Origin: Anthoceros angustus
Taxonomy: Eukaryota; Plantae; Anthocerotophyta
Length of the DNA stretch: 64,000 bases
Direction: 5' to 3'
NCBI GenBank assembly: GCA_010909165.1
Contig: MU008184.1
Span: forward strand, 682,001 to 746,000
Made by a program: the position numbers and the translations under genes. Of this stretch, positions 1 to 64,000 are shown in pieces; the first letter of the stretch is position 1; the number at the start of each line of letters is the position of its first letter. The notes beneath the pieces were generated by a model. It saw nothing but the letters and a program-made list of their open reading frames with translations. It made no database searches and was not told the DNA's origin.

Positions 1-650
1 ACCTTCCTGGCACTGAGCCCTGGTATTGGTACAACACTGGAGCTCTCTATGAAGGAGGCCGAGAGCACAAAATTTCTGTCTCACTTGAGACAATCCCTGT
101 TTTCCAACGAGCTGGTACCATCATTCCCCGCAAAGATAGAGCTCGACGCAGCTCAACTCAAATGGAGAAGGATCCGTACACTCTAGTAAGTAATCCTTCA
201 GGTTCATTTTTAGATCAGAATCATGGCTTTTGGAGGGTTGTTTGACATCTGCTTGCTGCGCAGGTGATTGCCTTGAACTCATTCTCTCAGGCTGAGGGTG
301 AGCTCTACATTGATGATGGTAAGAGCTATGAATTTGAACAAGGTGCTTTCATTCATCGGGCTTTTAAATATGCCGAGGGTCGACTTTGTTCGTCAAAGGC
401 ATCTAGTACTCCCTCGAGTGGTGCTCAGGTCTTTTCAACACCATGCGTAGTTGAACGGATCATAATCCATGGATTGAACCCAAAGGATTACAAGAGCAAT
501 CATGAAGCAGTACTTGAAAGCTCAGGTATCTCAGTAGTTGTGGAAGTTGATTCCCCTGTTCAACGGAAGGGTCAGGGAAAATCTTCTGTCGTCACGATCA
601 GAGCCCCGAATCTGCCCATATCTGGAGACTGGTGCTTGAAAATTTTGTAG
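1..650 (+). CDS. RSW3: Glucosidase II alpha subunit (GH31), last two exons (1-185, 264-650); 5' part lies outside the window
   Basis: Translates as ..LPGTEPWYWYNTG..IPVFQRAGTIIPRKDRARRSSTQMEKDPYTL|VIALN..AEGELYIDDGKSYEFEQGAFIHR, typical of the plant GIIalpha/GANAB C-terminus; GT-AG intron 186-263; stop at 648-650. Confidence 0.93.
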
Positions 651-1799
651 ACCTATTCTTCCTGGGTTCCTGTTTGTCGACAACAGACTCTGGAAAGTCA
701 CTCAGGTAAATTTCGTCAACCTCTAGTACGTGAAAGATGTATCTACTTGCTTGAGACATTTCGCGAGGAGAACGATCTCGTTTCCGTGAATGCCTAACTG
801 CGGGTCTTACAACACTTCAATGCTTTTGTCACTTTGCACAGGTGACAAGAAGGCAGGAGCCTGTATTCCATAGATCTTGACCTGCACGTGGCTCCTTACT
901 CTTTGCTTCCTGCTGCGACATGGGGGAGCAATTAGAGCTCGTAGGCTCGTGAAGTGCGTAGGCTACGAAGCAGTCCTGGAACTCTACTCTGGCCGTGCCC
1001 GCAAAGGTGCAGAGATATGAAGCTGAGCACCCAGAGCGTATAAGCAGGTTTAGCAGGCCTATTTGCTGATGCCAGCCGTGGAACCCGTTTGCCGAAGCCT
1101 GTGCAATGTGCAATGCATAGAACTGGCAGTGCTCTTGGCAAGACTTGGACTATGAGCTTGACTTTGGGTTTTCGAGCCTTCCTCGTATGCGCCCCTTCGG
1201 AGTCAACTGTGGATTTGATGGAGACGGCGAGAGGATGACAAGTGGCACCAAGTCGGGCTCAGTTGCAACCCGCGTTTTTCGAACCTGGGCCTGTTCACGA
1301 GCAAGTTCAGGACCCATACAACCTCTGGCAGGCAAGGTTCGACTCCGTTAATCGCGAAGTGATGTGTTGCCAGTGCAACAAAGATCGAACTCCTACTTGC
1401 TATTTGATCGAGTAGGCAAGTGGAGGCAAGTGTAGTTCTTTTGACGATGGTAATCAGAAGCGAAATTTCTACGTCGACCGCCTGGAGGTGGCACGCGTGA
1501 CGCGGGGTAATAAGTAAGCGTAACACAGCATACGGTAACGACGGCCGTGTGGGGCATTGCAAGTCTTTTCCTTGTCCTGGTGTGAACATATAGCAACTGC
1601 TCGCTCTCACACAGAGTGATTTATGATTCTTGAAGAAGAAAAAGCACAAAATACAGATTGCCGCAGCCAGCTTTCAGTAATTCGCAGTGTTGGAGGTCAT
1701 CGGGGACTTGATATGAATCTCACTTGAAGTAAGCCGGCATGACGACGGTTTGCAGGAGAGAGAAGATGACACCAAATTCGGTGTCAGACTCCTTCAGGT

Positions 1800-2436
1800 C
1801 TCTCCCTTCTTCACGCGCCAACATAGTCTTGTATCTCTGCATCCAATCCATAGAGTCCCATCCTTCAATCACATCCCGGGACTTCCCTGTCCAGTTCTTG
1901 AAACTGGATCCTCGTACTGGGAGACAGCTTCAACCTGCGCTTCGAGCGCGTCTACATGTACAGACAGAATGGAGAAGTAAGCGCGCAAGGGATCAAATGT
2001 TTGGCCATGGACATTTGCGAGGCGAGTCTTTCCCACCACAAACACGGGAAATGGTGGATTGAGATTCCACGATTTTGGTGGTAAATACACCCTTTCCACC
2101 TCATACCGCCGCGTGCCATAAGGATGCTCCGAGCGGTTTTCCTTCCGCATCCTCAAACACTTCACCATCGCTTTGTACTGGTCCCCTACTTTCAAAAGGC
2201 TGTTCCAATTCCGCGCCAGGGTGCGAGGATCTTCGTAGTAAAGCTCTGGTTCCCCAGTGTTCGGCGAGCTTGTGGAATGCCGTCAGGGCAGCTGATTGTG
2301 CTTCAAGTTCGGAGGTGTATCCTCTCACGAGCCTCCTTAAGCCTGTGAACTCGACGACAAACAGATCGTCCGGAGGAAACCAATCCCATTCCACCAAAAG
2401 GAAGACCGGCATCCTCGCCATCGCATCAAACTCCAT
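1800..2436 (-). pseudogene. Intronless orphan coding-like segment with a frameshift (~2270) and internal stops; family unknown
   Basis: ORF 2101-2436 (MEFDAMARMPVFLLVEWDWFPPDD..) joins by a frameshift to ..EPELYYEDPRTLARNWNSLLKVGDQYKAMVKCL..YEVERVYLPPKSW (frame of ORF 1869-2195); TATTTAA-like box ~110 nt upstream on the minus strand. Confidence 0.3.
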
Positions 2437-2962
2437 GGGGGTGTGACCCTGTACCTGTGTAATAAATGGCGGAGGGGTGCTCCACCTCCCGGCGCCACGC
2501 TTCCTGCTCAGTGCTCAGAGCTCACCGAGCAGCCGTGCCTTAGTATTAAATAGGTGCTCGTTTATGCCTCCCGTTTGTAGCGTTTGGATGGAACTTTCGA
2601 TCGTCGGGGCGCCGGGTTTGTTTCACTACCCGACACGCGGTGCACCCGAATCGCTGTGTCCCTGTCCCGGAGTCCCAACGGGAATGTGATTCATGACTGC
2701 TGCCGAGGACGGGAACGGAAACCGTTGTAATTGCTAATTACGCATTAAACTGGGCCTGACTGACTCGTCACATTCATGTGTTTGCACTTGTGTACCTAGT
2801 AGGAAACCTTTCCTGGGACGTGGAAGCTGCAACTGAGTTGCCTTGGGAGAAAGTGGAGCATGAATTTCACACATCAAAACTTTTAGTTGCGGCAAGCGTA
2901 AAATCTCGGACATCTATGTACATAGTTAGAAATACTGTATACTAGATTCAACACTCGTGGCT

Positions 2963-3826
2963 TATGGAATACCGATCTGGTCACACGGGAGCGTGTGTGT
3001 GACTTTCTTTTTTGTCGGTGCACGCTATGGGAATATGCCATGGCATCTTTTAGATACTTTCGTACAATATACGTATAATATGTGCCACATCGGCCACGAA
3101 GTTTGTCTGTGGCAAATATATGCGTGTTTGTGCCACATCAAGATGAAGTTTGTGCCACATCAAGATGGTTTGTGCCACATCGCCTGAAGTTTGTGCCACA
3201 TCGATGAAGTTTGTACGCAGGCATATGCACTGCAAGCTTTTTTGGGTGCAAGCATTGTATGTATGCGACTGTTTTCAAGGAAGCCCTTCTCTGTTGGTCC
3301 TTTTGGTACAAGCTTGTTTTGGGGTAGTTGGTGCTATGTAAAACTGCACCCCCGTAGGCAACAGGCCTAGGAAACGTTGCAGCCTTGTATGCAGCCAGTG
3401 CCAAACACTGCAGCGTTACAAGTAAGGGCAAACGCACTCACCCGCACCGCAAACACAAACGATGACTGCAATGCAAACGCAATTGCATACGGTAAGCGCA
3501 GCGCTAACGCAACCGCTGACAACCCTCACAAATTGTGGATGCCGCGGTCACGGATATGGCATATTGCGTGCCGCAATAGCGCGGCAACGCAAATGACCTC
3601 AATGCAACCCTAACCCCAAAAGAAGATAAGTTTCTGTGTGTCGTGGAATCATTTTGTGTATCATGGGGTAGGTTGACCACATCGGGACACCGGGGGGCCG
3701 CAGCCCCAACCGATGTGGTCATGCATAACATGCCGAAATAGTTCCGTCGTATGCGGCGAGACTATTTCTTTCTGTCCACAACCCTAAAAAATTGTGGATG
3801 CCGCGTGACCAGATCGGTATTCCATA
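2963..3826. mobile_element. Non-autonomous TIR DNA transposon (MITE/CACTA-like)
   Basis: 22-bp perfect inverted termini TATGGAATACCGATCTGGTCAC (2963-2984) / GTGACCAGATCGGTATTCCATA (3805-3826), both flanked by GTGGCT; internal tandem repeats; right end read inward begins CACTATGG. Confidence 0.75.
3079..3214. repeat. Tandem ~20-22 bp repeat, core (GAAG)TTTGTGCCACATC, ~5 copies
   Basis: Seen directly; lies inside the TIR element as subterminal-type repeats. Confidence 0.85.
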
Positions 3827-4779
3827 GTGGCTTCCTATATGTGTATTTTTTTCTTTTTGCAGTTGGAGGACCGTGACAGCGCTGTTTTTGCCAGTCTGGA
3901 GCCTGTGTAGAACCACCAAATCTCCATGGGCCGAAACCCCCAAACTGTTGACAAAGGGACGAAGCAACTTCTACCTCAAATTTTGCGAGTACTAGAAATC
4001 CCCCTGAACACCATAGTTTTCTTGGGGCTGAAATACAATATGTATCAAATCATCCAAAACTCTCTAGTTCAAAACCAAACCCATGTTGGTTCAGAAACCC
4101 AACCATGAGTTCGAGTGGGTTCAATAATTGAGAATAGAAATGTTAAATGAATGACAAGTACGAGAACTTGGTGCTAAGCAATATGCTAATTACATTGTCC
4201 TAGTTGAGTTCCTTTTCAACAACTATTTAGTTCAGGGACTTTTTAGTTTAGTTCACAATGATAAGTTGAAGAAAGTGTATCTTTTCTTGGAATGGAACTC
4301 ACAATACAATACACCATGGATCTAGAGGGATGCTTGCAAATGGATACCCGATGGCCATTAAGGCCGGCACGTGTGTCCGCACGGCCCTCCACGGCCACGA
4401 CCTGTACCTATGTATGTGCTTGCCCATCACCATGCTACGGTGAGTCATGCATAATCCGAACCGGTGGCCAAAAGTTTTGACGCCCGTGCGCTACATACCA
4501 CCAACAGGGGACATGAGAAAGCCGCTCGTCCCTACCCGCTTACACGTTACTAATAATACTTGTTTAAGGCTCCAAAGTGCACCCTGGCTCACAAGCTTAT
4601 GGTATGTAAACTCCCGTCATTTGCATAGCGTGAGATGCGAGTTTAGAGCGGCATGTTCAATCTTTGCTTTCAAGCGCTCTTGTGATTAGGGATAGGGATT
4701 TTGGTTAAAGGTTGAGATTAGGGTTAGGGTTAGGGTTTTTTCTCTTTGGGATAGGGGAATGTGATTTACGAATAATAAT

Positions 4780-6760
4780 ATGGATTTGAGTTCTTGTATT
4801 AACTTAGAAGAGTTACCAACTAACACACCTTTTGTGGTGCAGCTTCCTAAATTAGGGTTATTTAACCATACTGACCTAAACTGGGTTTCTTCTCAATATG
4901 ACCATTCTAGGGCACCAGGGCAGCAAAAACATGTGAAGGTGGCTCACATACTCTTTTCTAGAGTGGGAGACTTTATTGGGGGAATGAGTGCTATAAGTTC
5001 CCATCCTACGAACTTCTACAAGAAGGATTCTAAGGGGCCGGGGAGTTTACCTCGCCTGCATCAAAAGTGCATACATGCATCATATGTTAGGTAAGAAGGT
5101 TTGAAGTATGTAAATTGTTTTATTACTTAGGAGGCATTAACATTGTGAGGTGGCTTGCGGTATTGGTGTTCTTACGGAAGACTTTCGCCAAAAGGAGGTG
5201 GGAGTGTCACGTGGTGCTAATACTAAATGTAAGGTCCTCCGTGGAGAGAGTGTCAAGCATGGTTGCCAAGCAAATTTTAGGGTGAAGAAACTTCTCCTGG
5301 CCTAAGGTTCTTGAGATTGGTCTTTTGAACATAGGCATACCGACCTTTCAAATGCTATATGTCATGGGCTGCACGAAGGCTTACCCCGTGATGTCGAGCA
5401 TGGCTTTCACAAGAAAAGAAGGATTGGATCAGGCATTGCCTATATTGCAAAGTTCCTGTTGAAATAATGCGTCGGCATCAAGATGCATTGTATGCTCGAA
5501 TCAACAATCGAGAGGTATATAAACTAGTAAGAGATGATTATATGCAAAGATATGATGTTCTCAATATACACACAAGTTGAAGTTGGTGAATGGAAGCTAG
5601 CCGGATGATGCCACATCGTCCCGTGGTTGGAGCAAAATGCGTCTATAGTCTTCCACCAATCAAGCGAGAATCAACCTTTCGCTTTGGGTATTCAAACTCC
5701 TTTTATGTTAAATTGCATGTTGCTTTATGGGAATGGTAATGTGCTAGCTATGGATGCAACTTTTGGGTTGAGCAGTATCGCTACCACTTATTCAACGTGA
5801 TGGGTTTTGACCATTACTTGAGCGGTGTTCGATAGCATGGGCTATTACAAAAGATGCTACTCGAGTCACTTGTCGTGGCTTGCGGTATTGGTGTTCTTAC
5901 GGAAGAAGGTTGAAAAGATCAACAAGGATTGGACACCTAGTTCATTCCTTGTTGATGATTGTCGCGTAGATTTACGCTATTCGCTCGATGTGGAATCATA
6001 ATATGCCTATATTATTATGCTTGTGGCATGTGCGGAAAGCGTGGAGACGAATTTATTGAAGAAAGTGCACTCACAAAGTAATCGAATTTCAATATGGGCG
6101 AGCTAGGGATATTATGTATGTCAGGCAAGCACATCTTCAGTGTGTTTCCATAGGAAGAAGTATGCTACACAATTTTTATGACAAGTGGGGAACAAGTGAA
6201 GGAGACTTTGTGAGATATATGAAGGTCCAATGGGAGAGACTATAGATATGTGGTTGTGTAATGCTAGAATGTTGCCTCATGCGGGCAACATACAACTTCA
6301 GTGGAAGGATTCCATAGATTTATAAAAGAACGCGATTTAGCAAGTCAAGTTTGCTGGCCGTAGACTAGATGGTTACTACACCAATTAGTGAATGTGGTTG
6401 CCCGACATTATTGGTACCGACTTCACAAAGAAGGGGATACATAACAAGAAGCTGGAGGCTTTGGAGGAAACCGTATGAAGGGTGCGAAACTATTCCTATT
6501 AGCTCGCTTATTTTACGCATGCCGAAAATGTTGTTGCACATTGTTTGTCTTCATCGACCCCTAACTTGTGGTATGTGATTGAACATGTTTACTCTCCTTG
6601 GGCTACATGCTCATGTCCAATGGGGAACAAAGGTTTCATCCGCAAGCATGTGGTGAAAGTTCAACAACTCCTTGGCATATACAAGGATGAAAAGCAGACT
6701 AGGCAAAATGGAAGAACAAATGGAGCGTATGTTCTTTGAAAGTAGTGATACCAACAACTT
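4780..6760 (+). mobile_element. Degraded Mutator-like (MULE) transposase with SWIM zinc finger
   Basis: Fragments in shifting frames: FALGIQTPFMLNCMLLYGNGNVLAMDATFG, WTPSSFLVDDC, LCLWHVRKAW, VEGFHRFIK, ATCSCPMGNKGFIRKHVVKV (degenerate SWIM CxC..H); many frameshifts and stops. Confidence 0.85.
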
Positions 6761-7419
6761 GGCTATGGCTTTTGGATGCAGATCAAGAAGCTCCACACAT
6801 TGTGTTGCCTAGTAACCCTTGGTGGCACCAATATGTAAGACAAAATTGGAGATGGCAAAAGAAAACGGTTGGATTTTATTAAACGGCATGTCAAGTATGT
6901 GATACCGCATTTGAGCGTTGATTTAGCTTTTGGGATAGCTGCATTATGGAGCAAACTCAATGGCGAGAGTTAGTGGCACAGACGAAGAACCTCAACGAAA
7001 CAAGTGTTGGAAACTTTTGAGAATGAGGGCACGAATGATCAAACGATATGTTGGTTTGGAGGAAGTTGTGTGTAAGAAGAAAAAGACGGTGAAGTGGAAC
7101 ATAGGCAGTTGATAAAGGGTGGATTGATGAGCTGAAATAGGCTTTTGGTTTTAGAAGTTGACCAATCTACTTTTGTAGGGTGCTGAGAGGAGATAGCAGA
7201 TAGCACTCAGTTTTGATCGGGTCAATTATGCTCTTCGTCTTAGAAGGTCAGAATCCACTCTTCTGGTTTTAGAAGGTGAGAATTCGGCTCAATGCCAGCA
7301 GCATGCACTATGTACAGCAACTCCTCCAAACCCGGTGAGGAAACTTAAGCACTAAAGCGCTGAAAGAGGTGCCCATTCCTACCACCACCGATCATGTCGA
7401 TCGAACATGCTTCGCACGC

Positions 7420-8153
7420 CACCTTCTCGGACCGAACCCAGAGTTGCACACGTTTGTGAAGGATCGCATGTGCTTCATGCCATACTCGGCCAACGAGCCA
7501 CACTCACTCGTAAGCCCGCACCTACATTCATGCATCCAGACATCCAGATTAACCTCAAATCTTTGTGAAAGAGAAAACGAAACATTACGAAGACCGGCTC
7601 CAGCTGCTGCCCACTTACCACGGCCTTGAGGCACTGCCAATCGTCGACAAGAGGCAAGGCTGGCTTCCGTAATGCTGCCAACATTTCAGGCCCCCACTCA
7701 GACCCGAAGACTAGCTTCCCCATGAAGTTAACACTGGAGTCGATGTGTGCACGCTGAGACATTATTCTTGCCATGTCCTGAGCAGCTTTCACTTTGTTCG
7801 TCGACCCTTCTGGTGAATGCTTGTACTGGAAAATCAGTCGCAAAGGGTACAAGGAAGAGAAGGATCGATGTCAGACATGCAAAAACCAGTTACCCTCGTC
7901 CCTTCCAAAGTTCACGGCAAATCCACATGAAGAGTAATGATGCTTGTACCTTGTGCCAATAGTGCAGCAAATCAAGATGATGTTGATTCACGTGACTCCC
8001 AGTGATTGTTCCCAAATGCCCATGTCCAACAAGGTAGGCTCTCGTTCGCATTCGAGGGTCATAGCCTAAGAAGAGAGATAATTTGTCCGCGTATTGCATC
8101 ACATGTGAGCCTGATCTGTAAGTGTTGTCATTCGAGGTCCTCTTCTTCACCTG
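7420..8153 (-). pseudogene. Vacuolar processing enzyme/legumain (C13) 3' gene fragment with introns
   Basis: VKKRTSNDNTYRSGSHVMQY..LSLFLGYDP, VNQHHLDLLHYWHK, YKHSPEGS..RAHIDSSV..LPLVDDWQCLK, CGSLAEYGMKHMRSFTNVCNSG match the VPE C-terminus; frameshifted and lacking the catalytic His/Cys exons. Confidence 0.85.
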
Positions 8154-9538
8154 TCAAAGAAGAGGAACATCAACAAGGAGATGAACACAAATGAGTCCTG
8201 CAATTGAAGGAACAGTATCGTGTGAAGGAATAGTCTCTCAAAACTAACAAGAGGACGTGAGATGCGAGTTTTGCACTCACTGCAGTCTTGATCTACATGC
8301 GCGTGAATCCAGGATGGTCTCTCATGAACATGGTTTTAGGCCTGGTCTCCGCATCTGCACCGGGCAGCATATTAGGCGTCTTGTCGCATCTGCACCGCTT
8401 TCTTTTCAGATCGGTTCACCGCGATGAGAAGTGCATAGCTTTGAAAACCTGATTTGAAACCTGGACTTCAAACCGACGGGTTTGGAATTCTTTCATCCCG
8501 GGTATGGAAAGCCGGGTATGGAAAAACCCGAGTATGCGACGGGAACTCCAAACTGATGTTGCTGCTATGTCGTGTATGTCGATATGAAGCCGGTTCATCG
8601 GGTTGCGCTTCCGCACGGGTGTGCAGACCGTATTTGCCTTAATGGCCATCGGGTATCGATGGGAAAGCTAGAGGGATTAAGAGTAAAGCCTGAGTCATGG
8701 TATAATTCATACTAATCTTATCTTAACCTCTTGTAAGATCCATCATGGATTTACATAATCCTCTCAACCCATCCTACTTTTAATCCACTTCTATATCTTT
8801 AGCTTTGGGTTTGGGGATCAATACATCCTAGTCGAATGAGTTGTTATTTCTTTAATCATTTCTAAGTATCCTAGATAATCAGCCAAAGATCGTAAATATT
8901 ATTTTAAATACTATAATATTATGATATATACTCGTAGACGAATTGGTTGGTTGCGACTTATGAGACGGAGCACCATTACTCTCAGTCGTGACTGGTACTA
9001 AATAAATCGTGTGGTGGGCATTGCAGGCAGCAGCGGAATCGAGACGATAGAGCCAATGATGAGGCTGGGCTGGCCACGCCTGGTGCCGCTGCTTTTTGTT
9101 TGGATTGGGGGCAGGCATACCTGCCTAATCTTTTAACGATCCGCATTCTCATTTCCCACCTCGGAGTGAGAGGAGCGCAACCCGGATTAGCGAGGTGCCA
9201 GTGCTGCATCACGTGAAAGACGATTGCAGGAATCCTCCTCTTTATGACCGCCTTCACAAACGGGTAAACAAAGGTTACAAAACTCCCCGCCACGCCCCGC
9301 CACCACGCCACCAGCAAGCAAAATCTTGGCCTGGCGGCGCACTGTCACCCGGACCCCCCCCTGCCACTGCTCGCGCTCTCGCTTTCTCGCATTAAAAGCC
9401 TCCGGTGACCCACACGACGCTTTTTTCCGCCTCCCGACGCCCCTTTACCGGACTTGTCTCTCCCGCGCTTCTTCTGCCCACGCCGGGCCTTTGCCTCCGC
9501 CTCTGGCCTCGGCCCCGGCCCCGATTCATTGTGAATGG

Positions 9539-12500
9539 ATGACGCCCATGGACTCCGCCACCGCTACCTACACCCGCCGCTTCCCCGCAGCGCTGCTCCC
9601 GGCTACAGCTGCACGCGGCCAGCGCTCGGACTCGGACGCACCCGCGCCGCAACCGCAATTCCATGCCTACTCTATCAAGTTCACGCTCCTGGAGGCGGGA
9701 GGGGATCCGCTGCAGCAGCGCGAGGCTGCGGATTTCCTCCTGCTGGCGCCTGTGGCTCTGGACCAGGAGGTTAGCGCCATGCTGCTGCAGCTGCATCTGC
9801 CGCTCGGCGGCTCCGCGGAGGCCCGTGTGCAATTCTGTGGCGTCGTGGCTTTGTCCGATGACCAGGTCGGAATTGCTGGCGTCCGTTCCATGCGATTTCT
9901 GTTTTCCGTCTGCTTGAATGAAATTTGGTGTTGCCTTTGCCTGTTGAGATCGTTCTTTCTGGGTGGAGTGGAAATTTGGATCTGATCTCCAGCTGCTTGC
10001 CTCCTCTTCTTGCGCGCAGGAGAAGCGGACCAAGCGCTTCAATCTGTGGCTCTTCAATGTCATCCTTGGACGGCAGTCTGCGCCGGGAGACTATGAGGAC
10101 GGGCCGAAAGGCTACTTCGTCCTGCCGTTGAGTCCCGAGGCCGAGGGCGGAATCGACTGGTCTAGAGTGGATTGCGCCCTTTCCTCGGGTCTGGATTGCA
10201 GCAGGAAAGCGCAGCACTCTGCCGCCGGCGTGCACCAGTCGTGGGAGATTGATTGTTTGGAAGGGGACTCCGATGTGCCACCGGAGGCGGAGGGACAAGT
10301 GCGAATGTGGAGTGGAGATGCGGACAAGGACCTTCTGTTTGATGCCATGGTCACCTGTGCGCTCAACGGCATGGTATTTTACGTTGTTGAGATATCCGGC
10401 TCCAACGGGTGGAGTAGTGTGCCACAGAAGGCTTGCTCAGCTTGTGTAACCGTCGCTGAGCATTACTGTCACAGGTCCGTGCGCCTCTGCTTGCTCTTGT
10501 CTGGAATTACAGGTGGAATTGAGCAGCAGCTGCTTTCTGTTGGAATTTGCGCATTTAGCTTGCTGCGGGGTTTGAATGCCTGCGCTGCACTTCAGGTATC
10601 ACTACAATTTGAGGCATAAGGAGCAGCCTCTGCTTAGCTGCCGCAAGCTTTCATGCGCGGCCAGCTATCTACGTAGCCAAGGTCGATGCGCAGAGTTATT
10701 GCTTGGTAAGAAAGCGGCCTGGCTTGTGTTTCCTGATAGGTCGCGCTTTCCAGGACACGACGCGAGCGTCTGAACGGAGAGAATTTAGACTCTGTGTTGC
10801 CAATCGTGTGCGCAGGTGGGAACTTTTCGAAGCAGATGGAGATTGTGCAGCTACCTCCAGAAATCTGCGTTTTGCACGTAGGATTGAAGGCGAAGCTACT
10901 AAGGGGTGCAATGCGGCTGCCAACTGTGCTTTATAGCTTGGAGAAAGCACTACTGGCTGCAGAGCTGCGGGACCGTATTGGGATATCCATGTCTTCCTTC
11001 AAGGTTCAGATGCTTTTGCTTCACTGGGGACCTCCTTGATATTTTCGTACCTGCCTCAAAGGTTTGACTTCAGCTCGGATGCTTTTGCTTCAGGTGAAAA
11101 AGGGACTGGCTATGTTAGGTCATGCTTGAGAGGGACGCATGATGGTTCGCAGGCTCTGATCCTGCCGCAAAGTTCCGGGTGGCGAAATTTCTTGCAGTGA
11201 TTTGATTGCCGACTTGGTGTGGTGTTGCAGGTTCTACAGGCGCTGACACCAGAGTCGTGTCAGGGAGGTAAATCCTACGAGTCTCTTGAGCTACTTGGAG
11301 ACAGTGTCTTGAAAATTGCAGGGGCAACTTATCTCTACATACGTGACATGTCCATGGATTATGAAACTCTTGGAGATGAGATGTATGAGCTGGTCAAGAA
11401 CAAGACACTCTATCAGTTTGCTTTGGGACGGAACTTGCCAGAATATGTGTTTGCAGATATATTCACTCCACGGGGTTGGGTCGCACCAGGTCCCCTTCAT
11501 GCATCTGCCTCAGATGTCCAGTCATGTTTGACAGCAACTCAGCGGCTGTCCTACAAGACTTTAGCAGATCTTGTTGAGGCGTTAGTGGGAGCATACCTCC
11601 TCCACGGCGGTTTCAAGGCTGCTCTCCACGTCATGGCCTGGCTTCAGATACCCATTTTTTTCCCCCCAGCCAGAACTCTGGCTTTAGATGTCTGCTATTC
11701 AGGGACAATGAGTGGGATGCTTCTTTCACAGTTGACAGATGTTCAGAAGCTGCAAAGTAAACTGGGATATCGGTTCAAGAATCTTCACCTTTTGGCTGCT
11801 GCTCTGCACTACGTTCCTGCGGAACCTGCAAGTGTCTTCGTGTTCCAAAGACTGGAATTTTTAGGGGATGCTGTGCTTCATTTCCTCGTTACCCGGCATT
11901 TTGTGTCTGCTCATCCCGACTTAGAGCCGGGCAAGCTCAACGATCTAAAGCAGGCTACTGTCAACAGTGAAAACTATGCTTCTGTAGTGGTTCGCAACGG
12001 CTTGCACGTAAACCTGCAGCAAGTATCTCCAGTTCTTGAGGATGAAATACTGAAATATGTATTAGACTTCTGCCAGGAGAACGGTGCTAGCAGGTGGAGT
12101 TCTTTTGGTCTCTCAAGTCAGACTTCACCGAAGGTGAGTTTCGTCTCTGTCTTTTCCCTATTATGCATAGATCAAATAGCAGACTTTCACACCAAACCAA
12201 GTAGTGTCTACTGTGCGAGCTTCTTCTCTGACGATACTGAGCAGGTGGTAGGAGATATCCTTCAGACAATGGCAGCTGCAATATTCCTTGATTCTGGGTT
12301 TGATGCGGAGACCGTGTGGAAAGTAGGTGCCATCCTGGATCCGTTGAGTCCCTATGCACTGGCTTGTGTTGCTCACTTTTATATTCTGCATTCACTGTAG
12401 TTGAGTGAAGCTTGCTTATCAAATGTGTTCCTTAAAGGTGGTGGGAAAATTGTGCGCAGGTGCTTAGACCGTTCCTTGAGCCTTTGGTGACTCCCGATAC

Positions 12501-12868
12501 TGTCATCTTGCAACCAGTGAGGCAACTCGAAAAAATTTGTCACGAGCAGAACTTGAGGTTGGATATGGATTGCGTATGTCTGAGTGGAATGGTGATTGCG
12601 CGAGCAGTTATCAATGACGTGCCTTGTGGTATTTCGAAACATCAAGAAAAGCGAGTTGCCCGAAGATTAGCTGCTGCAAAGGTTCGCGATTGATTCTCAG
12701 CTGATTTCATCCACAGCAACGTAAATTGGCAGCGTACATTCTTCAAAGATGCTGCGAAATGTTTTGGCTGATAACGAAGTCTTCACTGTGCAGGCTTTAC
12801 TTCAACTAGGGACTGGATTTAAGCTGGCGAACACTAGGACAGCTTGTGAGTATCCAAAAGCTCCTTGA
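9539..12868 (+). CDS. Minimal (helicase-less) Dicer-like protein, ~780 aa: platform-PAZ-RNase IIIa-RNase IIIb-dsRBD
   Basis: In-frame GT-AG exon chain 9539-9865, 10020-10474, 10596-10681, 10816-11003, 11231-12133, 12245-12322, 12460-12681, 12794-12868 (alternative end ~13006 if 12846-12935 is spliced). Motifs: YFVLPL..IDW, LRHKEQPLL, VQLPPEIC, YESLELLGDSVLK, KTLADLVEALVGAY, FQRLEFLGDAVL, PKVVGDILQT, QPVRQLEKIC..KRVARRLAAAKAL. Confidence 0.92.
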
Positions 12869-13777
12869 TGGGGTCGTTTTCCAGATTCTCCCCCGCCCTC
12901 TGTACTAACTTTCTGGTTGTCTCTGGTCTGTCTAGGTACCACGGCCCTACAGCCTCTGCATTCCATAATCCATGCCTGTTCCAGGTCAGAGCATTTGGTG
13001 ACATGAGTTGTTGGGCAGTTCGTCGGTGGATTGGGTGCCAAGCATCCCGTAAGCCTCCCGATGTCCTTTGCCGCCAGCAACGAGCTGTCCGAATACCTCC
13101 GAGTTATGAAACTGAGTTGGCAGCGGTTCGAATGTCCTAAGAAAAATGCAGCGGAGCCCCCCAGGCCGCCTCGGGAAAGGTGATATTCGGTTACAAGTCT
13201 CCCTACCGGTTGCTGTCATTTGTCCGTTACCTCATTCTCGGTTGCTCCGACATTTGCAGTGGCGTAAAGCAGTTTGTTGCTGCTGTCAGCGTACAACTTC
13301 TGGCGCGGTGATGCTCAGTTGCGCAAACAACAAAGGGAATGGATCATGCGAATTTGCTCTTTATGGGAGGGCTTGACGAGGGTTTCTGTGTCTTGGGAAC
13401 TGAACTCTGTCCGTGTCCCCCTGTCCCAGCGATCCATGGAAGTACATCTTGTCGAACATCACTTTCATCGTGTGACTTACTACATTTCTGGGCATGACCA
13501 TGGTGTATGTGGTGGTCTTGAGTTGTTGCCCTGAGAGACTGGAGATCAATTCACATGCCAGTACTTCCCGCCTCGTACGGGCTCTTGCATGAGACACCTC
13601 ACTTCTCTCAGTGAGAGCCATAACTCGTCTTGGAATTTGGAAGTGCACAGCATCTTCAGGGTCCAGGAGGAAAAGTACAAATGCAGGGGTACATTTAGTG
13701 AAATTGTAGTTTGCAACCGCAGCATTGCGAATGGGGACATACATGTAGTCTTTTGCACCTACCAACCAAGAAAGGAA

Positions 13778-16162
<2,385 letters not shown>

Positions 16163-18721
16163 CAAGTGGACATGAGCGTAGATTAATCGCATTACCAAGT
16201 GGGCCAAGAGATCCACATGAGCTGATAGGGCGACCCTCACCTCCATCAGCCTCCTCAGCTTTGTAAATCAGGTCCACATTATTTTCACTCTGTTGATCGT
16301 GTATTGGACACTGTCCAGCCAATTGGCGAAGCCCAGTGTATGTCCAATCCTCCATAGGCACGGGGTGGCAGCACCTTCCACCACCCTCCGTCAATGGTAT
16401 GTGATACTCCAACTAGCTGTTACTCGGGTAGCTCTGCGATCAATGCCCATGCCATTGATGTGGGCACAGACGACATGTGATGAAAAGCGAGTTAGCGTGA
16501 CAGACCTGAAGCACCCGCCAGGTGCGTCCTGTGATCTCACTCAACCCTGCCTGTGTTCACATGTTCAGATATGGGTTTTTAGTCTCTGAACTAGCTTGGC
16601 CGTCACAAGGCAGCCTCAGGCCCTTACGGCAGCCACGAGGGAGCGGAGGTGAGTGTGGGGTCGGTGGGGTCGGTGGGGTCAGCAGGCATATCTTGGCAAG
16701 CCAGTGAAAAGGCAGTGGGCCACCAGCTGCAGTTGTTTGCATAGACAGCATGTACATGCAAAGGTAAAGTAGGATCCCGATTCAGGACCCGATTTCTGCT
16801 GCAACTAGGGACAGGCAGCACGCAATTGGCGACGACCACTGCGCCGAGTGGGCACCTCGTATATATTGGAGACTGCCGATCCCTGCTGCATATTGCAATC
16901 AACAACTCTCGCCCTTCGGAAGGGGTAACCGTTACCTCTCAAATGTTCTTAGTTCTCGTATCCTGCCAGCCGCCCAAATGGCTGCAGCTATAGAGGCATT
17001 CGGTAGCGGCGCACCCTCCACAATTCCCGGCATGGAATAGGTGAGGCAGCGTATTGGCTACTCATCAACAAGGTGACACACTGCAGTGGCAGTGCCGGCA
17101 GACGCGTGGGACATTTAGCAACAACGTAGGAACGCGGTATGATTTGCTACAATTTGCCTGGCCACCCACTTACGTTCAGCCACCTTGTTCAACAAATTTA
17201 GAAGTTGCAGCTAACTAGGAGTCGCACTATGAGGAATAGTGTGGAAAGTGTATGAAACGGCCCAAGTTGTAAATCACCTCACCGACATGAGGCCTTGCAT
17301 GGAAACTATTGGCCTGCCGGCTTTAGGCCTGGGGGAGCACGGTCTAGGTCTGCCGGTCTTTATTACTGCTGTTGTACTGGTCACAGAAAAGTAAATCGCG
17401 GAACGGAACGGCCGCGTCTCCGCGTGTACCGCGAGGCTCCAAATATATGTGTATGCCGGCGCGTCTATTCCGGTATCCGCCATCACGGGCAGCAGAAGCA
17501 GCAGCAGCAGCAGCAGCTACCTACATATACGGTAGGAGTACATACATAGGCAAACAGTAGCAACTGTCTTGTGCATGTGCAGTGGTGCAGGTGATGAGCC
17601 TCTTGGCTCCACCCGTTTGTCTCATATCGCTGTTGTGTAGCTGGACCTCGCAAATGCTTCCAATCATTCCGTTGTATGCAGGGCAGCAGGCAGGAGCGAG
17701 TCCACCATAGCGTGACAGAGAAGGAAGGATGAGACATCGGCCACGGTGGTGGCAGGAAAAGTCCCGTTCAGCGTTTCCGTTTGATAACTGCATTTATGGA
17801 TTTGTGCAAGGATCAATTGCTGGGAGGGGATTGGGGAGTGCAGCTTCCAACTTCCAGCGTACAAGTATACGCGGGCAGACTGCCACCGGCGCAGGGCTAG
17901 TTGTCATGATTGACGATGGCGAGAAAGGGTAGGCGGTAGGCACAAGAGGACAGAGCGCGGGAATCGGGATGGGCCGGGCCGGTCGTTTTTTAGATGGCCA
18001 GGGAGCTGACTTCAGTTTGGCCAGCCGCATCTCCACCGCTTTCTTTGCCGGATCTCTTTCAGTCTTTTTTAAGCGAGCTTCGTCGCCTCGTAACACAAGT
18101 CTAATCCGCCCTCTCCCGTCACTTCTTCACACTCCGTTCTGGGGCCGGGCTCGAGCAACCAGCGGACGGATCGACGATTCTGCTCGCCTCTCTACCTACA
18201 CTGTTACACCGTTAGTGTTGCCCAAAGTCCTGGGGTATGGCAACATTAGTCTCGTCCGTTGTCACTGTGAAACCGGTCGGGTTTGCGCCTGGCTTGTGGT
18301 CCCTCTAGTCCTTGTTGCGCTTTTCAGCGCTTGTGTGATGTTCGATTCCTTGCTGCACTGAACAGTGCCCTCTCGACTTGGTCCAGATGCTGTGAAGGGA
18401 TTCATCTCCAGCCACTCATGTGCCGTGGCTCATGGTGAATCGCTTCCTTAAGCTTGTCTCCCCAGGATGATGGGTGAAGGTGGCTGTGCTGGCGGTCAAG
18501 CCCGTTGAACGCCTTAATCCTGCAGTCCGTGTTGTCCTACACCTGAATTGTGCATCGCATCCTCGAGGTACGAGGTACAGTGGCAGCCAATCTAGTCAAT
18601 CCAACTAGTGTGGTCAAGTTTTTCACCCTGAAAGCCACTCGTCTGTTCCCTTTGCGCTTGGGGATGCGTTTGATGCACTTGTATGATGCACCAGTGCTCA
18701 AACACAAAGCGCTTGAGCGTC

Positions 18722-18802
18722 TGGAGCCTGGGAGCCTGGGAGCCTGGGAGCCTGGGAGCCTGGGAGCCGGCAGGGAGCCTGGGAGCCGGCAGGGGGCCTG
18801 GG
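18722..18802 (+). repeat. 8-bp minisatellite (CTGGGAGC)n with G-quadruplex consensus
   Basis: GGG-AGCCT-GGG-AGCCT-GGG-AGCCT-GGG.. seen directly. Confidence 0.85.
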
Positions 18803-19796
18803 CCCGCATTGTCAGTCAGATTCTGATAGTCGCCGTGAATGATAAAAAAGCTGATCTCCTGTGGTTTGGTGCGCATGAGTGAATCTCACTTCCCCTTCCT
18901 TTTCCGCACAATCGTGTCGCCACCCAACTCCCCATCCATGTCGTCCGGTGTGATGTCCGGCCGCGGTGTGTGCACCTGAATTTGTCCATCGCTAACCTGT
19001 TTTCCTTTTCCCCCACCAGCTCAGGGCTCTCGTTACCAGCTTCTCGGCTCCTTCTGCTGAGTTCTCCTTCCTACCCAGGAAAATTCTCCTCTCTTCCACC
19101 GACTACAACCTTGCTCTCTGAGAGGCGATTGTGTTCCTCGCGTGTTGGGTAAGCTACCGCTTGTCTTGAGTATCCGGGAGCCTAATTATGGTATTTGCAG
19201 GTCCAGCTCGCTCAACAGGCCGCCGTACTAGTGCTGCAGAGGCTCTCCCTCGACTTCAACTATGCGTCATCTGCGAACGCGTCGATACCAGACGGTCGTG
19301 AGGACAGATCGTGGCGTATATCCCGAATCGTGGCTTGTGCGAGAGCAGGTAAGACAAGCTTAAGGCTGCGGAATGCTTTTGTTGTGAATTCCTCTAAGGT
19401 GTGCAGGTCTAGAGCTTATTTATGCTAGTTTGCTTGAAACGCACTTTGAGGCTGCAAGCAAGATTCGTGGTATTCATGTCCCAGCTGTGTGTCAAAGTTG
19501 TGAACTATTACTTCCCAATTCATCGGCGACAGCTCGGAGTGATTGCGGTGGTCAATACCTTTGGTCACAGAATTCAACCCACCTGAAGCTTTGCTACAAA
19601 CTTCTACCTGGTCTGAAGACTATATAGGTCTTCAACCTTTTAATTGTCTTTGTTTTTGGGCTGTCCGCTGTACATGTTTTCATGTTGAATATCCCTGGCA
19701 TGTATGCAGGTAACTCACTCTCGTACGTGGTTAGCGGGGGATGCAAATGAACGTGGATATGTTGAAAATTCGAAGCTTGCTGCTGGATCGAGGATC

Positions 19797-19860
19797 GATC
19801 CACAAGTGTGTCGCCCAGCCAGTTTTCATCAAAACTGGCTGGGCGACACACTTGTGGATC
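19797..19860. repeat. Perfect 30-bp inverted repeat with 4-nt loop
   Basis: GATCCACAAGTGTGTCGCCCAGCCAGTTTT-CATC-AAAACTGGCTGGGCGACACACTTGTGGATC. Confidence 0.97.
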
Positions 19861-19929
19861 TCATGTCCAGATCATGTTGGCAGATTGTTCTGCACGACTT
19901 CAGGTCGTGATATCCTTTCGGTCCGAAAC

Positions 19930-20030
19930 CAACCGTCAAGTGACAGAAGAGAGTGAGCACATTTTGCTTTGTGCAGAGGCTGCATCCAGTGATGCGTGCT
20001 CACTCTCTTCTGCCACTCTGTTTCGGGTGT
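19930..20030 (+). ncRNA. MIR156: MIR156 precursor hairpin 1 (mature 19941-19960)
   Basis: Exact miR156 TGACAGAAGAGAGTGAGCAC with complementary arm GTGCTCACTCTCTTCTGCCA at 19996-20015. Confidence 0.95.
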
Positions 20031-20081
20031 TTCTCGGATTGAAAGAGAATCCGTCTCGAGGGCTTGCTCTGTTTTGAGGAT

Positions 20082-20180
20082 GAGTAGTTAGTGACAGAAG
20101 AGAGTGAGCACATTTGGTTACGTCCATGAAGGCATGCATGTAAACATGCGTGCTCACTCTCTTTCGTCTCTCTTCCTAGT
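20082..20180 (+). ncRNA. MIR156: MIR156 precursor hairpin 2 (mature 20092-20111)
   Basis: Exact miR156 sequence with arm GTGCTCACTCTCTTTCGTCTC at 20150-20170. Confidence 0.92.
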
Positions 20181-23064
20181 CTTCATGAGAAAGCTATTCA
20201 ACTTCACTCACTGCCGATGGTAAGATTTGAAGTACGGTGACCCTTGAATCTCTTCAACTTTCCCTTTTTCGAGCATGTGCTTTCTGTTCGGTTAAGTTTG
20301 GTTCACGATCACCTCCTTAATCGGTTGTTCTGGGTGCAAATGTCATGAGTGCAGTGAGGAGTTTGCGATTCATGGATCTCATGGACAGAGGGATTTCAGG
20401 TTTTAGACATCAGTTATGTTATAACTTTTTATTGCCATTGTACAGCTTGCAAGCGTATGCAGTCGTGCAATGTTGAAGATCTTTCAAGTCCTCCAATCAC
20501 CTCCAAGTCTTACAAGTCCTCATGGTCAGTAGCAAGATATCGACAGTCGGATCCAGACTTAATTGGGAGCTGGGATCCGTTCATGCAACTAATAGTATTG
20601 AGGCTTCAAGATGGCTGGAAACTTTTAGTTCTTGATTGCTGGAAAGGTGTCTTCTTTGTATATTTCTGGAAAAGTCTCTTACAAGTCCTCAGTAGAAAGA
20701 TATCTAGACCTGCAGATCTAGAAGCTCTGGTTTCTCGCTCTTTCAAGAGAACGATTCAATCAAGGTACACTGCGTTTGACAACTGTTTTCGTGTTAGAGG
20801 CAACTGCTGGCTGGTTCTGTGAGTTCCGTGAGATGTTGCTCCCGATCGGGTGAGTTTGGAATGGAAAGCTTCTAAACAACATAGAGCCACAAGTGTAATT
20901 GTGCAGATGTGGCTTGAGCAAGTTGTGAGCATATCTGCTCAGATTCCTGCCAAGTACAACTGCTCAAGAATCGATCTGTTGTACATCCAAATTCAACCAC
21001 TTGAGTCAGCAGTGGTGTGCAACTGAATTGCGCACATTTGGAACGTGAAATATCACAATTGCATGCACACGTACGTCAACAGTCGTATAACGCTATGTGG
21101 CTACTCTGTAGAAACATTCTGGCCAGTGCGGCACTCCCGACTAAAAGGTTGGTGCGCATGCCACTGTACAACAGAAGAAGTACTAGTCCAACTGAAAGTG
21201 GCAACAGTTTCCAGTTCAAGAAAGCTGTTTGCCGTCTGTTATGACGTCGCATACGCCCGGATTGAGTTGGTGCACAGGGTTAGTGTGCTACAACCCTATT
21301 TACAGCCTTACCGTGTCTCTTGGCATAAAAAGCTGTGGACCTTCACCACGTGAAGGACAACGCCTTCTGATTCTCAAGAAACATCCAGCTAGCTGCACCT
21401 AACCACAAACATCCTGCTCCAGGGCTTTCAATGTTTCTCTTCACTACTTCTGCAAGCAACAATTCCTTTCAACTCTGTGGCAAGGATCTATCTATGTATA
21501 CTGTAGTTGTCAAAAGAGCACGAGCTCACAACTGGGCTCTGCACTAGTCTACATACTCGCAAAATTATCCCCTGGAGATACCCTTGACTTTGGCACCATT
21601 GTGGGTTGCCGAAGTCAAGAGTGTTCCCATGGCCAGTACCAGCAGTTCCTGGCCGGCTGGATAGTAGACAGATAGGAGGTGACCGAGGTCGTCAAAACAG
21701 TAGCAGAATGTCCGTAGCTTCATCATAGAAAGTACCTCCAACGGGCCACACTCACGTCACAAAGCACATGTAGTAGTAAGACCCGCTCTCACCGACTGTA
21801 CATAGCCGCTCACACAGTGGAACCAGAAGAGAGAACATTCTTGCCACATGATGGCCCTACCTGCCAAAGAAAAGAACTCTGTAACCAGTCAGCAACCGTA
21901 CTATCTCCTCCACAAAGCTTGAGATCATGCGTTCAAAAAGGCTCCTCCCTGATCTTATAATGCGCAAAGCTGGGATCATGACAAGAGGAAGCGGTCAAAA
22001 TTGTCATACCCACCGGCTGAGGGCCACACATTACTCAAGGTGCAAAGACACGAGCCCACATACGTGCACAATGGCAACACGTCTAGATTGACAATATCAC
22101 ACAGTTATATTAATAAAATGGTGGACAAAAGTAAACAACCATATATGCCACGACAAGATGAAGAATATTCTGGTAGACCCCGTTGACACTGTGGGGAGTG
22201 GCTGGGCAGCTCAATCTGTCGCCTCGCAAGATGCGCTCCTGTGCTGCAGGTGGCGCGCCCTACATATGTATACAGGGCCCCGGGGCCCGGCCCGGCGCGA
22301 TTCTTGACATGGTTCAACTCCTGGTCGCGGACGATTAATCGGCCACGCATTGCTCGCCAGAGCAAGAAATTTTCCAGGACGAAGTTTTCCATGAATTTCC
22401 AGCTCATAGACGCTAACCCAATTCGGCAATAGCCGATGGCCACAGCTGAAATAAGTGACTTCACACGTGTGCGCATGCGTGGATCAACACTGCACCCGGA
22501 TACTCTCTCATGGAGGAAAAATATGGCAACACGAAAATTGTAATTGATGGCTCCGCAAGGTCCCGTGACCTTGGGCAATGCAAAGCTTGCGACGCGGCAG
22601 AGCAGCGACAGGAATCAATCTTGATCCTACGTACCTCGTAACGTCTCGGCGCCGGCTGGACGGATCGGCGATGAACGTGACCGTACACTCGTGAACGAAA
22701 CGGAATTGGCAAGACTGCTGCTGCTCGGCTGCTGAGAACGATCCAGGGCTGCATCTTGGACGCTTTCAAGAAGCAGCACCCGAGGGTAAAGACCTGACCG
22801 CGAAATGACGATCCTCCGTGATGCAGTCTTGGAAAAATCAGTCCATCTGCAGGCTGCCAGCTGAGGACGTGTGGCGCGTGAAGTAGTCACGAGTTGGCGT
22901 CGTGTCGATATGTGCCTGCGGAGGTCACGATCCAGCAGCCCGGGCCTGCGGTACTACCGGTTAGCGAATTTAAAAAGCATGGGGATCCAGAAATGGGATG
23001 GAGATGGAGAAGGTGGGGAAGAATTGGGTTGGAAAAAGAGAAGAGCAGGAGAGGAGAGAGCTGA

Positions 23065-23165
23065 GGGCACAGGGTCCTGACAGAAGAGAGTAAGCACGCA
23101 TAGCTACATGCAACCTCGTTGCGAGGAGCCAAATGTGCTCACTCTCTTCTGTCACAACTCTGCCC
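23065..23165 (-). ncRNA. MIR156: MIR156 precursor hairpin 3 (mature = complement of 23135-23154)
   Basis: Minus strand reads TGACAGAAGAGAGTGAGCAC..loop..GTGCTTACTCTCTTCTGTCA; TTTAAA box ~120 nt upstream (~23273-23279). Confidence 0.93.
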
Positions 23166-24751
23166 CGGGAGAGCTGGCCATGGCAGTGGGAGGAGGAGGA
23201 GGCGGAGGTGGAGGCGGAGGCGGGGGCGGGGGCGTAGAGTTGGTGTTGGAGAGGGCGCAGGCGGGGTTGGAATTTAAACGGGGGCGCAGTGCGGAGTGCG
23301 GAGTGCGGAGTGCGGTGCGTGCGCAGTCGGGCCCAGCACACGAGCGAGAGCAACAGGCCAACGGCACTGACAGCAAGTGCATGCACGCTTGGTGCCGGAT
23401 GCGCAAATTCGGGAGCGTTGGAGGGGAGGAATTCTGGAAGCTCCGGCATCTGGCCGGGCGGGGCCGAGGGGCGAGTGGGAACAGGCGGCAACAGGAGCGC
23501 GGGCGCAGACAGCTTAACAGCAGCAGGAGCATGGGGCCAGGTTGTGAGCGACTCATCGCATCGGCAAGACGAAGGGAAAGGGGGAAGCGGATGCAGCCAG
23601 GCGGGGGTGCGGAGATTGCGACGGCAGCAACCACTGTGGAACAGGAGCAAGCACTTAGGCGAGGCGAGCGGCGAGCGGCGAGCGACTTCGCGTCGGCTTA
23701 ACTTGACTGGCCACAAACAGACAAATGCGCCTCATTAGGAACTTGTTAATAATCGTGGCATGACACCAGGACGTGAACTGCAGTCGCTCCCGCCCACACG
23801 TGCCTCACCGGCCTCTGATTCACGTCCTTCTATTTACAGCTGCAGTTTCAACCCGGCCCCCGTGCGCACACTTTGTATTTTTAGAAGTCATGCTCACCAT
23901 GACGACGCCTACGCTACGCCTCCTTGGTGGAATCAACTGGCTTGGCACTTGTACCTTGGCTTGGCAGCTAGGGCTTGGCTTCTGGGCTGCCTGCAATTTC
24001 TTGCCCGCCTCCTCCGATGCAGACGAGACGGTTTACTGGCATGCTGCAGAGCAGCGCAGTGCAGTGCAGTGCGACTGTAGCTCACACATAGTCCGCATCC
24101 GATGCAAACAATCTCCATGCCATACTGCAGTCCACTGTAGCTCACACACAGTCCAGTCCGCACTCACCTCCAACACCATCTCCTCATCCCCCCGCCCCCG
24201 CAAGCTGCTGCTGCTGCTGCCGGGCCCTCCAGCCTCCGCTACTTGGTCTCCTTGTCCATGTCCAGCACACGTCCCTGCGAGACCTCGGCAAACAACCGGT
24301 CGGCCTGCCTCCCAGCACGCCCCGACAAACCAGGCACTACTGTGCATGCAAGCCACCAATGGGTGAGGGTAAGTATTAAGTAGTAAGCCTGGGCACACAA
24401 CACCACGGGTTACCAGACACCGCTGTCCACACAGGATGAACAACAACATCGAATTCACATTACAGACCCACAGCAGTGGGCGCATCGTATCCACAACTCC
24501 ATTTCACTCCATGTCAAGAGTGGAATGCCCGTCGGAATACCAATAGAAATCAATGCCTACCTAGCTAAGCTGTATCCCAAACCACCTTCATGTACAACCC
24601 GGGCTTTCCCTCACCAGCAGTTCGGATCACAGGCCGCCTCGGTCGAGAATCCTCACACACTTTCGAGAATCCTCACACACTTTCTGATTATTCAAAGAAT
24701 ATTATCGAAACTAGATCAAAGGGTACTGGAAAAACCAGCTGATAGAGTTCA

Positions 24752-27700
24752 TCATCTTCTACGAGTCTGTTCCTTCATAGCCAGGTAGGAATCCACTTGC
24801 GTGTCCACGAAGCCCTTCACCTTTTCCGCCAGTCTGGACTTCACAATTGGTTTCACAACTCCCTGCTACGTCATGCACACACAGCACATGTAAATCAGCA
24901 TACAAGACATCAATACTAGACCAACTTCACAACATGTTCAGCTACTTTGTCTTTTCGTTCCACCTCGGCTCTCAACACTCACGTTTTCAGTGTTTCTCTT
25001 GTACTTATCCATTTCCTTTTTTATTATCTGTACACCAAGCCTGTCATTCAGCTTGACTTCATCTCTCGTACTGAGCTGTACACACACAAGACGTGGTCAT
25101 TTAAGTCAGATGATGCTCACGATAAGCCACACAACGGCTGTTCGCGCAACTGCTACAACAACACACCTTATGTGCACCAAGATAATGGGCAACTAGACTT
25201 TGGACCTGCAAGGAGAGTTCAGAAAGGAAACGTAAGATTTCATAGCCAACACATCCACAGGATGGTCGCAGATTTAAGGAAAAGCATGTCATCGCTTACA
25301 TGTGCCTGGAAGCCAGGTGATTCAGGCGACTCCCATCCATCCACATTTTGCCTTGAGGACCTCTCCTCGCGGACACCTCTTCCACCAGAATCATTCCGTT
25401 GGGAACCGTGCCATAACGACGAATCTGTGTGATGCCTCCCATCATCTACACGGTGACCTGATTGAGAGCCTGAGTGGTATCCAGATATGGTTCGTGCATA
25501 AGACCTTTGGTCATCATGCACATCTGACCCCCTTCCATCTGACCCCCTTCCACCATCCCGCTGGTGCCTCATGTTCGCATCTGCATGGCGGAGTGGCCTG
25601 GAATGGTTTCCATTGTGCCCTCCCATGCCCCTGTCACCAGCAAGCTCTCGCCACCTGCCCCCTCCTGACATGGATTCTCTCGTGTTGCTGGCAGAAGCCA
25701 AAGGAGTCCTAGACTTGCCTTCGATTTGTTTGACGTCCTGGCTCCATGTGACGCTATTGTGCTTGGCTCCCCTGCTACCTTCAGGACGCTGACCCTTTCC
25801 TGCACCACCTTCCGCTTCTTTACAGTCGACTACTGTAGGCTCATGGGGATCTGCAGCAGCTTGTTCGGATATGTCAACTCTGCTCTCAGTTACACACGGC
25901 TCACTTAACTTTCCCAAAGCCTGTCCCTCTGTGGCTAAAATCTCTGTACCAACAATGCTGTCTAACTGGTGATCATCCACATCTTTGGCACCCTGTTTGC
26001 ATATTGGCCCATCATTGATTTGGACATCAACAGCGCCTTGCACACACAAGACTGCTACTGCTCCAGAACCATCACCAGCAGCCCCTTTATCATTGGAGCA
26101 AGGTTGCAGATTGCTCCTCAATTCAGAATTAGAAGCTTCAGCCTTGCCATCCTTTTGTCCTTCCAAGGCTTCCTGATCCAGATCAGCGGAGACAGCACCC
26201 ACATTAACCTGCAGTTGACCGAGGTGATTTGAAAGAAAACCTTTTCTTCCAGCATCTTCAGATTCAGCAGGATGTTTAGCTTCTGTGCATTCATGTGGTG
26301 TTAAATCGCCGTTGTTTGGGCCGTAGCATCTCTCTAAGTTTGCTTCACACAGTCTTTGCTGCATATCTTCTGAGACCACACAATTCAAAGGCCTTTCGCT
26401 GGACAGATGTGAGTCAAGTGGCCAACACTGATGATTCTTCCAGCTGGATTCTTTCTTGCTTTCCTCACAGAGATCGTCCTCTGATGCCTTACCATCAGGC
26501 CTCCGTTCAGTCCTTCCGCTACCCTGCAAATCAGGTGGATGTTCCCTTTCATGAGGTATTCCAAAAGTGTCACCATTACACTGACCCATCCCCGCATCAG
26601 GGTGCCTTCCCTTAGAGGACGCCTCAGGATACAGCCATTTGCCAGGCCCTTCTGTATGTTCAGGAACCAGGGTATCACCACTGAAAGGACGAGGCATTCT
26701 TGGCCTAGAAAGGTCAGGTCTTCTGCTGTATCTGTCTCGGGCCAATTCTTTGAGAGCACTCTCGGAGTGCTCCCACCTGCGAGGTTCATGTCCACGATTC
26801 AGTCCAACCATGTCCAATCTGCCAGACCCATAACCCGACTGGCCCAAGAATGCTGCACCATCCTCTCGACCTTCTGCCAGCCTTGCAGATACACCTACGC
26901 ATGCTTCCCGTCGTATCACATCAGTATCTGGACTACCATGTATGTACCCATCCTTTGCACTGTTCTCCACCTGCCTTGATGGCTTCTGATGGCATCCAGA
27001 GAGATTTTGCATAGCCCCCACATACCTCGACTGATCCCTTTGTGTTCCTTCAGTACCCAGACTACCAGGTTCTCGACCGCGAGGTGAAAGACCAGGAACT
27101 GGCGGCTCTGGCTCCATCTCGTCGTCATGATCTTTTGTACCTGCATTGTCAGGTAGCCATGGACCTCCAGCTTCTGCCTGATTCTTGGACCATGGCGATG
27201 TTCGTTCTGGAGCATCCACCTGAAAACCTGGAGGCCCTGTAAAAGAAGATGCTCCTGACTGCATATGCCACGGACCATGATGTCCTGCAGGCATGCTCTG
27301 CAAATGTGCAGGTCCCAGAGCCCCAGGAGGATAGGCTGTCATTCCCAAAGCATGCATAGGCTGTGGCCCTTGAGGGAGCACATGAACCCCTTGTACTCCC
27401 GGTGGACCTGGTGGACCACAATACATACTTGGCTGAGGTATTGCAGATGGACCGAACTGACCCGACACAGTAGCTGTCATGCTGCTGGGAGTGAACCCTG
27501 GTGGCAGAGGAGGACCTGGCGGCAAAGAGGCTGGGTGAGGAGAGTGCTCACGGTAATGTGGGTACTTTGGCGGGGGTGGTTGCTGCCACTGCCTCTGATA
27601 CCCCTGTTTGGATTGTCTCAACCAGTCTGACTGGAACTGGGGAGACACTGCAGATAACCCACCAGATGGTGATGACGGGACCTGAGAAACTTGCCCAGCT

Positions 27701-30700
27701 GCTCTTGAGTTGCTACCTGATGACGCCTGACCTGCAACTCCTGGCCCTTGAACACTCGCCTCATTTGTTGTACATTGGTCCCACCGACTTTTGCGCTTTC
27801 GCTTCTGAGGAACCCCTTGGCCATCTTGTATGCTGGCCTCTATCTCCGCTGTAGGCGTGTTGCAAGGACTTTGTGTCTTCCCTATGCCAGATAGCTTTTC
27901 AGAAAGAGAATTCTCACCAGGTGATCCACCTTTGACACCAGATGGGGGCCAAATCTGAGCTGTAGGCTTCTGTCCAGCAGTAAGTACAGATGAGTTCAAA
28001 GGTTGCTCGGATGTCGGCAGAGAACTGCAAGGAACTTGCCCTAGCATGTGATTGGGATTGACTATTTTGCCTCTCCCACCCGACAGATCAGCAGTCTGTA
28101 AATGCTTTGGAGGTGATCCATTCTCCTTCGGACAAGTATCTGGCAATTTCGGAGGAGGAAATTTTCTCCGAAAACTCATTGCCATTTCTTGCACCTGCCA
28201 GTTAGGAAAAGAAAGAGTGAGCCGGTTGAAAGAAACATACACCTGGAACAAAGAGTGCCAACCATTTAGCTGATCTAGTTTAGCACATCCCCATGCCCCT
28301 CTACCTTACCTTCTTATCACTGTGGCGACAGAGTTCAAACAATGACTTCGAGAAGCTGCAATGCCACAACCCATGCAGTTAGTTAACCATATTGCCACAG
28401 ACAGACATTTAGCTTCACATTGTGTCATTTGCTGAGTTACTTGCTGCTTAAAACAAATGTAGGATAGATTCAATTGAAATCCTTCACGGAACAAACCTTT
28501 CTACTGTGCCACCAAGAGGTCCAGGACGAGAAGTATACATCTGCTCGGGAGTCAGCACGCCAGTGGAGGCAAGCATCTCCAACACCTGGATGGGAGGATG
28601 TAGGTAAGGCAGGATGATATCAGTATTCAACAAACACGTCAGGACTAGAACCATATCAGAGATACAGCAGCCATGCAGATCACCTTCACAAGCTTGCGAA
28701 GGTGTGGTATTCTATTATGGTGTCTCCGAAATTGTTTTATAATATTGTGCAGCCACATGAAACCTGCATAACACCAGCAGCATCTGGTCAGCAGTACATC
28801 CTGAAGGCAGTCCACTATGCCAACATCACACAGAGCCGACCCTGTACTTGCAAAATACAGTACTACAGCTTAAGACTTATAGTCCTAAAACATCTGCAGT
28901 AACAAAGGGCACAGAATGAGGGAAAAAAATTTGACCTACCATTTTTAACCATTATCTCCCTCAACACAACAGGCCACTGTGTCTTGTGAAGCGCATCCAA
29001 TAGCAAAGACAAGTCCCTCAAGCCTCTGCTCAACATATTCAGCAATTACAGTTTTTAGAATACATACCCTAGAGGACAAGGAAAGAAAATCACACCTTGG
29101 CAGTTCATAGTATTGCACCTGTTATCCTCCTCCTGAGATACTGGCACTGATACAAGGAGCCTTAAATAGAGCTTTGCATTTTCCTGCAAAACAGTCACCA
29201 AATCAGGACACTTTCTTCACGCAACACTACAAAGCATCAGACTCTGCAGGATTTAAAGGAAAAATGGGGACACGCAAATAGTCCAACCACTGTTGAGGAC
29301 ATACCTTTTTCTTTCTGAGACCTCCTTGATTATCCAGCATGGCATTCAGCTTATCTTCAACTGCCAAGCAGCCAAGCCCATCAAAGAGAATCCAAGGGAG
29401 AACAAAACAAAATCCGACAGCCTCCAGATTGAGTGCAGTATAGTGCATTACAAACTCAAAGACACATGAAGTCAGCTTACTTTCACTGTGTTGTTTGCCA
29501 GAAGTATCTATTGTCAGCCCTCTCAGCTTCACTGGACCAGCCTTTGCTACAGGAGCAATAGTCTTTACCCGCTTCACAGGTAATGGGACCTTGGATTTGG
29601 CACTGCCCTTGTCACCTTCACTAGCAGCAGGTCGTTTCCTTTTAATGCCCGCCACAATCTTTTTTGACGTTGGTTCCAACACCACGCTTGGCCTAGCAGT
29701 GCTCTGTTCTTTGATGATATCTGCACTTGGTGGAAGTGCTAAAGGTATTGTGACATCTTCTGCATCTCCTTCAAGCATAATAGGCTCAAGGTCTTCATCA
29801 TCTGAGTCACTCTCCACCACCGCTCCAGGAGTATGTGGATCACCACCAATATAACCACCACATGATGGTGTCCCACATTCGCACTTCTTTGCAGCTGCAC
29901 CCCCAACTCGAACAAAGTTGTAATCAAAAGTTAACTCCTCGCCCTGTTACCAACATTCGCATGATTAGCTGGGTTTCCATCCCAATGGGAAGCAACACAT
30001 TAAGTGGTAACAACTGAAGTACCATGGCAACATCTTTGGTAGCGAAAAGACCGATGCACATCTCCCCATTTACCAACCACTGATTGCACATACAATGTCA
30101 TACTTCAGTCCTTGTGATTGATAAGATAGTTTCAATATATACAGGTGCAACTACGGACATGAAACACGTTGAAAAACAAATAGTCAATCAAGCAGATTGA
30201 CCAAGGACAAGAGACAGCGCCAGGTGAGAGACAAATACCTTTTCGGTCACACAGTTGGGATCACAGCTATGATTTATGAAACGTCCCAAATTCCCTTTTG
30301 AGCACGCATCAATCACCTGTACAGGAGACCAAAATCTAAACAACGAAGCCCAAGGCTCTTTTGACAATCTGTTGACATCAAACAGGCTGACTGAGCTACC
30401 ATAATACTTACCTCATTGCCATTCAGAGTCATAAAATAGAAATGCTTCTGCCCATGTCGGGCATAATCCTTCTGACGATCCTCAAATGCCTTATTGTCCA
30501 GGACCTAGACACACACAAACAAATGTTGACCATCAGCCCTTGGTGCACCCTTGTTAGTCACCACTGGTCCTGCTGGCATAGCCTCAGGAAAAGACATTCA
30601 GACAACAGCAAAGCCAGGAGAATTGAACACACCTCACCAACATATTCAATGACAAAAGATCCCTTGGAAATATTCTCAAGAGCTTGTAAACCAAAGCCCT

Positions 30701-33700
30701 TCTTTCCACATCTGAAGTGCCCAACTTTAGCATATAGCCTTTTTTGAAACTGTGAAACACCAGCATCACAACCAAGTAAATTCCCCAAAAAGGAGGGAGT
30801 TAAGAACAAACAAAAAAGATGTCCCCAAAAGGGGCAATAAAATAACCTACCTGCTGATTGGAACAAGCTTCACCACATGGACAGTAATCTGGAAGACACT
30901 CAACGAGCAGCATTCGATTCAGGCAATCTTCATCACAACCTGGCCCACCATCGGTGGGTGGCCTGCAATTACAGAGGACAATCTGCACAACCGACCCGTC
31001 ACAACCCTTAAAACCGAGTAGAGGAGTGCAAGTTGCCAGGCCCCTGGGACGGTCCAGACCAGGGAGTCATACCTCATCCGGATCTAGTTTTTTTCTTGCA
31101 CGATGACGATAGATGTTGCATGGAACCCGTGACCATACAGCTGGGCGGACTTCTGGAGGCACATATACAGATGGACAGGGCAGTTCATCAGTCCAAAGGA
31201 GAAAACAAAACCCCTCATATAATGGAGTGAACCGCCAAATACCACCAGGACAATATTTTTAGACTGACTAAGTCACAAAGCTTTAAGAGAGTATGAACCT
31301 TGTTGGCCCGAGTCATCCCCATCCTTGTCATTATCCTCTTCGCCAGCCGATTCGTCTGAAATGTCCAGTTCCGCATTGATCTCTGCATTTGATTTCTCTT
31401 GAGGTATAGAGCACTCTGCAAAGTTTGTATTTGGGTTCTCTTTACAGGTCCTGCAACATGTCAAAAAAAACGGAAGTTCATCTTCACAGGCATGAAACAA
31501 TCACGGGAAAACCAGAGGTCATCTTAAACACTTGTCTTGAAGAGGGAAGGATTCTTCTTACCAAGTTCGTCCGGTTGCCTCAATCTGCTCTATCAGATCT
31601 GCTGGAACGCACCTCCACTTTTGGCAAGCATCACAACATACCCACCCAGCTGTTGAAGCTCCAGCCCCTGTCACATCTTGTCCATTTTGGCTTGTCGAAC
31701 TGCTGTGGGTGTTTGGTTCACCCTCGGTGACTCCACTTGAAAAGTCTTCGAGGAGGGTCACATCTCCATCTTTGACTCCACCATTTGCTTGGGTTTCAAT
31801 TTTTACGGGATTAGGGATGTTAGACTGTGGGTCAGAAACCCTCCCACGTTCCCCGTGAGAGGACTCAGAGACTTGTTTGTCTTCTCGTCCTTCAAGTCGG
31901 ACTTCCTCTTTGCCATTAGTTCTTACCCACTCCATGGCTGTAGCCAAGGAAACCTCGGGCTCCACTGTGTCATCAGCTTTCACTATGCTGTCGAAATTAT
32001 TACGCGGCAAGGTAGCGTGCATAACTGAGGTGTGCTTCACTGATAATTGCATGCCCTCGCACCCATCCTTCGACTTGCTCTTCGACTTCTTGTGGTGCTT
32101 GCCAGAGGACTTTTTCGTGGCCTTCTTTGGACTGGCAGCTTTGGTTTTCCCAGCTGCGCTTGACCCTGTCTTTCTTCTCTTACCTGCTCTGTTATCTTCC
32201 CCTAAGGAGCCCCCTACTGCAGCAGTCTGTGCTGTATCCAACTTCCCTGAATCGAGATTGAAGAATTTACTTTCACGACAGATCGGAATGTCCAAAGCTG
32301 GTGGGTCTGAAACACTAGATCGCTTCCGCTTCCCTGAGTTCTCCACACTTGGGGTGCTCGTCTTGGTACCTCCATCCGCCTTTCTTCCCTGCTTCTTCTG
32401 TGTGTTTGGCAACTTCGATGGCCTTCCATTTCCAGCAGCTTGTCCACCAGCTGCCCCTCCTGACCCCTTCACAAGGTCAGAATTACTTCTCCTTGGCCTC
32501 AGAGTTCGTAAATCCCGCCCCAAGGATGACATCATCTCTGCGCTGTCACCAGGATCCTCAGTTGAGGTTTCAGCCTGACCCAAGTTTTTGTCACTTAAAC
32601 AGCCTTCTATCAGTTCTAAATTCGCACACACATCAGATCCATCAGCACCCCCCTTCTGCTTCTCCAGTCCTCCATTTTCTTCAACATGGTCGCCTGGGCC
32701 TTCCCACAGACCGTTATTATTCTTCGTCCTCGCGATTCTGACCTCACCAATGTCGTGGGCATCAGCGTGGGCAAAGCTATTGTCTACATGGCCACCAGAA
32801 ACCCCTGAAAGTTGGTTCGGAAAACTGCCCGAGGACTTGTCTAGAAATCCTGAGTCAAACCTGGCGAGCTCTGGTGCGTGATGGTCGTCAGAGACAAATT
32901 CTTGCCCACAGCTAGCCATGGTTTCTCTCGAAGAAACCACCTCTACTAGTTCAGACCCATCATAATCAACCTGCGGCGAGCCAATAGGTCGGGGCACACT
33001 GTCATCGAGTGGTGGGTAGACATTCGGCAGAAACGTGGAATCAGCACTCTGCAGCGGCTGAGAGGCTGCATCCATTTCCTGCCCTACAACCTTGCTCCTT
33101 TGCCGTGGGGTCCTTCGTTTCACTGCAGCAGACTGAAAGCCAGTACCGACACCATCACCACCAGCGGGTAGCTTCACAGGTTGGGCAGCCTTCTTTCCAC
33201 GACCCTTGGGAACGGACAATTTGCCGACCTGCTTGGCACCCTTCTTGGCCAGAGACTCCTGAGCCTTGGTGGTTTTGCGGGCAGCAGTGCGCCCAGCAGA
33301 TTTCTTCTTGCCCACGCAAGCAAGCCCGGGCCCGGGCCCGGGCCCGATGCCTTCATCCCGCAGAAACCCCTCCTCTTCATCCTCTGCAAAGCCTACAGTC
33401 TCCGCAGCTTCCCCATTGACAGGGCAATCCAGAGCAGTGCTCCATCCGAGACGACCACCCCTGCCAGCGCTTCGCTTCCCAGTCCTCTTCCCTGAAGGCT
33501 CTTTAGCGTCGGAGGTGCTGCCTCCCGCAGTCTCCAATTTATCGCCCTCGTCCGCCTTCTGAGAGAAATCCAGAATGACCACGGATTCCCCGCTGGCGTT
33601 CTTCTGAGGCACGTACCTGCCACCTGCGTTGCTACGAGTGAGGCGCCTAGGACCAGCGACATCCCCGGCAGCGAATCCGTGCAACGTCGAGAAGAGCCCC

Positions 33701-34692
33701 CCTGACGCATCGGCACCAGCAACGGCTGCTGACAACAAAGCATCAGCCTCCCTCCGCACCCGCGGTCCTTTCCTGATTTTTACTCTATCTACGCTACCCT
33801 GCCCCGAAGGTAACCGGGCCTGCGCTCCAGCTTCCATCCTCTCGTTCTCTATCCTATCCGCTGCTTCATAGCAGGCAGAAGCGGTCCCGGGCAATCGCGC
33901 ATCCGCGCGATCCACTTCCCCAGCCAAAGTATCCTCCCCGCTGCCCTCGTCCTGCGACCTGCTGGCAGTTGCTAAAATGGATTTCCCTCCTCCTCCGCCT
34001 CCTCCACTCCCAGAACTGCCCGGCGTAGCCAACCCAAGAACGCGGTCCCCAGCGTCGCGAGACGCACTACCGCCAGCCAGGCCCCGGATGGCCTCAAACC
34101 CTGCTGCTCCCGCAACATCCGCAGCAGCAGCAGCGGCAGGGAATTCCCTGCACAGCCTACTCACGGGAGACGCGTTCTTCCCGCACATGTCCACTAAAAC
34201 AGGATCGCTGCTGGGATCGAAGGCGTCCAGCAACGATCCACCCTCGTCCCGGATTTCATGATAAGAAGAAACTGCACGGGGCGGTCTTACATTCGAGGGC
34301 GGAGTCCTGGGGTGCGCTCGGAAACTAAAGGGCCCGGAGGCATAGCGGTCGAAGGCCGCTCCCGGAGCTGCGCCATTAGTGCCGGCACCGAAGTCCTCGG
34401 CGGCACTGGCATCATGCTCCGGCTCGGAGCCGACCTCCTCCCCGTCCTGCTCTCCGTCGAAGTCCCCGCTAGATCCCTCGCCGGGCTCTCCAAAACCCTG
34501 AAACTCCTGCTCCACCTCCTCCTCTTGATCATCGCCGCCGCTCTCCTCTCCGGACTCCAGCACCTTGAAGAGGGTGTCCACGCTGCTGGAGGTGTCGTCG
34601 TCCTTGGCGGTCCCCTGGTACGCGCCATCGTCGTCGGCATTGTCATCGGACTGGTCCCCGCGGTCGGGCCCGTCGTCCATGGGGTCATCCAT
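24752..34692 (-). CDS. ASHH2: Histone H3K36 methyltransferase ASHH2/SDG8/EFS (CW-AWS-SET-postSET-helical domain-disordered region-SRI-like), multi-exon
   Basis: CW finger [12 protein letters not shown]|[18 protein letters not shown]; [38 protein letters not shown]; [41 protein letters not shown]; post[16 protein letters not shown]; terminal exons 25167-25205, 24983-25075, 24752-24862 in frame with GT-AG. Confidence 0.95.
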
Positions 34693-36794
34693 CACCTCAG
34701 GCCCGCAGCACACAGCAGGCACGCATCACTCATATCTCCCCTCGCATGCACCAGCCAATTCCGCGGCGCGGCCAGCACACATGCCGACTACCTCCCGGAA
34801 CTGTCGTGCTGCGCCTGCGCCTGGTGCATCCCGCTTCTGCCAAGCTGCGCCGGAATATGGAACGTAAGCATGCCTGCAGCCAGTGGCGGAAGCAGGCGCA
34901 CCAGAGCCTGCCAGGATGCGTCGCGTAAGGAACCACCAGTCCGGCTGCTGAATCGTGGAAGCAGCCAAAGACAAGCAAACACAAACGCAAACGCAAACGC
35001 GAGGAGCTCGCACTATGCTATGTTCCTTTCTATCCTGTTGCTATGCTACTTTACATAGCTGCACATATTTAGGGCAGCCATACCGACTACCCAACATACA
35101 CACTGGGTACCGAGGTAGCTACCATTATTTTTTATCATATGGCTTTCCCTTCTCGTCTCAATACATGTAAAGGTAGGGTAGATAGGCAGAAACGAAAATC
35201 TTCTTTTTCGTGCCAAACCAGCTCATTATTTACAAGAAATGGGCTCATCCAATCCAGCTCACCCAATATGTACATAGAGAGCCCTCCGGGAGTCGTACTA
35301 AAAAAGAGTAATTAAAGTTCATAAATAAAGTCATTTATATGCTCCAAAAATAGTAGTAAAAAATAATAATTAAATTTTATCTCTAAAATCACCAATGATA
35401 TCACAACCAGGGAAATTGAATGGCCTATATACTACCAAGATTAGCCAATGTTGACCTGCATCACCTGCTATGGTCGTTGTTCTAAGGATTGCCTTGCAAG
35501 TGCTCATTGCAGGGTAGTGGAGCCCAAAAGAATGCCGTGAAATAGGAGAAAAGACAAATTCTCATGAGCTATGTGCATAATTTCCTTCGGTCGATGGAGG
35601 GTATTCTCCAAGAAATTTAGGCATATTTCCCTACTAGAATTGTCTGCTTATGTTATACTTTATGTTAAGATTTGGACCCCTAGATGTAACACTCATGTTG
35701 CAATTTTGAGCTTATGTAACACTTTTTGGGCTCCTTGTTACACTTTGGCTTGGAAACCAGACCAGAGCTTTTGTTGCAATCATGTTGCAAGGGTGTTGCA
35801 ATTATGTTGCAAAGGTGTTGCAATTATGTTGAGATGAAGTGAGAGGTGCTTTTGTCCTCTCTCAAGATTGCAACAAGATTGCAACATATAAAGTGTTATA
35901 AGAAAAGTCTTATAACACTTTTCTAGGCTTCGTACCGAACCTCCTCCCCATCTGCCATTGCCCTTTTACTTTTGCCCTATGGAATACAACGTTTTACACA
36001 GTAGTTACCACTAATACGCTCATCAATACCACCACACATAAATGCCCGTATCAATACGTCCTTCGTACTATACGTGTATCATTTACGGTGATATATACGG
36101 TACTGTATTTTTAATGATATATATTCATATTATATTTTGTATATAATAAGTATGTATGTCATATGGATTACGTATATATGTTAGTCTATACATATTCATT
36201 ATACGGTACTTCGTATTTACCATTTGTGCAAATCTTGACGCATCTTTATACCCCAAATTTCTAGCACACCAGCCTATTTTTCTCTATCTGGTGCCTCCTA
36301 AAAAGGCACACCTTGAATTTCATCGACTGCCTCCTCTTCTGCCTCCATGTTCTCCTCTGCGTCACCGCTAGTACGTGTCCCCCCCTAGTCATGAACTGTC
36401 GACTACCCTTGGCTCTTTTTTAACACACCGGAATGTTCCCCCCCTAATCCTCCCTCCTTTTCTCTCCCCCCAGACAACTACTTCATATCCGTTATGCTCC
36501 TTTCTGCCCCTGCCCCGACCATGGCTGCTGTTGGCTGCTCCACTCCTGTCCTCCCTTTGCCACCCGTCTCTTCCGCTCCCCCTGCATTGTTTTCACTGTC
36601 CACATTCAACACATATCTGTTACTTGCTGGTGACGGTACACTTGCCCCTCTCTATGCTATAGCATTTGATTCTGGCCCTCTAGACACATCCCTTCTACCG
36701 TGCACAAGCCTCGTCACTCCCTATTCACCCAAGACCCCACCCTGCTAGCATCGCCTTCTCTAACGTATATCACAGTCTGGTTACGCATCAAATA

Positions 36795-36983
36795 AAATTT
36801 TGAGATAGGAAATCATAGCATGGAATGGGTCTTGGCCTCACCTTGCAGCTGTACATGTACATGAGATCCCGTAATTCTACCATCGCCTTCCCTACTTCCC
36901 ATCATAGTCTTGTTACACATTAGCTGAAAATTTGAGGTAGGAAATCACAGCATGGAATGGGTCTTGGCCTCACCTTGCAACTG
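36795..36983. repeat. Two ~57-bp imperfect direct repeats (36795-36852, 36927-36983)
   Basis: ..GGAAATCA(T/C)AGCATGGAATGGGTCTTGGCCTCACCTTGCA.. twice. Confidence 0.85.
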
Positions 36984-37689
36984 ATGAAATATACCCTATT
37001 TAGGGCACTCTTCACTAGGGCACCTAAGACTATTAATTAATTTAGTTCTTAGGGCTTTAGGTAGTTTATTAAGTAGTTAGTTGTTACAACCACTTAGAGG
37101 TTAGAACTACTTATGGTTACAACCACCTTAACAGCGTCTGGGTAGAAAGAGGTTTCTCCGGTAATAGGGGGTTTAGGCAAAAAGTCCGTCTTTTCTTAGG
37201 CAAAAACGCCGGGGCGGGATGTTTTCCTGGTTTTCAGCATGTGCACTTGACTTGGAATAGAGTGATCTATTCCAGGGTGCCCGGTTCTGCATGTTTTGGC
37301 CCCACCGTACCTCCATTTAGGCAGTAAATGAGCCATTTAAGAAGGTGTAAATGAAATTAAATTTGTGTTTTGATAGGTTTTTCAGCATGTCTTCATGTCA
37401 TCCAGAACGTGGGGTTTGCTCGGCGGCTTGCATCCAGATATGAGTGCGCACAAGTGCGCGCACTCACGTTCCTCATGCACAGAATTATATATTGGGTCTG
37501 CTATCCAGAGAATGATTAACATATGAAATTATTGGACAGATGAAGTTTGCAAATCAACTGCAATGCAAAATCGCTATTATTCCAATATAGGTGATACTCA
37601 ATGGTGGTGTGAAGATCATCTCTTCCATCTACCATTAGGGATCGCAATTCTGGAGGACAAACATGGTCATTCGCTGCCCATTTTTCCTT

Positions 37690-40600
37690 CTAGTCGTCGG
37701 ACGCTGGTTGGGAGCTATCTTCAAACATGCCTTCAAAACCCCGTAGGTTAGGATCTCCAATACCTCGTCCGCGTGTCCGTCTAATTGGTCGAACTAATGC
37801 TTTGGCGGCATGGACTCGCGGATCATCCTCAACTCGAACATGGTCTTGGGTTTTAATATCATTGACCATGATTTGTGGTGGCGTTTCTCCTCGCCTCAAG
37901 GTGGTGGGTGAGCCCTTGTTATTCCGACTTCCGATTTGCATATGGTGGAGTTCAAATAGCTTGGTCTTTATGAGCTCTTGGGTTCTCACATAAAGCGTGC
38001 TCTCTCGCGTCGGGGCAAACCCATATGAAAGAATAAAGGTCTCCGCCACCACAAGGCAATCGAGATGCTTGGACGCTTTGGCCTTTGACGAGAGCATTCT
38101 TGTCCGCAGTTCGGTGGCAAAATCTCTTGGTATATAACGGCCTTCAAATGCATTCTTGTTCCGTAACCCACCATTGCACGACCAGTGCAGTTCGTCACGA
38201 AATCTAGGTTCTCCACCTCGCAACCCAAAAGGCTGTTTTGGTCATCCGCCTCACATGCAACGGCAATCATATGGCCCACCGGATCTCGATCACATCTCCG
38301 TCTAAGTGCACTTTCCCTTGCCCTTGCGCCTTGGGATATAATTACCAAGGTACATGCCTTGGCCCTCGTTCCTTGCTCTGGACCGAGAGAAGCGAACATC
38401 CGCACAAGGATGGTATCGCTATTCGCTCGCCTCTACCCGATTGTACCACCGCCATGGTATCTCTAGCTCATGGTCGGCGCCACGGAGATTTTTCGTGCAG
38501 ATCGGCTTGTGACTCCCAAAAGCCGTTCCACCATATCTTGTCGGCCTTTGGTAAGGTACTTGCATCGGCTCTTGAGTGCCTTCGATGCCATCCAATGATC
38601 TATGAGGGTTGGGATGCGGAGCTTTCCCATGTACTTGTAGTGCACAGGTGCCCACGGATGGGGTTTCGGGATGAGGCGAAGAAACTCAAGTCCCTCGTCG
38701 GGTTCCGTGAGGTGTGGTTGATAAATATTTGCCGCACTACAACCATTGCCCGCTGCGTTCTTCTCGTGATTTTAAATTGATGTTGATAACTATGGTTGTT
38801 CAAGCGTCCAAGCTGCAGCATCCGTGCCCCCTTTTACCCATCAAGGCCATACATACCTTGAAATCCGCAACAGGTAATCACTTTCACTTGGATTTGGGGT
38901 ATACGCTTGTTCAATAAGCGTCATCGAGAGTTAGTAGCGACATTGCCTTCTTATGTCTTAGACTTTTTGAAAAACAAGAGAACATTTGATCCACTAAATC
39001 ATGGGTGTGCCCGACAAGAAGGAATCCAACTTTAACCTTCTCGAATACCCGCTTCTTCACCAGCATACTCAGATATGCAAACAACAGCATATTCTTGTTC
39101 TCTCGCGCGGTGTTGTCCAATTGAAGGTAAAAGGTCTTTGGCAAGACACCGTCATAGTTGAGTATAATATCTTGAATAATATGTATCGTCAGGTTGGCAT
39201 CATTGCGGATGTTCGGATAGTTGACATACACCTTCGTCTTCATCACATTATTGTATACCAAACAACCAACAACATGAACACGAATTAACCCATCGGAAAT
39301 CTTTTGGAGGCCCCTGAAGTGCGGAGCTCGGTCTTGCTCTGGTCCATACCATCTATGGCAATTCAATATATCGGCTGGGTTGTCCGCACTTGCGATGCCC
39401 GCTAGCCCGATCGCTCTTGTTTTAAGCGAACTACGTCGACCGCGATTCGCTCTCAAAGCGTTACGCCAAAGGAACCATGAGATGTGAGATTATATTGCAT
39501 AGCGAGCATAAGTGCGCAGATTGGGGCTCCCACTTTCGCTGAGGCGCGCCTGGGCACTGCGCGCATGCGCCAGCGCATCGCAGCGCGCCTGCGCGCACTT
39601 CACGGCGCGCCGCTGGGCGCGCGCGCTGAGGCGCGCCTTGCGCGCCTCACTCGCACTCCCTGCATGCCGCAGCGCAAGTCGTGCACTCCCTTGCGCTCAA
39701 GTGCGCACTCCCTGCGCACACTTCAGCGAGTCCTTAAACTTGGACCTACCTTGATCTCGTCGATCTGTCGTAATCTGAATGGCCGTCTTGATAGTTTCAC
39801 ATTGTACACATTTGGAAAAGCGGCTGCACTTTGGGATCTTGACATTCGGGAAGTGCATCTTCCATAATGCGCAAAAATGAGAGTGAGATACGTTTGACAT
39901 CCCTGCCCGTGCCACCTCCCGTTTGTAGTCTTGGAAGATCTCCCTTCATTATAGAGTCGGTGAGGTTGAACACAGCGTTTGGCATGCGCTCTGCGGTTAT
40001 CTTAAAAATTGGTCCATCAAGCAATGCATTCTAGCACATGGTCTTGCTTTGGACGGGCTTGGACCTTCATTTCTGATGACCATGGTGTGTTCCGGAGAAC
40101 CCTGTTCGTCAGATTGTGATACCTTCTCCATCCAATGCAGAACACCTTGCGAAAACTTCGAACACAACATTGCATTCTGAGGTCTCCGGAGAGGTAGTTG
40201 ATCACCTTTGTTGTATCGGGATAGACTTGAACTACCTCAAGCAGACTTTCCAAATACAGTTCCTTTTGCTCTCGACCCATTCCCAAGAAGCGATACCTGA
40301 GGTTTTCTATATGTTTCCTTCCAACTTTCAGCAAACATCCTTTGCTACAACAATGCGACGACCATGCACTCGAACACCTCATAAAACTTCAACACAACAT
40401 TGCGTTCGAGGTCTCTCGGAGAGGTAGTTGATCACCTTTGTTGTATCCGGATAGACTTGAACTACCTCAAGCAGACTTTCCAAATACAGTTCCTTTTGCT
40501 CTCGACCCATTCCCAAGAAGCGATACCTGAGGTTTTCTATATGTTTCCTTCCAACTTTCAGCAAACATCCTTTGCTACAACAATGCGACGACCATGCACT

Positions 40601-40850
40601 CGAACTCGCCAAGAGAACACAACTTTGCGCCCGCTTCCACCGTCTGGGATATTGCCGGCGTTTTGAGGGCTGCACGAAAGTCTCAAACAAAGCTTTGGGA
40701 TTGAAGTTTGCTTGAAGTCCTCCAAAACCACCGTGATGTCGCAATCTTCGATGGAACAATGGAAACGTCTTCGTCATCGCATCGAGGAGAATAGCCGCGC
40801 CGTCGAGAGCATCTTCTTTGGCTGCGAGATCCACGTCCACAGCCACTTCC
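37690..40850 (-). mobile_element. Frameshifted DDD-type transposase (Sola-like / DUF7869-type) of a large DNA transposon
   Basis: HCCSKGCL..CCVRSFRKVFCI, SHFCALWKMHFPNVKIPKCSRFSKCVQC, IAIDGMDQSKT, FYLQLDNTARENKN, GFLLVGHTHDLVDQMFS (three candidate catalytic Asp); family assignment from motif recall. Confidence 0.8.
40152..40605. repeat. ~230-bp tandem duplication inside the transposase 5' region
   Basis: 40152-40375 repeated at 40383-40605; both ORFs read SSAWSSHCCSKGCLLKVGRKHIENLRY.. Confidence 0.9.
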
Positions 40851-41881
40851 TTGTTAGGGATCTGTCAAAAGATTAGGCCTTGGGAAAGAAGAACTTCGTC
40901 ATTCTCTAATGGAGTCGTATCCATGACCATTACCGTTTTGGAATAGAAGCATCGGTAATTTCCATAAGCGAACTGTCTTGGCGATATCTCGATGCCCAGT
41001 CTCCGGAGGCGATTTGAAACCGCCCCTGCAACTGTCCTCTACATTCTGCGTCGCCCGCAATCGAATGCCATGCCGCTTCCCCCCCGATTCTGCCATAGGT
41101 TTCGGAGGGCTCTGCATTGCAGTATGCTGGATCAAGGTATCCACATGGTGTGAGACGAGAATGTGAAAAAGGATAGTGGCCCCGTAATCCGAACGTTCAA
41201 ATTAGGGGACTTCATGGTTGGACATGATGACAGCCGCCACAAAATAAACTCTCATAGCGGCAACCGGCCGTGAAGTTTAGTAAACCCAAGTTGTAACCCT
41301 TGGTTAAAAACTCGAGTTCAAGCCTAGTTAATTAACCATGGTTCCATCTTAGCAGGGCATCTAAAAAGCAGGAAGAGCCCGTTTTAGGGTTTCCTCCACA
41401 TGTTTTAGGCGCGGTCGCGATTTGATCTTTCATCACCGTTTGCGGTCCGATTTGGATTGTCTGCGTATGCGTACTGCCAGCGATTGGAGGCCCGCATGAG
41501 GGACCGGGTTCGTGAAGGAGTAGCGGTCTGCAGGCGCCTCGAAATCTCGGTGAGGACTCGCCCAGGCCGTGCCCAAGGCGTGCTCACAGGCGCCCAAGGG
41601 CACCTTACAGGCCAGCCCGCAGGCGGCATGAGCTGCCAAGGCGCATGAGGGCGTGCCAAGGTTCGTGTTCATAATCGACGAAGAAAATGTTTTGGTGATT
41701 TGCAGTGCTTGAGGGCTCTCGCTTGAGAGGCGTGAACGTGTGTTCTCAGGGATTGCAGAATCATCACCGACCTTCTCGAGAATTGCAAAATAGCAGGTTG
41801 GTGCCCCTTCAATTGTCTTCTCTACTGACAGTTTGCTAACATGTGGCCGATTTTTATTCCTGCGTGTTTTTTATTCCAGAT

Positions 41882-42470
41882 ATGTCAAGTAGTGGGAGAA
41901 AAGTCCATGCGAAGCACGCCAACGTGGTGGACCATTCTCCACAGCAACCTCCCTCCAAGCGAAAGCGATGCAGCCGAGGCAAGGGGCTGGAAATGGGGAA
42001 GGCGGGCGATGGCACGGTGGTGCGAAACACGAAGGCCAAGAATCGTTGCCCGAGCGGGATTGATTGCACATAGGAACTCACAAGGAAGAGTGGGCGTCCC
42101 AAGGGGCTTGAGAAGGAAGAAGAGGCGGGAAGGGAGCATCAGGTTGGGAAGATAGTACCCAGACATTGTTTGACGAGTTAGGCATTGTACCCGGCACTAC
42201 GCTCGAGAACCCTTTCACTTCGCGAGAAAGGACTGCCTTGAAGGAGATATGTGCACATCTTCCTAAACAGGGTCTACTCGACAAAGAATGGTGCATCCAT
42301 GAAGAAGGCACTGATTCCACTCAGGCCAACTTTGATCCAATCCCAGTGTTATGGGTCAATGGATACATGGATGTGTTGAAGACACAGAAGATAGTGGTGG
42401 GCTACATCCTATGGGCCTGGAAGTGCAGTCGGATCAAATGTGAGAGTGAAGCTTTTGATGCACTATGAAG
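41882..42470 (+). pseudogene. Unknown TE-associated ORF, divergent from the transposase, frameshifted
   Basis: MSSSGRKVHAKH..PPSKRKR (NLS-like) followed by LFDELGIVPGTTLENPFTSRERTALKEICAHLPKQGLLDKEWCIH..YILWAWK. Confidence 0.4.
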
Positions 42471-42661
42471 AAGTTTTACATGAAGACTTCTAATTGTCAT
42501 CGGATGCTTGTCTTGGCGGACAAGTTGATTGCGAGGACGCAACACACGGACTGAGGAGGACTTGGCGTTGCTCTTACACTCAACAAGGTGAGCTTGTTTC
42601 TATGCTTTCGATTCTAACTGGGTGGTTTGGACGCCGTGGGCGCCTTGTGCATGGCCCTCTT

Positions 42662-42980
42662 GATGTGCGCGCGCGGTGCGCGCGCACCGCCTCCTCCCCC
42701 CTCCCCATGGCTGGTGCGCGCGTGCGCGCACTGCCGCCCGGGACCCATGGTTCGTGCGCGTGCGCGCACCGCCCTCCGGGACCCATGGTGCGGCGCGCGC
42801 GGTGCGCGCGGTGCGCGCGTGCGCGCGCGTGCGCGCACCTCTCGCCCTCGGGCCCATGGTGCGGCGCGCATGCGCGCACTTGTGCGCGCGCGGTGCGCGC
42901 ACCGCCTCCACCCCTCCTCGGCGCCGGGCCCATGGTGCGCGCGCGCATGCGCGCACTTGTGCGCGCGCATGCGCGCACAC
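42662..42980. repeat. GC-rich alternating purine-pyrimidine repeat array (GTGCGCGC / CCCATGG units)
   Basis: Long (GC)n/(GT) runs, self-complementary; related motifs at 39540-39720, 37441-37466 and 63875-63900. Confidence 0.85.
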
Positions 42981-43125
42981 AGCGCCGGTCTTGGCGTGAA
43001 GTTGTCTTCCTTGTTGTATTTTTGCGGCGGATGGTAATCCTCTCTTGGTTTTCTTCACAGACGTTTGTGAATGCCCTTACGTTTCTCCATAAAGAGATCG
43101 TAGTTGGCTTAATTATGACAAAGAT

Positions 43126-44306
43126 GGCCGATGAAGGCATGGGCGTCAACCTATTGTGGAAGGCGGAAGGAAGGCGGGTGCAATTTGCAACATCACTAAA
43201 CGTGGTCTGCTATGGGGAAGAACTATCCGGCGAAGACTCCATGGACCAAGATACCGAAGGTATGAGCGCCCGGCGGATAGAGGTTGAGGATGAAGCAGAT
43301 AGTAGGGATCGCGAAGAGGAGGGAGCAGACGATGAGGAGGCGGATGGTGAAGCCGTGGATTTGAACGCGCAAGATGAGATGAATAGGAATGAGGAGACCC
43401 AAAGTGAGGGACTATCCAAATGGTCCTCAAATGCATCCAAAAATCAGTTGTTTTTGCCATCAGCTGAACAAATATTGAAGAGTCTAGAAAACATCCGGCA
43501 TGTATCTGAAGCAGAAAGAGCAAGGGGATATATTGTCGAAAGAGAAGAAGGCAGGAAGAAAGCCCAGAACAGAACCCAAGACGAGGACATAGAGGAGGAT
43601 CTTCAGGAAATTGTTCGAGACTCGCCTGTGAAAAGGAAAGGCAAGGGCAAAAGCGTGAAGAGGGCTACGCATACAGACGTGGACAATAGTCCGGCAACGG
43701 GGAGAGTGATAACAAAAGCAGTTATGACAGACAATGATAGAGTGGGCGGGCTGAGCGAGGATCCTCTCAACCAAATCAGGAGTCGCACACAAGAGATGCA
43801 TCCCTCACCACGGACATGGTTGCCATCACCAAGCTAAAGCGCTGATTATTTAACCCGAGATGCTCAAATCGGAAGAGTAGATGAGTCTTGGGAAAACATC
43901 TTCTCAGAAATAAAAAGGGACCCGGTGCAAGAAGAATTACTTCCCACCTTTGTATGATAGACCCAAGAGAGTGCCCAGATGTACTACGATAAGGATAAGT
44001 GAAGAAACAACAATAGACTATGGGAGTCTTAGGAAATCACGGCTTCTATGCTTTCCAGAGACTATATCACGAAGGAGGAATTCGACTACCAATATATGGA
44101 AGCCCATATCTATGCGGGTTGACATGGCCGAGATGAGATGTTGTAGCGGATCACAATGTAAAGGCCGATTCAGAAGCGAATGTCTTTCATCGAGCAAGTT
44201 CGATACATCACGATGAGATGAAGATTGCGGCTAGGGACCAGCGTCAACATTACTATGGACCTGAAATACAATCTCTGAGGATGCTCTGCGTGAGCGGGGA
44301 TGCCGT
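43126..44306 (+). pseudogene. Unknown TE-associated ORF with acidic N-terminus, interrupted by the LTR element; appears to resume after ~63378
   Basis: MADEGMGVNLLWKAEGRRVQF..acidic tract..KRKGKGK; coding-like sequence resumes after the right LTR (..MRDRVDEVFDLWEKGELL..). Confidence 0.45.
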
Positions 44307-47300
44307 TGTGGCGCGACTTTCTTGGCGGCGGCGGTAGCACAATCCGTGTCGTTGTAGGAAGGAGTTCGTTCCCAAGGAATAGCGGCTCCGTTTGCGGCGT
44401 TCGGTGATTTCGTCTTACTTCGTCACTCGGTCCCCTCGCACACCCCTTAGTTCACGTCTAACTACTCGCAACAACACCGCGGGCGGTATGGCCAAGCGTT
44501 TAAGGACCCGTTCGCGTCCGTTCGTTCGTTCGTCTCTCACCTCTCGTCCTCCTCTCTCACACTACACTTATCGGTCTTAAGGAAGGCCGGGTTACAGTCC
44601 GGACCTCCTCGTCGTTCCAGGGCCTCTCGTCCGGGCGCCACGCCCTCCGAGTCCCTCCGGCTCACACGTTCCGGTCCGTTCGGTGGGGCTCACGGGCGAC
44701 GGGTCCCGATCACCCTTCCTGCACACACCACAACACGTTAGGTCCGTCACGGGACCACGATCAATCCCTCCGGGCTCGTGCACCTTTCGGTGACTCGGGA
44801 CTCACGTTATGAAGACACACAAGGTGCAAGAGCGGCATCAACACCAAGAAAGATGATTTATTGGGCGGCCCGGCCCTCTTATACTACGCCTAGGTCGGCG
44901 TCTTTATTACACCCCTATTACGGTGGCGGCCATTTCGGTATGCCCTAATCGCCGCCTACCATCCTATTCCCTCCTCCTATCTCCTTCGCCTGGGTGGGAA
45001 GGTCCAGTTCCGCCTTGGGATTGGTGGTCCAATCTCCACGGCGATTGGCGCGCAATCGGATGATCCGCGGTAGACCCCTCCTTTCCCGGAATCACAGCCG
45101 GGTTGGGCTCACCGGTCGGCGACCGCCGTTACCTGTCATCCTCCCACAGCCTTCCGTGGGTCCCCTCGGTGGGGCCCTGATCCCTCCCCTAAGCGTAAGT
45201 CGAGGGCTCCTCCTTCTTGGTCGGGACCTCGGTCTCGACTCGGGAACTCCAAGGTCGGTTTATTTAGTCGGCCGGTGGTCGCCTCGTCTCGGGTTCGGAC
45301 CTCGGGGTCCGTACTTAGAGTCCGATCTCCAAACTCGGACCCCTTCACAGGACCTCGTCTTTAGGTCCTCCTCCTTACCCCGACCCTTGTCTTGGTCGGG
45401 TTGGCTCCCTTGCACCCCTGCAGGCCCTCACCCCCCCTCCGGATCGGGTGGTGGTGAACTTACCTTGGGGTCATGCGTCCCGCTCCTCACAGGGCTCCCT
45501 CCTTGCCGTCGTCTCCAAGCAGGGCCCCTAGGTCCTCTTTGTCTCGTGCCCTTCTTCCTCCGAGCCTTCCAGGGCCTCTCGTCCGGGCGCCGAGAGGCCT
45601 CCCGCCAGGAGCTCGGTGTGGTAATAGGCAAAGTCCGAATCCACTTGCTGGATTGCCTCTTCCACGTGTGCGGGCACCGATACTCCCTTCGCCATAGATG
45701 CTCGGGGCTCCCTCCTTGTTGCTCCACCTCCTGCTCCATCTTGAGGCTGGGCCTCTCATGGTGCCAGTGCCTCGGTCACCTCCATCGTGTTGTTGCTCCA
45801 CTTGCTCCAACTCCTCCGTTTAGTTCATGCTTGCACATAGCGTTCCCCTTCCTCAATTTGGACGGCTTCTTGCCTTCGGCGCCCTCGCCTCCTTGTCCGT
45901 GCTTAACTCCGCCATCTCCCGCTCGGGCGGTCGGGCAACACGGCGGGCTGCGGGCTTCACCAGGCCCTCCATCTCGGCGTCGCTCCTGTTCCGCCCTTCG
46001 ACTCCGTCCGCCAGAGCCGAGCCGCTCTATTTCGTCGCGTTCGCGACCATGTCCTGAACTACCATTCCTCTCAATGATAGTTTGGGCTGCGGCTCAAAGT
46101 CTCCTTCTTCCCCTCAGGGCCTTCCGGGGGGCCGTCTTGGCGGCGGGCGGGGCCTCTGCCGAGCTCGGTGTGGTAATAGGCAAAGTCCGAATCCACTTGG
46201 ATTGCCTCTTCCACGTGTGCGGAGCACCGATACTCCCTTCGCCATAGATGCTCGGGAGGCACATTGCCGTTGCTCCACCTCCCGCCGGGTTGGATAGGTG
46301 GGGCCTTCTCGGAGGCCAGCCTCGGTCACCTCCATGATCGTCATTGCTCCACTTGCTCCAACTCCTCCGTTTAGTTCTGCCGGCTTGCCGCCATAGCGTT
46401 CCCCTTGACTTCCTCAATTTGGACGGCTTCTTGCCTTCCGGCCCTCGCCTCCTTGTCCATTACCTCCGCCATCTCCCGCTCGACGGTGGGCAACGGCGGT
46501 GCGGGCTTCACCAGGCCCTTTTCCATCTCGGCGTCGCTCCTGTTCCATCGCCTTCTCGTCCGCAGGCGGGCGCTCTATTTCCCGTCGCGTTCGCGACCAT
46601 GTCCTGAACTACCATTCCTCTCAATGATAGTTTGGGCTGCTCAAAGTCTCCTTCGTCCTCCATCTCCTGCCTTCTTTGCTCCACCTCCGGGGAGTCGGAA
46701 TCCTCCATCTCCTTGTGGCGACTTCTTGGGCTGGTTGGTCGCGCTTGCTCCACCTCCTGCTCCATCTTGAGCGGTGGGCGCTCTATCTCACCTCGAAGTC
46801 TTGGATTCTCCCATTGAGAATTCCTTGCTTGCTCCGTCTTGGGTTGTAACTCCAAGGTGTCCTTCTTGTCCTCCAACTCCTGCGCCTCCCTTCTACCTCT
46901 GCAGTGCACAGGGTCCCGATTTCCGGGTCTTGGCCTCCGGTGTTTGCCCGGCTCGTCGTGCTTGCTCATGACCACACTCGGCCTTGATTGGCCGTGGCTC
47001 TCGGCCTCCCTCCACCGGTTCGATCACGCCGATAGTGATCGCGATCGGCCTCGCCGTGGCCTCCGCCTCCTTGGCCACCTTCACGAGCCTCTCGGCTTGG
47101 CTCTGGTCGGTCAGGCCTCCGCGGATCCGCGCCCGTTACGCTTGCGCCCGGGCGTCCTCGCTTCTCTGTTGCGCTCGCCCCTCACTGCGGAGGTCCTCCG
47201 CCCGCTTGGGCCTCCTTAGTGCACTTGTTCCTCCGGTGAAGGAATTTGTCCGGTCCTTGCGGATGGACGGACCTCCCTCTCGCCTCCGGCGTTTCCTTCC

Positions 47301-49917
47301 TCAATCGGCCGAGCTTGGCCTTCCTTCGCCTCCTGGGCTCCCTCCAAGCTGCTCCACGGAGGAGTACCATGCGCCTCGGGTGGCTTCTACCTCCACAGGT
47401 CTTCTCGGCCATCCCGAGACCCCAGGCATACCGTCCATGGCGGTGGCAGGACCCGTGTTTCTTCCACGGCCTGGTGAGGCTCCCACAAAGTCCGTGGCGG
47501 GGCCGGCATCTCACAGTCAGGACCTCCATACCGCTGTCAGAGTCGGGGGGTTCTCCGGACCTAATCGGGACCCTTAGGTCTGAGTCTTGGCTCGGGCTTC
47601 CCCTCCTTGGCCCTTTTGGCGCGAGCTCCTTCTCGCCCTTTTCCTCCAGGGCTCGGAGGAGGTGAGTCAGGAGCAAGCCTTTGCCCCTTCACGGTGGCAG
47701 GACCGGCTCGATGTGCTGCAGTGTCCTCCTCCTGGGCGTCCTCACTTCTGCTGCGCTCGCCCCTCTGCTGCGGAGGTCCTCCGCCCGCTTGGGCCTCCCT
47801 CCCGCCTCCTCCGGTGAAGGAATTTGTCGGTCCTTGCGGATGGACGGACCTCCCTCTCCGCCTCCGGCGTTTCCCTCCTCAATCGGCCGAGCTTGGCCTT
47901 CCTTCTCGCCTCTGGGCTCCCTCCAGCTGCTCACGGAGGTACCATGCGCCTCGGGTGGCTTCTACCTCCACAGGTCTTCTCGGCCATCCCGAGACCCCAG
48001 GCATACCGTCCATGGCGGTGGCAGGACCCGTGTTTCTTCCACGGCCGGCTGTGAGGCTCCCACAAAGTCCGTGGCGGGGCCGGCATCTCACAGTCCGAGG
48101 ACCTCCCGTTGTCGGAGTCGGTGGGTTCTCGGACCTAATCGGGACCCTTAGGTCACGAGTCTTTGGCTCAGCTTCCCCTCCTTGGCCCTTTTGGCGAGCT
48201 CCTTCTCGCCCTTTTCCTCCACGGGGCTCGGAGGAGGTGAGTCAGGAGCAAGCCTTTGCCCCTTCACATCGGCAGGACCGGCTCGGGTGGTGCTGTGTCC
48301 TCCGCTCCACAGGCGCGTCCTTTGCCCTCCTTCCTTCCTCGCTTCTTGCCACTCAGGTGGCGGGGAAGAATCTTGGCACCGGCCCGGGGTGCAGCGTTGG
48401 TAAGTGGTCTTGCGTCTCTTGGCTCCCTCACAGTCGGGCTCCTCGGTAGGAGTGATGGCCGTGGCGGGGCCTCGGTCCTTTCGGGCGCTTCTTGGGTGGT
48501 ACGGTTGGGGCACGGAAGGAGGCGGGGAATTTCTTCCCATACTTCCACAGGTGGTGAGGGGTCCGTTCAGCGTATGGAGTCGGAATCCTCGATCGTCCTC
48601 CTCCGTCCGTTTGGCTTTCGACGGCCTCCTCCCTCGGCCCTTGCGCTCCACTTGGCGGGGCCTCAGGTCCTTTCCGGGCGCTCGCTCAAGCTCTCCTTCC
48701 TTGAGGAGCTCGAAATGCCCCATACATGGATCGGTATGGGGCGGCCCAGATGGCGAGGCTTCTCGGTCTGAGCTTGCGAGCCTCTGGCTAAGCGGCGAAA
48801 TCCTTCCCAGTCCGCCCTCTTCCCCGTAGCGCGGGAACATTATCACCAAGGTGATCCACCTTGGTGAGTAGGTTCGATGGACAATGATCCGGGCCACCGC
48901 CCTTACTCATTGTCCAGGTCGGATATCGATACCGTTGGTGGTCGTTGCGTCGAGCCTTAGCGCGCTGGCGCGGCCTATCTTCCCTTCGCCTTGAGGGGCT
49001 CGGCACCACTCCCCTCTTCCTCCTTTGGGCGGTTGTAGGCGCCTCGGGACCTCAAGGTCCATCGCCTTGGGTCCTCCGGAGGTTCTTGGACCGCACCTCC
49101 TTGTTGACCGCCCGGCATCTTCGGGCGAACTCCGGACGGTGACCTTGTCAAATGTCGGACCATGGAACACATCCAAATGCCACTCCTGCACCAATTCCTT
49201 CCGGGCCGGGGCCCAAAGTCCGGATAGCGGGTCACAATGTTGCGCTCCACAAGGTTCCATGGCTCCCAAACTTCCAGGCTTTTGGGTGCCATCGCCTTCT
49301 CCTCCTTGGTTCTTGGCCGGCCCAAAGTCCGGATAGCGCGGGTCACAATGTTGCGCCTTCTTCGCGTTGTTGCTCAACCTCAGCGGTGAGCGCGCGCGGG
49401 CGAGTGTCACGAGATACGCGAGCGGTGCGGGCGCGAGATCGCGAGGTCTCGGCTGCGGTGATGACCTTCCCTTCTTCGCCGCCGGGAATAACGGCGGGCG
49501 CCTCTTCCTCCGTGGCGCGTGCACGCGCTGCACGCCGCCTCCGCTTACTGCGGCCTTACGCCGCGCGTACTCGGCCTTCGCCGCCCGGTCCGCGGCGTGA
49601 ATACTGCTATGACCTCACAGCAGTCTGACAGCGGCATGCCGTCCTCCACTCGAGTTGCCCGTGGCGTCGCCTGGTCATCCGGCTCAACTTCTAAGTTACT
49701 TTCCTGGCGTACTTATCACGGTCACAGGTGGGTCCGGACTTATCCGTTACCGTGGCACCTACCATAGTAGGTCTGATGCGTTCCTCACTCGGTCGGAGTA
49801 TACTCCAGTGCCGTCCGAGTGCTACCCATGCTTCCCCTTTTTCGCCTCATTTTATCCTTTACTCCTACAAAAAACAAAACCCTACCTAATTTCTAACCCC
49901 GAAGTCCGTAGTCCACA
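44307..49917 (-). repeat. 3' LTR (5.6 kb, including two internal ~0.5-kb tandem duplications)
   Basis: Begins TGTGGCGCGACTTT, ends GTAGTCCACA; colinear with 58897-63371; minus-strand TATAAGAG at 44876-44883 and AATAAA at 44857-44862. Confidence 0.92.
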
Positions 49918-49930
49918 TACTCCCCTTCTC
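49918..49930 (-). promoter_or_regulatory. Polypurine tract
   Basis: Minus strand GAGAAGGGGAG-TA immediately precedes the LTR start TGTGGAC. Confidence 0.9.
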
Positions 49931-52900
49931 ACTGTTGGCGTCTCCAACACTAAGCGTGTACTTTTCACCGCCATCCGTTCACCAGTGGGCGGCTTCACCA
50001 TCCAAGCGCGGTGAGCGGACCCATTGGGTATACCCGTCGACTTGGTAGGTCCCATCCATCGTAGGTGGAGTTTACAGGAAGTGCATATGTCGGTATCGTA
50101 AGGAGGCGGATCTCCCTCCTTCACATACTCACGATTCTAAGGCGCTATCATGCCACGGCTTGCGTTGATTACATGCATTGCATTATTGTTGCGCCTCTTC
50201 CGGTCCTCCGTATCTTTGCACAAACCCTAGCAACGCTCCGGTTGGCTCTCTTCATCCGTTAAGCGCCTTTCCATCATGACCGGTGTTGGCACCTCAAACT
50301 CGGCCGGCATAACGGGTGAGTGCCCATAGGTCGAATGTCTGAGTTCGTTGCGTGGTTACCTTCTCTGCCGTTACGAGCGCCCATAGCGCGATGGCGCTTT
50401 TGTATCGATCGTGCGCATAGTTAGTCGACAGAGGATGCGGCGAGATAAGTCCATTGGTCTTCTCCGTCGATCCGTTGGCCTTGGATTGTAGGGGCGTTTC
50501 GATGTGTGATGCGAAATAGTCCGTCATTGCGGTTATCACATCATTGAGGAAATGGGTTCCCGATCGCTTACTACAGCGGACACCCGTACCTTGTGATGAT
50601 GTTTCGTGAGGAATTTGGCCACCGTGCTCGCGAGTCCGTTCTAGTAGCGCTTCACCCACAGTGCGATGGTCGTTGCCACCAAGATGTACCGCTTTTGTGT
50701 GCCTCGTCGTTGGTATGGGTCCAGCGAAGTCGATGCCCCTTCTCAAAAGGCGCTAGTGCTAGTATGGGCACTAACGGCCATTGAGTTGTGGCGTCGGCTT
50801 CCGATCCGACAAGCATCACACTTCTTCACGAATTGGTGTGTTTCCCCATACATGGTGGGCCACCAGTACCCAGCCTCCAAGATTTTCTTGGTGGTGACCT
50901 GCGCTGCATAATGTCCACCACCTAGTCCTTCGTGCATCCCCTTTATTACCACCTCCGTCTCCGCCTGTTGGAGGTACCTTCGTTCCACGCCGTCCGGCCC
51001 CACCTTAAAGATGCAACGTTATACTGGAAAGGCGGCGTAGTGCACAAAGGCACTGGACCGGTTCGATTCGTTGGTAGCTCCATCTCCCATAGGTACCGTT
51101 CCAACTCCGCGTAAGAGGCGCCGCGTCGCTCCCTTCTCCGCTTCTGGGTCCATGTCCCCGACTTAGGGTTTGTCCGGCTGTGCTCTTCTGATTCCTCCAC
51201 TATCGCTGCCACCAATTCCTCATCCGGAAAGGCGTCCTCCTGATCCTGTAGGACAGGCTCCGTCTTTAACCTGGACAAGAAGTCAGCGTTTTGGTGTTGC
51301 TTCCCTTGCCTAGTCTCCACCTCAAATGTGAACTCCTGTAGCAACAGAATCCACCTCGCAATCCGTCCAGACAGGTCGGCCTTGTTTACCAAGTGCTTGA
51401 GCGCGAAGTGATCAACATAGAACACAAACTCATTGGGCGGGAAGGTAATGCAGATTTTCTTAACGGCGTATACCATTCCCAATGCCTCTCGCTCCGTAGT
51501 AGTGTACCTCCGTTCCGCGTGCGTGAGCTGTCTTCCAGCGTAGTAGATTGGGTGATCCCTCCGTTTATCATCTTTTTGACTGAGCACTACCCCGATGGCG
51601 AAGGCTGACACATCCACGTACACATGGAATCGCTTCCCGGTCCGGTCCTTTGAGTCTTTGGGGCCGACCAGTGGTGCGGAGGTCTCTGAATCGCCTCCTC
51701 TACCTCCTCCTCTATCGCGCCACCAATTCCTCATCAGGAAGGCGTCCTCTTGATCCTGCGGGGCGGGCTCTTCTGGACAAGAAGTCGCGTTTTGGTGTTG
51801 CTTCCTTGCCTAGTCTCCACCTCAAATGTGAACTCCTGTAGCAGAATCCACCTCGCAATCCGTCCGGACAATGCCTTGTTCACCAAGTGCTTGGCCAGTG
51901 ATCAACATAGAACACAAACTCATTGAAGGTAGTGCTGAATTTCTTAAGCGTATACCATTCCCAATGCCTCTCGCTCCGTAGTAGTGTACCTCGTTCGCGT
52001 CGTGGCTGTCTTCCAGTAGATTGGGTGATCCCTCCGTTTATCATCTTTTGGTGAGCACTACCCGATGGCGGTGACACATCCACGTACACATGGAATCGCT
52101 TCCCCGGTCCGGTCCTTTGAGTCTTTGGGGCCGACCAGTGGTGCGGAGGTCTCTGAATCGCCTCCTCTACCTCCTCCTCTATCGCGCCACCAATTCCTCA
52201 TCAGGAAGGCGTCCTCTTGATCCTGCGGGGCGGGCTCTTCTGGACAAGAAGTCGCGTTTGGTGTTGCTTCCTTGCCTAGTCTCCACCTCAAATGTGAACT
52301 CCTGTAGCAGAATCCACCTCGCAATCCGTCCGGACAATGCCTTGTTCACCAAGTGCTTGGCCAGTGATCAACATAGAACACAAACTCATTGAAGGTAGTG
52401 CTGAATTTCTTAAGCGTATACCATTCCCAATGCCTCTCGCTCCGTAGTAGTGTACCTCGTTCGCGTCGTGGCTGTCTTCCAGTAGATTGGGTGATCCCTC
52501 CGTTTATCATCTTTTGGTGAGCACTACCCGATGGCGGTGACACATCCACGTACACATGGAATCGCTTCCCCGGTCCGGTCCTTTGAGTCGGGGCGACAGT
52601 GGTGCAGGTCTCTGAATCGCCTCCTCTCGGCGTCGGGTCCATTCCTCCTCCTTCTGAGTAGCTCTGTTAGCACAGGCCGCTTTGCAAAATCTTGTATGAA
52701 GCGCCTATAGTAACCACCATGCCGAATCCCGTAACTCCTTCAAGTTCGTTGGTGGGCTGCGGGGGGATGACTTTCACCTTGTCTTGGTCCACCTCTATCC
52801 CTCTTACACACTCGGTGCCCCAACAAGATTCCCTCTGTCATGCAGTAGCATTTCTCGGGATGCGAGCCTGTTGAGTCTCCTACATCGTTCCAAACACTTC

Positions 52901-55900
52901 AAATGTCCACGTGTTTGTCCTCCTCTCGTGCACAGTCGTCCAAGAACACCTCCATGAAGTCCCTCGGAATTCCGGAAGACATTGGTCACCATCCGCATAA
53001 ATGATCCGGGTGCTCTGTCATCCGAAGGCACTCCGTTTGTAGGCAAGCGTCCCCACTCCGTGGTGAATGTTGTCTTATCGGTCAGGCTCCCTTAGGTGTA
53101 GCGGTTGTGGCCAGATGGCCGTCAAGAAGGAGTAGGTACTCGCTGCCACCTTGTCCGATATCGTCCACAAAGGGCATGGGAAATGGTCCTTTTCGTGGCG
53201 GCGTTAAGCTTTCTCCGATCTGTGGACCGAATGCCCTGCTTCTTGACGACCACAATGGGCGCCACCCACTCCTTTATTCACGATTGGGAAGATGATGTCG
53301 CTTCCGGATACTTATCCGGGACTTCCTTGACCTTGGCGAGTGCTTGGGATTGATTTATCTTGCCTAATCCGAGCAGGCACGCTCACGGCTTCAGATCTAT
53401 CCGGTGTTATTTGTTTGAATGCCTTCATGTGACCTTGAAAGCGAACACCTGTTGAATTCAAGTGAGGTCTTGTTTAACTCGATGGCATACCCTTGCGAAT
53501 TTGAATTTGGCCACCGTGCTCGCGATCCGTTCTAGTAGCGCTTCCACCCACAGTGCGATGATTTGCCACCAAGATGTACCGCTTTTGTGTGTGCCTGGTC
53601 GTTGGTACAAGTCGATGCCCACTTCTCAAAAGGCGCTAGTGCTAGTATGGGCACTAACGGCCATTGAGTTGTGGCGTCGGCTTCCGATCGACAAGCATCA
53701 CACTTCACAATTGGTGTGTTTCCCCATACATGGTGGGCCACGGTACCCGACCTCAAGATTTTCTTGGTGGTGACTGCGCATAATGTCCACCACCTAGTCC
53801 TTCGTGCATCCCCTTTATTACCACCTCTCACTCCGCTTGTTGGAGGTACCTTCGTTCCACGCCATCCGGCCCCACCTTAAAGATGCAACCGTTATACAAC
53901 CGAAAAGGCGAGCGTAGTGCACAAAGGCACCTGGACCGGTTCGATTCGTTGGTAGCTCCATCTCCCATAGGTACCGTTCCAACTCCGCATAAGAGGCCGC
54001 CCCGTCGCTCCCTTCTCCGCTTGGTGGGTCCGCTGTCCCCGGCTTAGGGTTTGTCGGTGTGCTCCTCTACCTCCTCCTCTATCGCCAATTCCTCATCCAG
54101 GCGTCCTCTTGATCCTGCGGGGCTCGTCTTTAACTGGACAAGAAGTCGGCGTTTGGTGTTGCTTCCTTGCCTAGTCTCCACCTCAAATGTGAACTCCTGT
54201 AGCAGAATCCACCTCGCAATTCCACAAGTGCCTTGTTCACCAAAGTGCTTGGCCAGTGATCAACATAGAACACAAACTCATTGGGCGGGAAGGTAGTCGA
54301 ATTTTTCTTAGCGTATACCATTCCAATGCCTCTCGCTCCGTAGTAGTGTACCTCCGTTCGCGTCGTGAGCTGTCTTCCAGCGTAGTAGATTGGGTGATCC
54401 CTCGTTTATCATCTTTTGGTGAGCACTCGATGGCGGTGACACATCCATACACATGGAATCGCTTCCCCGGTCCGGTCCTTTGAGTCTTTGGGGGCGGAGT
54501 GGTGCAGGTCTCTGAATGCCGCCTCCCTCTGGCGTCGGTCCATTCCTCCTCCTTCTGAGTAGCTCTGTTAGCACAGAGGCCCGCTTTGCAAAATCTTGTG
54601 AAAGCCTATAGTAACCCACCATGCCCGGGAATCCCGTAACTCCTTCAAGTTCGTTGGTGGGCTGCGAGGGGGGATGACTTTCACCTTGTCTTGGTCCACC
54701 TCTATCCCTCTTCGACACTCGGTGCCCCAACAAGATTCCCTCTGTCATGCAGTAGCATTTCTCGGGATGCGAGCGCAGTTGAGTCTCCTACATCGTTCCA
54801 AACACTTCCAAATGTCCCCGTGTTTGTCCTCCTCTCGTGCACAGTCGTCCAAGAACACCTCCATGAAGTCCCTCGGAATTCCGGAAGACATTGGTCACCA
54901 TCCGCATAAATGATCCGGGTGCTCTGTCATCCGAAGGCACTCCGTTTGTAGGCAAGCGTCCCCACTCCGTGGTGAATGTTGTCTTATCGGTCAGGCTCCC
55001 TTAGGTGTAGCGGTTGTGGCCGAGTAGTATCAAGAAGGAGTAGGTACTCGTCAGCCACCTTGTCGATATGTCGTCCACAAAGGGCATGGGAAATGGTCCT
55101 TTTTGTGGCGGCGTTAAGCTTTCTCCGATCTGTGGACCGAATCTGCCCTGCTTCTTGGCACGACCACAATGGGCGCCACCCACTCCTTTGTTCGATTGGG
55201 AAGATGATGTCGCTTCCGGATACTTATCCGGGACTTCCTTGACCTTGGCGAGTGCTTGGGATTGATTTATCTTGCCTAATCCGAGCAGGCACGCTCACGG
55301 CTTCAGATCTATCCGTTATTCGCCTTTGTTTGAATGCCTTCATGTCCCTTGAAAGCGAACACCTCGTGAATTCTGTGAGGTCTTGTTTAACTCGATGGCA
55401 TACCCTTGAATTTTAGGAATTTCCACAGGCGAACCTCCACGTCTTCCACATCGTCGGGTTGTCTCTCTTTCCCTCGCCGCTTCACTCGTCAAGCCATCAT
55501 CCTCTACCGCGGTTCATCTTCACGCATTCCCCACTCGGAAGAGTTCGTCAGTGAACAGGTTACTTCTTGAGTCCTCCTCATCGGAGGGTTCCCCTTTTGT
55601 TGTCCTCCGACTTCCACTTGGCGGTGATCACCTCGCTCCAAAGGTGTCCCTTGATAGTCCATTTTCTTCTTCGACCACGTGATTTTGGGAAAGGGTAGTC
55701 CTCATTCGTATCCTCGCTCATCGTCCCCTTGTCTTGACGGAGGTGTACCCTACTGTGGTCTTGTGGTTTCACCAGATGTGTCCTTACTCAGTGTCGCTAC
55801 CGTCCTTCCCTCACCTTGGATCCCAGTCCACGGCTTGAAGTGTATTTCCTTCCGTCCAAGTGTAGTTTTGTCGCGAGGCCAAGGCCGCTAGCAGGACCTC

Positions 55901-56300
55901 ATGCAGTCGGCGGGTCGATGACGAAATCTAATGTATAGGGGCTCCGCTATGGTGGCTTGGACTCGGGACAACTCCCCTGCTGGCTCGCCGCGACATGTCC
56001 GCCATCCACGAGGGTTTTGGTGGATGGCTCGAAGGTGGTGAACCCGGCCGTCTTGCGGTGGCCTCGGTGATGAGGTTCACTCGACCCGTGTCTAGAGGCA
56101 CGTTTTAATTACACACCCGCAATTTCCACACACTGCTGGCGCCCGAGTCCGTATGAGATCGACCCTTACCTCACGTTCTTGCCCTTAGGACCAAGGAGTT
56201 CCGGCGTGGTTGCGTTTCACGATGGCCTTAGGACTTCACAGCCGATGCCGGGTTGTCTTTTAACAAGCGCCTAAGGGACACCAAGTGTTGTTGGTCCATC
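49931..56300 (-). pseudogene. pol: pol (protease, RT, RNase H, integrase), frameshifted and partly duplicated
   Basis: RT: DRRKLNAAT..PFPMPFVDDI, TTFTTEWG, MPFG, FMEVFL; RH: FHVYVDVSAFAIGVVLSQ..PIYYAGRQLTHAERRYTTTEREALGMVYAVKK..SGRIARWILLLQEFTFEV; INT: MHEGLGGGHYA..GYWWPTMY..VKKCDAC, GIDFAGP, GTHFLN, LRWMGP; no chromodomain seen. Confidence 0.92.
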
Positions 56301-58850
56301 ATCAAGTCGGCCACCTTGAAAGGGCGGGTGGTTCTCTGCGTCACGCGTCGCCTTGTCTCCTCCGGTTTGGCTCGTTGTGGTGGTCGGACCACTACAGGTC
56401 TGTCGGAGTTCTTCTTGAAGCATCTCGGTCACTTCTCGGACCACATCCGGTGGAAACTGCGGCGTTGCCGTAGGTGAGTCCGCTTCTCCGGAGACTCCCG
56501 GTGGCTTTTGGGAGTTCTTCTCTGGCGGGGCTGCCGGTTAACTTCGTCCTCTTTGGCGGGTTCGGCTTCCTTCAGCGGGTGTTCCGTCCTCCGTATCCGT
56601 GGGACTATCCCCATTTTCTTCCTCTTGCTCTCCGTTCCTTCGCTCCTTGGCGACTCGGGTTGACACTTCCGGTACCTCGGTCCGCCTTCTTCTCCTTGGC
56701 GAACTTGCCCGTACCACCTCGTTCGAGCTCCTCGGTGCCTCCTCCCCTCCTTGGTTGTCGTCTTCAATTTGTACAGGCGCCGCCTTAGGGAGGGCGTGGC
56801 GGTCGGCTCCCGGGGTGGCGTGGCGCACCGTCCTCGGCGAGGTTCGGACACAGTCTTGCACCATGTGCCCGCACCTTCAATCTCCACAGGCGTTCAAAGT
56901 CCCGTTACCTTGCGGTGGGGTATGGGCACGCGTTGGAGTAGTGCGGGGTTCCACAGTTCCAGAGACCACCGCCACGAGAATTCTGGAGGGCTCCCATGCG
57001 GTCTTGCATCGGAGGTCGATGCAGACGGACCAGCTGTGTACATCGTCACAGGATCTGGTCCGGTTGCTTCTTGCACTTGGTATGCATCCTCCCATGTTCC
57101 TCGGACTCTTCCCGTAGTCGCCTCCACAGTTCACGGGCGGAGGGGCGATTGGCCTTGAATGCCCATGTTGGTGACACACACCACAAATGAGTCGGACCGT
57201 GGTGGCCACCGCCCGCGTTCTTTATCCTTCACGGTTGATCGTCAACTCCTCCACCCTCTTCATTACCGTTCTAGATCTTCCCTCGGCCGCTACTTCCTTC
57301 AAAGGAGTGGGTCGGTGGACCTCTCGTCTCGGGGGCATGACCTCCTTCTTTTCCACCTCCATTCGGCTTCTTCTTCTTTATTTTTTGTGAGTTCTTCTTC
57401 TTCCATGACCTCCTCCTCTTCCTCCGCCTTGTCGTCTTCAATTTATAGCGCCGCCTTAGGGAGGGCGTGGCGGTCGGCTCCCGGAGGGGTGGCGTGCGCA
57501 CCGTCCTCGGCGAGGGTTCGGACACAGTCTTGCACGCCATGTGCCCTGCTTGATCTCCAGGCGTTCAAAGTCCCGTTACCTTGCGGTGGGGTATGGGCGC
57601 ATTGGAGTAGTGCGGGGTTCCCAGTTCCAGACCACGCCACGAGAATTCACGGAGGCTCCCATGCGGTCTTGCGAGTCGATGCAGACGGACCAGCTGTGGG
57701 TACATCGTCACAGGATCGTGGTCCCGGTTGTGCTTCTTGCACTTGGTCATCCTCCCATTCCTCGGACTCTTCCCGTAGTCATACTCCACGGTTCCACGGG
57801 CGGAGGCGGTTGGCCTTGAATGCCCATGTTGGTGACACACACCACAAATGAGTCGGACCGTGGTGGCCACCTTACGCCGTTCTTTATCCTTCACGGTTGA
57901 TCGTCAACTCCTCCACCTCTTCATTACCGTTCTAGATCTTCCCTCGGCTACTTCCTTCAAAGGAGTGGGTCGGTGGACCTCTTGCATGCGGGCATCATGA
58001 CCTCCTTCTTTTCCACCCTCCGCGACTACGGGCTTCTTCTTCTTTGTTTTGGGGTTCTTCTTCTTGACCTCCTCGGATTCTTCTTGAGTCCTCTTCCTCT
58101 TCCTCCGAAGTGCCTCGGTCTCATCATCCTCCTCTTTCAGGGTTCTTCATCTTGGTCCGACCCCGTTTCTTCTTTTTCTTCTTTCCTCCTGGAGGAGTCC
58201 TCGGCCGTCGTTGGTGCATCGATTCTTCATAGTTCTCCGCCGGACCGCCTTGCTCACATCTTTCTGCCAGCGGCGTGCAGCCGGCTTGGATAAGCCAGCT
58301 GCGAACCAACGTACCGCCTGCATGGTAGTGTGAGTGGGGTGCCGGTCCCGCAGCGCGTAGAACCGTTCGATGTACGATCCCAACTTCTCCGTCTTTCCTC
58401 GCTTCAGGTTCTCGAGTTTGGACAAGACGTAGCCTTCTTGATCGATTCCGCGGAATCTTTCTAAGAAGGCATCCTTCAATCTTGAAGGTTGCGGTGCGTT
58501 ACGGTGTGGTATTTCCTCCGATACCAGCAGCGGCTACCGTGGACCCTTGGAGCAGTGAAATGCGTCCAGACCTTCTCCGTTGAAGTTTGCCGGACACAAT
58601 CCTCCACGAAGGTTTCGCGTCTCTCCTTCTTACCTCCAAAGAGAATCGCTTGCTTGGTCGGCGTTGTTGCCATCGCGATCGGTAAGGTGAGGAACCGCCA
58701 CGACTTGGTCTCGTCCTCCTCTCGATCCGACAACTCCACCACCTTACTGTTGGTGTCCTCGCCTCGAGCTCGTCGTCTCACGTGCGCTGCTCGGGCGCTC
58801 GGCGATCTGGCGTCCGACTCTCTCGATTCTTCCTTAACTACCTCCGTCCT
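56300..58850 (-). pseudogene. gag: gag with several Cys/His knuckles, frameshifted; 56760-57330 duplicated at ~57425-58010
   Basis: LKDAFLERFRGIDQEGYVLSKLENLKRGKTEKLGSYIERF (capsid MHR-like); LICGVCHQHGH and further CxxC..H motifs. Confidence 0.8.
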
Positions 58851-58880
58851 CCACGCATCCACGCTTGCTGAGCGATTTCA

Positions 58881-58893
58881 TTCCCGGGCGCCA
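58881..58893 (-). promoter_or_regulatory. Primer-binding site
   Basis: Minus strand ..CCACA-TTT-TGGCGCCCGGGAA; TGG is complementary to the tRNA 3' CCA, and TGGCGCC is typical of Athila/Tat-group PBSs. Confidence 0.85.
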
Positions 58894-58896
58894 AAA

Positions 58897-61800
58897 TGTG
58901 GCGCGACTTTTCGCGGACGGTAGCGCACAATCCGTGTCGTTGTAGGAAGAGTCCGTTCCCAAAGGAATGAAGGCTCCGTTTGCGGCGTTTGATTCTTCTT
59001 ACTTCGTCACTCGGTCCTCGCGCACACATTCACGTCTACTACTTACCACGGGCCGGTATGGCCAAGCGTTTGAGACCCGTTCGCGTCCGTATCGTTCACG
59101 TTCGTCTCTCACACCTCTCTCCTCCTCTCTCACACTACACTTATCGGTCTTAGGAAAACGCGGGTTACGTCGGACCTCCTCTCGTTCCAAGGCCTCCGTC
59201 CGGGCTGCCGCCCTCCGAGTCCCTCCGGCTCACACGTTCGGTCCGTTCGGTCGGGCTCGGGCGAGCACGGGTCCCGATCACCCTTCCACTGCACACACCA
59301 CAACACGTTAGGTCGTCACGGGACCACGATCAATCCCTCCGGGTCGCCGTGCACCTTTCGGTGACTCGGGACTCACGTTAGCAGAAGACACAAGGTGCAA
59401 GCAGCATCAACACCAAGAAAGATGATTTATTGAGCGGCCCTCTTATACTACGCCGGTCGGCGTCTTTATTACACCTCTATTACGGGCGGCCCGGCTCGGT
59501 GTACTGTCGGCCGCCTACCATCCTATTTCCCTCCTCCTATCTCCTTCGCCGGTGGGTGGGAAGGTCCAGTTCCGCCTTGGGATTGGTGGTCCAATCTCCG
59601 CCACGACAATCGGCGCAATCGGATGATCGCGGGGCCCCTCCTTTCCCGGAATCACAGCCGGGTTGGGCTCGTGGCGGCACCGCCGTTACCTCGTCATCCT
59701 CCCCTCCCGTGGGTCCCCTCGGTGGGGCCCCATTGTCGCTCCTAGCGTAAGTCGAGGGCTCCTCCTTGGGGTCGGACCTCGAGGTCGGTCTCGACTCCGA
59801 ACTGAACTCCAAGGTCGGTTTATTTCCGAGTCCCAGGTGGGGTCGGCCTCGTCTCGGGGTTCGGACCTCGGGGTCCGTGCCTTAAGTCCGATCTCCAAAC
59901 TCGGACCCCTTCACCTGTGGACCTCGTCTTGCTAGGTCCTCCTCCTTACCCCCGACCCTTGTCTTGGTCGGTTGGCTCCCCGGTTGCACCCTTGCCCCTC
60001 ACCCCCCTCTCCGGATCGGGTGGTGGTGAACTTACCTTGGGGTCAGCTGCGTCCGCTCCTCCGGGGCTCCTCCTTGTGCCGTCGTCTCCAAGCAGGGCCC
60101 CTAGGGTCCTGTCTTTGTCCGTGCCCTTCTTCCCCTCAGGGCCTTCCGGGGCCGTCTATTGCGTGGAGGCCTCTGCCAGCTCGGTGTGGTAATAGGCAAA
60201 GTCCGAATCCACTTCTGGATTGCCTCTTCCACGGAGCCGATACTCCTTCGCCATTGATGCTCGGGAGTGAGCACTTGCCCGCTTGTTGCTCCACCTCCCA
60301 CTTGAGTTGGATAGGCAGGCTGCTTCTGTGGTGCAGGCTGCCTCGGTCACCTCCGCATCGTCGGCTGTTGCTCCTCCAACTCTCCGTTTCCGTTCATGCC
60401 CGACTTACGCCCGTGGCGTTCCCTTCCGACTTCCTCTGGACGGCGGCTTCTTATGCCTTCCGGCGCCCTCCTTGTCCATTACGGCGTTAACTCCGCCATC
60501 TCCGCTCCAGGCGGTCGGGCAACACGGCGGCTGCGGGCTTCACCAGCCCTTTTCCATCTCGGCGGCGTCACGCTCCTGTTCCATCGCCCTCCGTCCAGCG
60601 GGCGGGCCGCTCTATTCGGTCGCGTTCGCGACCATGTCCTCTGACTACCATTCCTCTCAATGATAGTTTGGGCTGCGGCTCAAAGTCTCCTTGCGGTCCT
60701 CCATCTCCCGCCTGCTCCACCTCCGGGTGAGTCGGAGATCCTCCACCTCCTTGTGGCGACTTCTTGGGCTGGTTGGTCGCGCTTGCTCGCCACCTCCTGC
60801 TCCATCTTGAGGCGGTGGGCGCTCTATCTCGCTCGAAGTCTTGGATTCTCCATTGAGAATTCCTTGCTTTCCGTGCATCTTAGTTGTAACTCCAAGGTGT
60901 CCTTCTTGTCCTCCAACTCCTGCGCCTCCTTCTACCTCTGCTGCGCCACAGGGTCCCCGATTTCCGGGTCTTGGCCTCAGTGTTTACCTGCTCGTGCTTG
61001 CTCCTGACCACTTGCTCGGCCTTGATTGGCGTGGCTCTCGGCCTCCCTCCACCGGTTCGATCACGCGATAGTGATCGCGATCGGCCTCGTGGCCTCCGCC
61101 TCCTTGGCCACCTTCACGAGCCTCTCGAGCTCTGGTCGTCCGGTGCCTCGCGGATCCGCGCCCGTTACGCTTGCGCCGGGCGTCCTCGCTTCTGCTGCGC
61201 TCGCCTCTGCTGCGGAGGTCCCGCCAGCTTGGGCCTCCTTGGCACCTTGGTGTTCCTCCGGTGAAGGAATTTGGTCCGGTCCTTGCGGATGGACGGACCT
61301 CCCTCTCGCCTCCGGCGTTTCCCTTCCTCAATCCGGAGCTTGGCCTTCCTTCTCGCCTCTGGGCTCCCTCCAAGCTGCTGGAGGAGTACCATGCGCCTCG
61401 GGTGGCTTCTACCTCACAGGTCTTCTCGGCCATCCCGAGACCCCAGGCATTGATCCATGGCAGTAGCAGGACCGCCGTGTTTCTTCCACGGCGGCAGTGA
61501 GGCTCCCACAAAGTCCGTGGCGGGGCCGGCATCTCCGATCCGAGGACCTCCCTGTGTCCGGAGTAAGTCCGGTGGGTTCTCGGACCTAATCGGGACCCTT
61601 AGGTCACGAGTCTTGCTCGGGCTTCCCCTCCTTGGCCCTTTTGGCGCGAGCTCCTTCTCGCCCTTTTCCTCACAGGGCTCGGAGGAGGTGAGAGTCGGGA
61701 GCAAGCCTTTTGCCCCTTCGGCAGCGGACCCGGCTCGGTGCTGCAGTGTCCTCCGCTCACAGGCGTCCCTTTACGCCCTCCTTCTTGCTTCCTCCGCTTC

Positions 61801-63371
61801 TTGCCACTCAGGTGGCGGGGAAGAATCTTGCGGGTGAGCGTTGGTAGCCGTGGTCTTGCGTCTCTTGGCTCCCTCACAGTCGGGGCTCCTCGGTAGGAGT
61901 GATGGCCGGTGGCGGGGCTGGGGTCGGGCGCTTCTGTGGGCTGCTCTGGTTGGGGCACGGAAGGAGGAGGCGAATTTCTTCCATACTTCCACAGGTGGTG
62001 AGGGGTCCGTTCAGACGTATGGAGTCAGGAATCCTCGATCGTCCTCCTCCGAGTCCGTTTGGCTTTTGCCTCCTCCCCTCGGCGCCCTTGCCGCTCCACT
62101 TCGGCGGGGCCTCCGGTCCTTTCGGGCGCTCGCTCAAGCTCTCCTTCCTTGAGGAGCTCGAAATGCCCCATACATGGATCGGTATGGGGCGGCCCAGATG
62201 GCGAGGCTTCTCGGTCACAGCTTGCGAGCCTCTGGCTAAGCAGGCGAAATAATCCTTCCCAGTCCGCCCTCTTTCCGGCGCTGCGGGAATACCAGTGATT
62301 ATCACCAAGGTGATCCACCTTGGTGAGTAGGTTCGATGGACAATGATCGGGCCACCGCCTCGGTATCAGCAGTCGGATATCGACCAACCGTTGGTGGTCG
62401 TTGCGTCGAGCCTTAGCATGCTGTGGGGCCCTATCTTCCCGCCTTGAGGGCTCGGCACCCTCCCCTCTTCCTCCTTTGGGCGGTTGTAGGCCGCCTCGGA
62501 CCTCAAGGTCCATCGCCTTGGGTCCTCCGGAGGTTCTTGGACCGCACCTCCTTATTGACCGCCCGCATCTTGGCGAACTCCGGACAGTGAGTGTCAAATG
62601 TCGGACCATGGAACACATCCAAATGCCACTCCTGCACCAATTCTCCACTTCCTGGGCAGGCCCAAAGTCCGGATAGCGCGGGTCACAATGTTGCGCTCCA
62701 CAAGGTTCCATGGCTCCCAAACTTCCTTGGCTTTTGGGTGCCATCGCCTTCTCCTCCTTGGTTCTTGTAGCGCTTGAGAGGCTGGCAGCACGTTGCGCCT
62801 TCTTCGCCGTTCGGCTCCGACCTCAGCGGTGAGCGCAGCGGCGTCTGAGTGTCCACGAGATACCGCCAGGCCGGTTGCGGGCGCAAGAGATCGCGAGTGT
62901 CTCGGTGCCGTGACCTTCCTTCCGCTCCTTGGGAGTAACCGGGCGGGGCGCCTCTTCCACATCCGTGGCGAGTGCATGGCACTTACGCCTCCGCTTACTC
63001 ACGCCTTGGCGTACCTACGGCCTTCGCCGCGCGCGATCCAGCGTGAATACTGCTATAACTCTGGCAGGTCACGGTCTGGCGGTGCATGCCGTTCTCACTC
63101 GAGTTGCCCACGTGGCGTCGCTGGTCCGCTCCACGGCTCAACTCTGAGTTACTTTCAGGCGTGCCACCACAGGTCTTGGAGTGGGTCCGGACTTATCACA
63201 TTCGTGGCACCTACCATAGTAGGTCTGATGCGTTCCTCACTCGGTCCGGAGTATACTCAGTGTCTTGTCAGTGCTACCCATGCTTATTTCCCCTTTTCGC
63301 CTCATTTTATCCTTTACTCCTACAAAAAACAAACCCTACCTAATTTCTAACCCCGGGGAAGTCCGTAGACA
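58897..63371 (-). repeat. 5' LTR (~4.5 kb)
   Basis: Starts TGTGGCGCGACTTT at 58897; colinear with the 3' LTR; right end degenerate (GTCCGTAGACA). Confidence 0.9.
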
Positions 63372-64000
63372 GTCACAGTGAAGATGTCTGGTTGGTAGAC
63401 TGAAACCGTTGTGCATTGCGAGTGTCGGCGCATATGCGGGATAGGGTGGATGAAGTATTCGACCTTTGGGAGAAAGGTGAGCTACTAGGGCGGGGAAACA
63501 AAAAGGCGGCAAAGAGGAAAATCAAGCGTGGCGGCCTGAACTGAACCGGTGATGCGAGATCCGAATCTTATTATAAAGCCAATGCATGATGGCGGGTGTT
63601 CGAGGAATGCCTCGGGAGGCGGTGAGCGTATTATGCTATACGGAAAGTAATTCGAGGAGAGTTAAGCGTGAGCGGCATGAAGACATGGATCATAAAGGCA
63701 AAAAAGTTAAATGTGATACAAGCGACTTTACATTCGGGTTTTACGGTGTACGTCATTTGCAGAGGTTGAGAGAGAGTACCCACGGCACTCGACGACGGAT
63801 GATATCGCAAAGTTTCAACCGGTCTTCGACCACATCGTAAGTTATTCTCGTTGCTATCGGGTACTGTGGATTAGGGTGCGCGCACTTGTTTGCGCATCCC
63901 CATCAGTCAAATTTCACAATGCTTTTTGGTACTCGCGCTTTGCGGCGAAGAGTACAAAGAAAAGTCATTCGAGATAGCTTCAAAGAGCATATCAGCGCGG

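What the first reader, a model, noticed from the sequence alone, without database searches (positions are those of the whole stretch)
12245..12290. RNase IIIb of the minimal Dicer has its catalytic Glu replaced by Gln (possible single-site or nicking Dicer)
Seen: RNase IIIa keeps all four acidic residues (ELLGD; ADLVE). RNase IIIb keeps EFLGD but reads PKVVGDILQTMAAAIFLDSG, where plant DCLs have PK(V/A)LGDIVESIAGAIFLDSG; the codon is CAG at 12263-12265. Known: this Glu corresponds to the metal-binding residue mutated in human DICER1 RNase IIIb hotspot tumours (E1813), which abolishes cleavage of one strand. Inference: an otherwise intact gene encoding a naturally half-active Dicer. It could nick dsRNA, give strand-biased or unusual-length small RNAs, or act as a dsRNA-binding regulator.
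Basis: partly seen in the sequence, partly recalled or inferred. Interest (0 to 1): 0.8.

Follow-up and report, generated by a model that had tools for sequence, protein, structure and literature searches.

The report
Minimal Dicer with one dead site
A plant "minimal Dicer" gene lacks a key metal-binding residue in one of its two RNA-cutting sites, and every relative I could check across land plants lacks it too, so this enzyme family probably cuts only one strand of double-stranded RNA.

Summary
Codon 12263-12265 is CAG (Gln). DNA and RNA-derived contigs of the same organism show no difference there.

The Gln aligns with human DICER1 E1813 and Arabidopsis DCL3 E1329, the Glu that bridges both catalytic metals of RNase IIIb.

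The gene belongs to the land-plant MINIMAL DICER-LIKE (mDCL) clade (100% branch support). The loss is not private to this gene. None of 13 clade members carries Glu: 10 have Gln (CAG or CAA where DNA is held), one has Lys and two have Pro. They span this window's lineage, liverworts, moss-like metagenome contigs, lycophytes and ferns. Other RNase IIIb carboxylates have also decayed in several lineages. All four RNase IIIa carboxylates are invariant in the eight aligned full-length members and present in the rest. RNase IIIb as a whole is as conserved as IIIa.

Best reading: mDCL is an ancient single-active-site Dicer in which IIIb is a structural partner and IIIa cuts one strand. Published DCL3-E1329Q cuts only the non-measured strand, to 23 nt. 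Physcomitrium mDCL is reported as required for 23-nt siRNAs.

No biochemistry exists. The Physcomitrium sequence and the primary mDCL paper could not be read.

The parts
9539..9865 (+). First coding exon of the mDCL-type gene (ATG at 9539 or 9548). The 5' limit of the transcript is not defined.
   Evidence: The frame is open from 9326 and the Met positions come. The donor after 9865 is seen in spliced contigs. A contig of organism C reaches back to 9513.
10020..10474 (+). Exon 2, the PAZ-region equivalent.
   Evidence: Spliced contigs X2, X7 and X21. It matches the PAZ-bearing part of orthologues (Pfam PAZ in P0271 and P0123). No Pfam hit when the exon is scanned alone.
10596..10705 (+). Exon 3.
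   Evidence: GT..AG joints. The frame carries through.
10816..11003 (+). Exon 4, the PAZ-to-RNase III connector with the mDCL-typical block LPPEIC...RLP(S/T)VLY.
   Evidence: The block is nearly invariant in alignment A2.
11231..12133 (+). Exon 5, holding all of RNase IIIa and the N-terminal half of RNase IIIb.
   Evidence: Pfam Ribonuclease_3, E = 4e-28, two stretches. Catalytic codons located. Covered by the X2 spliced contig with 0 differences.
12245..12322 (+). Exon 6, the C-terminal catalytic motif of RNase IIIb (VVGDILQTMAAA...).
12263..12265 (+). CAG = Gln in place of the metal-bridging Glu (human E1813, AtDCL3 E1329, Aquifex E110).
   Evidence: Orthologues use CAA or CAG.
12460..12681 (+). 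Exon 7, a C-terminal dsRBD-like domain.
   Evidence: Spliced contigs. The orthologue model has the alpha-beta-beta-beta-alpha order here. Pfam dsrm is only sub-threshold in orthologues.
12794..12845 (+). Exon 8.
12936..13006 (+). Coding part of exon 9, with the stop codon TGA at 13004-13006. The exon runs on to 13179 as 3' UTR.

Best explanation
This is the orthologue, probably from a hornwort, of the land-plant MINIMAL DICER-LIKE (mDCL) gene. It encodes PAZ, RNase IIIa, RNase IIIb and a dsRBD-like tail, with no helicase. Its RNase IIIb site lacks the Glu that bridges both catalytic Mg ions and has Gln instead. I infer that this loss happened once, in the ancestor of the mDCL clade, and was never reversed. 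IIIb would then be a pseudo-nuclease that still pairs with IIIa inside the molecule and helps hold dsRNA. IIIa, whose four carboxylates are invariant, would be the only cutter. The predicted action is one cut per binding event, in the strand whose 3' end lies at the PAZ end (the non-measured strand). On short Pol IV-RDR2-type duplexes that releases a 3'-terminal fragment of about 23 nt and leaves the other strand whole. Shown here: the residue, its expression, its clade-wide state, and the asymmetry between IIIa and IIIb. Inferred: loss of IIIb catalysis, retained IIIa catalysis, and the link to 23-nt siRNAs.
For: CAG stands in the DNA and in spliced contigs. The Gln column equals human E1813 and AtDCL3 E1329. 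The exhaustive protein search separates an mDCL group (203-402 bits) from canonical DCLs (175 bits or less). A tree built without the Gln exon gives the 13-row mDCL group 100% SH-aLRT support, and its branching follows plant phylogeny. In alignment A2 of eight full-length members, the IIIa positions E, D, D, E are invariant. In IIIb the first Glu reads E,E,V,E,G,E,A,A; the second-motif Asp reads D seven times and V once; the last Glu reads Q,Q,Q,Q,K,Q,P,P. L001 has Gln (CAA), L002 has Gln (CAA), metagenome L009 has Gln (CAG), and L011 has Gln plus loss of the other three IIIb carboxylates while IIIa is intact. Mean column conservation is 0.64 in IIIa and 0.64 in IIIb, so IIIb is constrained as a fold but not at its carboxylates. 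An AlphaFold model of an orthologue's connector-IIIa-IIIb-dsRBD module (pLDDT 76) superposes as a whole on DCL3-RNA and on dicing-state Dicer, with TM 0.69-0.74. From the literature: this Glu coordinates both metals and is essential (PMC3867540). DCL3-E1329Q loses domain B cutting, yet domain A still cuts the bottom strand to 23 nt (PMC8846587). Drosha E1045Q and E1222Q each abolish cutting of one strand (PMC3197686). E1813 is a metal-binding hotspot whose mutation (E1813G was the variant assayed) removes 5p miRNAs (PMC6695490). Physcomitrium mDCL is reported as specifically required for 23-nt siRNAs (PMC5144951, citing Coruh 2015).
Against: No mDCL has been assayed in vitro. Gln can still bind a metal through its carbonyl oxygen, and the window's protein keeps three of four IIIb carboxylates, so weak or Mn-dependent activity is not excluded. 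The Physcomitrium mDCL sequence, the only one with mutant data, could not be obtained, so the link to 23-nt siRNAs rests on assumed orthology. One review (PMC10721683) describes the mdcl phenotype the opposite way (23 nt up, 24 nt down). The Ginkgo member's C-terminus is mis-annotated and was not checked. The structural model is of an orthologue, not of the window's protein.
Confidence: 0.6

Rival explanations
1. RNase IIIb is still active. Gln, together with the three remaining carboxylates, supports enough metal binding for mDCL to cut both strands like an ordinary Dicer.
For: The window, L001, Marchantia paleacea, Riccia fluitans, Diphasiastrum, Selaginella and L009 keep E, D and D at the other three IIIb positions. 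Gln itself is strongly conserved with both codons, which could mean the side chain has a role.
Against: The same Glu-to-Gln change abolishes cutting by that domain in DCL3 (PMC8846587) and Drosha (PMC3197686). This Glu bridges both metals (PMC3867540). Ferns, Calypogeia, L002, Riccia sorocarpa and L011 have replaced further IIIb carboxylates with A, V, G, S, N, P or K. That is not expected if the site were catalytic.
Confidence: 0.1
2. mDCL does not cut at all. It is a pseudo-enzyme that binds dsRNA or DCL3 and modulates product size as a cofactor.
For: Non-catalytic RNase III proteins exist, for example a chloroplast one (PMC3867540). Published genetics places mDCL together with DCL3 (PMC5144951).
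Against: All four IIIa carboxylates are invariant in eight full-length members from liverworts, lycophytes and ferns. They are also present in the window, L001, L002, L009 and L011, while IIIb positions drift. Such asymmetry is hard to explain without selection for IIIa catalysis.
Confidence: 0.17
3. Two mDCL molecules, or mDCL plus another DCL, pair so that two active IIIa-type sites face one duplex, restoring a double-strand cut.
For: Class 1 RNase III enzymes work as homodimers, and engineered heterodimers nick dsRNA (PMC3867540). Dependence on DCL3 is reported (PMC5144951).
Against: The orthologue model places IIIa and IIIb in the usual intramolecular arrangement, superposable on DCL3 and Dicer in the dicing state. 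IIIb is as conserved as IIIa, as expected if it remains IIIa's partner.
Confidence: 0.08
4. The Gln is an artefact, or the gene is a decaying pseudogene (base-call error, unused exon, or private mutation).
For: The DNA run X1 is noisy, with 1-nt deletions inside exons, and it may be the assembly's own source.
Against: Spliced contigs of the same organism agree base for base. The reading frame is intact over nine exons. Twelve orthologues lack Glu, and those held as DNA use both Gln codons.
Confidence: 0.01

Closest known systems
MINIMAL DICER-LIKE (mDCL) of Physcomitrium patens and MpMDCL (Mp6g09830) of Marchantia polymorpha
   Same: [quoted passage not shown] It forms its own clade, which is also present in vascular plants (PMC13738684, PMC5144951, PMC10721683). 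The window's gene falls in a clade with the Marchantia paleacea, Riccia, Calypogeia, Selaginella, Diphasiastrum, Ceratopteris and Ginkgo members.
   Different: None of the four held papers that mention mDCL discusses catalytic residues. The word 'catalytic' does not occur in PMC13738684. The two named proteins themselves could not be fetched, so their residue is untested here.
Arabidopsis DCL3 E1329Q (engineered RNase III domain B mutant)
   Same: The same column and the same Glu-to-Gln change. The mutant cuts only the non-measured strand, to 23 nt (PMC8846587).
   Different: It is a laboratory mutant of a full-length, helicase-bearing DCL. In mDCL the change is natural and ancient.
Human DICER1 RNase IIIb hotspot E1813
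   Same: The same column. It is a metal-binding residue, and its mutation selectively abolishes 5p-arm cutting (PMC6695490). E1813Q itself is reported in tumours (papers listed).
   Different: It is a somatic, disease-associated change in a miRNA-processing Dicer, not an evolved state.
Trypanosome editosome endonucleases (KREN1-3 paired with non-catalytic KREPB partners)
   Same: A natural RNase III pair in which only one domain is competent for catalysis, so that one strand is cut and the other preserved (PMC9508840, PMC3867540).
   Different: The pair is an intermolecular heterodimer of single-domain proteins in mitochondrial RNA editing, with no PAZ and no small-RNA role.
Giardia 'minimal Dicer' (PDB 2FFL)
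   Same: The PAZ plus tandem RNase III architecture without a helicase (PMC7827160, PMC10328071).
   Different: Giardia Dicer is described as sufficient to generate ~25-nt small RNAs from dsRNA (PMC7827160) and lacks the C-terminal dsRBD. It is only a distant sequence match here.
Aquifex aeolicus RNase III E110Q (PDB 1yz9)
   Same: The same residue change, in the mutant crystallised in complex with double-stranded RNA (entry title).
   Different: It is a bacterial homodimer in which both sites are mutated.

Membership tests
Dicer / Dicer-like (class 3 RNase III) | Two tandem RNase III domains in one polypeptide | tested here: met
   Pfam Ribonuclease_3 with two stretches in exon 5. The second domain is completed by exon 6.
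Dicer / Dicer-like (class 3 RNase III) | PAZ domain upstream of the RNase III pair | tested here: inconclusive
   No Pfam hit when the window's exons are scanned one by one. Orthologues P0271 (35.3 bits) and P0123 (29.8 bits) pass the PAZ cut-off of 28.8, and the window's exons 2-4 align to that part. The joined protein was not scanned.
Dicer / Dicer-like (class 3 RNase III) | Intramolecular IIIa-IIIb processing centre | tested here: met
   This was tested on an orthologue only. The model of P0123:325-805 (pLDDT 76, pTM 0.74) aligns over about 480 columns to DCL3-RNA (TM 0.74) and dicing-state Dicer.
Dicer / Dicer-like (class 3 RNase III) | Four metal-binding carboxylates in each RNase III domain | tested here: not met
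   IIIa has E, D, D, E. IIIb has E, D, D, Q. 114 of 119 representative Dicers have D..E in this motif.
Dicer / Dicer-like (class 3 RNase III) | N-terminal helicase and DUF283 (canonical plant DCL) | tested here: not met
   No Pfam helicase or DUF283 hit in the upstream exons or in full-length orthologues of 609-820 aa. This absence is what makes the protein 'minimal'.
mDCL clade of land plants | Phylogenetic placement with helicase-less PAZ-IIIa-IIIb proteins, apart from DCL1, 2, 3 and 4 | tested here: met
   A 13-row clade with 100% SH-aLRT and a stem length of 0.88, in a tree built on exon 5 only, so the Gln column is excluded. There is also a score gap.
mDCL clade of land plants | Orthology to the named Physcomitrium mDCL and Marchantia polymorpha MpMDCL | not testable with these tools
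   Neither protein came back from any search. Marchantia paleacea P0271 stands in for the Marchantia gene.
Single-site (nicking) RNase III pairs | One catalytic and one degenerate RNase III domain facing one duplex | tested here: met
   Met at the sequence level: IIIa is invariant and IIIb carboxylates are lost.
Single-site (nicking) RNase III pairs | Cleavage of only one strand | not testable with these tools
   This needs an enzyme assay.

The most novel reading that the evidence does not exclude
mDCL is a dedicated strand-specific Dicer of non-flowering land plants. With only RNase IIIa active, it cuts the non-measured strand of Pol IV-RDR2-type duplexes and so makes the 23-nt siRNA class, or hands a nicked duplex to DCL3. 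This would be a division of labour between two Dicers, fixed since the origin of land plants.
Probability: 0.35. Interest if true: 0.8.

Novelty: new variant of a known kind. Interest (0 to 1): 0.68.

Why it matters
Dicers are defined by two active sites that make a staggered double-strand cut. Half-active Dicers are known as laboratory mutants and as tumour alleles. Here the same change appears to be the evolved, conserved state of a whole Dicer clade found in this window's lineage (probably hornworts), liverworts, moss-like contigs, lycophytes and ferns. That would make mDCL a natural case for asking what a one-strand Dicer is for. It also offers a concrete, testable mechanism for the unexplained requirement of mDCL for 23-nt heterochromatic siRNAs. 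Finally, it gives a ready-made comparison for the consequences of DICER1 E1813 mutations.

Tried and rejected
1. Sequencing error or unused exon: rejected by spliced and DNA contigs and by orthologues.

2. A change private to this species: rejected. Syntenic L001 has Gln with another codon, and the whole clade lacks Glu.

3. Getting the Physcomitrium or Marchantia polymorpha mDCL sequences failed. Three word searches and the exhaustive search did not return them. The profile search was swamped, probably by the poly-Gln start of the first query row, and did not even return Riccia.

4. The primary paper (Coruh 2015) is not held, by DOI or by PMC id.

5. The Selaginella fragment P0004 could not be traced to DNA. 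The longer XP model P0302 served instead.

6. Pfam on the window's PAZ and dsRBD exons one by one gave nothing.

7. dN/dS was not attempted. At 63% protein identity to L001, synonymous sites are likely saturated. The sequences of organisms B and C are not retrievable.

8. The joined spliced protein of the window was never built for, or sent to, any search or fold tool. Exons were used by reference, and database orthologues were used where a contiguous protein was needed. In scripts, only a carry of up to 2 bases across exon borders was used to check the frame.

9. Of the 80 metagenome loci, only L009, L010 and L011 were read. The rest, including a contig from a human-gut metagenome, were not opened.

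Full report
**Observation**

The window reads GTG GTA GGA GAT ATC CTT CAG ACA from 12245, so CAG (Gln) stands at 12263-12265.
- Contigs of three organisms that skip introns join 12133 to 12245 and 12322 to 12460. The introns are GT..AG, as are seven further introns of the gene (borders checked).
- The reading frame runs through nine exons to a TGA at 13004-13006.
- Run X2 has the same organism code and the same sample as the best DNA holder X1. Its spliced contig covers exon 5 and 68 bases of exon 6 with no difference from the window. X1 differs at four places only, all elsewhere.
- The Gln codon is therefore real and the exon is used. X1 and X2 may come from the sample that gave the assembly, so independent support has to come from other species.

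**What the residue is**

Exon 5 (11231-12133) holds a full RNase IIIa and the first half of RNase IIIb (Pfam). Exon 6 completes IIIb.
- IIIa has E, D, D, E. IIIb has E, D, D, Q (codons located).
- Diphasiastrum P0123, a contiguous orthologue that also carries Gln here, was searched against the solved structures. The Gln column falls on residue 1813 of human Dicer (5zak_A) and on residue 1696 of Arabidopsis DCL1 (7eld_A).
- It also falls on chain residue 1370 of DCL3 (7vg2_A). That chain is 41 residues longer than the 1580-residue native protein. If the extra residues are an N-terminal tag, this is E1329.
- According to PMC3867540, this Glu (E110 in Aquifex, E117 in E. coli) is coordinated to both catalytic metals and is functionally essential.

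**Which gene it is**

The exhaustive protein search with exon 5 separates two groups: a small one at 203-402 bits and canonical plant DCLs at 175 bits or less. Named members of the small group are helicase-less proteins of 609-906 residues. They come from Riccia fluitans, R. sorocarpa, Marchantia paleacea, Calypogeia fissa, Diphasiastrum complanatum, Selaginella moellendorffii, Ceratopteris richardii and Ginkgo.
- Two orthologues pass Pfam's PAZ threshold.
- A maximum-likelihood tree built on exon 5 alone, so without the Gln column, gives this group 100% SH-aLRT on a long stem. Inside it the branching follows plant phylogeny: the window with L001, then liverworts, lycophytes, and ferns with Ginkgo.
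- This is the clade the literature calls MINIMAL DICER-LIKE. It was first described in Physcomitrium and recently in Marchantia polymorpha, and is said to be present in vascular plants (PMC10721683, PMC13738684, PMC5144951).
- L001 is a 28-kb contig of another species. It carries the orthologue (63% identity in exon 5) with the same neighbours, CoaE on the opposite strand followed by a dCMP/cytidine deaminase.
- The tools code organism names. I suspect a hornwort, from GC near 50%, compact genes, and a tree position outside liverworts, vascular plants and the moss-like pair. This is my inference, not a tool result.

**The key result: the loss is clade-wide and one-sided**

| Member | Last IIIb Glu position | Other IIIb changes |
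|---|---|---|
| Window | Q (CAG) | none |
| L001 | Q (CAA) | none |
| L002 (liverwort-like) | Q (CAA) | first Glu is V |
| Marchantia paleacea P0271 | Q | none |
| Riccia fluitans P0121 | Q | none |
| Calypogeia fissa P0300 | Q | first Glu is V |
| Diphasiastrum P0123 | Q | none |
| Selaginella P0302 | Q | none |
| Riccia sorocarpa P0301 | K | first Glu is G |
| Ceratopteris P0132 | P | first Glu is A |
| Fern-like transcript P0124 | P | first Glu is A; second-motif Asp is V |
| L009 (L010 is the same gene) | Q (CAG) | none |
| L011 | Q (CAA) | all three other carboxylates lost |

- L009, L010 and L011 are metagenome contigs that form a lineage of their own inside the clade. From memory, their IMG identifiers belong to peat-moss-associated samples. 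That is unverified.
- None of the 13 members has Glu at this position.
- In the eight aligned full-length proteins all four IIIa carboxylates are invariant. They are also present in the window, L001, L002, L009 and L011.
- Mean column conservation is the same in IIIa and IIIb, 0.64 each. IIIb is therefore maintained as a domain while its catalytic carboxylates are free to change.
- Among 119 representative Dicers from all eukaryotes with a well-aligned motif, 114 have D..E. Four of the five exceptions are mDCL proteins. The fifth is a short DCL1-like protein of Selaginella.

**How it most likely works**

The same Glu-to-Gln change is the standard way to switch off one RNase III site.
- In Arabidopsis DCL3, E1329Q removes domain B cutting. 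Domain A still cuts the non-measured bottom strand, to 23 nt on a 1-nt-overhang substrate (PMC8846587).
- Drosha E1045Q and E1222Q each abolish cutting of one hairpin strand (PMC3197686).
- DICER1 E1813 is a metal-binding hotspot, and the E1813G mutant loses 5p miRNAs (PMC6695490).
- Aquifex E110Q was crystallised on dsRNA (PDB 1yz9 title).
- An AlphaFold model of the orthologous connector-IIIa-IIIb-tail module (pLDDT 76) superposes as one body on DCL3-RNA (TM 0.74) and on dicing-state mammalian Dicer. Its tail has the alpha-beta-beta-beta-alpha order of a dsRBD.

I therefore read mDCL as a single-active-site Dicer. IIIb is the structural partner, and IIIa makes one cut in the strand whose 3' end lies at the PAZ end. 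Invariance of IIIa argues against a wholly non-catalytic protein. Decay of further IIIb carboxylates in five lineages argues against residual IIIb catalysis.

Physcomitrium mDCL is reported as specifically required for 23-nt siRNAs and as acting with DCL3 (PMC5144951, citing Coruh 2015). That fits the 23-nt product of DCL3-E1329Q. This link is inference for three reasons: I could not obtain the Physcomitrium sequence, the primary paper is not held, and one review states the phenotype the other way round (PMC10721683).

**Comparison with what is known, and novelty**

The gene family is known. A natural precedent for a pair with one competent and one degenerate RNase III domain exists in trypanosome editosomes (PMC9508840, PMC3867540), but there the pair is made of two separate single-domain proteins.
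- The four held papers that mention mDCL, and two recent Dicer reviews, say nothing about a natural loss of a catalytic residue.
- A phrase search for degenerate or non-catalytic RNase III domains found only the trypanosome work and the DICER1 tumour literature.
- I rate this a new variant of a known kind. If Coruh 2015 already describes it, that rating falls to 'already known'.

**Limits**

- No enzyme data exist.
- The base at 12263-65 in organisms B and C was not displayed.
- Those two organisms also hold a second, highly covered contig that fits only 12100-12132 and 12261-12294 and then diverges. This is unexplained.
- The window's joined spliced protein was never assembled for a search or a fold. 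Everything was done exon by exon by reference, or on database orthologues.

Noticed in passing
window 12100-12132 and 12261-12294 (runs X7, X21): Organisms B and C hold a second short contig (depth 15 and 308) that fits only these two pieces and then runs into similar but different letters on both sides. It could be a diverged second mDCL copy, a haplotype or a mis-assembly. It is absent from organism A's runs.
   Followed up: no
window 13004-13259: The stop codon TGA lies at 13004-13006, but spliced contigs show a further GT..AG intron at 13180-13259. This is an intron in the 3' UTR more than 150 nt after the stop, a feature typical of NMD-sensitive transcripts.
   Followed up: no
P0149 (Selaginella moellendorffii XP_002989272.2, 608 aa): A different Dicer-derived short protein (RNase IIIa, IIIb and two dsRBDs, no PAZ; groups with a DCL1-sized protein in the tree). 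It has Asn for the second-motif Asp of IIIa and Gln for the last Glu of IIIb, so the same Glu-to-Gln change arose independently.
   Followed up: partly
L011:3001-4942 (metagenome contig Ga0116229_10000909): This mDCL-like copy has lost all four RNase IIIb carboxylates (RLSFLGN and LGALIQT) yet keeps all four in IIIa. Its sister L009 keeps E, D, D, Q.
   Followed up: partly
window 13778-14317 (-) and 15502-16162 (+); L001:8296-8733 (-) and 10060-10398 (+): The gene order mDCL, dephospho-CoA kinase (CoaE, opposite strand), dCMP/cytidine deaminase is conserved between the window and a species whose mDCL exon is only 63% identical.
   Followed up: no
window 11321, 11472, 11661, 11790 (run X1): DNA contigs of run X1 lack 1 to 3 bases inside the RNase III exon. 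The window's frame is open there and the RNA contigs of the same sample agree with the window. This looks like noise in that run rather than an error in the window.
   Followed up: partly
literature (PMC5144951 versus PMC10721683): Two secondary sources describe the Physcomitrium mdcl small-RNA phenotype in opposite ways: 23-nt siRNAs require mDCL, versus 23 nt increased and 24 nt decreased in the mutant.
   Followed up: no

Follow-up and report, generated by a model that had tools for sequence, protein, structure and literature searches.

The locus analysed here raises the question of whether the long terminal repeats (LTRs) of a plant retrotransposon carry a gene and, if so, how it is expressed and what its product does. 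It lies in a window of 64,000 nucleotides from Anthoceros angustus (contig MU008184.1), to which all positions refer.

Layout and classification of the element

Self-comparison of the window revealed a long direct repeat (44307-49911 and 58897-63368). According to the preliminary description, a polypurine tract (PPT) and a primer binding site (PBS) fix the LTR bounds, so that the whole repeat of ~4.5 kb is the LTR, with a U3 of ~4 kb; both points were borne out by the features listed below.

58897..63377, minus strand: 5' LTR, 4481 bp, TG...CA; depth of the X1 contigs falls beyond 63468
44307..49917, minus strand: 3' LTR, 5611 bp, with two tandem duplications of ~570 nt absent from the 5' copy
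47147-48303 and 45550-46658: tandem duplications of the 3' LTR, ~570 nt each
49920..49930, minus strand: PPT, immediately 3' of the integrase end
58876..58893, minus strand: PBS, an error-bearing form of the TGGCGCCGCTGCCGGGGA site of relatives L003, L004 and L005
49950..58870, minus strand: gag (CCHC-like knuckle)-PR-RT-RH-IN, interrupted by indels and tandem duplications
44857..44883 (also 59426-59447), minus strand: TATA box and AATAAA, U3/R border; promoter stretch also matched by a diverged X2 contig
44719..44805 (also 59289-59376), minus strand: predicted leader intron of 87 nt, GTGAGT ... CTAAC ... CAG in R/U5, by pattern only
49865..49880 (also 63320-63334), minus strand: T-rich tract and AG, acceptor-like, a candidate acceptor

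The LTRs start with TG at 49917 and 63377 and end with CCACA at 44307 and 58897, and their termini (TGTGG...CCACA) form a 5-bp inverted repeat. The TATA box TATAAGAG was located at 44883 and 59447 and AATAAA at 44862 and 59431, which places the U3 length at ~3.95 kb. Contigs of a diverged family from run X2 shared sequence with the window only at 49869-49904 (LTR start, T-tract) and 59437-59481 (TATA), indicating that both motifs are conserved. The PBS is, we assume, of the tRNA-Asp type, as in Athila, and the acceptor-like tract overlaps TAGGGTTT, a motif resembling a telo-box. No target site duplication was found at the element ends, where the sequence is error-rich (the 5' flank ends in TCAC and the 3' flank begins with ACGG). 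The 3' LTR duplications are likely to be assembly artefacts. Segments of RT-RH, RH and gag were also tandemly duplicated at 51193-55422 and 56738-58074, in units of ~500-1400 nt, and these too are probably artefacts of assembly. With duplications excluded, the element measures ~15 kb.

On the sense (minus) strand, gag, protease, RT, RNase H and integrase follow one another between the LTRs, together with the PBS and PPT, which is the Ty3/gypsy arrangement. No chromodomain was seen after the integrase, whose homology extends to 49972 with the PPT directly next, and no aRH, a trait of Tat/Ogre/Retand, was seen, the integrase directly following RNase H, collinear with aRH-less relatives. Among named matches, RNase H was closest to liverwort proteins (Riccia, Marchantia, Calypogeia), then to Adiantum; a quick tree with no starred branch placed it with these proteins, and the sole angiosperm row (P0081) was distant. 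On these affinities the host is probably a non-seed plant. The element resembles the non-chromoviruses Phygy and Selgy in lacking aRH and chromodomain, in a pol reaching the PPT and in having its nearest relatives in non-seed plants, but differs in its size, its extra ORF and its presumed Asp-type PBS. The part of the REXdb account dealing with Phygy and Selgy describes elements of 4.4-10 kb without eORFs, primed by tRNA-Trp or tRNA-Ala (PMC6317226). Membership was rejected because the presumed PBS type, size and extra ORF do not match this description. We describe the element as a high-copy non-chromovirus Ty3/gypsy retrotransposon, with the moderate confidence given to the whole explanation developed below.

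Host genes occupy 9248-34725 of the window, with tandem RNase III domains at 11201-12400, in a gene taken to be Dicer-like, and CoaE at 13778-14317. Long exons at 25240-34725 end in a weak zf-CW match and would belong to an ASHH2-like gene. A DUF7869 match lies at 38911-39489.

The U3 domain, its relatives and its predicted role

A pol alignment yielded 79 metagenome loci, from the best 80 of 157 confirmed stretches, and several of them had a long sense ORF directly after pol. An iterated profile grouped L002-L009, L046 and two gene models of Riccia by a shared N-terminal domain, and matched 1051 representatives among 1.84 billion. A profile built from 150 listed representatives of these 1051 was then aligned, with tolerance of frameshifts, to 126 scanning windows on both strands. 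The three best-scoring ones all fell in U3 of one or the other LTR.

62139..62614, minus strand: globular domain, 5' LTR copy; profile positions 38-200, 64.6 bits, 0/300 nulls
48691..49244, minus strand: globular domain, 3' LTR copy; profile positions 7-200, 46.4 bits, 0/300 nulls
60000..62744, minus strand: U3 ORF, inferred extent in the 5' LTR; MAPK ATG at 62744, end approximate, ~900 codons, ~2.7 kb
45430..49292, minus strand: U3 ORF, inferred extent in the 3' LTR; ATG at 49292, lengthened by duplications

Null maxima were 37.4 bits for the 5' copy and 34.5 bits for the 3' copy, and antisense and reversed-profile controls gave 15-21 bits (17.5 and 21.4, respectively, for the 5' copy). Under a stricter frameshift cost, the 5' copy retained 47.6 bits (0/300 nulls) and the 3' copy 26.4 bits (3/300). 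The best single relative, P0108, scored 61.5 versus at most 22, and a first, shallow profile had reached 21-22 bits on the U3 regions (2/150 nulls each). Plain searches were not significant. Since the frameshift-tolerant scores exceeded the nulls in both LTRs, we regard the globular block as a real member of the family.

The preliminary description had seen two protein-like blocks, one globular and one charged, and all the peptides it quoted are present in the translations. Its globular block stands in both copies and was the only one with a coding signal above chance. No relative of the charged C-terminal tail was detected: of 39 tails, 6 scored above the best of 6 nulls, against 5.6 expected. 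Its estimate of ~4 kb of coding sequence has to be reduced, since homology spans ~0.55 kb of U3, the presumed ORF ~2.7 kb, and the first ~620 nt look non-coding. The ORF would consist of the domain, a low-complexity linker and the charged tail.

No match was obtained with the U3 frames in Pfam or with the frameshifted window frames in word-index protein searches. A BFVD search, viral-contig scans and an exact DNA pattern search of metagenomes were likewise negative, and when the LTRs were compared with the 79 loci by tblastx the best E was 0.14. A 432-codon antisense frame (44949-46247) was rejected as a candidate, with no Pfam match and only 15-18 bits for the domain profile antisense of the domain regions.

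Among the relatives, L006 and L008 are intact natural members, and synonymous differences outnumbered replacements in all six in-family pairs. The best score with Pfam Transposase_32 (PF20167), PMD or ATHILA was 21.4 bits, against a curated cut-off of 45, and one of 77 members had a Pfam match, at E 0.005. L046 (1-4710) has a single frame of 1570 codons that contains both the integrase and the accessory domain. The Riccia gene models P0034 and P0067 fuse pol to the accessory domain, which implies that the family is concealed within annotated "hypothetical" proteins. A second group of post-pol ORFs of ~900-1080 codons (L022 4694-7933, L023 6247-8997, L030 3319-6327, L031 6033-7136) has long coiled-coil-like tails, dN/dS of 0.06-0.15 and no Pfam match. 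These ORFs look similar by eye but were not linked to the main family by the profile and were not accepted as members, and their dN/dS is therefore excluded for the U3 gene. L052, L053, L055 and L059 form a clade of their own and were set aside; the third ORF of the L053 gypsy element (6863-8956; also in L052 and L059), a viral fusion ORF, matches a Monjiviricetes fusion glycoprotein (E 4e-185 for L053). In L016-L018, pol frames of 2450-2580 codons reach far beyond the integrase.

The comparison with Transposase, PMD and VANC-type proteins suggested at the outset gave the best leads. The predicted structures of two relatives matched VANC21 best (PDB 9LNK/9LNJ), over nearly the whole domain, at 10-14% identity and a middling Z. 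VANC21, a transposon-encoded, sequence-specific anti-silencer bound to DNA, was the only solved structure matched. The U3 gene is predicted to have an N-terminal domain of ~200 residues with the VANC21/plant-mobile-domain fold. In the cited sources, as far as they treat it, VANC21 is the anti-silencing protein of VANDAL21 (PMC5735166), and VANC, whose layout of domain plus coiled coil is resembled by that of the U3-gene family, is called dicot-specific and encoded by a Mutator-like DNA transposon (PMC13547354). The U3 protein would likely bind the DNA of its own element to counter host silencing, and we consider anti-silencing its most likely role.

A different nuclear role (guiding integration, tethering to chromatin, or a self-limiting silencing as with MAIN/MAIL1) is possible but rather doubtful. 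The fold is also reported for MAIN, a silencing factor, in the sections of the sources concerned with it (PMC13547354, PMC5418596), the Z was middling, and no enrichment or array of a target motif was found in the non-coding DNA of the error-rich window. However, the sole solved match is a DNA-bound transposon anti-silencer and the layout is VANC-like in the account available (PMC13547354), and AGCGCTA is enriched only in the non-coding DNA of L003 (z 8.7, against 5.1 at most after shuffling). Across L004-L006, L008, L009 and L030, pol included, CCGGA shows strong enrichment (z up to 22). These motifs could be targets or reflect a methylation-related mutational bias.

Start codon, expression and integrity of the gene

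The ORF start was set by comparing offsets with relatives, and the ORF end was drawn from translations, not from homology. In 74 of the 150 relatives, which have a Met start and an N-terminal domain and are thus comparable, the offset ranged from -10 to 188 codons, with a median of about 10. The MAPK codon (62744/49292) sits at this median, 10 codons upstream of the domain, and two close relatives begin with MAPR. MAPK is therefore the likely start of the ORF, ~625 nt into the LTR, and the gene would be transcribed from a promoter of its own in the first 600 nt of U3. A TATA-like box lies ~300 nt upstream of the ATG in L006; no clear one was seen before MAPK in the window.

It had been proposed instead that the gene is expressed by splicing, with translation from an ATG (MRRKRG) behind an acceptor. 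In a message from the 5' LTR promoter, splicing would join the leader donor at 59376 with the 49865 acceptor and so express the same U3 gene. The T-rich tract, the AG (49866-65 and 63321-20) and the ATG (49850 and 63305) are present as described, and the strong tract with its AG occurs in both copies and is kept in a diverged family contig. The GTGAGT, ~50 nt after the predicted start site, is the only donor present in both copies able to reach the U3 acceptor, and sense aORFs expressed by splicing have been described in barley Bagy2 (PMC7264820). However, the MRRKRG ATG precedes the domain by 196 codons, more than in any of the 74 comparable relatives, is ATA in the one diverged contig that keeps the tract, and is followed by 5-7 other ATGs upstream of MAPK. 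The leader donor also has its own acceptor 87 nt downstream, and sites with a T-rich tract and AG are common near the starts of LTRs, including those of relatives with a seemingly internal ORF. Splicing thus appears unlikely, and on these sequence features we favour the internal promoter.

Quite improbably, U3 may hold only a decayed relic. Neither copy has an open frame, and period-3 and host-trained codon tests of U3 were negative. However, gag-pol is equally broken and mostly failed the same tests (z≤1.9), which leaves them without power, and copy-to-copy identity rises from 0.71-0.77 to 0.80-0.96 at the domain start. The difference spectrum also resembles read error: over their first 2.3 kb the LTRs agree at ~85% per column, gap events (146) outnumber substitutions (84) and there is no transition bias, and the internal duplications show the same pattern. 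We take such a gap-rich spectrum as the signature of long-read error. Host exons in the window are open over more than 1000 codons, and X1 short-read contigs, covering 29 of 30 bins per stretch compared, show many single-base indel differences from the window. We read the LTR differences as long-read error left unpolished in repeats, so that composition tests fail even on gag-pol and direct searches find nothing.

X1 contig depth summed to 335-1,518 over most of the integrase and to 2,500-6,300 over the U3 domain, compared with ~20 for the flank; beyond 63468 it fell from hundreds or thousands to ~20. As contig depth is not a copy number, the excess over the domain is only a hint of a high-copy LTR. 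At 62659, within the domain, seven contigs depart from the window sequence and continue as a diverged variant, which suggests that one run contains subfamilies of the U3 gene.

Position in the LTR and comparison with known systems

Downstream of the post-pol PPT, L004 and L005 carry the inverted complement of the stretch that precedes their PBS (9/9 and 12/13), which places their ORF within the LTR; it begins 500-650 nt after this PPT, and both contigs end inside it. In L003 and L007, a second PPT-like tract and TG follow the ORF, which suggests an internal position there, L003 being ambiguous. A misassembly or a tandem array could also mimic a long LTR; the true element would then have short LTRs and an ORF in the 3' internal region, as is described for Athila and seems to hold in L007 and in L030 (LTR seemingly ~400 bp). 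The artefact-like duplications, the missing target site duplication and the second tracts of L003 and L007 speak for this reading, but we consider it very improbable. Both copies begin at one and the same TG, which in the 3' copy comes after the PPT; the LTR ends form inverted repeats; the layout is shared by L004 and L005; and contig depth, though no copy number, is higher over the domain than over the integrase.

These data support the view that a plant Ty3/gypsy element carries a large sense-strand accessory gene in U3. Plus-strand priming probably moved to a purine tract upstream of the gene, which would thereby have entered U3; each replication would then copy it to both ends. The gene would double with each copy and survive solo-LTR recombination, the host's usual removal route. 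The explanation as a whole, an accessory gene in the LTR with a predicted VANC/PMD-like fold, its own promoter, an origin by PPT switch and an anti-silencing role, seems to us reasonably probable. More tentatively, non-seed-plant gypsy elements may encode a large unannotated family of VANC-like, sequence-specific anti-silencing proteins, whose gene some lineages moved into the LTR by a PPT switch, every solo LTR then being a self-contained, trans-acting anti-silencing cassette. If so, retrotransposons would long have used the VANC/MAIN fold against host defence.

What the extra ORFs of plant gypsy elements do is called an open question in the passages of two articles that address it (PMC7264820, PMC11963269), and the structural link to VANC21 offers a direct test. 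The family also bears on whether the plant mobile domain originated in transposons or host genes, left open in the relevant part of PMC5418596.

Where the extra ORFs of Athila, Tat, Ogre and Retand are described in the sources, they lie in the internal region, outside the LTR, often in antisense (PMC6317226, PMC7264820, PMC11963269). No report of an extra ORF inside a plant LTR was found in a literature search that covered neither Steinbauerova 2011 nor Tanaka 2026 (VANC21 structure), and we consider the LTR position a new feature of the accessory gene. Like these ORFs (Athila ORF-1, PMD, Transposase_28) and Pfam Transposase_32, the window ORF lies 3' of pol and combines a globular domain with a coiled coil, and weak Transposase_32, PMD and ATHILA leads exist for its family. 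It differs in being sense, downstream of the PPT and in both LTRs, and in belonging to a family almost invisible to Pfam. Athila is marked by a tRNA-Asp PBS and a sense 3' extra ORF; the window ORF is sense but lies inside the LTR. Retroviruses carry U3-encoded genes, namely MMTV sag and the 3' part of nef. There too the gene is copied into both LTRs, but the window gene encodes an unrelated protein, has a much longer ORF and resides in a plant. VANC21 fits the predicted domains of two relatives best and is likewise a transposon accessory protein; the window gene differs in belonging to an LTR retrotransposon, probably of a non-seed plant, rather than to a Mutator-like VANDAL.
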